A DNA stretch of 64,000 bases from Bacteroidetes bacterium 37-13 (GCA_001897535.1 MKTC01000019.1:26535-90534); one strand, 5' to 3'. Shown: positions 1 through 64,000, counted from the stretch's first letter. The notes: generated from the sequence alone by a model not told the origin. Translations and numbers: made by a program.

Positions 1-2
1 AG

Positions 3-497
3 TATGGAAAATCGGGTGAAGGAAGAGCAATGACACGAACTACAGGTGTGCCAACGGTTTTGCGAGCCGGAATGAAAGAAAATGTGATACCGCAAGAAGC
101 ATCGGCAAAAGTGAATTTTAGAATTTTGCAAGGCGAAAGTAGTGCCGATGTAACTAAAAAAGTGAAGGAAATAATTGCTGATGAACAAGTACAGATTAAG
201 CCTTTTGGAATCACTTTCGAGCCATCGAAAAATGCAGATACAAAAGCACCTGGCTTTCAGATTATTCAAAAGAGTATTGCTAAGGTTTTTCCTGATGCAA
301 AAGTTGCTCCATACTTAATGATTGGCAGCACCGACTCTAAACATTTCGAAAAAATTGCCGAGAATCTTTATCGCTTTCTTCCTGTGCGAATGGATAAACA
401 TGATGTAGCAAAAATTCATGGCATAAACGAACGAATTTCGTTTGAGGCACAAATGGAAAGCATCGCTTTTTATCAAAGTTTTTTATTGGAATTGTAG
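3..497 (+). CDS. M20/M25/M40-family metallopeptidase, C-terminal part (5' end outside the window)
   Basis: The frame is open from the window edge. The tail 'GSTDSKHF...IHGINERIS' looks like the C-terminal lobe of M20 peptidases/deacylases. Confidence 0.6.
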   Translation, partial: YGKSGEGRAMTRTTGVPTVLRAGMKENVIPQEASAKVNFRILQGESSADVTKKVKEIIADEQVQIKPFGITFEPSKNADTKAPGFQIIQKSIAKVFPDAKVAPYLMIGSTDSKHFEKIAENLYRFLPVRMDKHDVAKIHGINERISFEAQMESIAFYQSFLLEL

Positions 498-501
498 AAA
501 G

Positions 502-3162
502 CTAAAATCCATTTTGCAAGAAAGTTCTTCGCCTGGTGAGTTTTAAATCTTGCAACACACTCGATTTTACCTTTAGTTCAATCACAAACTGCTGAACTTC
601 CACTGGGAAAGCTGTCCAGTTGAAACTAAGTTCCCAACAGTGTAAATTTCTAATTACCGAAAGGTTGGTAAGTGAAGGCAATTTGCGCATAAAATCAAAG
701 CCTGTGTTCACTGCAAATTTCCAATTTGGTGTAAGGTTAAAATCACCATTTACTTGCAGCGATTGTGTGGTAATCACCGTATCAGGATTTGAAATTGTGC
801 CACGCGTAATATCAAAGTTGTATGCAATGCGCACCGTCCACGGAATATTAAAATCGTAGTATTCATCTGGATTTAGAGAAACATAATTACTTACACCGCG
901 CGGTGGTGGCGGTGTGGCAGCTGCTGCATTGCCTTTTGGCTTGCCTTGAAATGTAGCATTCAGTGCAAAATTTGCCATTGCGAAGCGCAATAACTGACCT
1001 GTTTTTTGGTAATAGAAAGTGTTTATTTTTCTATTGTTAGAATCAGTTGCATACGGGTCAAAAACAAAGCGGAAATTAAGCGAGAGATTATCTAAAATTC
1101 TTGAGTTTCCTTCAAATAAAAATGGCTGTAAACGCAGCGAATCTGCTAAGAAGTTATAGCCGCCACTAATGTTGAAACGCTCTAAAATTCCAAGATATTG
1201 CACATGTTTCACTGTGTCTTTTTTGGAGTATGCTTTCACACTAAAATTATTTTTAAGCTGGAAAGTTATCTGCCCCGTTTGCCCTTGCGATGGAATGCCA
1301 TAGCCAAGCGGATTAGTAATTTCGTAAGGAGAATAGCGTACAATATCTCCTTTGGCATCGTTTTGTACAGAAGTGTAATAGTTCCAAAGTGCAGAGCCAA
1401 AATCGGGCTTGTAAGTAAAGCTTACCAAAGGCGTAAAAATATGTTGAATGCCTTTCACCCATTTGCCTTTAAAGTTAAATGTTCCAGTAAGTTTAGTTGC
1501 CAAAGATGCCGAAACAGCAAAGTCTCGAACACCATAAAAACCTAAAGAAGTATCGCTTAGAAGTCTTCCGTTAAAAGTATCAATTTTGCCTGTGGTTTCG
1601 TTTGGAATATAAACTGTATCAGGATTCCAGTGCTTATTTTCTTTCTGAAAAAACCATCGTTCTTGATAAGAGAAACTTGGGTTAAAATTGAAATACTTGA
1701 AAATAGTGATTGGTGCATCAACCGTAAAGTTTTGGTTTATACCATATTTAAGTGATTTAGTGAAAGCCTCTTTTTTGAAAAATAAACTATCATAAGTATT
1801 TAAAACAGCTTTGGTTTCAAATGAATATTGAATGCCAATATTTTCGTACCATTTAGGCTTTCCTGTAGAAATTTTTCTTCTAAAAGGCGTAACGCGCGAT
1901 ACATTTATACGAAATACCGGAAATTGAATGCTCACGCTTTTGTTTAATAAATTTTGAGCATGGTTAAAGTTGAGTGAAAGCGAAACCGGAGTGCCCGGAA
2001 ACACTCTGGAAAAGGAAGCTCCGGAATTAAATTGTGTTTGCAATAATCGAGAGTCGGTAACGCGCGAAGCACTATAAAAATCACTGCTTTGCGCATTCAA
2101 GTTTACAGAAAAATTAGAGTTGGGAATACTCTTTGGATCTTGTGTGTGATTCCACTGCACTGAAAAAGCATTACTGGCTTTTGAACCTGGCAAATCGGCA
2201 TCGGCAGGTTGTGTTCGGTAGTAAGTGAAACCAATATTTCCATTGGCTTTATAGTTCACTCTATATTCTGAACCAACGTTTACACCAAATGTTCCGTTGG
2301 TGAAAACATCGCCTGTAAATTTCAAGTTGAAATAATCATTCACTGCCCAAAAAAAGCCGCCTTCGCGCAAGAAAAATCCATAAGAGTTATCGCGCCCCGG
2401 TTTTGGAATTATTAAGCCTGAACGCCTGCCTTGCTTCGCAGGAAAAATTCCGAATGGAATAAAAATTGGGGTTGGCACATCGCCTACCACCAAGTTTGCC
2501 GGACCGGTTACCAAAACTTTATTTGGCACTACTTTTACTTTCTTTGCTTGAAAATAGAAGTGCGGATGGTCTAAATTGCAAGTAGTGTATTTTGCGCGTA
2601 AACTGTACCACTCTTCAAACTCGTTACGCTTCACGGCTTCGCTGTGAATGTAGGCTTCCCCTTCTTGCGTAACAACATCAAAAATCTTACCCTTTTTAGT
2701 TTTGAAATTATACGCCATTCGCCCCGCATTGTATTCTTTCCCCGATTCAGAAAAAACAGGCTTGCCGGAAATTTCTTCTGTGGAATCGTTTTTTCTCCCT
2801 CCTGCAGCAAGTGTGTAAGTATTCCAATCGAACTCTACAGAATCGGCTGCCAAAGTTATTTTATCGTATTTCAAATCTGCTTTGTTATACAAATACATTT
2901 TGCGCGTTTCCAAGTCGTACACAATCGAATCTTCGGCTTGGTAGTTTATCGGGCTTTTAATTTCACTATCAGAAAATTTTAAAGAAAAAGTATCAACTTT
3001 CTGTTGAAGCGTATCGTGTGAAGCAGTTAAAGTATCGCTGTGTGTTAAAGTATCTGGGGCGTTTCTTGAAGTTTGATTGCTGATGTTTGTTTGGGCATGT
3101 GCTGCCGATGAAATCACAAAAATAGACAATAACGCAACTACTGTGTTATTCAACAGTCGCAA
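502..3162 (-). CDS. lptD: LptD/OstA-like outer-membrane LPS-assembly protein (Bacteroidetes type)
   Basis: 886 aa with signal peptide 'VISSAAHAQ'. The block 'TTCNLDHPHFYFQAKKVKVVPNKVLVTGPANLVVGDVPTPIFIPFGIFP' is typical of Bacteroidetes LptD. The C-terminal residue is Phe, as in beta-barrel OMPs. Confidence 0.7.
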   Translation of the reverse strand: MRLLNNTVVALLSIFVISSAAHAQTNISNQTSRNAPDTLTHSDTLTASHDTLQQKVDTFSLKFSDSEIKSPINYQAEDSIVYDLETRKMYLYNKADLKYDKITLAADSVEFDWNTYTLAAGGRKNDSTEEISGKPVFSESGKEYNAGRMAYNFKTKKGKIFDVVTQEGEAYIHSEAVKRNEFEEWYSLRAKYTTCNLDHPHFYFQAKKVKVVPNKVLVTGPANLVVGDVPTPIFIPFGIFPAKQGRRSGLIIPKPGRDNSYGFFLREGGFFWAVNDYFNLKFTGDVFTNGTFGVNVGSEYRVNYKANGNIGFTYYRTQPADADLPGSKASNAFSVQWNHTQDPKSIPNSNFSVNLNAQSSDFYSASRVTDSRLLQTQFNSGASFSRVFPGTPVSLSLNFNHAQNLLNKSVSIQFPVFRINVSRVTPFRRKISTGKPKWYENIGIQYSFETKAVLNTYDSLFFKKEAFTKSLKYGINQNFTVDAPITIFKYFNFNPSFSYQERWFFQKENKHWNPDTVYIPNETTGKIDTFNGRLLSDTSLGFYGVRDFAVSASLATKLTGTFNFKGKWVKGIQHIFTPLVSFTYKPDFGSALWNYYTSVQNDAKGDIVRYSPYEITNPLGYGIPSQGQTGQITFQLKNNFSVKAYSKKDTVKHVQYLGILERFNISGGYNFLADSLRLQPFLFEGNSRILDNLSLNFRFVFDPYATDSNNRKINTFYYQKTGQLLRFAMANFALNATFQGKPKGNAAAATPPPPRGVSNYVSLNPDEYYDFNIPWTVRIAYNFDITRGTISNPDTVITTQSLQVNGDFNLTPNWKFAVNTGFDFMRKLPSLTNLSVIRNLHCWELSFNWTAFPVEVQQFVIELKVKSSVLQDLKLTRRRTFLQNGF

Positions 3163-3183
3163 GTATAAATTGTAACTATATTT

Positions 3184-4587
3184 TTGTTGTTGGTTGATGT
3201 GGAATATTTTAAATCAAGCGTCAAATCTAAAAAAACACGGAACGTGCGCGTATTGATATTATTATTTAGTGCTTGTGTATTGTTGGCGAAAGTGAGCAGC
3301 GCCACACCGCTTTTTGCTGTAAAAACAGTGGTAATTGATGCCGGACACGGAGGAAAAGACCCTGGCGCAATTGGTTTAAACAAAACACAAGAAAAAGATG
3401 TTGCATTAGCCGTAGCCTTAGATTTAGGGAAACGAATTAAGGAAACTTATCCTGATGTGAAAGTGATTTACACACGCAGCACTGACGTGTTTATTCCGTT
3501 GGTTGAGCGCGCCAATATTGCGAACAAAAGCAAGGCAGATTTATTTATTTCAATACACTGCAATTCGGCAACTAACCGCACTGCAACAGGTAGCAGTACT
3601 TATGTTTTGGGATTGCATAAAACTGAAGATAACTTAGAAGTTGCTAAACGCGAAAATGCGGTAATTGAGTTAGAGGATAATGTGGATAAAAATTACGATT
3701 TTAATCCAAATACTCCCGAAGGTCATATCATTATGAGCATGAAGCAAAATGCTTTTTTAGACCAAAGCATTGATATTGCCGCGCGAATAGAAACAGAACT
3801 TTCCGGAGCTACACAAAATACTCATAAAAGCAGAGGAGTGAAACAAGCAGGCTTTTTTGTATTGTATAAAACTTCAATGCCGTCTCTTTTGGCTGAAATT
3901 GGTTTTATTTCAAACCCAACAGAAGAAAAATATTTAGCAAGCAAAGCAGGACAAAATGAAATTGCCACCGGTATTTTTAATGCATTTGTCAGTTACAAAA
4001 GTGCAATTGAAAAAGGTGCTAAGCCAATAGCAAGTACTGAAACTGTTGCGAAATCTGATGACATAAAAGATACTGCTGCCTCAAAAATTCCTGAAGCAAA
4101 CACTCCACCGAAAAAGGCTAAAAATACAGATGACGCAGAAACTAAAGCTACTGAAAGTAAACCGATAGTTACAAAAGAGGAAGTTGCAAAATCTAAGGCA
4201 AATACATCAAACGGCACGATTACAAAACCTACAGAAGTAAAAGCTGCAACTTCAAACGGAAGTAATGTAAAATCACAAACCAAGCAAACTAATAGTACAT
4301 CAAACGGTACATCTAATGTGCAGTCAGAGTATGTTTTTTTTGTTCAATTATTGGCTTCTGCAAAACCACTTTCAGCTTATCCAAAACTAAAAGAAGTATT
4401 TGTGAATATTGAAGTGGAGAAATTACCAAATGGCGTAAATCGTTTTATGGCAGGGAAATTCAGCAGCTATAAAGACGCAGAAAAATTATTGCCTAAAGCA
4501 GTGGCAAATGGTTATCCTGATGCGTTTATCATTGCTTACAAAAAAGGTGTTCGCTTAAATGTGAACGAAACAAAAGCACTGAAGTAG
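3184..4587 (+). CDS. N-acetylmuramoyl-L-alanine amidase (Amidase_3) with C-terminal SPOR domain
   Basis: 'VVIDAGHGGKDPGAIG' and 'ISIHCNS' are Amidase_3 motifs. A long K/T/S-rich linker follows. The C-terminus 'FFVQLLASAKPL...NRFMAGKFSSYKDAEKLL' is SPOR-like. The start is uncertain: the track start is TTG, and GTG at 3244 gives a cleaner signal peptide. Confidence 0.85.
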   Translation: MLLVDVEYFKSSVKSKKTRNVRVLILLFSACVLLAKVSSATPLFAVKTVVIDAGHGGKDPGAIGLNKTQEKDVALAVALDLGKRIKETYPDVKVIYTRSTDVFIPLVERANIANKSKADLFISIHCNSATNRTATGSSTYVLGLHKTEDNLEVAKRENAVIELEDNVDKNYDFNPNTPEGHIIMSMKQNAFLDQSIDIAARIETELSGATQNTHKSRGVKQAGFFVLYKTSMPSLLAEIGFISNPTEEKYLASKAGQNEIATGIFNAFVSYKSAIEKGAKPIASTETVAKSDDIKDTAASKIPEANTPPKKAKNTDDAETKATESKPIVTKEEVAKSKANTSNGTITKPTEVKAATSNGSNVKSQTKQTNSTSNGTSNVQSEYVFFVQLLASAKPLSAYPKLKEVFVNIEVEKLPNGVNRFMAGKFSSYKDAEKLLPKAVANGYPDAFIIAYKKGVRLNVNETKALK

Positions 4588-4621
4588 TAATTCTCTTTTA
4601 CTTAAAATTATTCTTTAAAAT

Positions 4622-4951
4622 ATGACTATTCAAGAAGCGCAAACGCAAGTTGATGAATGGATAAAAACTGTTGGTGTAAGGTACTTTAATGAACTTACCA
4701 ATACTGTAATTTTAATGGAAGAGGTAGGAGAGTTGGCGCGCATTATGGCGCGAAAATATGGTGAACAATCTTTTAAAGAAAGCGATAAAAAATACGAATT
4801 AGAAGATGAAATGGCTGATGTGCTTTGGGTACTTATTTGCCTTGCCAACCAAACGGGTGTGAATCTTACCGATGCTTTTAAGAAAAACTTGGAAAAGAAA
4901 ACTAATCGCGATAGCGAACGCCATCAAAACAACAAAAAGCTGAAGCCTTAG
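4622..4951 (+). CDS. MazG-type nucleotide pyrophosphohydrolase (small, YpjD-like)
   Basis: 109 aa. 'EEVGELARIMARKYG...ELEDEMADVLWVLICLAN' is the MazG EExxE/D helix pattern. Confidence 0.75.
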   Translation: MTIQEAQTQVDEWIKTVGVRYFNELTNTVILMEEVGELARIMARKYGEQSFKESDKKYELEDEMADVLWVLICLANQTGVNLTDAFKKNLEKKTNRDSERHQNNKKLKP

Positions 4952-5244
4952 TTCAGCGACATGGTACTTATGGCATAGTCTAATTGTTCACTGAAAGCTA
5001 GTTCACTAATTGTATAATCAGTGTATGCGGCAATTGGAAACTGCTCTACAAAATCAGCCACATCTGATTTGCAAGCGCAATTAAATACAATCCAAATTTT
5101 GCTTCTGTTTAGAGCGAAAGAATAACTACAAATAATTCCTTGTTTAAACAGTTTATTTACCACTCTTTGTTGCTGCGGTAGGTATGCAAAAAGTGCATCA
5201 CTCATGTAAGTCGGCAGCAAAATTTCCACCATAAATTGATTCAT
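4948..5244 (-). CDS. Small hypothetical protein (possibly muconolactone-isomerase-like ferredoxin fold)
   Basis: 98-aa ORF convergent with the MazG gene, with a 4-nt overlap. The 'FMVEILLP...QRVVNKLFKQGII.SY' pattern recalls a small conserved Bacteroidetes family. Function is unknown. Confidence 0.4.
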   Translation of the reverse strand: MNQFMVEILLPTYMSDALFAYLPQQQRVVNKLFKQGIICSYSFALNRSKIWIVFNCACKSDVADFVEQFPIAAYTDYTISELAFSEQLDYAISTMSLN

Positions 5245-5308
5245 GCCCTATGTTTTTACTTCTTCGTAAAATAACACGGAGAATGCAATTTGGCAATAGT
5301 GTGCTTTG

Positions 5309-5716
5309 TTATTTTCTAGCCAAAGCTGTAATTATTTCAAATTCTTCTTGGCGAACCGGCTGCACACTCAAGCGGCTGCTTTTTACTAAAACCATTTCAG
5401 CTAAAGCTTTGTTTTGCTTGATACTTTCTAATGAAACCACATTTTTAAAAGTCTCTTTATACGCCACATCAACCACTACCCAAGCTGTTTCATTTGTAGT
5501 TGGATCTTGGTACGCTTCTTTCACTATTTCCACTAAACCAACAACGCCCGGATTAGTTACGCTGTGATAAAACAAACACAAATCGCCTTTCTTCATTGCG
5601 CGTAAATTGTTTCGCGCTTGGTAGTTTCGCACGCCATCCCAAAAAGTGCGTTTGTCTTTTTTCATTTGCTCTATCGGGTAAGTTCCGGGTTCAGATTTTA
5701 TAAGCCAATATGCCAT
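5309..5716 (-). CDS. EVE (PUA-like) domain protein
   Basis: 'MAYWLIKSEPGTY...WDGVRNYQARNNLRAMKKGDLCLFYHS' is the canonical EVE-domain N-terminus. Confidence 0.8.
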   Translation of the reverse strand: MAYWLIKSEPGTYPIEQMKKDKRTFWDGVRNYQARNNLRAMKKGDLCLFYHSVTNPGVVGLVEIVKEAYQDPTTNETAWVVVDVAYKETFKNVVSLESIKQNKALAEMVLVKSSRLSVQPVRQEEFEIITALARK

Positions 5717-5744
5717 TGCTATAAAGTTTTCTATGTTTTTTTAA

Positions 5745-7409
5745 TTATTGAATTGGAGTTGCGGCTAATTTGCTTTTCTTTTTTCCATAAAGAAAATAAA
5801 CTACCAAGCCAAGCAGAAGCCAAATTAAAAAACGCTCCCAGTTAGTAGTGCCTGATTCGCAAAGTAAATAGCTGCAACTAAGCATTCCCAAAGCAGGAAT
5901 GAGCGATAAATTTTTTAAGAAAGAAAGTACTGAAAGTGAAAGTGCTAATAAGGCAAATACAATATATGGAACTATGGTTCTAATGCTTTGCCAGCTTGAA
6001 AAATCGGAGCTAAAAAAACTTTCACTATTAAAATGCCACCAAGCGAAAACACTGGCAATAAACATTATTGGTAAAATATATTTGGCATTGATGTAAGGCA
6101 CACTAAAACTTGATTTCGGACGATTAGGCGTAAGTTGTAATTTTAAAATTCCACCACACACTAGCACAAATGCAAAAAGTGTTCCCACACTTGTGAGGTC
6201 AATTACCACATTCATATTTAGAAACAATGCAGGAATGGCTACCACAAAACCTGTGAGTATTGTGCTAAATGAAGGAGTTTGATATTTTGGGTGAATTTTT
6301 GAAAATACTTTTGGCAATAAACCATCGCGGCTCATGCTCAGCCATATTCGCGGTTGCCCAATTTGAAAAACCAACATTACACTTGCTGTTGCTACCACGG
6401 CACTCAAAGCAATAATTCCGGCAAGCCAACCCAAATTCAACTCGTTGAATACAAATGCTAACGGGTCGCCCACATTTAGCTTTGAATATGAAACCATTCC
6501 GGTTAAAACCAAGCCGATAGCTATGTAAATAATAGTACAAATAATGAGCGAATAAACCATGCTTTTAGGTAAATCGCGCTGTGGATTTTCTGCCTCTTCG
6601 GCCGTGGTTGAAATAGCATCAAATCCAATGTAGGCAAAGAATACAGCAGCAGTTCCATTTAAAACACCTGAAATGCCATTAGGCAAAAATGGTGACCAGT
6701 TTTCGGGTTTTACATAAAATGTACCAACTGCAATTACTAAAAAAATAACAGCAAGTTTTAGCGCTACCATTGCATTGGCACTATTGCGCGATTCTTGAAT
6801 GCCGATGTAAGTGATATAAGTAATTACCACAACAATAAAAAATGCAGGTAAATCGCAGATAATTTTTATGCCAAAAAGAATAGGCGCATTTGTCCAAGCG
6901 GCAACAGCATCGGGAGTTAGCATGGCTTGCGCTGTCCAATAATCCATAGTGAAATAAGCAGGAATTGCAATGCCGAAGCCTGCTAAAAAAGTGGTGAAAT
7001 AATCACTCCATGAAATAGATACGGCAATATTTCCAATGGCATATTCCATGAGTAAATCCCAACCGATAATCCAAGCAACCAATTCGCCAAAAGCAACATA
7101 AGCATAAGTGTAAGCACTGCCACTCACCGGAACCATGCTTGCAAATTCAGCATAGCAAAGAGCAGAAAATCCACAAGCGATGGCGACAAAAATAAATAGC
7201 AGCACAATACCAGGTCCGCCATCAAAACTTGCTTTGCCTATGGTTGAAAAAATTCCTGCTCCCACAATTGCTGCAATGCCTAATGCCGTAAGGTCGCGCA
7301 CACTTAAAGCACGTTTTAAGTGTGGATTTTTGCTTTCGGTATCGCTTGCTGCAACTGCTGCGTCATGCAACACTTTTTCAACCGATTTTTTTCTAAATAA
7401 ATAACTCAT
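5745..7409 (-). CDS. APC-superfamily amino-acid permease (cationic amino-acid transporter type)
   Basis: 554 aa, polytopic. 'LTALGIAAIVGAGIFSTIG' and 'AEEAENPQRDLPKS' are APC signature regions. Confidence 0.85.
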   Translation of the reverse strand: MSYLFRKKSVEKVLHDAAVAASDTESKNPHLKRALSVRDLTALGIAAIVGAGIFSTIGKASFDGGPGIVLLFIFVAIACGFSALCYAEFASMVPVSGSAYTYAYVAFGELVAWIIGWDLLMEYAIGNIAVSISWSDYFTTFLAGFGIAIPAYFTMDYWTAQAMLTPDAVAAWTNAPILFGIKIICDLPAFFIVVVITYITYIGIQESRNSANAMVALKLAVIFLVIAVGTFYVKPENWSPFLPNGISGVLNGTAAVFFAYIGFDAISTTAEEAENPQRDLPKSMVYSLIICTIIYIAIGLVLTGMVSYSKLNVGDPLAFVFNELNLGWLAGIIALSAVVATASVMLVFQIGQPRIWLSMSRDGLLPKVFSKIHPKYQTPSFSTILTGFVVAIPALFLNMNVVIDLTSVGTLFAFVLVCGGILKLQLTPNRPKSSFSVPYINAKYILPIMFIASVFAWWHFNSESFFSSDFSSWQSIRTIVPYIVFALLALSLSVLSFLKNLSLIPALGMLSCSYLLCESGTTNWERFLIWLLLGLVVYFLYGKKKSKLAATPIQ

Positions 7410-7543
7410 GCGAAGTGTGAAAAAAGAAAATTATCGGAAAATAGTTTTATTAACTTTTGTATAGTATTTGCAACGCTAAAAAGTTGCTCTAATTCGCAAT
7501 ATCGGAAAGTATATTATCTTCGTATAGAATTAGTTAAATAATA

Positions 7544-8215
7544 ATGAAGAAGAAAATCAAAATTCATAAAGAAGGACATAAAACGCTCCTTTTTACCGGA
7601 TTGGTTTTACTTGCTGTAAATTTATCAGCAGCATTAATTTTTCAGAATGAAATCACTTATTGGATTGCAGGCTCTTTCTCTGTGGTGATACTTATTGCAT
7701 TTGCTTACTTTTTTAGAATGCCTTACCGCGAATTGGTAATTGAAGACAATAAAATTATTGCTCCGGCTGATGGCAAAATTGTGGTGGTGGAAGAAGTAGA
7801 TGAGAAAGAATATTTCAAGGATAAGAGAATACAAGTGAGTATTTTTATGAGTCCTACCAATGTGCACGTAAACCGCTCTCCGCTTGCTGGAACAGTTACT
7901 TACCAAAAGTATCATCCTGGAAAATATTTAGTGGCTTGGCATCCAAAAAGTTCAGAAAAAAATGAGCGCAATACCGTGGTGATTGAAAATGAAAATGGTA
8001 TTGAAATTTTGGTACGTCAAATTGCAGGGAAATTAGCCCGAAAAATTCGATGGTATTTGAATGAAGGCGATGAAGTGAACCAAGGAGCAGAGTTAGGCTT
8101 TATTAAATTTGGTTCGCGCGTAGATTTATTTTTGCCTATTAACACACATTTAGAAGTGGACTTAAAACAAAAAGTAAAAGGTGGCGTTACTGTAATCGGA
8201 ACTTTACCTGAATAA
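7544..8215 (+). CDS. psd: Phosphatidylserine decarboxylase family protein
   Basis: 223 aa with an N-terminal TM pair. It carries 'FMSPTNVHVNRSP' and the self-cleavage region 'FGSRVDLFLP'. Confidence 0.8.
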   Translation: MKKKIKIHKEGHKTLLFTGLVLLAVNLSAALIFQNEITYWIAGSFSVVILIAFAYFFRMPYRELVIEDNKIIAPADGKIVVVEEVDEKEYFKDKRIQVSIFMSPTNVHVNRSPLAGTVTYQKYHPGKYLVAWHPKSSEKNERNTVVIENENGIEILVRQIAGKLARKIRWYLNEGDEVNQGAELGFIKFGSRVDLFLPINTHLEVDLKQKVKGGVTVIGTLPE

Positions 8216-8241
8216 ATTCTTAAATAACAAACCAAATAAAC

Positions 8242-8556
8242 ATGAAAAGTATGAGATCTGTATTTTCAATTATTCTCTTCTCGTTGCTTGCAATTTCAAT
8301 TTCTGTTTACAGCCACGAAAGTGGAAAGAAAAAAGGAAAGAAAAAAGCTTGCTGTACTCAAATGCAATCATCATCGGCCTCTTGCTCTAAAGATGCAAAA
8401 GGCGGAGCAACACCTGCTTGCTGCGCTGCCAAAGCTTCTGCTGCACAAGTAAACAAAGATGCTGCAACTAAACCGACAAATGCTACTGAAAATTCAACTG
8501 CAAAACCAGCAGGACATTCAGGCTGCAATCACGGTGGTGGCGGACACGCGCACTAA
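8242..8556 (+). CDS. Small secreted Cys/His-rich protein, function unknown (possible metal binder)
   Basis: Signal peptide 'FSLLAISISVYS'. Two 'ACC' motifs, 'SCSK', and the C-terminal 'HSGCNHGGGGHAH'. It is followed by its own terminator. Confidence 0.55.
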   Translation: MKSMRSVFSIILFSLLAISISVYSHESGKKKGKKKACCTQMQSSSASCSKDAKGGATPACCAAKASAAQVNKDAATKPTNATENSTAKPAGHSGCNHGGGGHAH

Positions 8557-8591
8557 TATTTCAGAATATTTTTTAAATGATTTCTTAAAAA

Positions 8592-8622
8592 CTGCTACAA
8601 ATTTTTGTGGCAGTTTTTTTTA
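8592..8622 (+). terminator. Rho-independent terminator after the Cys/His-rich ORF
   Basis: Stem ctgctaca/tgtggcag (8 bp, one G-U pair) followed by a T9 run. Confidence 0.7.
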
Positions 8623-8663
8623 TGCAGAAACTTTGCGCTGCATCATTACATTCGCGCTGCAAT

Positions 8664-9473
8664 ATGGCAGAGGATACCAATGATGAAATGAGCTTTTTCG
8701 ACCACCTTGAAGTATTGAGGTGGCACGTGATGAGAATTGCTATTGCTATTGTAGCCTTAGCTATTTTGTTTATCATAAAGAGCGATTTTGTTTTTGATAA
8801 ACTACTTTTTGGTCCTGCAAACGAGAATTTTATTACCTATAAATTGCTATGCTCGCTTGCACACAAATTCAGCCTGCCGGAATCACTTTGTGTAAGCGGC
8901 ATTAAAATGGAATTGTTAAACACCGAACTCTTCGGGCAGTTTATTACACAGCTAAAAACCGCATTTCTACTTGGGTTTATTGTTTCATTTCCATATATAA
9001 TTTTTGAATTGTGGCGGTTCATTCGCCCCGCACTTACTGAAAGCGAAGCAAAAAATGCAGCTAAAATTATCATTGGTAGCTCATTTTTCTTTTTCTTAGG
9101 CGTATCGTTCAGCTACTTTGTTATCATTCCGTTTTCAGTAAATTTTGCTTTTAATTATATTGTAAGTAGCCAAATTAAGAACTTAATTACGTTAGATAAC
9201 TACATCTCTTTTTTTACCATGATGAGTTTGGGAATTGGAGTTGTTTTTGAACTGCCAATGATCGCAATTGCCTTAGCGCGGTTTGGAATTTTAAGTGCCG
9301 ATACAATGCGTAAATTCAGACGGCATTCTGTGGTTGTAATTTTAATAGCTGCGGCAATTATTACACCTTCACCAGATGTTTTTACTCAAATGCTTGTAGC
9401 TGTGCCAATGTATTTTTTGTTTGAATTAAGTATTGTGGCAGCTTCGCGAGTTGAAAAAAGAAATGTAGCTTAA
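8664..9473 (+). CDS. tatC: Twin-arginine translocase subunit TatC
   Basis: 'MSFFDHLEVLRWHV', six TM segments and 'ITPSPDVFTQ' are all typical of TatC. The track start at 8607 (GTG) lies inside the upstream terminator, so ATG 8664 (or 8688) is preferred. Confidence 0.9.
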   Translation: MAEDTNDEMSFFDHLEVLRWHVMRIAIAIVALAILFIIKSDFVFDKLLFGPANENFITYKLLCSLAHKFSLPESLCVSGIKMELLNTELFGQFITQLKTAFLLGFIVSFPYIIFELWRFIRPALTESEAKNAAKIIIGSSFFFFLGVSFSYFVIIPFSVNFAFNYIVSSQIKNLITLDNYISFFTMMSLGIGVVFELPMIAIALARFGILSADTMRKFRRHSVVVILIAAAIITPSPDVFTQMLVAVPMYFLFELSIVAASRVEKRNVA

Positions 9474-9477
9474 CACC

Positions 9478-9915
9478 ATGAAAAACACAATTGCAATTGG
9501 TAGCGACCATGCCGGATTTGAGTATAAAGAGGCATTGAAAGAATACTTTACTTCAAAAGGAATTGAAGTGAAAGATTTTGGCACATTTAGCAATGCAAGT
9601 TGCGACTATCCGGACTTTGCGCATCCAGTTGCCGAGAATGTAGAAAATGGTTCTTGCAACTTTGGAATTTTAATTTGCGGAAGTGCCAATGGCGTAGCAA
9701 TTACTGCAAATAAGCATCAACAAATTCGCGCTTGCATAGCGTGGAAAAGTGAAATTGCAGCTTTGGCACGCCAACATAATAATGCTAACGTTTTGTGTTT
9801 GCCTTCGCGTTTTATTTCATTACAAGAAGCAAAGGAGTTTTCCGATACTTTCATCTCTACCGAATTTGAAGGTGGCAGGCATGAAAATCGTGTGAACAAA
9901 ATTACTTGCGCTTAA
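9478..9915 (+). CDS. rpiB: Ribose-5-phosphate isomerase B
   Basis: 'IAIGSDHAGFEYK...GILICGSANGVAITANK...CLPSRF' is the RpiB/LacAB signature. Confidence 0.9.
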   Translation: MKNTIAIGSDHAGFEYKEALKEYFTSKGIEVKDFGTFSNASCDYPDFAHPVAENVENGSCNFGILICGSANGVAITANKHQQIRACIAWKSEIAALARQHNNANVLCLPSRFISLQEAKEFSDTFISTEFEGGRHENRVNKITCA

Positions 9916-10019
9916 TTCACTTTTAGATTTATTCACACCTTATTGTAACTTTTAATACAGAGTATAGCGCAAGTAGTTATACTTTTGTTTGCTTAGATTT
10001 TAGATAAAATATTCAGCTT

Positions 10020-12074
10020 ATGAAGTTAAAGAATGCACTCTTGTTTTTAGCGGTTACGCTTTTCTTTCAATATGGTTTTTCGCAAATTGTGAATCCGGTG
10101 AAATGGAGTTGGAAAGTTGAAACCCTAAAAAATAATGAGTTCAATTTAATTTTCATAGCGAATATTGATAAAGGTTGGTACACCTATTCGCAGTTTGTGG
10201 GTGAAGGCGGACCAATTCCTACTTCGTTTACATTTGAAAAAAATAGCGATGTGCAGCTAATTGGAAAAGCTGCTGAAACCGGAAAAAAAATTGTTGAAGG
10301 ACAAGATGAAATTTTTGGAATTCATGTGAAAAAATTTGGTGAGCAAGCCACTTTTACACAGAAAGTAAAGTTGCTGAAAAGCACTAAGTTAAAAGGAAGT
10401 TTAGAGTTTATGGTTTGCGATGAAAGTCGCTGCCTGCCGCCAGATGGAAAGGAGTTTGAGTTCGATTTAAAAACAACAAACGATGGTACAGCAGCCACTC
10501 CGGTTGAAAACAAAACTCCAACAACTGAAGTAAATTTAACTACTACAGCCGATGTTGTACCTGATGTTTCAACACCAGCACCTAATGTTGCAATCGAAGA
10601 TGCTACGCCCAATTTACAACAGCTATCAACCGATAAAAAGTTTGGTGAACCAGTAAAAAATTGCGGTGTAGAAACAGCACATTCTCAAAATAAATCACTT
10701 TGGCAAATATTGGTGCTTGGGTTTCTTGGCGGCTTAATTGCATTGCTTACACCTTGTGTGTTTCCAATGATTCCGCTTACGGTTTCATTCTTTACCAAGC
10801 GAAATGAAAACCCTGCACGAGGAAAAGCAGAAGCGCTGTTTTATGCGTTTAGTATTGTGTTTATCTACTTTTTAATTAGTGTTCCGTTTCTAATTTTCAA
10901 TATCTCTCCCGATACGCTAAACGAAATTTCAACCGGAGCACCACTCAATATTTTCTTCTTTCTCATATTTGTAATCTTTGCGTTTTCATTTTTCGGTTAC
11001 TACGAAATTACACTACCGAGTTTTATTGCCAATCGTGTGGACTCTGCCTCAAATGTTGGCGGCATTATTGGTATATTTTTTATGGCATTAACGCTTGCCA
11101 TTGTTTCATTTTCTTGTACTGGTCCAATTTTAGGTTCTCTGTTGGTTGGGGCGCTTTCTTCAAGTGGCGGAAAATTAAATTTAGTAGTTGGTATGACTGC
11201 CTTTGGGTTGGCTCTGGCATTGCCTTTCGGCATATTTGCATTCTTTCCGCAAATGCTAAAATCATTGCCTAAAAGCGGTGGTTGGATGACAACGGTGAAA
11301 GTGGTTCTTGGATTTCTTGAACTTATTTTTGCTTTCAAGTTTTTATCGAATGCAGATTTAGTAATGCACTGGGGAATTTTAAAATACGAAGTTTTTCTTG
11401 CTATTTGGGTTGTTCTCGGCTTGGCTACATTCTTATATTTAATCGGTAAAATTCATTTTCCACACGACCACCCAACCAAAGTAATTTCTAAAGCACGTTG
11501 GGCTTGGGCAGGTATTTCCTTAGCTTTTGTGGTATATACAGCAAGTGGCTTGTTTGGTAATGAATTAAAGCTTTTCAGCGGTTTCCCACCACCAAAATTT
11601 TACTCTTTATTTAAGCATGAAGAAAAAATAAAAGTAGTGAAAGACTACGAAGAGGCGCTGGCGATTGCGAAAGCAGAAGGCAAACCTGTGATGATAGATT
11701 TTACGGGCTGGGCTTGTGTGAATTGCAGAAAAATGGAAGAAAATGTTTGGACTGATCCGGCAGTACACGCGCGTTTAAGTGAAAAATTTGTTTTAGCAAG
11801 TTTATATGTTGATGACCGCGAAGCACTGCCTGAAAGTGAGCAATATGTAAGTAAATTCAGTGGAAAGAAAATAAAAACAGTAGGTAATAAATGGAGCGAT
11901 ATGCAAGCAACTTATTTTAATAGCAACACACAGCCTTACTATGTTTTAGTGTCGCCAAATGAAGAGTTGCTTACGCCTGCAGTTGGCTACACACCAGAGA
12001 TTCAAGACTATTTACGCTTTTTAGATTGTGGTATAGAAGCAATGCACTCGCTTAAAATGAGTGCGCAGAAATAA
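10020..12074 (+). CDS. dsbD: Thiol:disulfide interchange protein DsbD (N-terminal domain, membrane core, C-terminal thioredoxin)
   Basis: Membrane Cys sites 'LTPCVFPMIPL' and 'SFSCTGPILG'. The C-terminal thioredoxin motif is 'WACVNCRKME'. Confidence 0.85.
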   Translation: MKLKNALLFLAVTLFFQYGFSQIVNPVKWSWKVETLKNNEFNLIFIANIDKGWYTYSQFVGEGGPIPTSFTFEKNSDVQLIGKAAETGKKIVEGQDEIFGIHVKKFGEQATFTQKVKLLKSTKLKGSLEFMVCDESRCLPPDGKEFEFDLKTTNDGTAATPVENKTPTTEVNLTTTADVVPDVSTPAPNVAIEDATPNLQQLSTDKKFGEPVKNCGVETAHSQNKSLWQILVLGFLGGLIALLTPCVFPMIPLTVSFFTKRNENPARGKAEALFYAFSIVFIYFLISVPFLIFNISPDTLNEISTGAPLNIFFFLIFVIFAFSFFGYYEITLPSFIANRVDSASNVGGIIGIFFMALTLAIVSFSCTGPILGSLLVGALSSSGGKLNLVVGMTAFGLALALPFGIFAFFPQMLKSLPKSGGWMTTVKVVLGFLELIFAFKFLSNADLVMHWGILKYEVFLAIWVVLGLATFLYLIGKIHFPHDHPTKVISKARWAWAGISLAFVVYTASGLFGNELKLFSGFPPPKFYSLFKHEEKIKVVKDYEEALAIAKAEGKPVMIDFTGWACVNCRKMEENVWTDPAVHARLSEKFVLASLYVDDREALPESEQYVSKFSGKKIKTVGNKWSDMQATYFNSNTQPYYVLVSPNEELLTPAVGYTPEIQDYLRFLDCGIEAMHSLKMSAQK

Positions 12075-12085
12075 TAGTGTAATAT

Positions 12086-13606
12086 TTAATCTGCTCTATA
12101 ATGACAACCTTTACTCTCGGTTCGCTTTAGCGCTGCTTCCACAATTAGTTTTGAGCAAGTAACCATATTCAACAATTCCATTGTGGCAATGGAAAATCCA
12201 TTTTCACATAAATCTTTTTCTGTTTTTTCTTGCAACTCATCTAATTCTTCAAAACAATAAGTGAGTTTACTTTCGGTGCGCACAATGCCGCAGTTGCGCC
12301 ACATTTGAGCTTGCAAATATCTTTTGAGGGCACCGACTTCTTGCTTACATTCTTCACAATTTACTTCAGGAGTTTTATATTCTAAGTTGCCAAAGATTGC
12401 TGAAGTAAATGTTTCTTGAATTTTTTGCTGTGTATCATTTGCAGCTTGCTTTGCAAATACTATTCCTTCTAAAAGTGAATTACTTGCCAATCTGTTTGCG
12501 CCATGCACGCCAGTTGCAGCACATTCACCGCAGGCATAAAGGTTTTCAATAGAACTTCTAGCATGCAAATCAGTTTTTATGCCTCCGCACATGTAATGCG
12601 CAGCAGGCACCACAGGAATCATATCTTTTGAAATATCTAAACCTTCGAGCAAGCAGCGTTCAAAAATATTAGGGAAATGTTTTTCTAAACTTTCTCTATC
12701 TAATTTGGTAGCATCTAAATATACAAACTCGCTATTGTCTTTATTCATTTCTTGAATAATGGCACGAGAAACAATATCGCGCGGTGCAAGTGATGATAAT
12801 GGATGAACATTCTCCATAAAAGTTTCGCCCTTGCTGTTTTTTAGTATTGCACCAAACCCGCGGAGGGCCTCTGTAATTAAGAAGGTTCTTCCTTTTCGGG
12901 CAAACAATGTTGTTGGATGAAATTGTACAAATTCCATGTCTTCCATTTCTGCCCCAGCTCTGTACGCCATTGCGAAACCATCACCTGTTGCCACATCTGG
13001 ATTGGTATTCTGTAAAAATACTTGACCAAGGCCACCGCTCGCCAACATGGTTACTTTTGCATTTACCTGAAGAAATTCTTCGCTGTCAGATTTGAAAATT
13101 AAAGCACCGTAGCATTTGTTTTCTTTCACTAAAAGGTCTATTGCAAAGTAGTTTTCGTAGATGGTAATATTGGTATTGTTTTTCACCACATTTACCAAAG
13201 CACTTTCTACTTCTTTTCCTGTTGCATCAGCGTGATGTACAATTCGTGCGTGCGAGTGTCCGCCTTCGCGATGTAGGTCAAATGTGCCATTATCTGTTTT
13301 GTTGAAATTTACACTTAGTTGTTCTAAATATAAAATGGCATCTTTTGCATTTTCGGCTAAAAGCCTTACACAATCTTTATTGCAGTGGTTATCTCCGGCT
13401 GTGAGTGTGTCGGAAATATGATTTTCTATTGAATCTTTATCGTCTAACACGGCAGCAATTCCACCTTGCGCATACATGGTGTTCGACTCGCCAATGTTTC
13501 CTTTGGTTACTATAAGTACTTTTGCAAAATCGGCACATCGAATAGCATAGGATAAACCAGCAATGCCACTACCGATTACTACAATATCATAGGTTTCATT
13601 TCTCAT
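12086..13606 (-). CDS. nadB: L-aspartate oxidase
   Basis: FAD-binding 'DIVVIGSGIAGLS', plus 'HSHARIVHHADATGKE' and 'GLYACGECAATGVHGANRLASNSLLE'. It overlaps the nadA stop by 4 nt. Confidence 0.9.
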   Translation of the reverse strand: MRNETYDIVVIGSGIAGLSYAIRCADFAKVLIVTKGNIGESNTMYAQGGIAAVLDDKDSIENHISDTLTAGDNHCNKDCVRLLAENAKDAILYLEQLSVNFNKTDNGTFDLHREGGHSHARIVHHADATGKEVESALVNVVKNNTNITIYENYFAIDLLVKENKCYGALIFKSDSEEFLQVNAKVTMLASGGLGQVFLQNTNPDVATGDGFAMAYRAGAEMEDMEFVQFHPTTLFARKGRTFLITEALRGFGAILKNSKGETFMENVHPLSSLAPRDIVSRAIIQEMNKDNSEFVYLDATKLDRESLEKHFPNIFERCLLEGLDISKDMIPVVPAAHYMCGGIKTDLHARSSIENLYACGECAATGVHGANRLASNSLLEGIVFAKQAANDTQQKIQETFTSAIFGNLEYKTPEVNCEECKQEVGALKRYLQAQMWRNCGIVRTESKLTYCFEELDELQEKTEKDLCENGFSIATMELLNMVTCSKLIVEAALKRTESKGCHYRAD

Positions 13607-14592
13607 GTAAATTGCAACATTCTTTTTATTGGCATATAAGCTCTGCTGATAACATCTTCCGGCAAAGTAATTTCGTAGTGCGACACCTTATCGGTTTCAA
13701 TAGATTTTAGTGCTGCCAATGTATTTTCTAAAGTTATTGTTTTCATATACGGGCATTTAAAACATGGTGTGATAAATTCCCTATCAGGATACATTCCTTT
13801 TAGTGTTGCGCCTAAATCACATTCCGAAGCAAGGATAAATTTTTGTGCTTTGCTTTCTCCAACATAGCGTAAAATATCGTTTGTGCTGCCCAATACACCA
13901 TCAGAATTTTCAAAAGAAGTGTTTATGGTTTCTTTTGGAACTTCCCAGTGCATCAGCATTTCAGCATCGGGATTCATGGCTTGCATTGCCTTCATATTTT
14001 TGCCTGTAAACTGCTCGTGCACTTCGCAGCTTCCATGCCAAAGTATGAGCTTTTTTCCTGTTTGTGCTTCTATATTTTGTTGAAGATTTTGCCCCATATA
14101 AACATCTGGAACAAATATCAATTCAGGTTCTTCAAAGGATTTTGCAATTGCTAAAGCATTGCGCGAAGTGCAGCAAATATCAACCTCTGCTTTAGTTTCT
14201 GCATACGTATTTACATAAGCAATTATTGGCACTCCGGGGTGTTTTTTTCTTAGTTCCTTAATGTCTTCTGCGGTGATTGAGGAAGCTAAAGAACAACCAG
14301 CGCCCATATCAGGAAGCAAAATATGTTTCTCCGGATTTAAAATTTTAGCGGTTTCTGCCATGAACTTAACACCGCAAAAAATCACATTTTTAGCTTTTAT
14401 TTTTGTTGCTTCAACACTCAATCCCAATGAGTCTCCAATAAAATCAGTGAAGCCACCTTTATCAACCGTAAGTTGTAAATCAGGCGTCATATAGTAATGC
14501 GCCAGAATTACCGCATCTTTTTCCTTTTTGAGCTGGTGAATTTCTTCTATTAACTCTTGTTTTGTTCTTCTACTTGTTGTTTGTGTTTCCAT
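13603..14592 (-). CDS. nadA: Quinolinate synthase
   Basis: 'AHYYMTPDLQ', 'FCGVKFMAETAKILNP' and 'GAGCSLA' motifs. It forms an operon with nadB. Confidence 0.9.
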   Translation of the reverse strand: METQTTSRRTKQELIEEIHQLKKEKDAVILAHYYMTPDLQLTVDKGGFTDFIGDSLGLSVEATKIKAKNVIFCGVKFMAETAKILNPEKHILLPDMGAGCSLASSITAEDIKELRKKHPGVPIIAYVNTYAETKAEVDICCTSRNALAIAKSFEEPELIFVPDVYMGQNLQQNIEAQTGKKLILWHGSCEVHEQFTGKNMKAMQAMNPDAEMLMHWEVPKETINTSFENSDGVLGSTNDILRYVGESKAQKFILASECDLGATLKGMYPDREFITPCFKCPYMKTITLENTLAALKSIETDKVSHYEITLPEDVISRAYMPIKRMLQFT

Positions 14593-15028
14593 TATTGCTC
14601 AATCCGATATTTAATATCTTTTTATATCACTCCAATTTTATTTTTAAAATATTACACGTACATTTTTATATCAAAATAATTGCTCAAAAAGAGGTGCAAT
14701 TATCCTGTTATTTTAATCAAAACAAAAGTACTTCATTGTATATAAAACAGCTATGATTAAAATCATGTTTTGTGTTATTTTAAATAGATTATATAAGAGT
14801 TTGAGCGAAGAAAGTATTCTAAATTCTCAATTTAAAAATTGAGATTCTATTTTTGTTTTTTTTCTATCATAATTTCTTTTAGAAAGAATGAGTATAGAAA
14901 TCCAAGCCTTGAAAAGCTTACTTCATTTCTCTTAAAAAAATCTTTTTCTATACCGCAATTTTTGTGCGTTGTAATTTTAATAACATATTCGCCCTAAAGC
15001 CGTTTCAAATAAAAGTAACAGCATAAAT

Positions 15029-16699
15029 ATGTGCATATTGAAAACCATTGTAAGTAAACCTAAGTTAGCTGTTTTAGCTTTAATTGCAGCCGTTGGAAGC
15101 ATTTCGCTTTCTTCGGTTTCATTCTTCGATATCAATAAAAATTTAGACATTTTCGGAACGCTGTATAAAGAACTAAATACGCTTTATGTAGATACGCTCG
15201 ACCACGAACAACTAATTACAGCAGGCATTACAAGTATGCTGGATCAAATTGATCCATACACCAATTATATTTCGGAAGATGATGCTGATGATTACAGAAT
15301 ACAAACTACCGGGAAATATGCAGGTATTGGTGCGTTGATTGGCACTCGTGATAATTATGTAATTATTACAGAGCCTTACGAAGGTTTCCCTGCTGCTAAA
15401 AGTGGCTTACAAGCAGGCGATAAAATTATTGAGATAAACGGTAAAAGTGTTCGTGCTTACAAAACTGATGATGTGAGCAAGTTGCTGAAGGGCACACCGG
15501 GTAGCGAGGTAACTTTAAAAATAAAAAGACTAAATGCTGAAGGAAAAGAAGATGAGTTGCCAATAAAGTTGCAGCGCGAAGAAATTAAAATTCGCAATGT
15601 ACCATATTACGGAATTGTTGAAGATAGCATTGCTTATATCAGACTTTCAAATTTTACCATGCGCGCAGGACAAGAAGTGCATAATGCTTTGCAGACTATG
15701 GAAAACAGTAAAGACCTAAAAGGAATAGTTTTGGATTTACGCGGAAACCCCGGTGGACTTTTAGATGAAGCCATCAATACTGCAAATGTTTTTGTGAATA
15801 GAAACACAGAAATTGTGAGTGTAAAAGGCAGACTAAAAGAAGATTCTTACACACGTAGAACAACGGGAGATGCGGTGAATACGAAATTGCCAATGGTAGT
15901 TTTAGCGAATGGAAATTCAGCATCGGCAGCAGAAATTGTTGCAGGCTCTATGCAAGATTTAGACCGTGCTGTGATTGTTGGTCAGCGTACTTTTGGTAAA
16001 GGCTTAGTACAAACTACCAAACCACTTCCATATAATGCCAAAATAAAAATTACCACAGCAAAATATTATATTCCAAGCGGCAGGTGCATACAAGCAATTA
16101 ACTATGCTGAGCGCGATAGCACCGGAAGAGTTACGCGCCTTCCGGATTCTTTGCGCACAGCCTTTAAAACAAAATCAGGCAGAGTGGTTTATGATGGCGC
16201 AGGTATTGAACCGGACGTTATTACCGAGCCTGAAAAAATTCATAGCCTTACTATTACGCTTTACGCACGCAATTATATTTTTGACTACGCAACGCTGTAC
16301 AAAGCTACACATAGCACTATTTCTCCTGCTGTGAAATTTTCACTCACAGATGCAGAATACAATGATTTTGTGAAGTGGGTTGCCAACAAAGAATACAAGT
16401 ACACTACACAGAGCGAAAAAATATTAGACGACTTAAAAACTGCTTCAGAAAAGGAACATTATTTTAAAAATATACAAGTGGAATTTGATTCGTTGCGTCA
16501 ACAAATTATACACGATAAAAAGCAAGATTTGTATAAACAGAAAGAGCAAATAAAAATGTTTTTGGAAGAAGAAATTGCTTCACGCTATTACTTAAACAGC
16601 GGTAGGGCAGAAGTGCAATGTCGCTATGATAACGACTTGAAAGAAGCGATAAAACTTTTGAGTGAACCGGCAAGAATGAACAAAATCCTGAATAAATAA
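15029..16699 (+). CDS. S41-family C-terminal processing peptidase with PDZ domain (copy 1)
   Basis: PDZ 'GLQAGDKIIEINGKS'. Catalytic region 'LDLRGNPGGLL...GNSASAAEIVAGSMQD...GQRTFGKGLVQ' carries the Ser/Lys dyad. Confidence 0.85.
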   Translation: MCILKTIVSKPKLAVLALIAAVGSISLSSVSFFDINKNLDIFGTLYKELNTLYVDTLDHEQLITAGITSMLDQIDPYTNYISEDDADDYRIQTTGKYAGIGALIGTRDNYVIITEPYEGFPAAKSGLQAGDKIIEINGKSVRAYKTDDVSKLLKGTPGSEVTLKIKRLNAEGKEDELPIKLQREEIKIRNVPYYGIVEDSIAYIRLSNFTMRAGQEVHNALQTMENSKDLKGIVLDLRGNPGGLLDEAINTANVFVNRNTEIVSVKGRLKEDSYTRRTTGDAVNTKLPMVVLANGNSASAAEIVAGSMQDLDRAVIVGQRTFGKGLVQTTKPLPYNAKIKITTAKYYIPSGRCIQAINYAERDSTGRVTRLPDSLRTAFKTKSGRVVYDGAGIEPDVITEPEKIHSLTITLYARNYIFDYATLYKATHSTISPAVKFSLTDAEYNDFVKWVANKEYKYTTQSEKILDDLKTASEKEHYFKNIQVEFDSLRQQIIHDKKQDLYKQKEQIKMFLEEEIASRYYLNSGRAEVQCRYDNDLKEAIKLLSEPARMNKILNK

Positions 16700-16711
16700 T
16701 TATAGAATAAG

Positions 16712-18379
16712 ATGCAGTTTTCACTAAAGAAAATAGGAGTAGTTTTAGGATGCACAATTGTACTGATTTCCATTTACGCTTTTGGAAATCGCTACTTTCA
16801 AATATCTAAAAACTTAGACATTATGGCGGCAGCTTACCGCGAAGTAAATACTTCGTATGTGGACGAAACCGATCCAAGCAAGTTGATGCGGAACTTAATT
16901 GACGGCATGCTAAAAACACTGGATCCATACACAAACTACTTTAGCCAAAGCCAAGTAGAAACAGCGCGAATGGAGCAAACCGGAAAGTTTGGAGGCATAG
17001 GAATTAAGGTGGATATTTTTGATGGAGTAGCAGTAATTACTCAGGTAGAAAAAGGCTTACCTGCGTATGAAAATAATTTGAAGCCTGGAGATAGAATTTT
17101 GGAAATTGATGGCACTGCAACCAAAGGAAAGTCTAAAGATGATATTGAAAGATTTTTGCGCGGGCAACCAAATACCACACTTAATTTAAAAATTGAAAAA
17201 GTGGTTGGTGAAAATCAGTATGAATCCAAAACGCTTAATCTCACAAGGTTAGAAACGCAAGAAACAAATGTGCCATACTTTGGAATGATTACTGACAACA
17301 CAGGTGTAATCCGTTTAAAAATATTTAATGAAAATGCGGCACGCGATGTACGACACGCTTTCGATAGCCTTAAACGCACCAACCCGAATATAAAGAGCTT
17401 AATTCTTGATTTGCGTGGCAATCCTGGAGGGCTTTTGCAAGAAGCTGTGAAGATTGTAAATCTATTTATTCCTCGAAATCAGTTAGTGGTTTCTACCAAA
17501 GGAAAAGTAGCAGAATGGAACACTACATTTAAAACTTTAGACGATCCGCTTGATACTAAAATTCCGGTGGCAGTTATCACAGATAATATGAGTGCTTCTG
17601 CATCGGAAATTGTTTCGGGTAGCTTACAAGATTTGGATAGAGGTGTAGTGGTTGGGCAAAGAACTTACGGCAAAGGATTGGTGCAAATTACCAAGAATTT
17701 AAACTATAACACAGTGTTGAAAGTAACTACTGCTAAATATTATATCCCAAGCGGACGCTGCATACAAGCAATAAATTATGCTGAAAGAAATGCTGATGGA
17801 AGCGTGAAGCACATTCCAGATTCGCTTAAAGTTGCTTTTAAAACTAAAGCCGGAAGAACCGTTTACGATGGTGGTGGAATTGATCCTGATATAGTATTAC
17901 CAAAGAAAGAATTGAGTAAAATTGCGCAGCAACTTATTTCAAAGCACCTGATTTTTGACTTTGCCACACAGTTTGCACTAAAGAATAAAACCATTGCTTC
18001 TGCAAAAGATTTTAAACTAAGTGAAAGTGAGTTCGATGGCTTTTTGCAATTCATAAAAAACAAAGATTATTCCTACACTACCGAAAGTGAGAATCTTTTA
18101 GAAAACTTAAAAGAAGCTGCTGAAGAAGAGAAATATTTTAATGCCATAAAAGAAAAATATGAAGCTATAAAAACAGGCTTAGCACATAATAAGCAACAAG
18201 ATGTGCTTAATGCAAAAGCAGAGATTAAAACTTTAATTGAAGCTGAAATTGTAAGTCGCTATTACTTTGCTCCAGGTTTTGAACAGCGACAAATGTTAGA
18301 AGACGAACGCGTTGCTAAAGCATTGGAGATACTCAACAACACAGCAAAATATACCGAAATTTTATCTGCTAAAAAATAG
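16712..18379 (+). CDS. S41-family C-terminal processing peptidase with PDZ domain (copy 2, tandem paralogue)
   Basis: Same architecture and length as copy 1. 'LDLRGNPGGLL...MSASASEIVSGSLQD...GQRTYGKGLVQ'. It begins 12 nt after copy 1 ends. Confidence 0.85.
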   Translation: MQFSLKKIGVVLGCTIVLISIYAFGNRYFQISKNLDIMAAAYREVNTSYVDETDPSKLMRNLIDGMLKTLDPYTNYFSQSQVETARMEQTGKFGGIGIKVDIFDGVAVITQVEKGLPAYENNLKPGDRILEIDGTATKGKSKDDIERFLRGQPNTTLNLKIEKVVGENQYESKTLNLTRLETQETNVPYFGMITDNTGVIRLKIFNENAARDVRHAFDSLKRTNPNIKSLILDLRGNPGGLLQEAVKIVNLFIPRNQLVVSTKGKVAEWNTTFKTLDDPLDTKIPVAVITDNMSASASEIVSGSLQDLDRGVVVGQRTYGKGLVQITKNLNYNTVLKVTTAKYYIPSGRCIQAINYAERNADGSVKHIPDSLKVAFKTKAGRTVYDGGGIDPDIVLPKKELSKIAQQLISKHLIFDFATQFALKNKTIASAKDFKLSESEFDGFLQFIKNKDYSYTTESENLLENLKEAAEEEKYFNAIKEKYEAIKTGLAHNKQQDVLNAKAEIKTLIEAEIVSRYYFAPGFEQRQMLEDERVAKALEILNNTAKYTEILSAKK

Positions 18380-18385
18380 TATTGG

Positions 18386-18709
18386 CTACAAGAAAAATTT
18401 AGCCACTACAATAGGTATAATATAAAGTATGGAAGCAAATATTACAGCACGAGCTGAAATATAATAGTTGCGCCAAATGAAAATAAAAAACACCATTAAG
18501 TTCATCACAATGCCTAAACTCATGAGTGGCGCAAACACTCTTGGGTCAAATACATAATTGATGTATTCTACAAATGGCATATAGCTAAATTTGGCTACGT
18601 AAAATAGCAATACACCAAGCCAAGGAGCTATCAATCCGAGAATAAATCCAGTTACAAATTTATCGTAGCGATATATAGAACTTCGTTCGTTTAATATTTT
18701 ATTCAGCAT
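18386..18709 (-). CDS. Small integral membrane protein, unknown function
   Basis: 107 aa with three hydrophobic segments. No recognisable motif. Confidence 0.45.
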   Translation of the reverse strand: MLNKILNERSSIYRYDKFVTGFILGLIAPWLGVLLFYVAKFSYMPFVEYINYVFDPRVFAPLMSLGIVMNLMVFFIFIWRNYYISARAVIFASILYIIPIVVAKFFL

Positions 18710-18790
18710 AATTTTTTACCTCAAAAGAAGAAATATTCAATACAATATTATTCTATAGAGGCGGAGTAATTCAGTAAAAAATATTAAATT

Positions 18791-19657
18791 CTATTTTACC
18801 AAAACCTTGCGCAATAAAGCACTGCCGCTGTTGTCCATTTCGCGCAAGCGGAAAAGTGCTTCAAATTGCTCTTGTAAAGCAGCTTCTACTTTAGATTTTA
18901 CTTGTTGTTGAGCTTCGGCATCTTCAAACTTGGTTTTAAACCGTTTGGTTGAAATTCTTTTGCCAAAACTAAAGTAAAGCTTTACTGGTTTGGGAATTAC
19001 AGAAAGCCCGAAACCCTTTACTAATGGCGGCATCAATTCGCCACCTTTAAAAACACTATCGGCAATTCCGGTAAATTTTAAAAATTTTCCAAATCCAGTT
19101 TCGCCTAAAATTTCGTTTGCATCTTTGGTGATGGTGTATGCTTCTTCTGCACCAACGGCAGCAACTGGAATTATATCATAACCGTATTGCATTGCCATGC
19201 GCACAAAGCCGTTTCTGTCGCTCCATTTCAAAATATATTCTTCTCCCTTTTTCTTGCAAATTTCCCTTGTGCCACCAGGGTAAACCAGCATGCTTTCTTT
19301 GCGCATCATCAATGCTGCACAGTTTTCGCGGCTGGCGCGCACCACGCCTAATCGCTGTGTAATTAAGTCGCGCCAAAATGGAATTTTAAAGTGGTTGTTA
19401 TCAGAAAGTGCACGCAGTACAATTCCTTTTTTTAAGTATAATTCTATACCAAACGGATAACCGTCCAATACGCCAAGAATGGTGTGATTACTCACAAACA
19501 TTGCTGGTTTTGAAACATCTAATTTTTCTAATCCATAAAAGTTGGGTGCAAACCAAAGCTTAAACGGGCGAATAAAATTTTTAGCAAAAGATTTTGATGG
19601 TGGATTAAAATCAAATTTAGATAAATCAATAACGCTTTTAGTTTTTTTCATGCTCAC
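18791..19657 (-). CDS. Lysophospholipid/glycerol acyltransferase family protein (PlsC/DAGAT-like)
   Basis: HX4D-like 'SNHTILGVLDG' and 'VYPGGTRE' blocks are characteristic of glycerolipid acyltransferases. Confidence 0.6.
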   Translation of the reverse strand: MSMKKTKSVIDLSKFDFNPPSKSFAKNFIRPFKLWFAPNFYGLEKLDVSKPAMFVSNHTILGVLDGYPFGIELYLKKGIVLRALSDNNHFKIPFWRDLITQRLGVVRASRENCAALMMRKESMLVYPGGTREICKKKGEEYILKWSDRNGFVRMAMQYGYDIIPVAAVGAEEAYTITKDANEILGETGFGKFLKFTGIADSVFKGGELMPPLVKGFGLSVIPKPVKLYFSFGKRISTKRFKTKFEDAEAQQQVKSKVEAALQEQFEALFRLREMDNSGSALLRKVLVK

Positions 19658-19802
19658 TCCGGTTTCTGCTTATGCTGCTAAGTTTCAAAACAAAAAAATG
19701 AAAAGCAACATTTGAGCGCTAAAATTATTGCAGAGTAAGAAAACAAGAAATTTAGGCTGAATAGAAAACTTCCTATTGCTATTTTTATATTTGTAAAATC
19801 CG

Positions 19803-22190
19803 ATGAGAAAATTTTATTTTTTTCTACTAATACTCACAACAGTTCAATTGCTTTTTGCCCAAGATAAAAAGGCGATAAAAGGGCAAGTAACTGATAAAGA
19901 TTCACATTACCCGATTATTGGTGCAACGGTGGTTGTGCTTGGTTCTAAACCTTTAGTTGGCACACAAACTGATGAGTTTGGATACTACAAATTAGAGGTT
20001 CCTTTGGGCCGTGTTTCCATAAAAGTTTCGTACATGGGTTATCAAGATGGCGGAGCTGCAAATGTTTTGGTAATGTCGGGTAAAGAAACGCAGGTAAATA
20101 TCGAATTAGAAGAGAAAGTAAATGAAATAAACGAAGTAGTAATTACAGATAGTAAAAACGAAGGAAGAGCCAAGAATGAATTTGCCGCAGTGAGTGCGCG
20201 CTCGTTTGATGTAGAACTCACAAGTAGGTTTAGTGGCAATAGAAATGACCCTGCACGAATGGCTTCAAATTTTGCAGGTGTGAGTGGTGCAAACGATGCG
20301 CGAAACGATATAATTATTCGCGGCAATTCGCCCATAGGTTTGCTTTGGAGACTCGAAGAAATAAATATTCCAAATCCAAATCACTTTGGTGGTTTTGGAA
20401 GCACCGGAGGCCCCGTGAGTATGCTCAATAATAACACTTTGGCGCATGGCGATTTTTTTACTGCCGCTTTTCCTGCGCAGTATGGCAATGCGCTTTCGGG
20501 AGTGTTCGATTTATCAATGCGAAACGGAAATAAAGATAAACACGAGTTTCTTATTCAGCTTGGTTTTAATGGTATAGAATTAGGCGCAGAAGGTCCTTTT
20601 CATAAAAAGAAAAGTAGAGCTTCGTTTATGATAAACTATCGCTATTCCACACTCGCGTTTTTTAAATTGCTGAAGGCAAATTTTGGAACAGGAACTGCGG
20701 TGCCGCAGTATCAAGATTTGAGTTTTAAAATTGATATTCCGACCAAGAAAGCGGGTATATTTCGCTTCTGGGGTTTGGGCGGTTTAAGTTCTATTGAAAT
20801 TTTAGGTTCCAAAGTTGATTTGGCAAAAAATCCAAACAATCTTTATGGCAACGAAAATCAAGATATTTACAACAAAGTGCAGACAGGCGTTTTCGGTTTT
20901 TCGCATACTTATTTTTTCAATTCAAAATCGTTTTACAAATTTAATGTTGCTGTTTCGCACCAAGGACAGTATGCAAATATTGATTCTGTGAGCATTGTAA
21001 ATAGAACAGATATAGTTCGCGTGAACAAAGTGGGGCTTTTGCAAACAAAGATTACGGGGCACGTTTTTTACAACAATAAAATCAATGCAAAGAATGTAGT
21101 GAAGACTGGTATTATTGCTGATGTTTTCAGATTGAATTTTAATGACAGTATAAGAATTGATTCTACTTCTTTTGCAGCACAAAAAAGTGGAAAAGGCTGG
21201 AGTGCACTCATTGAAGCTTATGCAATGTGGCAGCATAAATTTACTACGCAACTTTCATTGAATACAGGTTTTCATATTCAATATTTTACACTTAGCAATA
21301 GTGTTGCTCCTGAGCCGCGCATCAATTTAAAATATCAGTTTAGAGAAAATCAGTTTGTGAGTATTGGTTATGGTTTGCATCATCAAATTCAACCTTTGCC
21401 AACGTACTACAACTACGATGTGAAAACCGGAATGCCTGCAAAACCTACCAATCTCGGCATGAGTTTTAGTAGAAGCCAGCATATTGTTGCCGGTTACGAT
21501 TTGGTTTTTCACAAATCATTTCATTTAAAAACTGAAGCCTATTTTCAATATGTAGATAAAGTTCCGGTAGAGCAATTTAAGAGCTCATTTAGTATGTTGA
21601 ATGCCGGAGCAGATTTTGCCACACCAAACAATTCCTTTCTAGTAAATAAAGGTGTTGGTTATAATTACGGATTAGAACTCACAGTCGAAAAATTTTTCAA
21701 TAAAGGCTATTATTTTTTGGTTACGACTTCGCTCTTTCAATCAAAGTATAAAGGCAGCGACAATGTGTGGCGCAATACGGCTTTCAACGGTTTATATGTG
21801 GTGAATGCGCTGGGCGGTTATGAGTATCGCTTTGGTGGAAAGAAAGATAAAACAAAAAGACATACCGTTGCTTTTGACATGAAAATGACTGGAGCCGGAG
21901 GGCGGTGTTACACGCCAATTGATGTAACAGCAAGCGGTTTGGCACATAGCCAAGTTTTAGTTGATAGCCTTGCTTTTTCTCAAAAGTATCAAGATTATTT
22001 TCGCTTAGATTTTAAAGTGAGTTATCGCCTAAGTATGAAGAGAGTAACGCAAGAAATTTCTATTGACTTGCAGAATATAGCGAACATCAAAAACATTTTT
22101 AGAAAGGTTTACAATCCGCGTACCAATTCTTTAAATAATGAATATCAGCAAGGGCTTTTTATTCTTCCGCAATACCGTTTGTTGTTTTAG
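19803..22190 (+). CDS. TonB-dependent receptor-like outer-membrane protein with carboxypeptidase-regulatory-like N-domain
   Basis: N-terminal 'KGQVTDKDSHYPIIGATVVV...TDEFGYYKLEV' is CarboxypepD_reg-like. A plug region 'DIIIRGNSP' follows, then a long beta-rich barrel ending in Phe. Confidence 0.7.
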   Translation: MRKFYFFLLILTTVQLLFAQDKKAIKGQVTDKDSHYPIIGATVVVLGSKPLVGTQTDEFGYYKLEVPLGRVSIKVSYMGYQDGGAANVLVMSGKETQVNIELEEKVNEINEVVITDSKNEGRAKNEFAAVSARSFDVELTSRFSGNRNDPARMASNFAGVSGANDARNDIIIRGNSPIGLLWRLEEINIPNPNHFGGFGSTGGPVSMLNNNTLAHGDFFTAAFPAQYGNALSGVFDLSMRNGNKDKHEFLIQLGFNGIELGAEGPFHKKKSRASFMINYRYSTLAFFKLLKANFGTGTAVPQYQDLSFKIDIPTKKAGIFRFWGLGGLSSIEILGSKVDLAKNPNNLYGNENQDIYNKVQTGVFGFSHTYFFNSKSFYKFNVAVSHQGQYANIDSVSIVNRTDIVRVNKVGLLQTKITGHVFYNNKINAKNVVKTGIIADVFRLNFNDSIRIDSTSFAAQKSGKGWSALIEAYAMWQHKFTTQLSLNTGFHIQYFTLSNSVAPEPRINLKYQFRENQFVSIGYGLHHQIQPLPTYYNYDVKTGMPAKPTNLGMSFSRSQHIVAGYDLVFHKSFHLKTEAYFQYVDKVPVEQFKSSFSMLNAGADFATPNNSFLVNKGVGYNYGLELTVEKFFNKGYYFLVTTSLFQSKYKGSDNVWRNTAFNGLYVVNALGGYEYRFGGKKDKTKRHTVAFDMKMTGAGGRCYTPIDVTASGLAHSQVLVDSLAFSQKYQDYFRLDFKVSYRLSMKRVTQEISIDLQNIANIKNIFRKVYNPRTNSLNNEYQQGLFILPQYRLLF

Positions 22191-22277
22191 CTTTTTTTTA
22201 GGTAGAATTATTTTGATAATTGCTCACTTTAAACCAACATTACAGAAATTAAACAAAACATAAAAAAAACGAGTAAA

Positions 22278-23222
22278 ATGAAAAAACAACTACTTTCTTT
22301 CGCATCAGTTGCATTGGTAACAACACTATTTGCACAGCAAACGCCTATTCAAAACGGAGGCTTTGAAACATGGGCAAGCGGAGCTAAAGCACCAACAGGT
22401 TGGAGTACAGTAGAATCTGCTGCCGATGGAGCCGGTTTAGGTATGCTATTAACTGGAAAAAAATTCAGCAGCAAAGAAACAACTGCCGGAAATTATGTTG
22501 AAGGAGTACAAGCTGTAAGTGTTCAAAACGATGAAGTTTCTATTCCGGGAAGTGGAACACAAAAAATTCCTGGAACTTTAATTTATGGAACAATCAATGT
22601 TTCTTTAGCAACACAAAGTTTCGATCCGGTTGGAACTGCATTTGCTGCTGCTCCGGACTTAATAAAATTTGCATATAAATATGAGCCTCAAGGTGGTGAT
22701 AGTGCTTCGTTCTTTGTGCGCTTAACCAAATTCAATTCTACGGTAGATTCTTCAGTAAATCTTGGTGGTGTATTTGAAAGTTTAGACTCTACTGGAAGTG
22801 CAAATTGGGATAGTGTTTCTGCTCCAATTGATTATGATCCACAATTTGCAGGACAAACTGCTGACACCGTTTTAATTGGTTTTCTTTCAGGCGGTATGGC
22901 AAATACAAAAGGCTCAAAACTTTGGGTAGATAATGTTCGCTTTGTTTACAACACACAAAGCGGAATTGTTGAATTACCTGTATCAACACCTACAATTAAA
23001 GTGTATCCAAACCCAGTTGTAAGCACATTAAACTTAGGCTTAAATAATATTGAAGAAAATAGCGTTATTTCTATCTATAGCTTAGCAGGAAATCAAAGCA
23101 TTTCTAAGCAATTATTGAGCAATCAAGTAAGCGTAAACGAACTTGCTGCAGGTCGCTATTTATTTACCATCAGCCATGGAAACAAAATAACAGGAACAGG
23201 CAATTTTAACGTAATTAAATAA
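22278..23222 (+). CDS. Secreted hypothetical protein with T9SS type A C-terminal sorting domain
   Basis: Signal peptide present. C-terminus 'KVYPNPVVSTLNLGL...ISIYSLAGNQ...LAAGRYLFTISHGNKITGTGNFNVIK'. Confidence 0.7.
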   Translation: MKKQLLSFASVALVTTLFAQQTPIQNGGFETWASGAKAPTGWSTVESAADGAGLGMLLTGKKFSSKETTAGNYVEGVQAVSVQNDEVSIPGSGTQKIPGTLIYGTINVSLATQSFDPVGTAFAAAPDLIKFAYKYEPQGGDSASFFVRLTKFNSTVDSSVNLGGVFESLDSTGSANWDSVSAPIDYDPQFAGQTADTVLIGFLSGGMANTKGSKLWVDNVRFVYNTQSGIVELPVSTPTIKVYPNPVVSTLNLGLNNIEENSVISIYSLAGNQSISKQLLSNQVSVNELAAGRYLFTISHGNKITGTGNFNVIK

Positions 23223-23246
23223 ACAAAATACAGATACTTATACAGA

Positions 23247-24161
23247 ATGAAAGCAAATAATATTCTTGAAACTATTGGCAACACTCCACACTTAAAAATT
23301 AACCGCCTTTTTGGTGATGCAGATGTGTGGATAAAACTTGAAAAGGCAAATCCAACTGGAAGTATTAAAGACCGTATTGCACTTGGAATGGTTGAAGATG
23401 CCGAAAAGAGTGGAGCATTAAAGAAAGGTGGAGTAATTATTGAACCTACTTCCGGCAATACCGGAATTGGTTTAGCAATGGTAGCTGCCGTAAAAGGTTA
23501 TAAGATTATTTTGGTGATGCCCGAAAGCATGAGTGTGGAAAGAAGACGTTTAATGAAGGCTTATGGTGCTGAATTTGAACTTACGCCACGCGAAAAAGGC
23601 ATGAATGGTTCTATTGCAAAAGCACAAGAATTGTTGGCTTCTATACCAAATTCGTGGATGCCGAATCAGTTTGCAAATCCTGCAAATGTTGAAGCACATG
23701 CACGCACAACAGCAAAAGAAGTATTGGCTGATTTTCCAAATGGCGTTGATGTGGTAATTGCCGGAGTTGGAACTGGAGGACACATTACTGCCGTTGCAAA
23801 AGCGCTAAAGGAAAAATTCCCTAATACAAAAGTGCTTGCTGTTGAGCCGGAACTTTCTGCCGTAATTAGCGGGGGCAAACCCGGACCGCACCCACTTCAA
23901 GGACTTGGCGCAGGTTTTATTCCTGAAAATTTAGATACTTCAGTTTTAGATGGCACCATTTCTGTGAGTAAAGATGCTGCTTATGAATACACTTTGCGTG
24001 CCGCGAAAGAAGAAGGCTTATTTGGCGGAATTTCGAGCGGAGCCATACTTGCTGCTATTGCACAGAAATTAGGCGAACTTCCAAAAGGTGCTAAGGTATT
24101 AGGTTTCAACTACGATACAGGAGATAGATACCTTTCTGTAGAAGGTTTGTTTGAAGTTTAG
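23247..24161 (+). CDS. cysK: Cysteine synthase A (O-acetylserine sulfhydrylase)
   Basis: PLP-lysine motif 'NPTGSIKDR', plus '[12 protein letters not shown]' and '[10 protein letters not shown]'. Confidence 0.9.
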
Positions 24162-24180
24162 TTTAAACTAAACGATAGTA

Positions 24181-24218
24181 AAAAGCCCCTTCGCATTTAT
24201 TTGTGGAGGGGCTTTTTT
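24181..24218. terminator. Bidirectional rho-independent terminator between cysK and the convergent lipoprotein gene
   Basis: aaaagcccct ... aggggctttttt: a GC-rich stem flanked by an A-run and a T-run. Confidence 0.8.
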
Positions 24219-24242
24219 ATTTTAAGAATTTTCCAAGGCAGT

Positions 24243-25430
24243 TCAATTTACTTTAATTGTTTTTGAAAATGCCGCTTTTGAAAAGTCGTTTTCAAAATAC
24301 TCAATCAAGAATGTTTTTCCTGGTTTTAGCATAATTGAAACATCGGCCGCTTGCTCAGAATTAATTACAGTAAATGATTGCACTTTATTTGTTTCATCAT
24401 ATTGTGAAACATTCCAATTGTAGAGTGAATTAAACACATAGGTGAAATCAGTAATGTCTGATGAGTGAATATTTATTTTTACCCGAGTGCATTTTTGGGG
24501 TAGAACTCTCACGCTAAAGGTAGAACCGCTGAAAGTGAGTTTGCTTTTATTGAGGATATTATCACCAAAATCTCCCATAGCCGGATAATTTATTACGGTA
24601 TTTGTTGCCGTATATGTTGAATTATTTATGAACTGCTTTATGTAATATTCAAAATTATGAATTGAAGGTGTTATACCTAAGTTTAAATAATAATTGGTGA
24701 TATTATTTCGGATAGAAACAGTATCCAATAAAAGAGCATGATCAATAAGAGAAGATTTTACGAGAGTGTTATCTAATATTCCGTCAGAACTTAAATCTAC
24801 GCTAATTGTAGTTAGTAAAGAGGAAAGTTCGCTTTCTGTTCTATAACCTTGTAATATGGCAGAAACGGCAAGTAAAATTCCATCGCCATTTCCATTGTTT
24901 GAAATATCTAAATACTCTGAGTTTTGAATACCGGTTGAAGAAATATTGAAAATATTAAGCACTTCGGATTGTGCCATTTTTTTTGCAGCATCGTAAGCCA
25001 TTCCATTTTTTGCTAAGTATTCTACTCTCGGTTTTTCAAGATGGGTTAAAATATTTACATTTAAAGAATTTGTATTGCTTACATCAGAAATTGCATTTAA
25101 AGTAAGTTGCGAAATAGAGTTTGAACCACATACTTCATTAAAATAAAATCCATCTGCTCTAAGAGCAACAAAATTTGAAGTCAGCGCAACTTTATCTATC
25201 TGGAAACTTCCGATATTATTTGTGATTTGGGTGTAAAATGTTTTACCTGTTTGTGAGTAATCTTTATCAAGTTCATAGAGCATCACAGAGGTTCCACTTA
25301 AAAAAGGACCCTTTTGCACAGCACCACTTATTGCTTTATTAAAAGGGCGAACTTTATCTTTTGTGCAACCACTTAAAAATAAAACAGTAGCTATTGTAGC
25401 ACTTAAGCTTAGGAGTAAAAGACGTTTCAT
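24243..25430 (-). CDS. Hypothetical lipoprotein
   Basis: The preferred start gives 'MKRLLLLSLSATIATVLFLSGC' (lipobox). The track start at 25490 adds 20 non-hydrophobic residues. No enzymatic motif seen. Confidence 0.55.
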   Translation of the reverse strand: MKRLLLLSLSATIATVLFLSGCTKDKVRPFNKAISGAVQKGPFLSGTSVMLYELDKDYSQTGKTFYTQITNNIGSFQIDKVALTSNFVALRADGFYFNEVCGSNSISQLTLNAISDVSNTNSLNVNILTHLEKPRVEYLAKNGMAYDAAKKMAQSEVLNIFNISSTGIQNSEYLDISNNGNGDGILLAVSAILQGYRTESELSSLLTTISVDLSSDGILDNTLVKSSLIDHALLLDTVSIRNNITNYYLNLGITPSIHNFEYYIKQFINNSTYTATNTVINYPAMGDFGDNILNKSKLTFSGSTFSVRVLPQKCTRVKINIHSSDITDFTYVFNSLYNWNVSQYDETNKVQSFTVINSEQAADVSIMLKPGKTFLIEYFENDFSKAAFSKTIKVN

Positions 25431-25480
25431 TGGTATTGTTTTAGAATGGAGAAGGTAACTTATCTTATCTATTGTTGCCA

Positions 25481-26017
25481 TTAATTGCAATTTATAATAA
25501 TCGGTGGCGTAACCACTCCGTTGCTTAAATGCCCGGCTCGGTCTTTAATAAAAACAGTATAAACCAAAGTATCATCAGGGCAACCTGGAGCAGGTGAGCA
25601 ATTTCTTACCTTGCAAGCCAAAGCAGAAGTGGTAAACTCTATTTCGCCCGAAATAGCAGGATATTTCCCTTGTGGCGTAACAAATGGCAGCGACTTAGCT
25701 TCTAAACAACTATCGCGATGGTCCAAAAGTATCAGCGACCAAAAATCATCTTTAAAATAACTTGTATCAGAGTAAAGGTCGCAAGGTTGCGATTGGTATT
25801 TGGCTTGCGAACCGCTTGAAGCACCTAAGTCGGCATCACCATCGGTAAAAGTTAATGCAAATCTAACTGTATCGTATTCGTTTACTTTTTCGGCAGAAGC
25901 ACTTTTAAATTCAATGGCAGGCTCTATCGGATGCGATGGCGGATTTTTATTGCACTGCACAATTAAAATTATCAATAAGCCAATGGCACAAATAGAAATT
26001 GCTTTTTGTAAAAACAT
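25481..26017 (-). CDS. Hypothetical Cys-rich lipoprotein
   Basis: Lipobox-like 'LLIILIVQCNK'. It carries a 'FTDGDADLG' motif and several paired cysteines. It sits directly upstream of the 24243 gene on the same strand. Confidence 0.5.
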   Translation of the reverse strand: MFLQKAISICAIGLLIILIVQCNKNPPSHPIEPAIEFKSASAEKVNEYDTVRFALTFTDGDADLGASSGSQAKYQSQPCDLYSDTSYFKDDFWSLILLDHRDSCLEAKSLPFVTPQGKYPAISGEIEFTTSALACKVRNCSPAPGCPDDTLVYTVFIKDRAGHLSNGVVTPPIIINCN

Positions 26018-26158
26018 AAATGCAAGATGAAAAAAATACGCGAAAGGAAGTTATTTGCTATGAATATTTCTGTTTATTGTTCTTTCATTTCTATAAATCG
26101 TATGGGTTTAATTTTATTTTGAAAATTTTATCTTCTTTCATGCGTCATAAGTTCATCT

Positions 26159-26407
26159 TTGCAGCACATTATGAATAACTTTTTTAAAATACTTGCTAAG
26201 TATCCAACCGTTTCGCTACGGCTTCTTTTTGCTTTGGTTTTTGTAAGCATAAGCCTTGTAATTTTATATATTCCATCGGTAACGAATGGCGCAAATGCCA
26301 ATACCAGAGTCATTTTTAGCGCACTCACTTTTGTGTATGGCAGTTACCGCTTTGTTACATTTTGGTTAGAATATCAAAAAGCTAAAAAGGAAGAAGGAAT
26401 AAAATGA
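26159..26407 (+). CDS. Small membrane protein, unknown function
   Basis: 82 aa with two hydrophobic helices. Its stop overlaps the start of the next gene (ATGA), suggesting translational coupling. Confidence 0.4.
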   Translation: MQHIMNNFFKILAKYPTVSLRLLFALVFVSISLVILYIPSVTNGANANTRVIFSALTFVYGSYRFVTFWLEYQKAKKEEGIK

Positions 26408-27348
26408 AGAACATTGTAAGAGTGCTTTTTATTTTGGTAGTAATCTTAAGTTTAAGTGCTTGTAGCGAAGACGCACTTAAAATTAAATATTATCCAACTA
26501 TTGAAGAGAAAAACACAGGCACATTAGAAATTTATTGCGATGAAGATTTAAAGAGCATTGCTGAACAGCAAATTGAAATTTTTGTGCTTAATTATCCTGC
26601 CGCAAATGTGAAACCAATATTTGCATCAGAAAAAGTAATCGTTGAAAAATTATTAAACGGAACTGCACGCACAGCCATACTTTCAAGAAATTTATCTAAA
26701 GCCGAAACCGATAAAATTTCGCAGGTAAATGCAATCAAATGTAGTCAGCATGTTTTGGCAAAAAGTGCCTTAGCATTAGTTTCAAAAAAAGGTGAGGCAA
26801 AAACATTAACCGATACTGAACTTAAAGGATTATTTACCAACGGGAAAACACCAATTATTGTTGAAGGAAAAGAGAGTAACCGATTAAAAATTGTTACTAC
26901 AGAATTGGGCGTAACTAATTTTGGTAATCAAATTTTTGCTATGAATAATTTAGATAGTGTGCTAACTTATTTAGAACAAAATAAAGATGCAGTTGGGCTA
27001 ATTGATTATGCTAATATTAGTGATGAAAATTCTCCTAAAGCAAAAGAAATTCTAAGCAAAATTTCTGTGTTTAAAGTAAATACGAACTGCGATAGTATCA
27101 CTGAAATTGTATCAGCAAATCCAAACGATATTTACACAGGTTGCTATCCTTTAGTTGCGCCAATAAATTATGTGCTTACCGACCTTCAAAATAAATTGAG
27201 TGGCGGCTTTCTTAATTTTTTAATTAAGCCGAAAGCATCGCGTATTTTTCTTCGTGGAGGCTTTATTCCATTTCTTTTGCCCGAGAGAGAAATTATTATA
27301 GACACTTCTGCTGTGAAGGGAGAAAAGCAATCAAAATTTAATAAGTAA
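26404..27348 (+). CDS. PstS-like periplasmic substrate-binding lipoprotein (PBP superfamily)
   Basis: Lipobox 'LSLSAC'. The overall 'TGTLEIYCDE...TARTAILSR...' pattern resembles phosphate-binding-protein-like domains. No cognate ABC permease or ATPase is adjacent. Confidence 0.45.
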   Translation: MKNIVRVLFILVVILSLSACSEDALKIKYYPTIEEKNTGTLEIYCDEDLKSIAEQQIEIFVLNYPAANVKPIFASEKVIVEKLLNGTARTAILSRNLSKAETDKISQVNAIKCSQHVLAKSALALVSKKGEAKTLTDTELKGLFTNGKTPIIVEGKESNRLKIVTTELGVTNFGNQIFAMNNLDSVLTYLEQNKDAVGLIDYANISDENSPKAKEILSKISVFKVNTNCDSITEIVSANPNDIYTGCYPLVAPINYVLTDLQNKLSGGFLNFLIKPKASRIFLRGGFIPFLLPEREIIIDTSAVKGEKQSKFNK

Positions 27349-27362
27349 ATTTCAATTTCAGA

Positions 27363-27800
27363 ATGAAAAGTATTTGGAAAACAGAACCCAATTTGGAAGT
27401 ATTAAATGGTTGGCGCGGCAAAGGCGCAAGCGATACCATGGGAATAGAAATGATAGATGCCGGTCTGGATTTTTTAAAAGCAAAAATGCCCGTAGATGAA
27501 CGCACGCGCCAGCCTTTTGGCATATTACACGGTGGCGCAAGTTGTGTATTGGCAGAAACACTTGGCAGCGTTGCAGGTAGCTTATGTGTTGAATATGGTA
27601 AGCAAATTGTGGTGGGTTTAGAAATAAATGCAAATCACATTCGCCCGGCAAAAGAAGGTTGGGTTTATGGCACTGTAAAACCTTTGCACTTAGGTAACAC
27701 AACTCAAGTTTGGGAAATAAAAATTACCAACGAAGAAGATAAATTAGTTTGCATAAGCAGACTTACCTTGGCAGTAAAAGACATGCCAAATAAAGCTTAG
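27363..27800 (+). CDS. PaaI/YdiI-type hotdog-fold thioesterase
   Basis: 'QPFGILHGGASCVLAETLGS' is the PaaI-family active-site region. Confidence 0.8.
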   Translation: MKSIWKTEPNLEVLNGWRGKGASDTMGIEMIDAGLDFLKAKMPVDERTRQPFGILHGGASCVLAETLGSVAGSLCVEYGKQIVVGLEINANHIRPAKEGWVYGTVKPLHLGNTTQVWEIKITNEEDKLVCISRLTLAVKDMPNKA

Positions 27801-28282
27801 TCTTCTGCTTTTATTTGGAGTGCTTTTTCAACCTTTAAACCCACATTGCGAATATTGCGCAGCGGATTCACACGCATATCTTGCGAAATGCTGAAAGTGT
27901 AATTTCCTTTTTCAGGAAACAAAGCATTTTCTTGTATTGGAATTTGAATAAAACAATCATCGCTGGAGCAATCGCCAAACCATTTTCCGTCTGCTTCGCT
28001 CAATGCTAAATTTACGCGCTTCGATAGCTTTTTGCCACTTGGAAATTGAGTGTTTACTTCAACCCAAAGGTTTCTCCACTCAAAATGGAAAGAATGGCGA
28101 ATATTGATGTAGATATTGTAATGTATTGTGGTATCTTCAATAGGAACTTCAAAATCTTGGTGTTGTTCATAGTTCCACAATTCATTTTTTAGTGGATTGT
28201 TTTTATCTACAACTACAGTTTGATTACAACTATTCAGCAATAAAATAGCGATAAAAGCAAATAGCCAAAAGGTGTTTTTCAT
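27797..28282 (-). CDS. gldH: Gliding-motility lipoprotein GldH
   Basis: 161 aa with lipobox 'LLLNSC'. 'NLWVEVNTQFPSGKK...' and the terminal 'VGLKVEKA' match the GldH pattern. It also has the conserved position immediately downstream of the PSP1 gene. Confidence 0.75.
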   Translation of the reverse strand: MKNTFWLFAFIAILLLNSCNQTVVVDKNNPLKNELWNYEQHQDFEVPIEDTTIHYNIYINIRHSFHFEWRNLWVEVNTQFPSGKKLSKRVNLALSEADGKWFGDCSSDDCFIQIPIQENALFPEKGNYTFSISQDMRVNPLRNIRNVGLKVEKALQIKAED

Positions 28283-28300
28283 AAATTGAAAAGCAAGTTT

Positions 28301-29614
28301 TTATGAATCTTTTTTGTCAGATTGGTTATTGTTATTTGGCTTATGGAGCGGCTTCTTGTGATGATGTTTTTTGTGATGTTGTTGAGCCCCTTGTTTGTTT
28401 CCGGTTTGCTGCGGAGGTGCATTGTTTTCATCAGCTTTTTGCGCTTGCGTTTGGCTTGCACTTGCCTTTTGCTGCGGCTTTGAATATGGTTGTCTTTCTT
28501 TAGAGTGATGTTTTTTATTGCGTTTCTTTCTATCTTTCTCTTCTAAAGTTGCCAAGCTAATTTGTCCTACTAAATCATCGTGTTTGCTTTCATCTTTTAC
28601 CTCTTCTACCAACGCATAGTTTTCAAGACTTTGTGGCTTTTGGTTGTTTTTGTTCATCCAAAGCAATTCCTTGGCATCTTCAACTGAAAGCTTGTAAAAC
28701 ACACCGCGCTTATCTTCGTATTCGTACCACAAAAGTTGCTTTAGAATTTCAGTTTTCTTTAAATAAGCAATGCCTTCATCGGTAGCTATTTTATCGGAAT
28801 GTTTAGGGAAGTTTTTGAGTGCATCGTTGTAGGTGTCTAACTCAAAATTTAAGCAGCATTTTAAACGCCCGCATAAGCCGCTAAGTTTTTCAGTATTTAT
28901 AGCAAGGTTTTGGTAGCGAATGGCGTTAGTGCTTACCGATTTAAAATCGTTTAGCCAAGTAGAGCAGCACAATTCGCGACCGCAAGAACCAATGCCGCCA
29001 ATGCGCGCAGCTTCTTGACGTGAGCCGATTTGGCGCATTTCAATTTTTACTTTAAATTCTCTTGCATAAACTTTTACTAATTCTCTAAAATCTACCCTGT
29101 CATCTGCGGTGTAGTAAATGGTAAGTTTTTTTCCATCGCCTTGAAATTCCACATCGCCAATTTTCATTTCTAACTTTAAAGTTCTTGCGATAGCGCGCGC
29201 GCGAACCATAATTTCTTTTTCCTTATTTCGGCAGTCGAGTAGTAAATCAATATCGGCTTGGTCGGCAATTCTGATAATATTTCTGATGGTATCTTCGCGC
29301 TCACTTACCTTCTTCTTTTTCATTTGCAATTTCACCAATTCGCCTTGCAAATTCATTTCGCCAATATCGTAACCTTGTGCTGCTTCTACCACAATCAATT
29401 CACCTTTGCTGAAATCAAACAAATCAGCATTTCTATAAAAACCTTTTCGTGAACCGTTTTTAAAACTCACTTCAACCATATTGAAGTTTTCGTTGAAAGA
29501 AAGCGGAAGATTTGAAAACCAATCATAAACATCATGCCTGTTACAACCACCCGAAGAACAGCCACCACTCGAGCAACCGCCTCCTCCATTAGTACCACAA
29601 CTTGAACATCCCAT
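28301..29614 (-). CDS. PSP1 domain protein (RicT/YaaT-like)
   Basis: N-terminal Cys/Gly cluster 'MGCSSCGTNGGGGCSSGGCSSGGC'. PSP1 core 'GSCGRELCCSTWL...LSGLCGRLKCCLNFE'. Low-complexity K/Q/H tail. Confidence 0.8.
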   Translation of the reverse strand: MGCSSCGTNGGGGCSSGGCSSGGCNRHDVYDWFSNLPLSFNENFNMVEVSFKNGSRKGFYRNADLFDFSKGELIVVEAAQGYDIGEMNLQGELVKLQMKKKKVSEREDTIRNIIRIADQADIDLLLDCRNKEKEIMVRARAIARTLKLEMKIGDVEFQGDGKKLTIYYTADDRVDFRELVKVYAREFKVKIEMRQIGSRQEAARIGGIGSCGRELCCSTWLNDFKSVSTNAIRYQNLAINTEKLSGLCGRLKCCLNFELDTYNDALKNFPKHSDKIATDEGIAYLKKTEILKQLLWYEYEDKRGVFYKLSVEDAKELLWMNKNNQKPQSLENYALVEEVKDESKHDDLVGQISLATLEEKDRKKRNKKHHSKERQPYSKPQQKASASQTQAQKADENNAPPQQTGNKQGAQQHHKKHHHKKPLHKPNNNNQSDKKDS

Positions 29615-29689
29615 ATATATAAACTCCTATTCTGTATTCTTTTTTGAAGGCACTAAACTAACATTTCAAAAATTAAACTGTGTAATAAA

Positions 29690-29707
29690 AGAAAGTTATT
29701 ACTTTCT
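29690..29707 (-). terminator. Possible weak terminator hairpin after rarA
   Basis: Perfect 7-bp stem agaaagt/actttct with a 4-nt loop. On the minus strand only a short T-rich tail follows. Confidence 0.3.
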
Positions 29708-29726
29708 AAAATTGCTTAATGCTATA

Positions 29727-30995
29727 TCAGTAGCCATATTTTTCTTTCCACCAGTTTCTAAGTTGCTTGCGAATTTCTTCTTCGCGTGCATTTTTTGCCG
29801 GCTCATAAAATTTTGAACCTTTAAGCTCTTCGGGCAAAAATTCATGGTTTACAAAGTTGCCTTCGTATTGATGTGCATACTGATAATCTTTACCGTAATT
29901 CAAATTTTTCATCAACTTAGTTGGTGCATTGCGAATAGAAAGTGGCACCGATAAATTTCCCGTTTCGCGTACTGCTTTTTGTGCTGCGCGAATGGCTTGG
30001 TAAGCACTATTGCTCTTGGGTGAAGTGGCAAGGTAAATTACCGTTTGCGACAAAATTAAATCGCACTCCGGATAGCCAATCATTTCCACCGCTTGAAAGC
30101 AAGAAGTAGCCAACAGAAGCGCATTCGGGTTAGCATTTCCAATATCTTCGCTTGCTAAAATAAGCATGCGCCTGGCAATAAATCGAGGCTCTTCTCCGCC
30201 TTCCAACATTCGTGCCAAATAATAAAGCGCAGCATTTGGGTCGCTACCGCGAATACTTTTAATAAAGGCTGAAATGATGTCGTAGTGCTGCTCTCCGCTT
30301 TTATCGTACAATGCAATTTTTTGTTGAATCGTATTTTCAACCAAAGCATTGGTGATTATTTTTTCTGAAGAATTAGCTAATGATGCAGCCACAATTTCCA
30401 ATACATTCAATAGTTTTCTAGCATCGCCTCCGCTATATTTTAGTAAAGCTTCTGTTTCCTTTATTTCTATTGCTTGAATTTTTAGATACTCATCTTCACG
30501 AAGAGTTTTTTGTAGTAAAAGTTCTAAATCTTCGCGCTCTAGCGCTTGCAATACATAAACTTGGCAGCGCGAAAGCAAAGCTGAAATAACTTCAAATGAG
30601 GGGTTCTCGGTTGTGGCTCCAATAAGTGTAATTGTACCTTTTTCAACTGCGCCTAACAGCGCATCTTGTTGCGATTTGTTGAAGCGATGAATTTCATCAA
30701 TAAACAATAATATTTTTCCCGAAGCTTGAGCGCGCTCAATTACAGCACGCACATCTTTTACGCCACTTTCAATTGCGCTTAACTGCACAAATGGTAAATT
30801 AACTTTCGCTGCAATAAATCGTGCCAGCGAAGTTTTGCCAACACCTGGAGGTCCCCAAAAAATAATGGAAGGAATATTGCCGCTGTGAATAAGATTGCGC
30901 AACACTTTGCCTTCGCCCAGCAAATGTTGCTGACCAACAAAATCATTGAAATTTTTTGGGCGCATTCGCTCTGGTAATGGAACACTAAAATTCAT
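29727..30995 (-). CDS. rarA: Replication-associated recombination protein A (MgsA/RarA AAA+ ATPase)
   Basis: Walker A 'GPPGVGKTSLA', Walker B 'LFIDEIHRFNK', 'LIGATTENP', and a C-terminal MgsA domain 'HYDIISAFIKSIRGSDPNAALYYLARM'. Confidence 0.9.
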   Translation of the reverse strand: MNFSVPLPERMRPKNFNDFVGQQHLLGEGKVLRNLIHSGNIPSIIFWGPPGVGKTSLARFIAAKVNLPFVQLSAIESGVKDVRAVIERAQASGKILLFIDEIHRFNKSQQDALLGAVEKGTITLIGATTENPSFEVISALLSRCQVYVLQALEREDLELLLQKTLREDEYLKIQAIEIKETEALLKYSGGDARKLLNVLEIVAASLANSSEKIITNALVENTIQQKIALYDKSGEQHYDIISAFIKSIRGSDPNAALYYLARMLEGGEEPRFIARRMLILASEDIGNANPNALLLATSCFQAVEMIGYPECDLILSQTVIYLATSPKSNSAYQAIRAAQKAVRETGNLSVPLSIRNAPTKLMKNLNYGKDYQYAHQYEGNFVNHEFLPEELKGSKFYEPAKNAREEEIRKQLRNWWKEKYGY

Positions 30996-31118
30996 ACTGC
31001 AAGTAAAGACATTTCTAAGTTAGAATGTGGAATGTTTTTACAGCCAATTTTGTTTTAATATGAATTTTAAATATGATTAAGCATATAGAATGTTTGGTCA
31101 ACTATTATACTCGCCCGC

Positions 31119-32807
31119 ATGAAATTAAACATGGAAAAAAGTATTTTGTTGCTGTTTGCATGCTTAGCAACAGTTGCAGTATGGAGTCAAGTTCCTCAAG
31201 CATTTAATTATCAAGCGGTAGTTCGCGATAATTCTGGAAGTGTAATTGCTAATCAAAGCACTATGGTTCGTTTTTCGATACTCGATGCCATTTCAGGTGG
31301 AAACCAACTTTACCAAGAAACACAAACTAAAACAACTAATCAGTTTGGTTTAGTAAATGCGGAAGTAGGCAAAGGCTCACCAAGCACAAGTTCTCCTGCT
31401 TTTAATTCTATTAACTGGGCTGCAGGCTCGGTGTACTTACAAGTAGAAGTTGATGTAACAGGTTTAGGTAATGCATTTACAAATATGGGCACTACTCAAC
31501 TTTTGAGTGTTCCTTATGCACTTTATGCAGAAAAATCAGGTGGCACAAGCAGCAATGTCGGTCCAACTGGTGCTACTGGTCCTGCAGGTGCAAATGGAGC
31601 AACAGGTCCACAAGGAAATACAGGAGCAAATGGTGCAACCGGACCAAAAGGAGATACAGGTGCAACAGGACCTGCTGGTTCAGGAAATATTTCAGCAAAT
31701 AATGGTGTGCAAATTTCAAACTCAGTAGTGCAATTAGGAAGCACGCTTACAATGAATACTACTATTCCTTTGGGAGGTTTTAACTTAGCGTTTTCAGGAA
31801 CAGGCAATGTTGGTATTGGCACACTTGCCCCATCTTATCCATTACATGTAGCAGGTACGGCTAATTCGCTTGGGTTGTTTAATAACACAAATGCAAGTGG
31901 TATGGGCTTAACTGCTCAAAATAGTGCTGCTGCAGGAACTGGTATCGGTAATGGCGTATTTGCTGCAACTCAGCAATCCAATGGGTTTGGAGTTTATGCA
32001 TTAAACCTAAATACAACAGGAACAGCAATTTTAGGTGTTGGTAATAATTTACAAAACTACACTTTAGTAAATGGTGGCTCAGGTGGAGCGTTCTTTGCTA
32101 ATTTAACTGGTGCTTACGGTTATGCTGATGCAACTAATGGTATTGGTGTTTATGGAAAAGCGATTTCTGCCACACAATCTTATGGCGTGGTTGGTGTTGC
32201 CAACAACGCATCGCCTGCTGCACCTGCCGAAGGAGCAGGTGGTGCTTTTGTAGGTTCAAATTATGGTATTTCGGCAATTCAAACAAACGGTGCTGCCAAT
32301 ATACAAACTGCTGCTGGTTATTTTGTTGGTGATGCAACTACTTTGGTTGAAGCCTTTTCTAATACAAATACTCACTACAAAATTTGGGGAAGCGCAGGAG
32401 GTTCCGTTTCTACTTGTGTGGAAGATTTAAACGGAGAACCTGTAACCTTACACGCAATTGAAACTCCTGAATTTTATTTCCAAGATTATGGCGAAGCTAA
32501 ATTGGTGAATGGTAGAGCGCACATTACTATCGATCCAATTTTGGCTAAAAATATTGCCATAAACGAAAAGCATCCATTACGTGTTTTTGTACAGTTAGAG
32601 GGCGATTGCAATGGAGTTTATGTTACCAATAAAACAGCTACGGGATTTGATGTAGTGGAGCTAAACGGTGGAACTTCAAACACTGCTTTCCAGTGGAGTA
32701 TTACTTGTAATGTTGCTGATATGATGGTTGGTAAGAGAATGTCGAAATTTGCCGATTTGAGATTTGAGAAAGGTCCAATCACTAACTTATCTGAAATTAG
32801 AAAGTAA
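31119..32807 (+). CDS. Secreted collagen-like-repeat protein with glycine-rich beta-solenoid-like middle and globular C-terminal domain
   Basis: Signal peptide 'LLLFACLATVAVWSQ'. The N-domain ends in 'QLLSVPYALYAEKSG', followed by 14 uninterrupted G-X-Y triplets. Repeated 'G.G(V/A)(Y/F)' units come next. Confidence 0.7.
   Translation: MKLNMEKSILLLFACLATVAVWSQVPQAFNYQAVVRDNSGSVIANQSTMVRFSILDAISGGNQLYQETQTKTTNQFGLVNAEVGKGSPSTSSPAFNSINWAAGSVYLQVEVDVTGLGNAFTNMGTTQLLSVPYALYAEKSGGTSSNVGPTGATGPAGANGATGPQGNTGANGATGPKGDTGATGPAGSGNISANNGVQISNSVVQLGSTLTMNTTIPLGGFNLAFSGTGNVGIGTLAPSYPLHVAGTANSLGLFNNTNASGMGLTAQNSAAAGTGIGNGVFAATQQSNGFGVYALNLNTTGTAILGVGNNLQNYTLVNGGSGGAFFANLTGAYGYADATNGIGVYGKAISATQSYGVVGVANNASPAAPAEGAGGAFVGSNYGISAIQTNGAANIQTAAGYFVGDATTLVEAFSNTNTHYKIWGSAGGSVSTCVEDLNGEPVTLHAIETPEFYFQDYGEAKLVNGRAHITIDPILAKNIAINEKHPLRVFVQLEGDCNGVYVTNKTATGFDVVELNGGTSNTAFQWSITCNVADMMVGKRMSKFADLRFEKGPITNLSEIRK
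31560..31685 (+). repeat. Collagen-like G-X-Y triplet tract (14 triplets) inside the 31119 CDS
   Basis: It translates to GPT GAT GPA GAN GAT GPQ GNT GAN GAT GPK GDT GAT GPA GSG. Confidence 0.9.
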
Positions 32808-32830
32808 TCATAGTTTCTCTAAACTATATA

Positions 32831-32862
32831 AAAATGCCACTGAATATTCAGTGGCATTTTTG
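32831..32862 (+). terminator. Rho-independent terminator
   Basis: aaaatgccactg aatatt cagtggcattttt: a perfect 9-bp stem plus a T-run. It may also serve the convergent 32884 gene. Confidence 0.8.
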
Positions 32863-32883
32863 TTTGAAGATATTTTAAATCAA

Positions 32884-34476
32884 TCACAATTTTGCTCTTC
32901 TTAAATCCAGCAGGTTCTGTGCATTTGGTGTAATTCCCGTAATATTTGGCTGCATAAAACGCAAAACTTCATCGTAGTAAAGTGGCACAATCGGAGCTTC
33001 TTCAATAATAATAGAATCTAATTTTCTGTAAATATCAAAGCGTTGTTTTTCATCGGTAATTGAAAAAGATGTTTCGTATAAATTATCGAATGTTTTATTG
33101 TTGAAACGGGTATAGTTTGGTGGAGCTGTATTTTTACTATAAAAAACAGCAAAATAATTTTCTGCATCAGGATAATCAGCAAGCCAAGAGCCGCGAAACC
33201 ACAGTACTTTTCCTTGGCTCATCCATTCGCGTAATATGGCAGGTTGTGCCATTTCCACTTTCACATTTATGCCAATACTTTCTAATTGTTTTGAAATTAA
33301 AACTGCCATGTCTTTATATGTTTCGTTGCTGTAGAGTTTAAGCTCTTCGCCTTTGTAGTTGGAAGCTTTAAGTAATTGCTTTGCTTTTTCAGGGTTAAAA
33401 TTATAGCCTTTTAAATTGCTTGGGAACGAAGGCAGACCAATAGGAGAGAAGCCTTGAAGAGCAGGTTTGCCAACGCCATTTCTTAAATATTGAATTATTT
33501 CTTCTCTGTTTATTCCATAGTTAATTGCTTGGCGTAAATTTTTATTTAAGTATGGGTTTTCAGCTATTGGACCTTGCTGATAAAATCCTAAATATTCGCT
33601 GTTTAAATAAGCACTTTTTTGAAGTTTAATAATACCTTTCCAGCTCTTTTTTAACTCACCATTTTTCTCTAAAACTTCGTTGATGTAAGCCGCATCAATT
33701 CCTGAAATAAAATCTAACTCTTTTTGTTTAAAAGAAAGAAATTCAGTTTTCTTGTTGTCAATAAAACTAACTTTTACACCATCAATATATGGCAGTCGAA
33801 TGTTGTTTTCATCTTTTTCAAAATAATTTGGATTTTTCAAAAAAACTAAAGCGTTTCCTTCTTCCCAAGTTTTAAAAATAAATGGACCTGTGCCAACCGG
33901 ATTTGCTCTTAAATTTTCACCATATTTTTCTACAGCTTCGTGCGGAATTACACTGCAATACTGCATGCTCAAAATACCTAAAACCGCAGGAAATTTTTGC
34001 AATAGCTTAAGTTGAAAAGTAGAATCATTTAAAGCAGTGAAAGCATTTTCTTTAGCTACTTTTTCATTAAAAATCCAAGCACCGGGCGAAGCAGTTTTTT
34101 CATCGGTAATTCTATTTAAACTAAAGGCAACATCATTGGCATTTGCCTTTCTGCCTTTACCATCTTTAAAGCAAGCATTATCGTGAAAAAACACATCATT
34201 TCTTAGGTTGAAAGTATAGGTTAAACCATCGTTAGAAATTTGCCACGATTTAGCAATGGAAGGCACAATATTCAAATTAGAATCTAAGGCAACTAAACTA
34301 TTGAAAAGCTGATTGCAAGCCCAAACAGTTGCCTGGTCTTTAGAAAAAGCAGGGTCGAGCGAACTAATACCCGAAGCTTGGTTATATCTAAAAACTTTTT
34401 TGTTTGGCTGCGAAGAATTGCCGCCACAACTCCACAGCAAACTTGCGGTGGCACACAATAGTAGAATGCGAATCAT
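32884..34476 (-). CDS. ABC-transporter substrate-binding protein, family 5 (peptide/nickel type), orphan
   Basis: 530 aa with lipoprotein-like signal 'LLWSCGG'. 'LVALDSNLNIVPSIAKSWQISNDGLTYTFNLRNDVFFHD' is typical of the SBP_bac_5 N-lobe. Confidence 0.8.
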   Translation of the reverse strand: MIRILLLCATASLLWSCGGNSSQPNKKVFRYNQASGISSLDPAFSKDQATVWACNQLFNSLVALDSNLNIVPSIAKSWQISNDGLTYTFNLRNDVFFHDNACFKDGKGRKANANDVAFSLNRITDEKTASPGAWIFNEKVAKENAFTALNDSTFQLKLLQKFPAVLGILSMQYCSVIPHEAVEKYGENLRANPVGTGPFIFKTWEEGNALVFLKNPNYFEKDENNIRLPYIDGVKVSFIDNKKTEFLSFKQKELDFISGIDAAYINEVLEKNGELKKSWKGIIKLQKSAYLNSEYLGFYQQGPIAENPYLNKNLRQAINYGINREEIIQYLRNGVGKPALQGFSPIGLPSFPSNLKGYNFNPEKAKQLLKASNYKGEELKLYSNETYKDMAVLISKQLESIGINVKVEMAQPAILREWMSQGKVLWFRGSWLADYPDAENYFAVFYSKNTAPPNYTRFNNKTFDNLYETSFSITDEKQRFDIYRKLDSIIIEEAPIVPLYYDEVLRFMQPNITGITPNAQNLLDLRRAKL

Positions 34477-34601
34477 ATTGCAAGATTAACGAAAAACAGA
34501 ATTTGGTTTTGCTTTTCTGTCTACATGAAAAAATAATCGAACAGTTTTCTGTAACAATTTGGAACGCATTGCCGTAAATAAGAAAGAACCTTTGAAAAAC
34601 C

Positions 34602-35501
34602 ATGAATAACTTAACCACCCAAAAACTCATTTTGGTGAGTTTAATTGCATCAATACTTGGCGGAAACGCTTATGCAACAACTTACAAAACCATTTCGCAC
34701 GGAAAATTTTCTGATGAAAATATTTGGCAACCAACTTATCCCGGCAATATTTTAAAAGCTGGTGATTCGGTTTTTATCAATTCCCAAGTTGTACTTAATA
34801 TTCCTATTGCTGTTGAAGGCACTTTATTTATTGAAAAAGGAGCAGCGCTGCAAGGCAATAAAGAAATAAGAGTTGCTAAAAGCGGCTTGCTCGAAAATAA
34901 AGGAAATACAGTTGTGAAGCGCCTTTCAAACGAAGGAAAAATAAATAATGAATTGATTCTTGAAGCCATGATGGAAGTGGATAATTCCGGAGTGATAAAT
35001 AACACAGCAACTACTTTTGCCGGCTCTACACTATTGAATAAAGGCGGTGTTTTAGATGGAGATAAAGGCAGTTATTTTTCAAACAATACTGTGATTGCTT
35101 CGCCAAATTCAATTTATGGAAAAGATATAAATGTGTTTCAGGCTTCGTTCACCAATCCTGCTGTCCAAATTGATGAATCAATTTATTGTAATGCTTCACT
35201 AAATGTTGTGGCGGGCGGCAGCGATAAAGTTTTAGTAGAAATTACAAGCACTTCGCTTAAAAATATGGAAACAGTGATACTTGAAAAAAGCATTGATGGA
35301 AAAATATTTTACAAAGTAGCAGAAGCAAAAGCCGAAAATTCTACTTTGCTTTTAGAAGATAGAATTGCAATGGAAAATACCTTGTGGTATCGCATTTCGG
35401 CTTATGACTTAAGTGGAAAACAATATCAATTTCCAGAGGCATTGGTAAAAATTTCTGATAAAAGTGAAACCTTATCTATGCTTAACCGTATATCATATTA
35501 A
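34602..35501 (+). CDS. Secreted hypothetical protein
   Basis: Signal peptide 'ASILGGNAYA'. It has N/G-rich repetitive segments and no T9SS CTD or enzymatic motif. Confidence 0.45.
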   Translation: MNNLTTQKLILVSLIASILGGNAYATTYKTISHGKFSDENIWQPTYPGNILKAGDSVFINSQVVLNIPIAVEGTLFIEKGAALQGNKEIRVAKSGLLENKGNTVVKRLSNEGKINNELILEAMMEVDNSGVINNTATTFAGSTLLNKGGVLDGDKGSYFSNNTVIASPNSIYGKDINVFQASFTNPAVQIDESIYCNASLNVVAGGSDKVLVEITSTSLKNMETVILEKSIDGKIFYKVAEAKAENSTLLLEDRIAMENTLWYRISAYDLSGKQYQFPEALVKISDKSETLSMLNRISY

Positions 35502-35559
35502 AAACCTCAACACAAACCTTCCAAGTGTGTTGCTCTGATGTCAAATTTGTTTTTTGACG

Positions 35560-35588
35560 AAACCTGCTGAAAGGCAGGTTTTTTTTTA
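35560..35588. terminator. Bidirectional terminator between the 34602 gene and gpmI
   Basis: aacctgc tgaaag gcaggtt followed by T7. The gpmI stop codon lies in the T-run. Confidence 0.7.
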
Positions 35589-37106
35589 TGCTAATAAGTT
35601 TTTACCCGTCATTTCTTTCGGTAAAGCAATATCCATTAAACCTAAAATAGTAGGCGCAATATCAGCCAAAACGCCATTTTTAATTGCTGTTTTATTTTCT
35701 TTATCTATAAAAAATAAAGGCACAGGATTGGTGGTGTGTGCCGTATTTGGCGAACCATCTTCGTTTTGCATAAAATCTGCATTGCCGTGGTCGGCAGTAA
35801 GTAAAATGGCATAATTGTTTTCGAGCGCAGCATTTACTACTTTTTCTACGCAAGTGTTTACTGTTTCGCAGGCTTTTACTGCGGCAGAAAAAACGCCTGT
35901 GTGCCCAACCATATCGGTGTTGGCAAAGTTTAAGCAGATAAAATCATGGCCTTTATTCTTTATGGCTTCAATAGTTTTGTCTGCAATTCCAAAAGCACTC
36001 ATTTCGGGCTGCAAATCGTAAGTGGCAACTTTGGGTGAAGGAATCATAATTCGCTCCTCACCTATAAAATTCTTTTCTCTTCCACCGGAAAAAAAGAAAG
36101 TTACGTGCGGATATTTTTCTGTTTCAGCAATGCGAAGTTGCGTTTTGTTGTGTGCAGCAAGCACTTCACCCAAAGTGTTTTTTAAATCATCGTTGTCAAA
36201 TATGTTAAATACATTTTTGAAAGTGCTGTCATAAACAGTCATAGTTGTGTAATGAAGCGGTAACGTTTGCATTTCCAGTTCAGGGAAATTTTGTTGTGTG
36301 AGTGCTTTTGTAATTTCGCGGCAGCGGTCTGTTCTAAAATTGAAACAAATTACTGCATCGTTTGGCGCAATCATTTTTCCTTCGCCACAAATAATTGGTT
36401 TTAGAAACTCATCGGTTTCGTTGGCTGTGTAGCGCTCGCTAATTGTTTTTAGCACATTGCTACTTTTTTCGCCTTTGCCATGAACCAATAAATCGTAAGC
36501 TAATTTTATTCGCTCCCAGCGGTTATCTCTATCCATCGCAAAATATCTGCCGCAAACTGATGCGAGTGTTCCGCATTTATTTTCATCTAAAAAACTTAGA
36601 AGTTCACTTAGGAATTTCAAGCCGCTTTTTGGGTCGGTATCTCTGCCATCGGTAAAAGCATGAATTTGAATTTGTGAAGCATCTAATCCGTTTTGATGTG
36701 CAATTTTACAAAGTGCCATTAAATGTTTGGTGTGCGAATGCACGCCTCCATCACTTACCAAGCCAATAAAATGCAGCGGTGTTTTATTTTCTTTAGCGTA
36801 CTGAATTGAAGCGAGTAAAGTTTTATTTTGCTTTAATTCACTATTTTTAACAGCGTTGTTGATACGCAATAATTCTTGATACACAATTCTGCCGGCTCCG
36901 ATATTTAGATGCCCAACTTCGCTATTGCCCATTTGCCCATCGGGCAATCCAACATTTTCACCATGCGTTAAAAGTTCGGTATTGGGATATTTTTTATATA
37001 AACTATCAATAAATGGCGTATTTGCTTGTGCTATTGCGCTCACTTTTGGGTTTTTGCCGTGCCCCCAACCGTCCATTATTATTAAAATAACTTTTTTAGT
37101 ATTCAT
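35586..37106 (-). CDS. gpmI: 2,3-bisphosphoglycerate-independent phosphoglycerate mutase
   Basis: 'VILIIMDGWG', 'NSEVGHLNIGAGR' and 'TADHGNAD' motifs. Confidence 0.9.
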   Translation of the reverse strand: MNTKKVILIIMDGWGHGKNPKVSAIAQANTPFIDSLYKKYPNTELLTHGENVGLPDGQMGNSEVGHLNIGAGRIVYQELLRINNAVKNSELKQNKTLLASIQYAKENKTPLHFIGLVSDGGVHSHTKHLMALCKIAHQNGLDASQIQIHAFTDGRDTDPKSGLKFLSELLSFLDENKCGTLASVCGRYFAMDRDNRWERIKLAYDLLVHGKGEKSSNVLKTISERYTANETDEFLKPIICGEGKMIAPNDAVICFNFRTDRCREITKALTQQNFPELEMQTLPLHYTTMTVYDSTFKNVFNIFDNDDLKNTLGEVLAAHNKTQLRIAETEKYPHVTFFFSGGREKNFIGEERIMIPSPKVATYDLQPEMSAFGIADKTIEAIKNKGHDFICLNFANTDMVGHTGVFSAAVKACETVNTCVEKVVNAALENNYAILLTADHGNADFMQNEDGSPNTAHTTNPVPLFFIDKENKTAIKNGVLADIAPTILGLMDIALPKEMTGKNLLA

Positions 37107-37294
37107 ATTTAAACTGCGATATTAAATTGAATTTAAGGAAAGTGAGTGAGAAATTTTTAAAAGTATTTTCTCTTTTAAATCGTAGTTTAATACCTCTAAA
37201 TATCAATTTCGGGCGATGTTGATAACTTTTTCTCAAAAAAGAAGCGCCAAACAGCAAGTAATTACTTGTTTTTTCATTTTTCTAAAAACAGATT

Positions 37295-37324
37295 TTGCTT
37301 ATTTGAAGGAAGATACTACTTTTG
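37295..37324 (+). promoter_or_regulatory. Putative Bacteroidetes sigma-A promoter of the str operon
   Basis: TTG at 37295-37297 and TActTTTG (TAnnTTTG) at 37317-37324, 19 nt apart. The site lies about 20 nt upstream of the rpsL ATG. Confidence 0.5.
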
Positions 37325-37344
37325 CACCTCCCAAAAAAAGAGGA

Positions 37345-37752
37345 ATGCCTACAATACAACAATTAGTAAGAAAATCAAGGCAAATTATACGCACCAAATC
37401 TAAGAGTCGTGCGTTGGATGCCTGCCCGCAGAAACGCGGAGTTTGTACACGTGTTTACACTACAACGCCTAAGAAGCCGAATTCGGCTCTTCGCAAAGTA
37501 GCAAAAGTGCGTTTAACCAATTCAACGGAAGTTATCGCCTATATTCCTGGAGAAGGTCATAACCTTCAAGAGCACTCAATTGTGCTTATCCGTGGAGGTC
37601 GTGTAAAAGATTTACCGGGAGTTCGTTATCATATTGTTCGTGGTTCATTAGATACTGCGGGCGTAGAAAATCGCAAACAAAGCCGTAGCAAATACGGAAC
37701 TAAGCGTCCTAAGCCAGGAGCAGCTCCGGCAGCCGCAGGCAAAAAGAAATAA
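37345..37752 (+). CDS. rpsL: 30S ribosomal protein S12
   Basis: '[10 protein letters not shown]...[16 protein letters not shown]...[17 protein letters not shown]'. The track start at 37216 adds a non-homologous 43-aa leader and is rejected. Confidence 0.95.
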
Positions 37753-37790
37753 GCAAATTCAGATAAAAAAATCAGATAAAATACTGAAAG

Positions 37791-38258
37791 ATGAGAAAGA
37801 AAAGAGCACCGAAACGCTACTTGCAACCAGATCCTAAATTTGGTGATACTATCGTTACAAAATTCGTAAATACCTTGATGTGGAGCGGTAAAAAAAGCAC
37901 TGCTTACCAAATATTTTACGATGCAGTAGAATTAGTATCGGAAAGAACTAAAGAAGATGGCTTGGAAACATGGCGTAAAGCTGTGGCAAATGTTAGCCCT
38001 TCTGTAGAAGTTCGTAGCCGTAGAATTGGTGGCGCAAACTTTCAAATTCCTACTGAAGTTCGCCCAGAAAGAAAACTTACTATGGGAATGAAATGGCTTA
38101 TTCAATACAGCCGTAGCCGAAATGGTAGAACAATGAGCGATAAATTAGCAAATGAAATTATCGCAGCTGCAAAAGGCGAAGGTGGCGCATTTAAGAAAAA
38201 AGAAGATACGCATAGAATGGCAGAAGCTAACAAAGCTTTCTCTCATTTTAAGTTCTAA
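37791..38258 (+). CDS. rpsG: 30S ribosomal protein S7
   Basis: 'PDPKFGDTIVTKFVN.LM..GKKS.A' and 'VEVRSRRIGGANFQIP' are S7 signatures. Confidence 0.95.
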   Translation: MRKKRAPKRYLQPDPKFGDTIVTKFVNTLMWSGKKSTAYQIFYDAVELVSERTKEDGLETWRKAVANVSPSVEVRSRRIGGANFQIPTEVRPERKLTMGMKWLIQYSRSRNGRTMSDKLANEIIAAAKGEGGAFKKKEDTHRMAEANKAFSHFKF

Positions 38259-38348
38259 ATCTTTAAAATAGTAAGAAATTTAAGAATATTATTCACTAAA
38301 TAAAAAGAGAATCTCAATCCTCCCGCAAGGGAAATGTAGAAAGGTTTT

Positions 38349-40463
38349 ATGGGGAAAAATCTCAGTTTTACAAGAAACATAGGAATCGCTGCTCACATTG
38401 ATGCAGGAAAAACAACTACTACAGAACGTATATTGTACTATACCGGTGTGAGTCATAAATTAGGTGAAGTACACGAAGGTGCAGCAACAATGGACTGGAT
38501 GGAGCAGGAACAAGAACGTGGTATCACCATTACTTCGGCTGCTACTCGTTGCGCTTGGACTTGGAAAGACCAAAAATATGATATCAACATTATTGATACT
38601 CCGGGACACGTGGACTTTACCGTAGAGGTAAACCGCTCTCTTCGTATCTTAGACGGCTTAGTGTTCTTGTTTTCAGCGGTTGATGGTGTAGAGCCACAAT
38701 CTGAAACAAACTGGCGCTTAGCTGATAATTACCATGTTGCGCGTTTAGGATTCGTAAATAAAATGGATCGCCAAGGGGCAGATTATTTTAATGTGGTAAG
38801 CCAGGTGCAAACCATGTTGGGTTCTACTCCAATGGTAATGCAAATACCAATTGGTAGTGAAGAAAAATTTAAAGGTGTTGTGGACTTAGTTACAAACGAG
38901 GCTATCGTTTGGAACGAAGAAGATAAAGGTATGACTTACAATGTAATCGACATTCCTGCGGATTTAGTTGATGATGTAAGAACCTACCGCGAAAAAATGT
39001 TAGAGCAAGTTGCAGAATTTGACGATACTTTAATGGAGAAATTCTTTGAAGATCCAAATTCAATTTCTCCGGAAGAAATTCGTGCAGCAGTTCGCCAAGC
39101 AGTTATTGCACAGAAAGTAGTACCAATGTTTTGTGGTTCTTCTTTCAAAAATAAAGGAGTGCAAGCTGTATTGAATGCAGTATGTGCTATTTTGCCTTCA
39201 CCGGAAGATAAAAAAGATATCGCAGGAACAAATCCTGAAACAGGCGCAGAAGAGCACCGCTCACCAAGCACTGACGATCCTTTCACAGCTTTGGCATTTA
39301 AAATTGCAACCGATCCTTATGTTGGTCGTTTGTGCTATATTCGTGTATATTCTGGTCAATTAGACGCAGGTTCTTATGTATATAACTCAAGAACAGGAAA
39401 AAAAGAGCGTATATCTCGTTTGTTCCAAATGCACGCAAATAAGCAAATTGCAATTGAGCGCGTTGAAGCAGGAGATATCGCAGCAGGTGTTGGTTTTAAA
39501 GATATTCGTACCGGAGATACACTTTGCGAAGAAAAACATCCGATAGTACTTGAAAGTATGAAATTCCCTGAGCCGGTTATCCAATTAGCTATTGAGCCGA
39601 AAACTCAAAAAGACATGGATAAATTGGGCTTAGCACTTAATAAGTTGGCTGAAGAAGATCCAACATTTAAAGTGAGTTTTGATGACCAAACAGGCCAAAC
39701 AATTATTGCTGGAATGGGCGAATTGCACCTTGAAGTTATTGTAGATCGTTTACGCAGAGAATTTAAAGTAGAATGTAACCAAGGTCAGCCACAGGTAAAT
39801 TACCGCGAGCGTTTAACTAAAACTATAAACCATCGCGAAACTTACAAAAAGCAATCGGGTGGTAGAGGTAAGTTTGCTGATATTCATATTGAAATTGGAC
39901 CAAGTGAAGAAAATAAAGAGGGCTTAGAATTTGTGAATGATGTTTTCGGAGGTTCTATTCCACGCGAATTTATTCCTGCAGTTGAAAAAGGAATGAAAGA
40001 AGCTATGAAATCTGGTGTACTTGCCGGCTATGAAATTGATGGTATGAAAGTACGCTTATATGATGGCTCATTCCACGCTGTGGACTCTGACTCTCTTTCA
40101 TTTGAATTATGTGCGAAATTAGCTTTCAGAAATGCGGCTAAGTTAGCAGGTCCTGTTCTTTTAGAACCAATTATGAAATTGGAAGTGGTAACTCCTGAAG
40201 AAAACACAGGTGATGTAGTAGGTGATTTGAATAGAAGAAGAGGTATCTTGGAAGGCATGGAAGCAAAGCAAAACGCTCAGATTATTAAAGCAAAAGTGCC
40301 TTTGAGCGAAATGTTTGGTTATGTAACACAACTTCGTACGCTCACTTCTGGCCGCGCTACTTCGTCTATGGAGTTTCATAGTTTCCAACCAGCTCCAGAT
40401 AGCGTAGCCAAAGAAGTAATTGCTAAAAACCAAGGTAAGAAAGGAAAAGTAGAAGAAGATTAA
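38349..40463 (+). CDS. fusA: Elongation factor G
   Basis: G-domain motifs '[15 protein letters not shown]', 'DTPGHVDF' and 'NKMDR'. Full length of 704 aa. Confidence 0.95.
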
Positions 40464-40503
40464 TCTTAAAATAAATTACTAAAACAATAAACGTTCTTTT
40501 AAT

Positions 40504-40812
40504 ATGTCAAGCCAAAGAATAAGAATTAAATTAAAAAGCTACGACCATAATTTGGTTGATAAAAGCGCAGAAAGAATTGTGAAAACTGTAAAAAGTACAG
40601 GCGCTGTAGTTAGCGGCCCGGTGCCACTTCCTTCTTTGAAGAAAGTGTTTACGGTAAACAGATGTCCACACGTAAACTCTAACTCAAAAGAGCAATTTCA
40701 ATTTTGCACTTACAAGCGTTTGTTAGATATATATTCTTCTACTTCAAAAACAGTAGATGCCTTAATGAAGTTAGAGCTTCCAAGTGGCGTTGAAGTAGAA
40801 ATTAAAGCGTAG
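40504..40812 (+). CDS. rpsJ: 30S ribosomal protein S10
   Basis: '[22 protein letters not shown]...GPVPLP...YKRLLDI' is the S10 pattern. Confidence 0.95.
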
Positions 40813-40873
40813 TATTTTTTCATTTATGTTCCTTAAAAAAAAAACTTGTAGGAACCGCTAAAAACAAATAAAC

Positions 40874-41491
40874 ATGAAAGGAATTATTGGTAAAAAAGTT
40901 GGCATGACAAGTGTTTTCGATAATGGAAAGCACCTTGCCGTAACTGTGGTTCAAGCTGGACCATGTGTAATTACTCAAGTTAAAACTGAAGAAACTGATG
41001 GCTACAATGCTGTGCAGTTAGCTTTTGACGAGAAGAAAGAAAAAAATACTACAAAACCATTAGTAGGTCATTTTAAGAAAGCAAATACTACTCCTAAAAG
41101 AAAAGTAGTTGAAATCCGCAACTTTGATTTAGGAGGAAACTTAGGAGATGTTTTAAGTGCTGATGTATTTAGCGTAGGCGAAAAAATTAGCGTTGTTGGC
41201 ATCTCTAAAGGAAAAGGATTTCAAGGTGTTGTAAAGCGCCACGGATTTAGTGGTGTTGGTATGGGCTCTCACGGGCAACATGACCGCCAACGTGCTCCGG
41301 GTTCTGTGGGTGCATCATCTGATCCAAGCCGTGTTTTGAAAGGATTAAGAATGGCAGGAAGAATGGGAGGCGAGCGCGTGAAAGTTGCTAACCTTAAAGT
41401 AGTACAAGTATTGGCTGATAAGAACATTATCCTTGTAAAAGGCGCTGTTCCTGGACATAATGGCTCTTATGTAGTTATTGAAAGCCTTTAG
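40874..41491 (+). CDS. rplC: 50S ribosomal protein L3
   Basis: '[13 protein letters not shown]...[15 protein letters not shown]' and '[13 protein letters not shown]' are L3 signatures. Confidence 0.95.
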
Positions 41492-41513
41492 TATCAATAA
41501 AATAAATTTTAGA

Positions 41514-41547
41514 GCGGTTGTTTCTGTAAAGGAACAGCCGCTTTTTT
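41514..41547. terminator. Strong hairpin terminator immediately after rplC
   Basis: gcggttgtttc tgtaaa ggaacagccgc (11-bp stem, two G-U pairs) followed by T6. The A-run on the other side could serve the minus-strand gene fragment. Confidence 0.75.
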
Positions 41548-41632
41548 ATTTAATCTTGTTATAAATATTCTGTTTTAACCGCAAATAGACAGTAGGGCTT
41601 AGGTTCTCAAGAGTAAAGTTATGGTATAGTAC

Positions 41633-41812
41633 TTACTCTTTTAGTACTTTGCGAATGTATCTTTCTCCGCTTAATAACTGAATATGGAAAAAATATAAAC
41701 CTGGAGAGAAATTACTCATGTCAATTCTATAGCCTATTAAAGTGTTAATGCACTCTACTTTTTGTTGTTGCCCACGTATATCACAAATGTTAATTTGGCT
41801 TAATTTACTGTC
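41633..41812 (-). pseudogene. Orphan 3' fragment of a T9SS-secreted protein gene (type A C-terminal sorting domain only)
   Basis: The minus-strand frame reads 'DSKLSQINICDIRGQQQKVECINTLIGYRIDMSNFSPGLYFFHIQLLSGERYIRKVLKE*'. This matches the T9SS CTD pattern (I.I.D..G..V....ID.S....G.Y........K). There is an in-frame stop just upstream and no start codon. Confidence 0.6.
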
Positions 41813-41864
41813 TTAATTTTGGGGGACACTATAAATAATGATTTTGAATAGCATTTAATATTTT

Positions 41865-42413
41865 ACCCGTTGAGCATTTAAATAAATGGTAAAAAAAGTA
41901 TTTATTTGAACTAATTCTTTATATCTAATTGATAATAAGATAGTTAAAATAATAAATAATTTATATGAAAACTACGAGAAAGTTTTAAACACGCTCCGTC
42001 AAATTTCAGAAGAACAACTATTACCTCTTCAACGAAGAAGACCAAAGTTGTCTGATATTGAACTGGTGAGCCTAAATCTAACAGCCAAATATGGATGGAT
42101 TGACAGTGAAAGTGCAAACTCCCTCCATCATTACACAAGCAAATAGAGGCAGTGTTTACAATAGAAGAAAGCGTAAATTACTTCCTTTCATTCGACAAAT
42201 TCAACAGCGATTAGCAGAGTAATTTACGAGTTTTAAAACTATTTTTTGATAGATAGCATGCTGTTAGAAATCTGTAAAAATATAAGAAGTAATAGGGCTA
42301 AAATCTCTAGAGGAGTAATAGCTGCTTTACACTCATTCAGTTCATCAATAAATTTATCTTAACAGAAACATCAACAACATTAAAAGTAACATTGTTTAAA
42401 ATGCACAACGGGT
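41865..42413 (+). mobile_element. Decayed, internally deleted IS982-family element (about 550 bp) retaining terminal inverted repeats
   Basis: Left end ACCCGTTGAGCATTTAAA; right-end reverse complement ACCCGTTGTGCATTTTAAA. Between them are transposase remnants in shifting frames. They read 'YENYEKVLNTLRQISEEQLLPLQRRRPKLSDIELVSLNLTAKYGWIDSE', 'SVYNRRKRKLLPFIRQIQQRLAE', 'YFLIDSMLLEICK' and then directly the extreme C-terminus 'TLIQFINKFI / LNRNINNIKSNIV*'. The DDE core is missing. Confidence 0.7.
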
Positions 42414-42610
42414 TATAAGTTATGAATTACTTTAAAACCAGATGCAGTAAGCTTTGCAACTATTTTACTTAGCGCCCATTGGCTATTTAGGGTTGAATGA
42501 GTGAATAGGAGATTGTTTTTAGATATTTAAAATGTATTGAAAAGTACTTGTTAATGCAATGTGTGAAGATATGGTTTGTGATTTTGAGAAATTAAAATAG
42601 GTTTATCGCA

Positions 42611-43198
42611 ATGAGTAAGAATATTTGGAGTTACGAATACGAGAAAGACAAGCAAATTACGCCAGGAAAGTTGCTTTTGTCGGAGCCTTTTATGCTTGAT
42701 GAAAATTTTAGCAGAACGGTAGTGTTGGTGTGTGAACACGATATGGAAAATGGCACTATGGGTTTAATATTAAACAAACCTGTAAAAATACGTTTGAATG
42801 AAATTGTGCCAACGCTTCCGCCATTTGCTGGTAAAATATATTTGGGCGGCCCGGTGGGTACTGATACGATGCAGTTTGTACATCGCTTAGGCGAAAAAAT
42901 TGAAGGCAGTGTAGAGCTTGCTGATGGGCTTTTTTGGGGCGGCAGTTTTGAACAAATAAAATTGCTGATAGAAAACAACAATGTGAAGCCCGATGATATT
43001 GCATTCTACATTGGTTATTCGGGTTGGGGAGCTGAGCAAATTCAAGATGAAATGAAGAGTAGCTCATGGATAATTTCACAAGCTAAAGCCTCATATATTT
43101 TCAATTACCAAGATAATATTTGGCGTGAAGCACTAAAGGAAATGGGCGGTATATATGCAACTATGGCGGGCTATCCTGAAAATCCGATTTTGAATTAG
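42611..43198 (+). CDS. YqgE/AlgH-family protein (UPF0301)
   Basis: 'GKLLLSEPFMLDENFSRTVVLVCEHDMENGTMGLILNKP' and 'YLGGPV' are family hallmarks. Confidence 0.8.
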   Translation: MSKNIWSYEYEKDKQITPGKLLLSEPFMLDENFSRTVVLVCEHDMENGTMGLILNKPVKIRLNEIVPTLPPFAGKIYLGGPVGTDTMQFVHRLGEKIEGSVELADGLFWGGSFEQIKLLIENNNVKPDDIAFYIGYSGWGAEQIQDEMKSSSWIISQAKASYIFNYQDNIWREALKEMGGIYATMAGYPENPILN

Positions 43199-43200
43199 TT

Positions 43201-44400
43201 ATGAAGTGGAATTTAAACACAATTTCTATTAAGATTTTGTTGTGTTGTTGTTTGTTTTTTGTGCAGTTTAAATCTGCAAGAGCATTGCAGCTTTCTGATT
43301 CTGCACAAGTATCGTTGCTCACGGTTGCACCCGGCAGCGAACTGTATTCAGCATTTGGGCATAGTGGTATTCGGGTAAAGGATTTCAAACAAAATATTGA
43401 TGCTGTCTTTAACTATGGAACTTTCAATTTTTATCAGCCTAATTTTTATGTAAATTTTGTGCGCGGCAGATTGCTGTATATGATTGACGTTGGTTCATTT
43501 GATGATTTTATGGCAATGTATGAATATGAGGAGAGGAGTGTGGAAGAAGATGTTTTAAACTTAACAAACGAAGAGCAACAACGCATATTTGCCTTTTTGG
43601 TGCACAATGCGCAGCCAGAGAATAGAGATTATCGCTACGAGTTTTTTTTTGATAATTGCGCCACTCGAATTAGAGATGTTTTTGAAAGTGAGTTAGAAGG
43701 CAAATTGCACTTTAATTATAGTGGATTTGATACTACCAAAACACTTAGGCAAATGCTGGATTTATATGTAAATAACAGCCATTGGGTTCAGTTTGGTTTT
43801 TACTTAATTTTGGGTTTGCCATGCGATGTTGTTGCTACTCCACGCACGCAAGCATTTCTGCCCGATTATTTACAGAAGACATTTAAGCAAGCAAGTTTAG
43901 AAACAGAAAGCGGAAGTAAGCCTTTTGTGAGTCAATCGCATACTTTATTAAAGTATCCTTTGCCTACAAAGAGCAATGATTTTTTTACGCCAGTAAACTG
44001 TCTTTTAGTGCTTTTAGTTTTTGTAATTGCTATTACCGTAATTGAAGTGAAGCGCAATAAGCACTATTTTAGCTTTGACTTTTTGTTGTTTTTTATTGCA
44101 GGTTTATTAGGCACTTTTTTCTTGGGAATGTGGGCTTTCACAGAACATTATTCTGTGGCTGAAAACTTGAATGTGCTATGGGCAATTCCATTCTTTTTAC
44201 CGCTTTCGTTTTTGCTTTTTTTTAAACGCTTTAGGCTTTTTAATTTTCAATGGTTACGCATTATTTATGTGTGGTTACTGCTACTTTTGCCGTTGCAATT
44301 TATTTTGCCACAACCATTTTATATTGGCATTTCGCTTGTGATACTTTCGCTTGTAATACGAGCGTGGAGCGGAGCAAGATTTTTAGGTAAGTTGAAATAA
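43201..44400 (+). CDS. DUF4105 (Lnb N-terminal periplasmic domain) protein with C-terminal membrane region
   Basis: 'VSLLTVAPGSELYSAFGHSGIRV...NYG.F' is the DUF4105 signature. Four or five TM segments lie at the C-terminus. Only 2 nt separate it from the upstream gene. Confidence 0.7.
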   Translation: MKWNLNTISIKILLCCCLFFVQFKSARALQLSDSAQVSLLTVAPGSELYSAFGHSGIRVKDFKQNIDAVFNYGTFNFYQPNFYVNFVRGRLLYMIDVGSFDDFMAMYEYEERSVEEDVLNLTNEEQQRIFAFLVHNAQPENRDYRYEFFFDNCATRIRDVFESELEGKLHFNYSGFDTTKTLRQMLDLYVNNSHWVQFGFYLILGLPCDVVATPRTQAFLPDYLQKTFKQASLETESGSKPFVSQSHTLLKYPLPTKSNDFFTPVNCLLVLLVFVIAITVIEVKRNKHYFSFDFLLFFIAGLLGTFFLGMWAFTEHYSVAENLNVLWAIPFFLPLSFLLFFKRFRLFNFQWLRIIYVWLLLLLPLQFILPQPFYIGISLVILSLVIRAWSGARFLGKLK

Positions 44401-44401
44401 A

Positions 44402-45034
44402 ATGAAAGAACAATCTATCGTTACAACTCGCACTGCGCGCTATTTTACATTAGGAAAATTGAATGAAAACACCAAAGAAGTTTGGATTGTGTTGCATGGC
44501 TTTGCACAGCTTGCAAGTAACTTTATTCAAAAGTTTGAGCCTTTTTTTAATGAAGATAAATTTATTGTTGCGCCAGAAGCCTTAAATAGATTTTATACCA
44601 AAGGACACAGTGGAAATGTTGGTGCAACTTGGCTCACCAAAGAAGCGCGATTAGATGATATAAAAGACAACAATCAATATTTAGATAATTTGATTGCTGA
44701 ATTTAAAATTGATAGAACACGAACAAAGATTGTAACACTTGGCTTCTCACAAGGAGTAGCAACGCTTACGCGCTGGTTAAACGTGTCGGAATTTAAGCCG
44801 GATTATTTGGTTTTATTTGCAGGTGAAATAGCTTACGAGCTACAAACAAAGCCGCTTCCTAAATATTTTGCTACAGTAAAAAGCTATTTGGTTTACGGTA
44901 CAAAAGATCCTTTGTTGCCATCGTTTGCGCCAGATTTTTTAAATGAACTTTTAGCAGAAACAGACTTTGAAACAATAACGTTTGAAGGGGGACACGAAAT
45001 AAATATAGAAGCACTAAGAAAGATAAAGTTATAG
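44402..45034 (+). CDS. Alpha/beta hydrolase (phospholipase/carboxylesterase-type esterase)
   Basis: Nucleophile elbow 'GFSQG' and a C-terminal 'GGHEI' His. It is tightly coupled to the DUF4105 gene. Confidence 0.7.
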   Translation: MKEQSIVTTRTARYFTLGKLNENTKEVWIVLHGFAQLASNFIQKFEPFFNEDKFIVAPEALNRFYTKGHSGNVGATWLTKEARLDDIKDNNQYLDNLIAEFKIDRTRTKIVTLGFSQGVATLTRWLNVSEFKPDYLVLFAGEIAYELQTKPLPKYFATVKSYLVYGTKDPLLPSFAPDFLNELLAETDFETITFEGGHEINIEALRKIKL

Positions 45035-45682
45035 TTAGTTCTTTATCCATTTAATAGTGCTAAATTCTCCATTAAGTTTTTCAATTTGAATAAAGTATAG
45101 TCCCGCATTTAATATCGGCAATGCAATTGGGGTATTTTTGTTTTGTGTATTGAAAATTTCTTGCCCTGATAGATTAAAAATTCTTACTTGTTTAAGAAGA
45201 TTATTATCGGTGTTTGTTTTTAAATTATTATTCCAAACAAAGTAATTTGTTTCTGATAAACTATTGTCTTCGATATTACTTAGATTGTCTTTTACAAAAA
45301 TGAAATCGGCAACTTGATTCCCCGCAGTGCCGCTGAAAATAGGCCACACTACCACAACTTCAGGACCCGGTTTAAAATATTGCGGTTGCACATCAATGGA
45401 AATTGTACGTTGGATACTGCCAGCAGGAGGAATTTGAACTGTTCCCAAGTTTAGGCTATCGTAACTTGTAGAATTTGAGCCTTTAAACGCAATAAATAAT
45501 GTGCCGGAAAAGGTAATGGAATCTTGGTTGGTGATTTCTGTGGCATAAGAAATAGTGTCGCCATAGCTTACGCGAAATGGCGGTTGCGTTACCAATGGAT
45601 TAATTGATAAATCAATACTTGTTTGCGATTGGGCAACAAGCGAAGCGCTAAGAATGAATAGAATATGTAGGAACTTCCGCAT
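45035..45682 (-). CDS. Secreted hypothetical protein with T9SS type A C-terminal sorting domain
   Basis: Signal peptide 'ILSASLVAQSQ'. C-terminus 'VRIFNLSGQEIF...LNAGLYFIQIEKLNGEFSTIKWIKN'. Confidence 0.65.
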   Translation of the reverse strand: MRKFLHILFILSASLVAQSQTSIDLSINPLVTQPPFRVSYGDTISYATEITNQDSITFSGTLFIAFKGSNSTSYDSLNLGTVQIPPAGSIQRTISIDVQPQYFKPGPEVVVVWPIFSGTAGNQVADFIFVKDNLSNIEDNSLSETNYFVWNNNLKTNTDNNLLKQVRIFNLSGQEIFNTQNKNTPIALPILNAGLYFIQIEKLNGEFSTIKWIKN

Positions 45683-45784
45683 AATTTTTATTTCTATTTT
45701 CTAATAGGTGTTTTAAAGATACGTAACCGTTGCAAGAGAATTAAATTTATTTTATTTATTCTTACGTATTCAAAATTGAATTTT

Positions 45785-47230
45785 ATGGATGCGCTTCAAC
45801 AAATCATTCAGTCTTTAAACAAAGAAGAAGTTCGATATTTTAAAATATATCTTTCGCGAATAAGCGTGAAAGGAGAGCGAAAAGATGCGCAACTTTTTGA
45901 TTTGATACGAAGTGATGAAAAGAGTTTTAGTAATGATAAAGCTGCTGCAAAACTTCACTATGCAGAAATGAATGCGTTTTATCGTTTAAAGAACAGATTG
46001 CAAGAAGATATTTGCGATGCAATTGCATTACTTCATAGCAGTAAGGTTGAAGCTAACAGTCTTTTTAGAGAGATGATGTTGTTTGAAACTTTTCAGGCAA
46101 AAGGGAATTTGCAGCTTTCGGTTTATTTTTTAAAACGGGCTGAAAAATTAGCAACTATAACTGAAAATTTAGAAGTGTTGGATTGGATATATTCCAACTA
46201 CATAAAACTGTCAAGTGATTATCCTGAAATAAAACCCGAAATTTATATTGAGAAGCAAAAAGAAAATGCCCTTCACTTAAACCGATTGCGAACCATAGAC
46301 CAAGCTCTGGCTACGGTAATCTATCGCTTAAAAACAGCGCAAACATTTGGGCAAAAACCTACTGCGCTACTTCAAATGTTGAATAAATCTGTTAAGGAGT
46401 TTAGCAGAGATAATTTTTTAGATTCAAGCAAAATTTTTCAAACACGCTTGTACCGCGCGGTAAGCCAGCAGTTGCTGCAAACACACAATTATTTTCAGTT
46501 AGAAAAATATATGCTCAATACTATTTCTGTTTTTGAAACAAAGCAATGGTTTGATAAAAATAATCACGATGTAAAATTGCAAATGCGTGTTTATTTAACC
46601 AATGTGTTATTTAGAAACGAGAAGTATGAAGAGTCACTTGCAGAAGCCGATAAACTTGGGCGTGAAATTTTAGAATATGGTAAAACGAACTATTCAAAAT
46701 ATGTTTTTTACTACTATAATGCACTTTACATCAACTATGCCAAAACAGATTTGAATAAAGCCATCAAAGCGTTAGATGAATTAGATAAAGTGATGAAGGG
46801 AATGAAGAATAGCTATTATGAACAGTTTATTTTACTGAATAAATCAACCTTGTTTTTTGAATTGAAAAAGTACAATGATGCTATTCGGCAATTAGTTCGT
46901 TTATATATAAACGATAGCTATAAAAATGCTTCTCCAATATTTAAGCTTAAAATTTCTGTTGCTGAATTGATTATGCAATACGAAAGTGCAGATTTAAAAG
47001 CATTTAAAAATAGGCTTGAACAAGTAAGAAAAGATTTTGATTTAGTATTGAGAAAACGCGAAGGTGTTCGCGATAAAGATTTTCTTAAAATACTTGAATT
47101 ACTAAGTGAAGATAATCTTTTAGTTAATAAATATTACAACAGATTTATTAAGAAGTATAAAAATAGTAATGAAGGAAACGAGTTGTTGAATTATGAAAAG
47201 TGGCTTTATTTAAAATTTGAGGACAAGTAA
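45785..47230 (+). CDS. Hypothetical all-alpha (TPR-like) protein, possible regulator/scaffold
   Basis: About 480 aa with no signal peptide. It is helical and repeat-like throughout (heptad-rich, Y/L/K-rich). ATG at 45785 is preferred over the track TTG at 45776. It sits directly upstream of the adhesin pair on the same strand. Confidence 0.45.
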   Translation: MDALQQIIQSLNKEEVRYFKIYLSRISVKGERKDAQLFDLIRSDEKSFSNDKAAAKLHYAEMNAFYRLKNRLQEDICDAIALLHSSKVEANSLFREMMLFETFQAKGNLQLSVYFLKRAEKLATITENLEVLDWIYSNYIKLSSDYPEIKPEIYIEKQKENALHLNRLRTIDQALATVIYRLKTAQTFGQKPTALLQMLNKSVKEFSRDNFLDSSKIFQTRLYRAVSQQLLQTHNYFQLEKYMLNTISVFETKQWFDKNNHDVKLQMRVYLTNVLFRNEKYEESLAEADKLGREILEYGKTNYSKYVFYYYNALYINYAKTDLNKAIKALDELDKVMKGMKNSYYEQFILLNKSTLFFELKKYNDAIRQLVRLYINDSYKNASPIFKLKISVAELIMQYESADLKAFKNRLEQVRKDFDLVLRKREGVRDKDFLKILELLSEDNLLVNKYYNRFIKKYKNSNEGNELLNYEKWLYLKFEDK

Positions 47231-47341
47231 TTTTATATTATTTTGGATAGGTAAGAAAATAGTTTGTTTTTTTTAGAACTATTAAAATGAGATTTACTTT
47301 TGTTGTGCAAATAGTATTTCATTAAAACAAAAAATGATTGT

Positions 47342-50300
47342 ATGAAACCAAAAATTAAACTTATGCTGAGCATGCTGCTGGTAATGTTTTCAGCAATAGC
47401 ATTGCGAGCGCAAGTAGCTTGCGAAGCAAATTTCCAGTGGAGTGTAAATCCCAATGGGGTTTATTCCTTTTACGACTCTTCGTTTACGGCACAGGGATAT
47501 GTTATTTCCCAATACCAATGGAATTTTGGAAATGGATATACAAGTGTAGTGCAGAACCCAACTCAGCAATTTACCACAGCCGGAACATACAATGTTTGCT
47601 TGGTAATTACATCGCAGTTGCAAGGCTCTACAATTACATGCGTAGATACCGTATGTAAATCTATTGTGGTTGGTTGTTCTACTTATATTGGGGGAAGTTT
47701 TAACTTTACTGTTCAGCAGCAAACGGTTGCTTTTTCTTCTAATTATTCCAGCAATTATCCACCTTTAAGCTATACATGGGTATTTGGAGATGGAGCAAGT
47801 TCTTCACTTCCTAATCCAACACACACTTATGCTAACCAGGGAACATATCAAGTTTGCGTTACTGTTTCCGATTCTTTTGGCTGTAGCAAAACGGAGTGTA
47901 AAAATGTGATAATTGGCACTGCAACTTGTAATCTTCAAGCATATTTTACTTCCACTCAGCCTGGACCAAATACGTTAGTGGTAACTTCGCAAACTACAGG
48001 TGGCAATGTTGCTTCTAATATTCATGTTTGGAAATTGAATGGTGTTGTTTTAGGCACAACAACGGGCAATGGAAGTTCTCATACTTTTTCGCCACTACCT
48101 GCCAATACTCCGGATGGAAACCTTCAACTTTGTTTAAGAGTAGAAACTCCAAATGCACCTTGCCAAGATTCGTTTTGTAAAACAATAACTATTTGTAGAG
48201 CTAATGGTGAATTTGCTTACAATGTATTGGCTAATGATACTATTAAGTTTACTCCACCTGCTAATATGGCGAATATTTATTCGCACAAATGGTATGCAAA
48301 TGGCAATTTATTTTCTACTGATATTTCACCCAAAGTTAAGTTTTCAAATAGTTTTGTGGGAATGACGATTTGCCATGTTGTATCGAATGCACAAGTGCCA
48401 TCTTGTAAAGACTCTTTTTGTACTGTTTTGCAAGCGCAACCATGTAATGCAAATGCACAGTTTCAATTTCTTACAGATACTAATGGAATAACTAAATTTT
48501 ATCCTGTAACCAATGCAACAAATTGGAGTCATACTTGGATAATAAATAACGATACTGTTATTCAAAATTCTATTAGTCCGGCATTATATCTTTCACCGGA
48601 TACCTATAATGTATGCCATATTATTGCTCTAAACGGCAATCCAAATTGCATAGATACTATTTGCCAGCAAGTAATTGTGCGCAATGCACCTCCTTGCAAT
48701 TTGCATATAACAATAGCAAAAAGTGTAAATCCAAATATGCAAGTTTTGTTAGAAGCTTCTGCCATAAATATGACCGGAGCTTTTACTTACAATTGGAGTA
48801 ATGGATCTTCAACAAAGGTTATAAATGTTACCAATAACTATGGTGTTTATTGCGTTACCGTTACTGAAGCTGGTAGCGGATGTACTGCAACTGCTTGTTT
48901 TAACTATCAGCCTAATGCGCCTTTGGATACTATTTGTGGTATTACTTTTAACGATGCCAATGGTAATGGAGTTTTAGATTCAACTGAAAGCCCAATGAGC
49001 ATAAGGATATATATAAATGGGAATGGGCAACAATTATCGGTTGTAAGTGATTCTGTTACCGGAGAGTGGCATGCTTACTTACCTGCCGGAACTTACAATG
49101 TTTGTGCGTATGTAGCAAATTCAGGTACAACAGGCGGTTGGGTTGCTACACTTCCTGTTTCTCAAAACAATAACGGTTTATCGCCATCTGCTTGCTATAC
49201 AGTAAATATAGCGCCTAATCAAAATTTGTGTGGATTCAACTTTGGGTTTCAAAATACTAAAGTTACAATATGCGGATATGTATATATTGATGTAAACGCA
49301 AACGGTGTGAAAGATTCCACAGAGCATGGTATTCAAGGTCAAGCAGTGAAGGTTGGCAACTATACCGTATATACTAATGCCGATGGTTACTACAGAGTGA
49401 ATATTCCTGCTGGAACTTATACCGTAAACTACACACCAATTTCGCCATACACCGGATATACTGCACTACCTGCTAACTACACTATAGCAGCCACCACAAT
49501 TGGGCAGCCGTATTGTGGCAATAATTTTGGTATTCAAGTACCATCAGGGCAGTGCGATGTGGCTGTGGATTTAGCTCCGCTTAGTACGGTAACTCCGGGC
49601 TTTAGAGCAATATACACAATTAAAGTTTTCAATTTGAATGGCTACACAACAAGCGGCTTGCTAACCTTTAATTTTGAACCGGGTTTAACTTTCTATAGTG
49701 CAGCTCCTGCTCAAAGTAGTTTCGATAATAGTGCAGCAACCGTAACTTGGAATGTGAGCAATATTGCTCCGGGAACTTACAAATTATTTACTGTGCGTTT
49801 AAATACGCCACAGAATTTCCAACTTGGCACTCCGGTTTTCAGCTTTGCTGAGTTTACAACCAATGGAAATTGTACAGAAACCAACTTGAATAATAATATA
49901 GATACTACACATCAAACAGTTGTGGCATCTTATGACCCTAACGATAAGCATGTTTCGCCCGAAGGAAATATTGCTAATAACGGACAAGAATTGGCTTATA
50001 CTATTCGCTTCCAAAATACAGGCACCGCACCTGCCGTAAACGTGGTAATTTTAGATACGCTAAACGACAACTTAGATTGGAGTACTTTTGAATTTAAGAA
50101 TGCAAGCCATAGCTGCAATATTCAGCAAGAAGGCAATTTGGTGAGCTTTATATTTAGCAATATTATGTTGCCGGATAGTTTGCAGAACGAAGCAGAAAGT
50201 CATGGCTTTGTAAGCTACAAAATTAAAGCCCAACAAAACTTACCAAATGCTACCCGCATCACCAATAGTGCGGCTATCTATTTCGATTTTAATGAAGCTA

Positions 50301-50608
50301 TACACACCAATACTACACTCAACACGGTTGATTTTTCATTAAGCGTGAAGAATGTAAATGCCAAGCAACCAACTATCACCGTTTCGCCAAATCCATTCAA
50401 AACTTACACTAATATTTTGGTGAATGGTGCTGAGGAATCTCCAATAGAAATTGAGGTGCGCGATTTAGCCGGCAGAACTGTTGTAAAACAAATTTCAGAA
50501 AGTAACCTGATACAACTGCAAACGCTAAACTTGGCAAGCGGTATGTATGTTTATGAATTAAAACAGAACAATGGTGTAATTGGCACCGGAAAAATGATTG
50601 CTCAATAA
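47342..50608 (+). CDS. Large T9SS-secreted adhesin-like protein (PKD and PKD-like modules, two SdrD-B-like domains, DUF11-like repeat, conserved 'YDPNDK' module, type A CTD), paralogue 1
   Basis: Signal peptide present. PKD motifs 'WNFGNGYTS..NPT..F..AGTYNVCLVI' and 'WVFGDGASSSLPNPTHTYANQGTYQVCVTV'. SdrD-B-like 'ICGYVYIDVNANGVKDSTE...TNADGYYRVNIPAGTY'. CTD 'ITVSPNPFKTYTNILV...IEVRDLAGRTV...LASGMYVYELKQNNGVIGTGKMIAQ'. Confidence 0.8.
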   Translation: MKPKIKLMLSMLLVMFSAIALRAQVACEANFQWSVNPNGVYSFYDSSFTAQGYVISQYQWNFGNGYTSVVQNPTQQFTTAGTYNVCLVITSQLQGSTITCVDTVCKSIVVGCSTYIGGSFNFTVQQQTVAFSSNYSSNYPPLSYTWVFGDGASSSLPNPTHTYANQGTYQVCVTVSDSFGCSKTECKNVIIGTATCNLQAYFTSTQPGPNTLVVTSQTTGGNVASNIHVWKLNGVVLGTTTGNGSSHTFSPLPANTPDGNLQLCLRVETPNAPCQDSFCKTITICRANGEFAYNVLANDTIKFTPPANMANIYSHKWYANGNLFSTDISPKVKFSNSFVGMTICHVVSNAQVPSCKDSFCTVLQAQPCNANAQFQFLTDTNGITKFYPVTNATNWSHTWIINNDTVIQNSISPALYLSPDTYNVCHIIALNGNPNCIDTICQQVIVRNAPPCNLHITIAKSVNPNMQVLLEASAINMTGAFTYNWSNGSSTKVINVTNNYGVYCVTVTEAGSGCTATACFNYQPNAPLDTICGITFNDANGNGVLDSTESPMSIRIYINGNGQQLSVVSDSVTGEWHAYLPAGTYNVCAYVANSGTTGGWVATLPVSQNNNGLSPSACYTVNIAPNQNLCGFNFGFQNTKVTICGYVYIDVNANGVKDSTEHGIQGQAVKVGNYTVYTNADGYYRVNIPAGTYTVNYTPISPYTGYTALPANYTIAATTIGQPYCGNNFGIQVPSGQCDVAVDLAPLSTVTPGFRAIYTIKVFNLNGYTTSGLLTFNFEPGLTFYSAAPAQSSFDNSAATVTWNVSNIAPGTYKLFTVRLNTPQNFQLGTPVFSFAEFTTNGNCTETNLNNNIDTTHQTVVASYDPNDKHVSPEGNIANNGQELAYTIRFQNTGTAPAVNVVILDTLNDNLDWSTFEFKNASHSCNIQQEGNLVSFIFSNIMLPDSLQNEAESHGFVSYKIKAQQNLPNATRITNSAAIYFDFNEAIHTNTTLNTVDFSLSVKNVNAKQPTITVSPNPFKTYTNILVNGAEESPIEIEVRDLAGRTVVKQISESNLIQLQTLNLASGMYVYELKQNNGVIGTGKMIAQ

Positions 50609-50672
50609 TTTATTTGAGTTTATTATTTAAGCCACATTAGAACTTAAAATCTGATGTGGCTTTTTTGTTTAA
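49868..50672 (+). repeat. High-identity paralogous segment, copy A (C-terminal module, CTD, 3' UTR and terminator)
   Basis: It aligns base for base, without indels, with 53385-54189. The lengths from 'NCTETN' to the stop are identical (246 codons). Confidence 0.9.
50631..50666 (+). terminator. Rho-independent terminator of adhesin paralogue 1
   Basis: gccacat ... atgtggc stem followed by T6. Confidence 0.7.
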
Positions 50673-50870
50673 GTATAGATTATGCAAGAGAGATTGTAAA
50701 AACAAGAAAAAATTGTAAGAAATTTCAACTTTGTTTCAAAAAATAAAGTATATATTTACGACAAGAAGAATCTTTATAAAATTGACGATATAGCTAAGTG
50801 TAAGCGTACTTTTTAATCCCTTGCCTATGTAATTCTCTTCTAATATTTTCATCAGTTTAAAACCTACTTT

Positions 50871-53800
50871 ATGAATATTTATTTAAGATTTATCTCCCTA
50901 TTATTTACTACGTTTATTGGCGTATTTGTTACTAAGGCACAAATAGGCTGTCAAGCAAATTTTTATACTACTCTTGGCAATAGCGGTATCTGCCATTTTA
51001 CCGACTCTTCACAAATTGATTCAAGTTATGTAATAACAGACTGGCAATGGGATTTTGGTAATGGTACTGCAAGTTCAACTCAAAACCCCACCATTGTTTA
51101 TTCCACACCGGGCATTTACAATGTTTGTTTAAAAATCACTTCTCAAATTACTGGTACACCTAATGTTTGCATTGATTCAATTTGCAAATCGGTGATTTAC
51201 ACTTGTCCTAATTCTATTTGGGGTTCATTTTCTTTTAATGCAGAGCAGCAAACAGTTTATTTTAATTCAGGCTATGGCAGCAATTCTACTCCACTTACTT
51301 ATGAATGGAATTTTGGAGATAGCTCACAGGTTTCTTATCAAGTTAATCCCAAACATATTTACGCAGCAGATGGCAGCTACCAAGTGTGTGCTACCATCAA
51401 CTCAGCCAATGGCTGTAGCCGTACAGAGTGCAAAACTGTTTTAGTGAGCAGCACAAATTGTAATCTTGCTGCTGCATTTTCGTATTCTCAACCTAAAAAT
51501 AATATTTTACAACTTGTGCCTCAAACTACCGGAGGCGACACATCGGGAAATATTTATGTTTGGAAAATTGGTAACATTCCTATTGGAACTACCCATAATA
51601 ACAGCGATACTGTAATCATTACTGTTCCCGATACTATTCCTGATGGCAATTCCCAGCTATGCTTAAATGTGTTTGTTCCTAATTCAAGCTGCCAAGATTC
51701 TATTTGCCAGCCAATAGCAATATGCAAAGCCAATGGAGAATTTTCATATATAGCAATGGCGAGTGATACTATTCAATTTCATTCTGTCTATCCATATTCC
51801 GGCTACATGCACCAATGGTATGCTAACGGGGTTTTATTTTCCACCGATGTAAATCCTAAATTTAAGTTTCAAAGTAATTATGCAGGTATAAATGTTTGCC
51901 ACATTTTAACTGACTCAACTAACATTGCTTGTACCGATACATTTTGCAATACGCTACAAACGCAAACATGTATGGCAAATGCCGGATTTCAATTCACTTT
52001 AGATACCGCAGGTAATAAAGGCGTACTTCATTTTTATTCTTTAGATACGCTTGCCGACAGAAACCACTTTTGGAACATCGGGAACTATTCCAATACTTCA
52101 GTAAACCCAACTATTACTCTTCCGGCCGGAACATATCAAGTTTGTCATCGAATAGCACAAAAAAGTAATCCGGCTTGCCAAGATACTTTTTGCCAGCAGA
52201 TAACAATATCGCTTCCTCCATGTAATTTAACTGTATCTATTACACAATATACCGATACAAGTAACAGAGAGTGGTTAGAAGCTGTCGCATCGGGCAATAG
52301 TAGTTATTCTTACGTTTGGAGTAATAATGCTATCAATAAGAAGATAAACATTACAGGGCAGTATGGTATTTTTTGCGTAACCGTTACAGATGCTGCAACT
52401 AATTGCACCGCCACAAACTGCTACAATGCAGGAAGTATTCCACTCACCGATACTATTTGCGGAATAACATTTAATGACCTTAACGGAAATGGTGTTAAAG
52501 ATAGCAGTGAGCCATTTATTGCTGCCAGTATAAACATTATCGGCTCCAATAATTTTCAAACAATAGTATTGAGCGATTCAATAACAGGGGCGTGGCAAGC
52601 ATATCTTCCATCTGGTACTTATGAAATTAGCAGCACAGTGCCGCGTGGTATAGATGAATGGATTACAACAATTCCGATAAGTACTAATAACCATGGCGGC
52701 TCTCACAATTCTCAATATATTATTACCCTAAACGGTGGTCAAAACATTTGTGGCTTAACCTTCGGATTGCAACAATATCACTATCTTGTGTGTGGTTATA
52801 TTTATGCAGATTTGAACGGCAGTGGCAAACGAGATGGTAATGAACCGGGCATATCGGGACAAACAGTTACTATGGACAACCAAACTGCTCACACCGATGC
52901 ATTTGGTTATTACGTTTTAAATATTAGAAATATATCAACATTAAACTGCATTCCCAAGACGCCATACACCGGATTTATACCCACGCCTCTCAATTATTCA
53001 CCTTCGGCTAATAATATCTCAGGACGTGTTTTCTTAGGATATGATTTTGGAATTTATTTAGATACCGGAGCATGTGATGTTGCTGTTGATTTATTGCCTT
53101 TACAAGAAGTAGTTCCCGGTTTTGGCACATGGTATGCTGTTAAAGTATCGAACATAGGCAATACTATTGCCAGCGGCTTGCTTACTCTAAGTTTAGACAC
53201 TAACTTAACTTTTGTATATAGCAATCAGCAGGGTGTTTACAATAGCAGCTCCCATACAGTATCATGGAACCTAAACAATATATTACCGGTAGGAAACAAA
53301 GTGGTTGGGAGTATGCTAATGACACCCACTTCATTGCCAATAGGAAGCCCTATTTTTACTCGTGCTGAATTTGTTACCACAAGTAATTGCACAGAAACAA
53401 ACTTGAATAATAATATAGATACAACACATCAAACAGTTGTAGCATCTTACGATCCGAACGATAAGCATGTTTCTCCGGAAGGCAATATTGCGAATAACGG
53501 CCAAGAATTGGCTTATACTATTCGTTTCCAAAATACAGGCACCGCACCCGCTGTGAATGTAGTGGTTTTAGATACTTTAGATAATAATTTAGATTGGAGT
53601 ACTTTTGAATTTAAGAATGCAAGCCATAGCTGCAATATTCAGCAAGAAGGCAATTTAGTGAGTTTTAGATTTAGCAATATTATGTTGCCGGATAGCCTAC
53701 ATAACGAAGCAGAAAGTCATGGTTTTGTGAGCTATAAAATTAAAGCCCAACAAAATTTGCCAAATAATACGCCTATTCACAACCGTGCAGCTATTTACTT

Positions 53801-54125
53801 TGATTACAATGAAGCAATACTCACAAACACTACTGTGAATACGATAGATTTTGCCTTAGCTGTTAAGAACATAAACAGAAAACAGCCAACAATAACTATT
53901 TCGCCAAATCCATTCAAAACTTATACTAATATTTTGGTGAATGGTGCTGAGGCATCTCCAATAGAAATTGAGGTGCGCGACTTAACCGGCAGAACTGTTG
54001 TGAAGCAAATTTCAGAAAGTAATCTGATACAACTGCAAACGCTAAATTTGGCAAGTGGTATGTATGTTTATGAAGTAAAACAGAACAATGGTGTAATAGG
54101 CACCGGAAAAATAATTGCCCAATAA
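50871..54125 (+). CDS. Large T9SS-secreted adhesin-like protein, paralogue 2 (same architecture as 47342-50608)
   Basis: Same order of PKD ('WDFGNGTASSTQNPTIVYSTPGIYNVCLKI', 'WNFGDSSQVSYQVNPKHIYAADGSYQVCATI'), SdrD-B-like and DUF11-like modules. The C-terminal 246 aa are near-identical, including the T9SS CTD. Confidence 0.8.
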   Translation: MNIYLRFISLLFTTFIGVFVTKAQIGCQANFYTTLGNSGICHFTDSSQIDSSYVITDWQWDFGNGTASSTQNPTIVYSTPGIYNVCLKITSQITGTPNVCIDSICKSVIYTCPNSIWGSFSFNAEQQTVYFNSGYGSNSTPLTYEWNFGDSSQVSYQVNPKHIYAADGSYQVCATINSANGCSRTECKTVLVSSTNCNLAAAFSYSQPKNNILQLVPQTTGGDTSGNIYVWKIGNIPIGTTHNNSDTVIITVPDTIPDGNSQLCLNVFVPNSSCQDSICQPIAICKANGEFSYIAMASDTIQFHSVYPYSGYMHQWYANGVLFSTDVNPKFKFQSNYAGINVCHILTDSTNIACTDTFCNTLQTQTCMANAGFQFTLDTAGNKGVLHFYSLDTLADRNHFWNIGNYSNTSVNPTITLPAGTYQVCHRIAQKSNPACQDTFCQQITISLPPCNLTVSITQYTDTSNREWLEAVASGNSSYSYVWSNNAINKKINITGQYGIFCVTVTDAATNCTATNCYNAGSIPLTDTICGITFNDLNGNGVKDSSEPFIAASINIIGSNNFQTIVLSDSITGAWQAYLPSGTYEISSTVPRGIDEWITTIPISTNNHGGSHNSQYIITLNGGQNICGLTFGLQQYHYLVCGYIYADLNGSGKRDGNEPGISGQTVTMDNQTAHTDAFGYYVLNIRNISTLNCIPKTPYTGFIPTPLNYSPSANNISGRVFLGYDFGIYLDTGACDVAVDLLPLQEVVPGFGTWYAVKVSNIGNTIASGLLTLSLDTNLTFVYSNQQGVYNSSSHTVSWNLNNILPVGNKVVGSMLMTPTSLPIGSPIFTRAEFVTTSNCTETNLNNNIDTTHQTVVASYDPNDKHVSPEGNIANNGQELAYTIRFQNTGTAPAVNVVVLDTLDNNLDWSTFEFKNASHSCNIQQEGNLVSFRFSNIMLPDSLHNEAESHGFVSYKIKAQQNLPNNTPIHNRAAIYFDYNEAILTNTTVNTIDFALAVKNINRKQPTITISPNPFKTYTNILVNGAEASPIEIEVRDLTGRTVVKQISESNLIQLQTLNLASGMYVYEVKQNNGVIGTGKIIAQ

Positions 54126-54189
54126 TTTATCTGAGTTTATTATTTAAGCCGCATTAGAACTTAAAATCTAATGTGGCTTTTTTGTTTAA
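53385..54189 (+). repeat. High-identity paralogous segment, copy B
   Basis: See copy A. My manual alignment gives 22 amino-acid differences in 246 positions, and 3 differences in the 67 nt running from the stop codon through the 3' UTR and terminator. Confidence 0.9.
54148..54183 (+). terminator. Rho-independent terminator of adhesin paralogue 2
   Basis: gccgcat ... atgtggc stem (one G-U pair) followed by T6. Confidence 0.7.
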
Positions 54190-54294
54190 AGATGCTTCGT
54201 AGTAATGTTTCATTAACACAAAAACAATAAAAAAACTTAGGTATTCGTTGCAACTATTTATGTTCTGCAATAATCATTTATTTTGCGCGGCTTT

Positions 54295-56073
54295 ATGAAA
54301 AGTAACCTATTCTGCTTTTTGATTTTTTATGCACAATTTCTATTGGCGCAAACTATTCCTGCTCCAAAACTGCAATGTGTAAATAATGATGCGCTTAACT
54401 CAAACGTAGATTTGCAGTGGAGCTTGCCCGGCAACCCGTGTGGAGGCACTTTTAATGGATATAAAATTTATGCTGCAAGCAGTTTTAACGGCACTTACAA
54501 TTTGGTTACAACCATTGTGAACGAAAACCAAACATCTTACGTTGATTTAGGACGACTTTCGCAAGGTGGAACTTGGTTTTATTATATGGAAGCCGATTAC
54601 ACTTGCCCGGGTTCAACAGTTTTACAATCAGATACTATACAAAATGCACCTCCGGCTACACCGGAAATTATAAGTGTAGATGTAACGCCTAATAATCAAG
54701 TAATTGTAAATTGGCAAAGAAGTATTTCCCCTCAAACAAAAGAATATGTATTGTATTACGCATTGCCAAATGGAAATGCACAGCCGTTTGATACAGTTCA
54801 GAATCGTTCTACTATCACAGCCTTAGATGTAATTGCAGACCCAACTACAGCTTCAATTGCTTACACTTTAGCCGCAGCCGATAGTTGCAATAAAATAAGT
54901 TCGTTTAATACAAAACCGCAGCGCACTATATTGCTTACTTATGCCACATCGCAATGCGAAAGAAGCATTAACCTAAAGTGGACGCGCTACGAAAATTGGC
55001 AAATGGGCGTAAAGGAATATCGCATTTTAGTGAGTAAAAACATGCAGCCATTTGAAGTAGTTGGCGTTTCTGATACTTCTGCACAAGTATTTTCATTTTC
55101 TGGCTTTAACGATGGCGACTCTTTGTGTATTAGCATTATTGCTGTGAGCGCTGCCGATACAAATATTATTTCGCATTCAAACTATGCTTGTTTTGTTCCT
55201 TCTATCGTGCAAAGTCCTGATTATCTTTACCCAATAAATGCAACGGTGAATTTAGATAATACCGTTTCTGTTTCGTGGTTGGTTGATGATAAGGCAGAGC
55301 TTTCTTTATATCAGGTTGATATGGGAAATAATGGTTCACAATTTAATTTGTTGAAACAGTACTCTGTGGCTCAACCGCTGCCGCAATTTGAAACATTTAT
55401 TGATTCAGCTTCGGACCCACAAAATTCTGCATTGTACTATCGTATTAAAGCAATAGATAGCTGCAATAATAAATTTCCTTCTACTGATTCGGTTGAAACT
55501 GTTTTTTTAAGTGGTGAACTTTTAGACTATTATGTTGTTGCACTTTATTGGAATGATTTTGCCGCAAAATTCAGCAATATTCTCTACTGGAATTTGTATC
55601 GAAATATGGGAACAGGAGCTTTTCAACTTATTAAAACTTTCCCTGCCGGCACAAACCAAACTGCCGATTCGCTCCAAGCATTTTTATCGGAAAAAGGGCA
55701 ATTCTGTTACCGCCTTGAAGCTGTTTATTCTATTGATATTTCGGGTGTTTATCAAGACACACTAAGCAGTTTTTCTAATGTGTTTTGTATAGACCATCGC
55801 CCAATTATGTATGTGCCAAATGCCTTTGCGCCAAACGGTGTAAACAATATTTTTAAGCCTACAATTATTTTTGGTTCACCACAAAATTATAGCATGACAA
55901 TTTGGAATCGTTGGGGGGCAAAAATATTTGAAAGTAATGCACCTGACATCGGTTGGGACGGCACTCAAAATGGAAAAGACCAGCAAATGGGTGCTTATGC
56001 TTACCTTATTAAATTTACAGCATCCGATGGTGTAAACATCGAAAGAAAAGGTATGGTGTTACTAGTAAAATAA
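54295..56073 (+). CDS. Fn3/Ig-like repeat protein with T9SS type B C-terminal sorting domain (gliding-motility-associated C-terminal domain)
   Basis: Signal peptide 'FLIFYAQFLLAQ' from ATG 54295 (the track TTG at 54283 is less likely). C-terminus 'VPNAFAPNGVNNIFKP...MTIWNRWGAKIFES...GWDGTQNGKDQQMGAYAYLIKF...RKGMVLLVK' is the type B CTD consensus. Confidence 0.8.
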   Translation: MKSNLFCFLIFYAQFLLAQTIPAPKLQCVNNDALNSNVDLQWSLPGNPCGGTFNGYKIYAASSFNGTYNLVTTIVNENQTSYVDLGRLSQGGTWFYYMEADYTCPGSTVLQSDTIQNAPPATPEIISVDVTPNNQVIVNWQRSISPQTKEYVLYYALPNGNAQPFDTVQNRSTITALDVIADPTTASIAYTLAAADSCNKISSFNTKPQRTILLTYATSQCERSINLKWTRYENWQMGVKEYRILVSKNMQPFEVVGVSDTSAQVFSFSGFNDGDSLCISIIAVSAADTNIISHSNYACFVPSIVQSPDYLYPINATVNLDNTVSVSWLVDDKAELSLYQVDMGNNGSQFNLLKQYSVAQPLPQFETFIDSASDPQNSALYYRIKAIDSCNNKFPSTDSVETVFLSGELLDYYVVALYWNDFAAKFSNILYWNLYRNMGTGAFQLIKTFPAGTNQTADSLQAFLSEKGQFCYRLEAVYSIDISGVYQDTLSSFSNVFCIDHRPIMYVPNAFAPNGVNNIFKPTIIFGSPQNYSMTIWNRWGAKIFESNAPDIGWDGTQNGKDQQMGAYAYLIKFTASDGVNIERKGMVLLVK

Positions 56074-56127
56074 GTAATTGAGTTTAAGTTTTTTTCTCTT
56101 TTTAAGCTTTAATACTAATTTTAGGCT

Positions 56128-58062
56128 ATGTTTCTTTTTGGAGAGAATAAAACTGAAGTTACGTCAGAATGTTTTGCCGATTTGGTAAGCGAATTAAATG
56201 CAGTTTTAAAAACAGCAGGAGTAGCTACTATGCTGTTGAATAAAGATTTTGAAGTTCAATTTTTTTCTGAAGGAATACATAATTTATACAATATATCAAT
56301 AAAAGATATTGGAAAAAAAATAAAGGATATTCCCGGATATTTTGCCGGTTGTGATATTACTTTTTATGCAGAAAAAATTATTGAAAACAGCATTGGTTTT
56401 AAAGGTAAAGTAACTACCGGACGAGGAAAACACTATATGAAACGGATGATTCCGTTTTTGTCAAAAAATAAAACTTTAAATGGAATAATTGTAACCTTTA
56501 CCGATATCACAGATTTGGTAAACACCCAAATGGCTTTAGAGCTTAGCGAAAACCGCTTTCGCGATATGGCAGAGGTGGCAGTGGATTACTTTTTTGAACT
56601 TTCGGTTGATGGCACAATAGTTTATGTAAGCCCAAGTATGAAAGAAAGTTTGGGTTACTCTAAAGAAGATGTTTTAGGAAGAAATATTTCGGAATTTATT
56701 CCACAAAATGAACTGTTGTATGTGGTGCAACATTCATTTAAACACACAAAAGGAAAAAATTCTTATCCGGCAATTACACATCATGTAATTAAAAAAGATG
56801 GTTCCTTAATTGTGGTTGAAGCCAGAGGAAAAGCCATAAGAAATGATAAAGACGAAGTGATTGGTTTTAGAGCAATAAACAGAAATATTACAGATAGAAT
56901 CTCTAACGAAAAGGAACAAGAATATCTAAATAAAACATTAGAACGTAAAGTAGCTGAACGCACAAGTGAACTTGCAGAAAAACAACGGCAATTGGTAGCA
57001 GCCCAAAAAATTGGTAGGGTTGGAAGTTGGGTATGGAATCTAGAAAAAGACACAGTGGATTGGAGCGATATGATTTTTGAAATTTTTGATATTGATAAAT
57101 CATCAGCAGTATCGTTTGAAAATTTTAAAGAGCGAATCCATAAAAGCGATATTGATTATGTCTTAAGTACAGAACAGAAAGCTATGAGCAATAAAAATGT
57201 AAATAGTTTTCAAACAGAATATCGTATCAAGCACCGCAATGGAAATGAGTTTTTTATAGATGCAACAGTTCATATTTATAGAAATAAAGAAGGAAGAGCC
57301 ATAAAGTTGATTGGTGCTGCGCAAGATATTACTCCGCTAAAACTACAAGAAGAGGAACGCCAAAAGTTCATCAACGAATTGATGCAAACCAATAAAGAAC
57401 TTCAGCAGTTCAATTACATTGTTTCACACAATTTGCGATCTTCGGTAACTAACTTAATCGGGCTTTCAAATATTTATCAAAAAGGCATTGGCGACAAGCG
57501 AAATGATAAAATTGTAGAGAATATTTTGGAGAGTGCGCAGAATTTAGATGGCGTAATAAAAGACCTTAACCAAATTCTACAAATACGCTCCAATGCGAGC
57601 CACAAGAAAGAAAAAGTAGAGTTAGATGAAGTATTAAACTCGGTTGTAAAATCGCTTGATTTACAGATACAGCAAGCAAATGCTAAAATTGAGATTGAAT
57701 ACAATTCAATTAAAAAAATATTGGCAATTAAAAGCTATTTGAGTAGCATATTTTATAACTTAATTTCAAATGCCATTAAGTATAGAAATACCGAAAATAG
57801 CTGTGAAATTAAAGTAATAGTTGATGAATTTGGAAAGTTTACGCGCATTGTAGTAGGAGATAACGGGCTCGGTTTTGATGCAGAAAATAACAAGGATGCA
57901 ATATTTGCACTTTACAAAAGATTTCATCCTAGAATTGAAGGTAAAGGAATTGGTTTATATTTGGTGAAAGTTCAGGTAGAAACATTGGGCGGAAGTGTGG
58001 AAGTAGAGAGCCGAGTTGGCGAAGGAACTAAGTTTACTGTTTATTTACCTCTAACTGATTAA
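56128..58062 (+). CDS. Cytoplasmic multi-PAS sensor histidine kinase
   Basis: No TM segment. An N-terminal PAS_10-like domain is followed by two PAS/PAC units and a coiled coil. H-box 'VSHNLRSS'. HATPase_c motifs 'NAIKY', 'DNGLGFD' and 'GKGIGLYLV'. Confidence 0.85.
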   Translation: MFLFGENKTEVTSECFADLVSELNAVLKTAGVATMLLNKDFEVQFFSEGIHNLYNISIKDIGKKIKDIPGYFAGCDITFYAEKIIENSIGFKGKVTTGRGKHYMKRMIPFLSKNKTLNGIIVTFTDITDLVNTQMALELSENRFRDMAEVAVDYFFELSVDGTIVYVSPSMKESLGYSKEDVLGRNISEFIPQNELLYVVQHSFKHTKGKNSYPAITHHVIKKDGSLIVVEARGKAIRNDKDEVIGFRAINRNITDRISNEKEQEYLNKTLERKVAERTSELAEKQRQLVAAQKIGRVGSWVWNLEKDTVDWSDMIFEIFDIDKSSAVSFENFKERIHKSDIDYVLSTEQKAMSNKNVNSFQTEYRIKHRNGNEFFIDATVHIYRNKEGRAIKLIGAAQDITPLKLQEEERQKFINELMQTNKELQQFNYIVSHNLRSSVTNLIGLSNIYQKGIGDKRNDKIVENILESAQNLDGVIKDLNQILQIRSNASHKKEKVELDEVLNSVVKSLDLQIQQANAKIEIEYNSIKKILAIKSYLSSIFYNLISNAIKYRNTENSCEIKVIVDEFGKFTRIVVGDNGLGFDAENNKDAIFALYKRFHPRIEGKGIGLYLVKVQVETLGGSVEVESRVGEGTKFTVYLPLTD

Positions 58063-58083
58063 CAATATCCTAAATGATGCACT

Positions 58084-58500
58084 ATGGAACAAATCTACAT
58101 AATAGACGATGATAAAGCCAATAGGTATTTATGCACTATTGTGCTGGAAGATTGTGGTGTTAATATAAATAACGTTCACTCCTTTTGCATGGTGAAAGAC
58201 GCATTAAACACATTAGACCATGCAATGGAAATATCTGCCAGTTTCCCTGATATAATATTCTTAGATATAAACCTTCCCGGTGCAGATGGTTGGAGTTTCT
58301 TAACCAACTTTCGTAAATTTCCTGAAGAAGCTCGGAAGCACACAAAAATATTCATGCTTTCATCTTCAATTTATCCCGATGACATGGAGCGCTCAAAATC
58401 TTTTCCTGAAATTATAGAATTCTTATCAAAACCACTTTCTACCGAAATGGTTGAACATATTTTGGCTCAGCATTTTGCAGATTTAAAACTCAGAAAGTAA
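58084..58500 (+). CDS. Stand-alone response-regulator receiver (REC-only)
   Basis: 'IYIIDDD', phospho-acceptor region 'IIFLDINLPGADGW' and 'LSKPL'. No output domain. Confidence 0.85.
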   Translation: MEQIYIIDDDKANRYLCTIVLEDCGVNINNVHSFCMVKDALNTLDHAMEISASFPDIIFLDINLPGADGWSFLTNFRKFPEEARKHTKIFMLSSSIYPDDMERSKSFPEIIEFLSKPLSTEMVEHILAQHFADLKLRK

Positions 58501-58597
58501 GTTGCGCTGCATTCGTATTCCTTAGAAATAGAAAACTTCACAAATTTATAGTTTAAAGTTGCTCGCTTGTGTTAGTTTTGTAGCTCAATTTTATTGC

Positions 58598-59230
58598 ATG
58601 CAGAAACTTACAGAAGCAGAATTTACGGAACTTAAAAATACAAATGTTCTTCTTTTAGATGTTCGCCCAATTGAAGAAGCAACCGAAAATATTATTGCAA
58701 ACGCATTGAATATTCCATTCGGAGAATCATTTTTAGAAACCTTTCAAACGCTGGTGAATAATGAAAGAGCAGTTGTGCTGATTGGCAATAGCAACAATGC
58801 TGCAAAAGCTATACGAGCCATTTCAGGAAGTGGATTTTCTAATTTAAAAGGATATGTTTTAGCTAATGAATTAACGCAAACGCCAACTTCAGTTTTAATT
58901 ACCTTGGAAGCCGATGAGTTTGCAATGGATTTTAACTATGATGATTTTTATTTGATTGATGTAAGAAATGCCGATGAATTTAATGCCGCTCATATTGAGT
59001 TTGCAGAAAATATTTCATTAGATGATATGGAAACTATGTCGCAAGATTTTAAAGAAGATATGCGAATTTATGTAGTTGGTGCAACTGCCGAACAAGCATT
59101 CACAGCAGCATCTATTTTAAAGCGAAATGGCATGGAACTCACACGTGCAGTTGTCGCTAATTTTGAAGAATTTGAACAACTTGGCTTGCCCATGATTAAA
59201 CCTAAAAAAGATAAACAAGCTAAGGCTTAA
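58598..59230 (+). CDS. Tandem rhodanese-homology-domain protein, apparently lacking catalytic cysteines
   Basis: Two RHOD-like halves ('LLLDVRPIEE...' and 'YLIDVRNADEFNAAHI'). The active-site loop positions read 'LIGNSNNAAKA' and 'VVGATAEQAFTA' with no Cys. ATG at 58598 is preferred over the track TTG at 58559. Confidence 0.65.
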   Translation: MQKLTEAEFTELKNTNVLLLDVRPIEEATENIIANALNIPFGESFLETFQTLVNNERAVVLIGNSNNAAKAIRAISGSGFSNLKGYVLANELTQTPTSVLITLEADEFAMDFNYDDFYLIDVRNADEFNAAHIEFAENISLDDMETMSQDFKEDMRIYVVGATAEQAFTAASILKRNGMELTRAVVANFEEFEQLGLPMIKPKKDKQAKA

Positions 59231-59243
59231 CTGCAATTTTAAG

Positions 59244-60893
59244 ATGGATTTTTCGCAGCATAATAGAATACATTTTTCCGAGAAACTTAAGAACGAAACA
59301 TTTGACCTTTTAGTGATTGGCGGAGGCATCACCGGCTGTGGAATTGCTTTAGATGCAGCACTTCGCGGAATGAAAGTAGCGCTTATTGAAAAGCACGATT
59401 TTGGATGGGGAACCAGCAGCCGCTCTACTAAATTAATACATGGCGGCTTGCGTTATTTAAAGCAGCTGGAACTAAAATTGGTTCACGATGTTGGGCGCGA
59501 AAGAGCAGTGGTTTATCACAATGCAATGCACGTTGTAATTCCCGAAAAAATGCTTCTTCCAATAGTGCATAATGGCTCTTTGGGAAAGCAAACCTCTTCT
59601 TTCGGTTTATGGATTTACGACATGCTTGCCGGAGTAAAAAATTCAGAGAGGCGCAAGATGCTTTCTAAGCATGAAACACAAATGGCAGAGCCACTTTTAG
59701 ATGAAAAAAAGTTACTCGGTGGAGGTTTGTATTATGAATATAGAACCGATGATGCACGTTTGGTAATTGAGTTGGCAAAAACGGCTTTCAGGCATGGTGC
59801 AACGCTACTCAACTACTGCGAGTTAAAGAGTTTTAATAAAAATGAACAAGGCAAAATTGAAAGCGTGGTTGCGACAGATCATATTTCAAAATCGAGCTTT
59901 GAAATTAAAGCCAAGTATATTGTAAATGCTTGCGGCCCTTGGGTTGATTTATTAAGGAAAGAAGATGAAAGTTTAAAAGGCAAGCGACTACAGCTTACTA
60001 AAGGCGTTCACATTGTTTTTCCATTCGAAAAATTGCCGTTGCAGCAAGCTGCTTATTTTGATGTGGCTGATGGCAGAATGATTTTTGCCATTCCACGAAA
60101 CGGCATTACTTATGTTGGAACCACCGACACTGTTTACAATCAAGATATTGATAAACCGATTGCAACAAAAAGCGATGTGGCGTATTTGTTGAAAGCAATA
60201 AACGAAATGTTTCCAACTATAAAGCTCACACAAGCCGATGTGGTTTCGAGTTGGGCAGGGCTTCGTCCGCTAATTTATGAAGATGGAAAATCAGCATCGG
60301 AACTTTCGCGGAAAGATGAAATTATTATTTCAAATTCAGGACTAATTTCTATTGCCGGAGGAAAGCTTACCGGCTATCGACTTATGGCAAAAAAGATAGT
60401 AGATTTAGTTGCTAAAAATATTGGCAAAGTTGAAGGTAGAACCTTTGGTAATTGCTCAACAAAAAGGCAATGTTTAACCGGAGGAAATTTTTCAACTCCG
60501 GAAGAAGCTGCGCGTTACTTATCTGAACTTCAAAATGAAGCAAATGAAGTTGGTTTTAATAAAGATGAAGTGGAAACTTTGTTTCATAAATACGGAAGCG
60601 AAAGCAAGCAGATTCTATTAAAAGCAAAATTTTATTTTGAAGGTAAAACAGCTAGTGATCCAATGCTTTTAGCGGAGCTTGATTATTGTATTCAGAATGA
60701 AAATATTTTTACCGCTGCCGATTTTTTTATTAGAAGAACGGGTAGTATATTTTTTAACCGCGTGCAAACGCATTTTGAACTTGAGCCAATAAGCCAAAAA
60801 CTTACTAATGAATGGAATTTAAACGAAGCAGAATTGCAGAGTATGCTCAATGAAATTGAAAGTGAATACGCTCAAGCAGTTTCGTTTAATTAA
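59244..60893 (+). CDS. glpD: FAD-dependent glycerol-3-phosphate dehydrogenase
   Basis: 'DLLVIGGGITGCGIALDAALRG', 'GTSSRSTKLIHGGLRYL' and a C-terminal GlpD alpha-helical domain. Confidence 0.85.
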   Translation: MDFSQHNRIHFSEKLKNETFDLLVIGGGITGCGIALDAALRGMKVALIEKHDFGWGTSSRSTKLIHGGLRYLKQLELKLVHDVGRERAVVYHNAMHVVIPEKMLLPIVHNGSLGKQTSSFGLWIYDMLAGVKNSERRKMLSKHETQMAEPLLDEKKLLGGGLYYEYRTDDARLVIELAKTAFRHGATLLNYCELKSFNKNEQGKIESVVATDHISKSSFEIKAKYIVNACGPWVDLLRKEDESLKGKRLQLTKGVHIVFPFEKLPLQQAAYFDVADGRMIFAIPRNGITYVGTTDTVYNQDIDKPIATKSDVAYLLKAINEMFPTIKLTQADVVSSWAGLRPLIYEDGKSASELSRKDEIIISNSGLISIAGGKLTGYRLMAKKIVDLVAKNIGKVEGRTFGNCSTKRQCLTGGNFSTPEEAARYLSELQNEANEVGFNKDEVETLFHKYGSESKQILLKAKFYFEGKTASDPMLLAELDYCIQNENIFTAADFFIRRTGSIFFNRVQTHFELEPISQKLTNEWNLNEAELQSMLNEIESEYAQAVSFN

Positions 60894-60930
60894 ACTTTAA
60901 ACCCTAAAAATAATTTTTAGTCGCAACAAC

Positions 60931-61608
60931 ATGAAATACGCCTTTCTTGTAATTTTATTGCTTAATATTTGTCCTATGTTTTCACAAAACGATGCAAAAA
61001 CTTATGTAGAAGATGAAGCCGATTTGGCGCTGAAAAAAATGAGTAGGCGCTATGAAGCGTTAAGTATAATTTATGCTGAGTTTGAATTGGTTGTAAATAA
61101 CCCCAAAACCAAACCAACTGATGATGAAGCAAAACTCACAACAAAACAGCAAGGTACTATAACTTTAAAAGGCGATAAGTTTTCTCTAAAACTTCCTAAG
61201 CAAGAAATTATTTGCAACGGCAAAAATATTTGGACACTCAATTTCGCTGATAAAGAAACTCAACTAAGCCTATTTGAGGAAAGTGATGATGTGTTTTCGC
61301 CTGCAAAACTTTTCAGCTTTTACAAAACAGGATATTCCTACCAAGTGAAAGAACGGAAGCCGGTAAATGGAAAGAAGGCAATAGTGATAGAAATGAGCCC
61401 TGTGAATAAAAAAACATCATACTTTAAAATAGATGTTACTATTGATATAGCAACTTCTACCTTGTTGCAAACAAAAATATATGCAAAAAATGGCGTGCGT
61501 TATACTTACAATATTATAGCCGAAAAAGATAATCTGACACTACCCGATACAGCATTTGAATATAACACTCAAAAATACCCACAGCTAAAGCTTATAGATT
61601 TACGATAA
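60931..61608 (+). CDS. LolA-like outer-membrane lipoprotein carrier family protein
   Basis: 225 aa with a signal peptide. The beta-rich 'GTITLKGDKFSLKL..QEIICNGKNIWT' pattern is typical of LolA/DUF4367-like half-barrels. Confidence 0.5.
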   Translation: MKYAFLVILLLNICPMFSQNDAKTYVEDEADLALKKMSRRYEALSIIYAEFELVVNNPKTKPTDDEAKLTTKQQGTITLKGDKFSLKLPKQEIICNGKNIWTLNFADKETQLSLFEESDDVFSPAKLFSFYKTGYSYQVKERKPVNGKKAIVIEMSPVNKKTSYFKIDVTIDIATSTLLQTKIYAKNGVRYTYNIIAEKDNLTLPDTAFEYNTQKYPQLKLIDLR

Positions 61609-61883
61609 ACTTATTTTTGTCCATTTTTTAGGCGTTAAATTTTTAAAAATGTGGAAAAAGCAGTAGTTTCGCAGTCCCTCATAATAAATTAACGGACTGA
61701 TTATGAACCGAACTCTAAGGGGTTCTTGTTTTGCTGCAACGGCTTGGCACAATACTTTCAAGTGTAATTGTGTAATGAAAAAGAAGTGTGTTTGCGCTTC
61801 TACTGCACTGTCTGTAACAACTATCAGTTGGTTATCATCATTTTCTGAATCTAAATCCTTTTGTAAATATTAAACTCAATATA

Positions 61884-64000
61884 ATGAGAAAAATTTGCTC
61901 ACTTATTCTATTGTTCTTTGCGTGTTATCAGTTTACGAATGCACAGTGTACGAGCTCAATTGCTTCCGGTCAATCAGGAGCTACAGTTTCTACATGTGGT
62001 GTAAGCCAAAGTATCACCATTCCGCCAACTTCGTGGGGAACTATTGGTACATTAACTAATGGTTGGACATACACAGTTACCTCAACTAACGGAGCGTTTA
62101 TTACCGTAAGGCAAAACAATGGCACAGGAACTGTGATTGGATCAGGAAACACAGCGCTAACTTTCACAAGTAATTTTACAGGCACGGCAGCGGTAATGGT
62201 TTACCAAACCAATAGCTGCACCAATGTGTGGAATGGTAGCTCTTCAATAATTTCATACACAGTTACAAACCCTGTTGCGAGTTCTGTGAGTGTAGCTTCA
62301 AATAGTTGCGGCACGCTTACTTTACAGCGCACAGGTGGCAACGGTACAATTCAATGGGAGCAATCTACAGATGGAATTTCATGGACTCCAACAGGAAATT
62401 TTGGAACAACTTTTGGCATTACAAATAGCAATACCAATAGATATTTTAGTGTTTTAAATTCTAGCGGACCTTGCTCGGTACGTTCTAACATTTTAGATGT
62501 AAACAGTTTAATCGGTTCAGGAATTGTTCCTCCATATTACACAGGAAATTTAACGCTTACTTCTAATGTAACTATGGGTGGAAATTATGTGATAACAGGC
62601 GATTTTACTCTAAATGCAGGTGTAACTATTTTTGAACAAGCAGGTTGCGATTTATCAATTTCAGCCAATAATATTACAATAAACGGAACCATTGATGGCG
62701 TGAATAGAGGACTTGCCGGAGGTTCTGGAGGTGGCTATGGTCAATTATGGTCAGAAGATGGAAGTTCAGATGGAAGAGGAATTACTTATTGCTGGGATAA
62801 AGATAATTGCAGAGAATTAAGACTATATGGTGGTAATGGCGGTGGAGCCGGTGTAGGAGCCGGTGCAGGAAGTGGTGGTGGAACTGCTGCCTATAAAATG
62901 GGAGTAAAGCAAGAATGTAATAATTGGGATGATGATGGTGGAAGAGTAGCCGGAGCAGGTGGAGCAGGTGGCGGAAAAGGTGGTGGCTATGGAGGTAATG
63001 GCGGTAATGCAGCAGTTGGTGGTAGAGGAGGAGATGAAACAGGCTGTAGAACTGCTAGTTGCAGAAGTACAAATGATGTAGGCGGTACAGGTGGTGCAGG
63101 TTCAACAACAGGTGGAGGAACTTACGATAATGCAACAGCATATACAGTATTTATGGGTTCAGGTGGTGGAGGTGCCGGAGGAGGCGGTAGAGGCGCAGGC
63201 GGTACTACAGCATCAGGAGCTGCCGGAGGTAATGGTGGAGGTTCTATTTCTCTTAAATCTTCAGTAAACTTAACTTTAGGTGCATCAGCAGTAATTTCTG
63301 CAAATGGAGGAAATGGAGGAAATGGAGGGAAAGGAGGAGATAGCTATAACACGGGAGAATGTTGTGGTGATTTAAGTGGAGGTTGCGATGAAGTAACATT
63401 CTCGGGTTCCGGAGGTGGTGGCGCAGGTGGTGGTGGTGGCGCAGGTGGTGGTGTGTTACTTTCTGCTTTTGGAAATATGAATTTAACTTCTGGTTCTAAA
63501 TTGAACGCAATTGGAGGAAACGGAGGAAACGGAGGAAACGGAGGTTATGGTGCTTATTTTAATAATGCAACTGCCGGAGGTTCAGGTGGCGGTGGCGGTG
63601 GCGGAAGAATAAAAATATTCATTAACCCATGTGCCAATAATACACTCGCTTCTACTAATACTTATGATGGTGGAACAGGAGCTGCTAATGGTACACGTGG
63701 TACTTATTCTGTAAACAGCCATCCTAATTACACGCCATTGGTAGCAGGAACTGCTGCTTCTTCACAAACAGTAAGTGTGGGGCAAATTCCTACAAATATT
63801 ACTGCTTCTACACCAACAGGAGGAACAGGAAATTATGTGTACGAGTGGTTTCAGTCAACTACAAATTGTGGAGCATCTTTCACTTCGGGTTCATCAACTC
63901 CGCCATCAGGCTGGAATTCAACAGGTATTACTTCTTCTTCATATCCGTTTAACGCTTCATTGTGTCAAACAACTTGCTATGTTAGAAGAGTGCAATCTGG
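61884..64000 (+). CDS. Very large secreted glycine-rich repeat protein (3' end outside the window)
   Basis: ATG at 61884 with signal peptide 'LILLFFACYQFTNAQ'. The frame is open to the window edge (705 codons), so it is missing from the ORF track. It has a long Gly-rich core ('GGNGGGAGVGAGAGSGGG', 'GGNGGNGGKGG', 'GGNGGNGGNGG'). A 'GGTGNYVYEWFQS' Ig-like module, common in giant Bacteroidetes surface proteins, follows. Confidence 0.75.
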   Translation, partial: MRKICSLILLFFACYQFTNAQCTSSIASGQSGATVSTCGVSQSITIPPTSWGTIGTLTNGWTYTVTSTNGAFITVRQNNGTGTVIGSGNTALTFTSNFTGTAAVMVYQTNSCTNVWNGSSSIISYTVTNPVASSVSVASNSCGTLTLQRTGGNGTIQWEQSTDGISWTPTGNFGTTFGITNSNTNRYFSVLNSSGPCSVRSNILDVNSLIGSGIVPPYYTGNLTLTSNVTMGGNYVITGDFTLNAGVTIFEQAGCDLSISANNITINGTIDGVNRGLAGGSGGGYGQLWSEDGSSDGRGITYCWDKDNCRELRLYGGNGGGAGVGAGAGSGGGTAAYKMGVKQECNNWDDDGGRVAGAGGAGGGKGGGYGGNGGNAAVGGRGGDETGCRTASCRSTNDVGGTGGAGSTTGGGTYDNATAYTVFMGSGGGGAGGGGRGAGGTTASGAAGGNGGGSISLKSSVNLTLGASAVISANGGNGGNGGKGGDSYNTGECCGDLSGGCDEVTFSGSGGGGAGGGGGAGGGVLLSAFGNMNLTSGSKLNAIGGNGGNGGNGGYGAYFNNATAGGSGGGGGGGRIKIFINPCANNTLASTNTYDGGTGAANGTRGTYSVNSHPNYTPLVAGTAASSQTVSVGQIPTNITASTPTGGTGNYVYEWFQSTTNCGASFTSGSSTPPSGWNSTGITSSSYPFNASLCQTTCYVRRVQS
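63513..63539 (+). repeat. Perfect 3 x 9-bp tandem repeat (ggaggaaac) inside the glycine-rich CDS
   Basis: Read directly from the sequence; it encodes GGNGGNGGN. A degenerate 4-unit version (aatggagga) lies at 63303-63338. Confidence 0.9.

What the first reader, a model, noticed from the sequence alone, without database searches (positions are those of the whole stretch)
47342..54189. Tandem ~1085-aa T9SS adhesin paralogues with sharply mosaic conservation
Two adjacent same-strand genes share an identical domain order and nearly identical length (1088 vs 1084 aa). The first ~840 aa are clearly diverged; compare 'QWNFGNGYTSVVQNPTQQFTTAGTYNVCLVITSQ' with 'QWDFGNGTASSTQNPTIVYSTPGIYNVCLKITSQ'. The last 246 aa differ at only 22 positions by my manual alignment. 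That region includes a 60-aa run ('NCTETNLNNNIDTTHQTVVASYDPNDKHVSPEGNIANNGQELAYTIRFQNTGTAPAVNVV') that is identical in protein. Its DNA nevertheless differs at synonymous sites (gtggcatcttatgaccctaac vs gtagcatcttacgatccgaac). This points to strong purifying selection on the anchoring/secretion module. The exposed N-terminal PKD and SdrD-B part is free to diversify, as expected for variable adhesins or receptors.
Basis: seen in the sequence. Interest (0 to 1): 0.55.

Follow-up and report, generated by a model that had tools for sequence, protein, structure and literature searches.

The report
Adhesin-like gene pair with recombining tails
Two neighbouring surface-protein genes of an uncultured Chitinophagales bacterium have very different bodies but nearly identical 3' ends, mainly because the bacterium keeps copying short stretches of DNA between the two ends (gene conversion), a well-known process seen here in a new place.

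Summary
Genes A (47342-50608) and B (50871-54125) encode 1088- and 1084-aa T9SS cargo proteins with the same domain order. Amino-acid identity is 45% over the first ~842 aa and 91% over the last 246 aa, with a sharp breakpoint at nt 49868.

- Four-fold synonymous sites differ at 73% in the body (saturated) but 35% in the tail.
- Similarity runs 64 nt past the stop codon through the terminator at 95% identity.
- Body trees put A with its orthologues (100%). Tail trees put A with B.
- The tail is a three-block mosaic with conflicting topologies (heterogeneity p=1e-7).
- Between true orthologues the tail is only slightly more conserved than the body.
- Strains of the same species carry short tracts where paralogue-specific sites have switched to the other copy's state, for example 50407 and 50436.

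All seven related lineages sampled, including those about 95% and 83% identical to A, have a single gene at this locus.

The unnamed module is Pfam DUF7619, a predicted CnaA-like intramolecular isopeptide domain. Its Lys869/Asp905/Asn975 triad is conserved. A type A T9SS sorting domain follows it.

Verdict: concerted evolution of 3' ends by gene conversion, layered on purifying selection. This is a new member of a known kind and of modest interest.

The parts
47342..50608 (+). Gene A, 1088 aa (identical to OJV27587.1 / P0346). It is a T9SS type A cargo protein with, in order, a signal-peptide-like N-terminus, PKD domains, SdrD_B, a CLIPPER/DUF11-like domain, DUF7619 and a CTD. It is the conserved orthologue-type copy.
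   Evidence: ORF. Domains. Orthologues in conserved synteny. A canonical TAnnTTTG -7 box lies at -47.
50871..54125 (+). Gene B, 1084 aa (P0121). It has the same domain order as A, but its body is the most divergent in the whole family. It is found only in this species.
   Evidence: No closer relative than the A family (55%) exists among 5.8 billion proteins or in species-representative genomes.
47342..49867 (+). Body of A (aa 1-842). It is orthologous to the single-copy genes of relatives and 45% aa identical to B's body, with saturated synonymous sites.
50871..53384 (+). Body of B (aa 1-838). It sits on a long branch (dN branch length about 0.36 against 0.14 for A), but all structural cysteines and Ca-binding-like motifs are retained.
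49868..50672 (+). Repeat copy 1 (805 nt). It covers the last strand of the CLIPPER-like domain, DUF7619, the linker, the CTD, the stop codon and the terminator of A. It is 88% identical to copy 2, which lies 3517 nt downstream.
   Evidence: 99 differing sites; exact shared runs up to 68 nt.
53385..54189 (+). Repeat copy 2 (805 nt), the equivalent tail and terminator of B.
49871..50239 (+). Block 1 (most of DUF7619; B equivalent 53388-53756). A-B nt identity is 0.90 and synonymous divergence 0.25. It groups A+B at 78% and (A,B,o83) at 99%. A is orthologous here to the 95% sister lineage.
50240..50381 (+). Block 2 (last DUF7619 strands plus the interdomain linker; B equivalent 53757-53898). This is an unconverted island. 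A-B nt identity is 0.68-0.69 and synonymous divergence 0.60 (saturated). B groups with the 83% orthologue at 95% bootstrap. There are no exact shared runs of 25 nt or more.
50382..50672 (+). Block 3 (CTD, stop codon and intrinsic terminator; B equivalent 53899-54189). This is the most recently homogenised tract. A-B nt identity is 0.94-0.95 and synonymous divergence 0.13. A+B bootstrap is 100%. It differs from the CTD and terminator of the 95% sister lineage.
49934..50326 (+). DUF7619 domain of A (aa 865-995), a predicted CnaA-like intramolecular isopeptide domain. The inferred triad is K869, D905 and N975. The B equivalent is 53451-53843.
   Evidence: Pfam E=3e-47. K and D are invariant and N is at least 90% conserved in 32 diverse homologues. 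The AF2 model has pLDDT 87. Foldseek hits go to isopeptide pilins and CnaA domains. Family definition from PMC12617251.
50384..50605 (+). T9SS type A C-terminal sorting domain of A (aa 1015-1088). The B equivalent is 53895-54122.
   Evidence: TIGR04183 scores 43.6 and 44.7 bits against a cutoff of 23. PF18962 matches. There are sequence hits to solved CTDs. The model shows a beta-sandwich.
50629..50672 (+). Intrinsic terminator of A (13-bp stem, 8-nt loop, T-run), lying inside the homogenised tract.
   Evidence: alignment.
54146..54189 (+). Intrinsic terminator of B. It is identical to A's except for two stem transitions that keep pairing through G.T wobbles. DNA homology with A ends here, and orthology of the downstream DNA with single-copy relatives begins.
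50673..50870 (+). A-B spacer (198 nt), unique to this species. It has no detectable homology to the upstream regions of A or the orthologues and no exact TAnnTTTG box. It presumably holds B's promoter.
50407..50436 (+). Polymorphic conversion tract. In strain GCA_023957695.1 these two consecutive A/B-distinguishing sites in A carry B's bases, while the flanking distinguishing sites 50381 and 50464 are unchanged. The tract is therefore 30-82 bp. A B allele (P0358) carries A's residue at the site homologous to 50436.

Best explanation
A and B are two separately terminated genes for T9SS-exported, cell-surface, fibrillar-adhesin-like proteins. Each has PKD, SdrD_B and CLIPPER-like stalk domains, then a DUF7619 predicted isopeptide domain, then a type A sorting domain. 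Their bodies diverged long ago. Their last 805 nt form direct repeats 3517 nt apart, running from the final strand of the CLIPPER-like domain through DUF7619, the linker, the CTD and the stop codon to the end of the terminator.

These repeats are kept similar by repeated, short-patch, non-reciprocal homologous recombination (gene conversion) between the two copies, in both directions. Conversion has acted at different times on two tracts. Block 1 is older, at about 10% nt divergence. Block 3, which includes the CTD and terminator, is at about 5%, roughly the age of the split from the closest single-copy relative. An intervening 140-nt island (block 2) has escaped conversion. It is too diverged (68% identity, no exact run of 25 nt or more) to support heteroduplex formation.

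Purifying selection on DUF7619 and the CTD acts on top of this and keeps non-synonymous change very low, but it is not what creates the step.

What is shown: the discordant phylogenies, reduced synonymous and non-coding divergence, mosaic blocks, strain-level tracts and domain identities. What is inferred: the recombination pathway (RecA-type), surface localisation, adhesive function, and the existence of the isopeptide bond.
For: Step in identity at nt 49868.

Four-fold sites within identical amino acids: A-B is 0.73 in the body and 0.35 in the tail (p=2e-8). A versus the 83% orthologue is 0.43 in the body and 0.53 in the tail, so tail synonymous sites carry no special constraint.

Homology continues 64 nt beyond the stop codon at 95% identity and ends at the terminator. 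After that, B's flank is 95% identical to the flank of the single-copy relative, and A's flank is unrelated.

Trees: in the body, (A,o83) has 100% support, excluding B. In the tail, (A,B,o83) has 99% and (A,B) 88%. Block-wise, block 1 gives A+B 78%, block 2 gives B+o83 95%, and block 3 gives A+B 100%. Site-pattern heterogeneity has chi2=38, p=1e-7.

Synonymous codon differences for A-B: block 1 0.25, block 2 0.60, block 3 0.13. A versus the 95% sister: body 0.15, block 3 0.34. A-B block 3 is lower than A-o95 block 3 (p=0.006).

Control: orthologue pairs differ little between body and tail (A-o70 69% versus 77% aa; dN ratio about 1.6, against 10.7 for A-B).

Ongoing exchange: strain L102 differs from the window at 12 sites in 7.1 kb. 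Two of these are the consecutive paralogue-specific sites 50407 and 50436, both switched to B's state (P about 1e-3). The B allele P0358 carries A's residue at the homologous site.

Substrate: there are exact shared runs of 68, 28, 27, 27 and 25 nt in blocks 1 and 3, and none of 25 nt or more in block 2.

Domains.
Against: Block 1 still carries about 10% nt divergence, so homogenisation is slow or episodic rather than continuous. With only one genome carrying both copies, a few old recombination events cannot be formally separated from a steady process.

The strain-level evidence rests on few sites: one clean two-site tract, one reciprocal single site, and one ambiguous non-contiguous pair (50239 and 50249, with 50242 between them unchanged).

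A GENECONV-style longest-run test is significant over the whole gene (1 of 10000 permutations) but not within the tail alone (p=0.21).

All data come from metagenome assemblies. Mis-phasing of reads between two 88%-identical repeats could mimic micro-tracts.

The closest single-copy relatives are known only from short contigs.
Confidence: 0.8

Rival explanations
1. Differential purifying selection only. The two genes duplicated once, the secretion and anchoring tail is strongly constrained, and the exposed body is free to drift. No recombination is involved.
For: Tail dN/dS is about 0.07. DUF7619 and CTD motifs are conserved family-wide. Block 2 shows what selection alone gives: 74% aa identity with saturated synonymous sites.
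Against: This view predicts equal synonymous divergence along the gene and the same tree for body and tail. Observed four-fold divergence is 0.73 versus 0.35 (p=2e-8), and the trees are discordant at 100% and 99%. It does not explain the 95%-identical non-coding terminator or the three conflicting blocks. It does not explain why orthologues show only a small body/tail contrast, or the strain-level paralogue-state switches.
Confidence: 0.04
2. Chimeric origin by one or a few discrete events rather than recurrent conversion. In this view B was gained in the window's lineage. A divergent family member from an unsampled donor integrated by a single crossover within the conserved tail (Campbell-type) or just after A's terminator. 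This created the 805-nt direct repeats in one step. Later similarity reflects that event plus one or two replacements.
For: B is absent from the syntenic locus of every relative sampled, including the 95% lineage (two samples) and the 83% lineage. In those two, the gene is followed directly by the same CHU_C gene. B's body predates the A/o83 split, so an old duplication needs at least 2-3 independent losses. The spacer has no homology to A's promoter region. The structure 'repeat - unique DNA - repeat' is what a single-crossover integration leaves. From block 2 to the terminator, the tail of A is not orthologous to that of the 95% lineage (synonymous 0.55 and 0.34 against 0.15 in the body; p=3e-8 and 4e-4). 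This shows that tails are replaced between lineages. L101 carries a third CTD type on an identical body.
Against: No donor or B-type body exists in 5.8 billion proteins or in 185,579 species-representative genomes. A single event cannot give three blocks with three topologies and three ages. It also does not account for the tracts still segregating among strains. This scenario explains B's origin and is compatible with, not exclusive of, later gene conversion.
Confidence: 0.13
3. Assembly artefact. The tandem copy, or its near-identical tail, results from mis-assembly or collapse of strain variants in a metagenome.
For: The source is a MAG. Several assemblies break inside A's tail (L009-L013 start at 50072-50409), which shows that the repeat troubles assemblers.
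Against: The bodies are only 52-55% identical at nt level, so they cannot be strain variants. The full A-spacer-B-CHU_C arrangement is recovered in at least 3 independent long contigs, and the A-tail/spacer/B junction in at least 5 more from different projects and assemblers. The two tails differ at 99 fixed sites that are reproduced identically across assemblies.
Confidence: 0.02

Closest known systems
Concerted evolution of 3' segments of Helicobacter pylori outer-membrane adhesin paralogues (babA/babB, homA/homB, sabA/sabB; Pride & Blaser 2002, as summarised in PMC3960876)
   Same: These are paralogous surface-protein genes whose 5' and middle parts track orthologues, while the 3' segments are most similar within a genome. 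The pattern is attributed to RecA-dependent intragenomic gene conversion, and chimeric alleles segregate among strains.
   Different: Here the genes are adjacent and tandem rather than at distant loci. The organism is an environmental Chitinophagales bacterium, not a pathogen. The homogenised part is a T9SS sorting domain, an isopeptide-type stalk domain and the terminator, not a beta-barrel anchor. There is no evidence that conversion moves the variable (binding) region or switches expression.
Porphyromonas gingivalis rgpA / kgp / hagA (T9SS cargo with shared adhesin and C-terminal modules; PMC5266723)
   Same: These are T9SS type A cargo genes in one genome that share identical repeat sequences in their C-terminal regions. 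They show modular domain rearrangement and allelic exchange, and the repeats break short-read assemblies.
   Different: The gingipain repeats are haemagglutinin/cleaved-adhesin domains (CAD, DUF2436), the genes are dispersed, and the catalytic N-terminal parts are proteases. The present pair shares DUF7619, the CTD and the terminator, and has no protease domain.
DUF7619 (PF24595) / CLIPPER (DUF11) predicted intramolecular isopeptide domains of fibrillar adhesin stalks (PMC12617251)
   Same: The conserved module matches PF24595 end to end (E about 1e-47). It keeps the Lys/Asp/Asn triad at the exemplar's spacing, and its model has a CnaA-like beta-sandwich resembling isopeptide pilins.
   Different: The bond itself is not demonstrated for this family or this protein. 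Here the domain occurs once, immediately before the T9SS CTD, rather than as a tandem stalk repeat.
Programmed antigenic-variation cassette systems (Neisseria pilE/pilS, Borrelia vlsE; from general knowledge)
   Same: Gene conversion between a conserved-flank family of surface-protein sequences within one genome.
   Different: Those systems use promoterless partial cassettes and move the variable segment unidirectionally into an expression site. Here both copies are complete genes with their own terminators. Exchange is seen only in the conserved tail and goes in both directions. This pair is not a member of that class.

Membership tests
T9SS type A cargo (Por_Secre_tail, TIGR04183 / PF18962) | A C-terminal domain of about 70-80 aa matches the curated model above its cutoff | tested here: met
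   TIGR04183 scores 43.6 bits (A) and 44.7 bits (B) against a cutoff of 23. PF18962 scores 41.4 and 36.9 against 27.
T9SS type A cargo (Por_Secre_tail, TIGR04183 / PF18962) | The CTD folds as a compact beta-sandwich related to solved CTDs | tested here: met
   In the AF2 model, tail residues 168-246 are all-beta with pLDDT about 90. A profile search hits solved CTD chains 8glk_D, 8glj_D and 8qb1_A (mirolase) at E from 1e-9 to 1e-5.
T9SS type A cargo (Por_Secre_tail, TIGR04183 / PF18962) | An N-terminal Sec signal peptide is present | tested here: inconclusive
   Both proteins start with a basic and then hydrophobic stretch ending in ..A(L/T)(R/K)AQ. No signal-peptide predictor was available.
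T9SS type A cargo (Por_Secre_tail, TIGR04183 / PF18962) | The host encodes a T9SS, and the protein is exported with CTD cleavage by PorU | not testable with these tools
   There is only indirect support. Three other genes with type A or type B sorting domains lie in the window. T9SS machinery genes were not looked for, and secretion needs an experiment.
DUF7619 (PF24595), predicted CnaA-like intramolecular isopeptide domain | A full-length match to the Pfam model above the gathering score | tested here: met
   160.3 and 160.7 bits against 27, covering profile positions 1-133 of 133.
DUF7619 (PF24595), predicted CnaA-like intramolecular isopeptide domain | A Lys / Asp / Asn triad at the exemplar's spacing (Lys657, Asp695, Asn764 in L7WFS8) | tested here: met
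   K869, D905 (+36) and N975 (+106) in A. K and D are invariant and N is at least 90% conserved in 32 homologues at 37-53% identity. Exemplar positions come from PMC12617251. The residue assignment is by spacing and motif, not by structural superposition.
DUF7619 (PF24595), predicted CnaA-like intramolecular isopeptide domain | A CnaA-like beta-sandwich fold | tested here: met
   The model has pLDDT 87. Top Foldseek PDB hits are BcpA, EbpB, LrpA, RrgB, SpaA, SspB, Cna, ACE19 and CNM, with E from 1e-8 to 1e-5.
DUF7619 (PF24595), predicted CnaA-like intramolecular isopeptide domain | A covalent Lys-Asn isopeptide bond actually forms | not testable with these tools
   This needs mass spectrometry or crystallography. 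The family itself is only predicted.
Concerted evolution by gene conversion between paralogues | In the tract, paralogues within a genome are more similar than orthologues between genomes; outside it the reverse holds | tested here: met
   For the CTD, A-B is 0.94 against 0.82 for A versus the 95% lineage. For the body, A-B is 0.49-0.52 against 0.94-0.96.
Concerted evolution by gene conversion between paralogues | The similarity extends to synonymous and non-coding sites | tested here: met
   Four-fold divergence is 0.35 against 0.73. Block 3 synonymous divergence is 0.13. The terminator and 3' flank are 95% identical.
Concerted evolution by gene conversion between paralogues | Discrete tracts with breakpoints and conflicting topologies | tested here: met
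   The breakpoint lies at 49868. There are three blocks with different supported topologies and heterogeneity p=1e-7.
Concerted evolution by gene conversion between paralogues | Conversion tracts are polymorphic within the population | tested here: met
   In L102, sites 50407 and 50436 carry B's state, bounded by unchanged sites 50381 and 50464. P0358 carries A1028E, which is A's state. The number of sites is small and assembly phasing has not been verified.
Fibrillar adhesin | A stalk of repeated Ig-like domains plus a surface-anchoring or sorting signal | tested here: met
   PKD_4 (two or more), SdrD_B, CLIPPER-like, DUF7619 and CTD.
Fibrillar adhesin | A recognisable adhesive (ligand-binding) domain, or demonstrated binding | tested here: not met
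   There is no Pfam or NCBIfam hit to a known adhesive domain. The MSCRAMM SdrC/SdrD hits fall far below their cutoffs (28 bits against 2500) and cover only B-repeat-like regions. 'Adhesin' is therefore an inference.
Programmed antigenic-variation cassette system | Silent, promoterless partial cassettes donate variable segments unidirectionally to an expression locus | tested here: not met
   B is a complete ORF with a start codon, a signal-like N-terminus and its own terminator. Exchange is seen only in the conserved tail and in both directions.

The most novel reading that the evidence does not exclude
The 805-nt tail-plus-terminator may be more than a passively homogenised repeat. It may act as a portable recombination handle for T9SS cargo genes in this Chitinophagales clade. 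Three things would follow from that. Whole adhesin bodies could be inserted or deleted next to a resident gene: B is present only in this species, while single-copy relatives keep the same flanks. Different CTD-plus-terminator cassettes could be swapped between lineages: three CTD types sit on nearly identical bodies (window A, L099/L100 and L101). And the diverged linker island could partition the tail into independently exchanging units.
Probability: 0.2. Interest if true: 0.5.

Novelty: new member of a known kind. Interest (0 to 1): 0.3.

Why it matters
It is a clean, quantified example of concerted evolution in an environmental Bacteroidota genome. It shows that a 'mosaic conservation' pattern read from protein sequence can mislead. 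Most of the contrast comes from DNA exchange between the copies and from unusually fast divergence of one body, not from differential constraint.

For T9SS biology, it shows that the sorting domain, the adjacent DUF7619 isopeptide-type domain and even the terminator travel together as a recombination unit. It also shows that near-identity of CTDs within a genome need not reflect a functional requirement: another CTD in the same window is only 35% identical.

Practically, such repeats break or mis-phase metagenome assemblies. Paralogue-aware analysis is needed before inferring selection on cargo genes.

It does not open a new question or reveal a new kind of system.

Tried and rejected
- **Rfam scan.** A scan of the whole window found nothing, so no RNA element explains the conserved 3' region.
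- **GENECONV-style test within the tail.** The longest-run permutation test restricted to the tail was not significant (p=0.21). The run statistic is weak when most sites match. Block heterogeneity and topology tests were used instead.
- **Origin of B's body.** Word-indexed searches with full-length B found no closer relative than the A family. A scan of species-representative genomes also found none. The tail-only search returned only fragments at 53% identity or less and did not even list A or B, so it was uninformative about a donor.
- **Origin of the spacer.** Homology between the A-B spacer and the upstream regions of A or the orthologues was not detectable (z of 1.2 or less). Whether the original duplication or insertion included a promoter therefore cannot be decided.
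- **Recent duplication with hyper-accelerated divergence of B's body.** Rejected. Four-fold sites within identical amino acids are saturated (0.73) while A versus the 95% lineage is 0.19.
- **o83's single copy as a tail-tail deletion product.** This fitted the block 2 and downstream patterns. Adding the 95% lineage showed that tail ancestry is more reticulate than that simple model, so B's origin is left open.
- **L007 SNP pair 50239/50249 as a tract.** Downgraded, because the distinguishing site 50242 between them is unchanged.
- **L101 as proof of inter-lineage CTD swapping.** Not accepted as proof. The contig ends 10 nt after the gene, and an assembly chimera cannot be excluded.
- **Isopeptide geometry.** It could not be measured because model coordinates are not exposed.

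Full report
**1. Observation**

The window carries two same-strand ORFs: A at 47342..50608 (1088 aa) and B at 50871..54125 (1084 aa). Pfam and NCBIfam give both the same order of domains: PKD/PKD_4, SdrD_B, DUF11/CLIPPER, DUF7619, and a type A T9SS sorting domain.

A global alignment gives 44.8% aa and 55% nt identity over the first 847 columns. Over the last 247 columns it gives 90.7% aa and 86.8% nt identity. There are 22 aa differences in the last 246 residues. The quoted 60-aa run is identical in both proteins and carries 19 silent nucleotide differences. A maximum chi-square scan places the change-point at nt 49868.

**2. Not an assembly artefact**

The window is identical to ENA and JGI assemblies from other projects. 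It is 99.8% identical to NCBI MAG GCA_019638435.1 and 99.8% identical to GCA_023957695.1. The full A-spacer-B-CHU_C arrangement, or the junction from A's tail through the spacer into B, recurs in all of them. The bodies are only about 52-55% identical in DNA, so they cannot be collapsed strain variants. Several assemblies do break inside A's tail, as expected for a real repeat.

**3. What the proteins are**

The source is an uncultured Chitinophagales bacterium.

The family was created in 2025 as a predicted CnaA-like intramolecular isopeptide-bond domain, with exemplar triad Lys657/Asp695/Asn764 (PMC12617251). By spacing and motif, the triad in A is K869 (DPNDK), D905 (LDTL) and N975. In 32 homologues at 37-53% identity, K and D are invariant and N is at least 90% conserved.

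An AlphaFold2 model of the tail has pLDDT 87. It shows a beta-sandwich at tail residues about 22-155, a low-confidence linker, and a second beta-sandwich at about 168-246. Foldseek matches are dominated by isopeptide-bonded Gram-positive pilins and CnaA-type domains: BcpA, EbpB, RrgB, SpaA, SspB, Cna, ACE19 and CNM. The last ~80 residues match solved T9SS CTDs by sequence.

DUF7619 followed by a CTD is a common C-terminal module in Bacteroidota. No known adhesive domain was found, so 'adhesin' is an inference from the stalk-like architecture.

**4. Why purifying selection alone fails**

- **(a) Synonymous sites.** At four-fold sites inside identical amino acids, A and B differ at 73% in the body, which is saturated. 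In the tail they differ at 35% (Fisher p=2e-8). The tail is not synonymously constrained in general. A versus its orthologues gives 0.53-0.68 in the tail, as high as or higher than in the body.
- **(b) Non-coding DNA.** DNA similarity continues 64 nt beyond the stop codons, through a 13-bp-stem intrinsic terminator, at 95% identity. It stops at 50672/54189.
- **(c) Trees.** Bootstrapped trees conflict. In the body, A groups with its 83% orthologue at 100% and B sits on a long branch outside. In the tail, (A,B,orthologue) has 99% support and (A,B) 88%.
- **(d) Orthologue control.** Between true orthologues the tail is only slightly better conserved than the body. A-o70 is 77% versus 69% aa, with a dN ratio of about 1.6. 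For A-B the dN ratio is 10.7.

**5. The tail is itself a mosaic**

I compared A and B with the single-copy 83% orthologue (o83, L001) and later with a 95% sister lineage (o95, L099/L100).

| Block | A coordinates | Content | A-B nt identity | A-B synonymous divergence | Supported grouping |
|---|---|---|---|---|---|
| 1 | 49871-50239 | most of DUF7619 | 0.90 | 0.25 | A+B 78%; (A,B,o83) 99% |
| 2 | 50240-50381 | end of DUF7619 plus linker | 0.68-0.69 | 0.60 (saturated) | B+o83 95% |
| 3 | 50382-50672 | CTD, stop codon, terminator | 0.94-0.95 | 0.13 | A+B 100% |

Site-pattern heterogeneity among the blocks has p=1e-7.

Blocks 1 and 3 contain exact shared runs of 68, 28, 27, 27 and 25 nt. Block 2 has none of 25 nt or more. 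This fits a model in which the diverged island blocks heteroduplex extension and splits the tail into two independently converting tracts.

The 5' breakpoint lies in the last strand of the preceding CLIPPER-like domain, not at a domain border. That is what a DNA-level process would give, rather than a domain-level one.

**6. Relatives and timing**

All seven related lineages examined have a single gene in conserved synteny, with the same 477-487-aa gene upstream. In the 95% and 83% lineages the gene is followed directly by the same CHU_C gene that follows B here. B's nearest relatives anywhere are the A family, at about 55%.

Window versus o95 gives the following:
- **Body:** synonymous divergence 0.15; flanking non-coding DNA 93% identical.
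- **A's block 1:** orthologous (0.18).
- **A's block 2:** 0.55, far beyond the orthologous level (p=3e-8).
- **A's block 3:** 0.34, also beyond it (p=4e-4).
- **A's terminator:** 0.66 nt identity.
- **DNA just after B's terminator:** 95% identical to o95's downstream DNA.

A-B block 3 synonymous divergence (0.13) is lower than A-o95 block 3 (0.34, p=0.006). A and B therefore share a CTD-plus-terminator type that the closest single-copy relative lacks. It was homogenised about when, or after, the lineages split.

**7. Ongoing exchange among strains**

Strain GCA_023957695.1 differs from the window at only 12 positions in 7.1 kb. Two of them (50407 and 50436) are the first two consecutive A/B-distinguishing sites of block 3. 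Both are switched to B's base, and the neighbouring distinguishing sites 50381 and 50464 are untouched. The tract is therefore 30-82 bp, and the chance probability is about 1e-3.

A B allele from another MAG (P0358) carries A's residue at the homologous site (A1028E). Exchange therefore goes both ways. A third candidate in GCA_019638435.1 (50239 and 50249) is not contiguous and is treated as ambiguous.

**8. Origin of B (unresolved)**

B's body branched before the A/o83 split, and probably within the (A,o83,o70) clade (94% support). Its non-synonymous branch is about 2.6 times longer than A's, yet all structural cysteines are retained.

There are two possibilities.
- **Old tandem duplication.** The copy was then lost at least two or three times. 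Deletion between direct repeats is easy.
- **Gain in this lineage.** The copy came from an unsampled donor by a crossover in the conserved tail.

Parsimony and the unrelated spacer favour gain. The absence of any donor keeps the question open. A contig with an identical o95 body but a CTD 95% identical to the 64% orthologue's (L101) hints at inter-lineage tail swapping. It could also be an assembly chimera.

**9. Comparison with what is known, and verdict**

The pattern matches concerted evolution of the 3' segments of H. pylori babA/babB and homA/homB (PMC3960876). It also resembles the shared C-terminal modules of the P. gingivalis T9SS cargo genes rgpA/kgp/hagA (PMC5266723). It is not a programmed antigenic-variation cassette system. 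Both genes are complete, and only the conserved tail is exchanged.

The best explanation is gene conversion acting on top of purifying selection. This is a new member of a known kind and of modest interest.

Noticed in passing
window 45776-47230 (+): This 484-aa ORF has no Pfam or NCBIfam hit. A 477-487-aa gene sits immediately upstream of the adhesin-like gene in every orthologous locus examined (L001, L002, L004, L014, L016, L018, L099). It is a conserved partner of unknown function.
   Followed up: partly
window 47231-47341 and 50673-50870; upstream regions in L001, L002, L004, L014: A canonical Bacteroidota -7 promoter box (TAnnTTTG) lies 43-47 nt before the start codon of A and of all four orthologues checked. 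The A-B spacer has no exact box and no homology to those regions, so B's expression signal is different or weak.
   Followed up: partly
window 51688 (L102 about 9228): In MAG GCA_023957695.1 a single G is deleted in B. The context CAAGCTGCC is not a homopolymer. The deletion splits B into ORFs of 281 and 789 aa (MCO5281572.1 and MCO5281573.1). This is either real pseudogenisation of B in that strain or a sequencing error.
   Followed up: partly
L101 1764-5033 (ENA ERZ27298990 k141_250275): This gene is identical to the 95% sister lineage up to about window-equivalent 50420. It then switches to a CTD 95% identical to that of the 64% orthologue (L004/L006). It is either a natural inter-lineage CTD recombinant or an assembly chimera. 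The contig ends 10 nt after the stop codon.
   Followed up: partly
window about 40871-41834: Upstream of about 41834, the window and L008 lose colinearity with the otherwise 99.8%-identical MAG contig L007. L007 carries a Peptidase_S8 T9SS gene there, while L008 has ribosomal protein L3. This is a strain-level rearrangement or a contig mis-join.
   Followed up: no
window about 61884-64000 (+): This is the start of a very large ORF, annotated as 3039 aa in L007/L008, with no Pfam hit on record. Local GC rises to 0.42-0.45 against about 0.37 elsewhere.
   Followed up: no
window 45035-45682 (-), 54283-56073 (+), 22989-23201: Other T9SS cargo genes cluster around the pair: a 215-aa protein with a type A CTD, a 596-aa protein with a type B (CHU_C) sorting domain, and a further CTD only 35% identical to the A/B CTD. 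Near-identical CTDs are therefore not required for secretion in this genome.
   Followed up: partly
window 50629-50662 and 54146-54179: The two terminator hairpins differ by two transitions. Each change produces a G.T wobble at a different stem position, so pairing is preserved in both copies.
   Followed up: no
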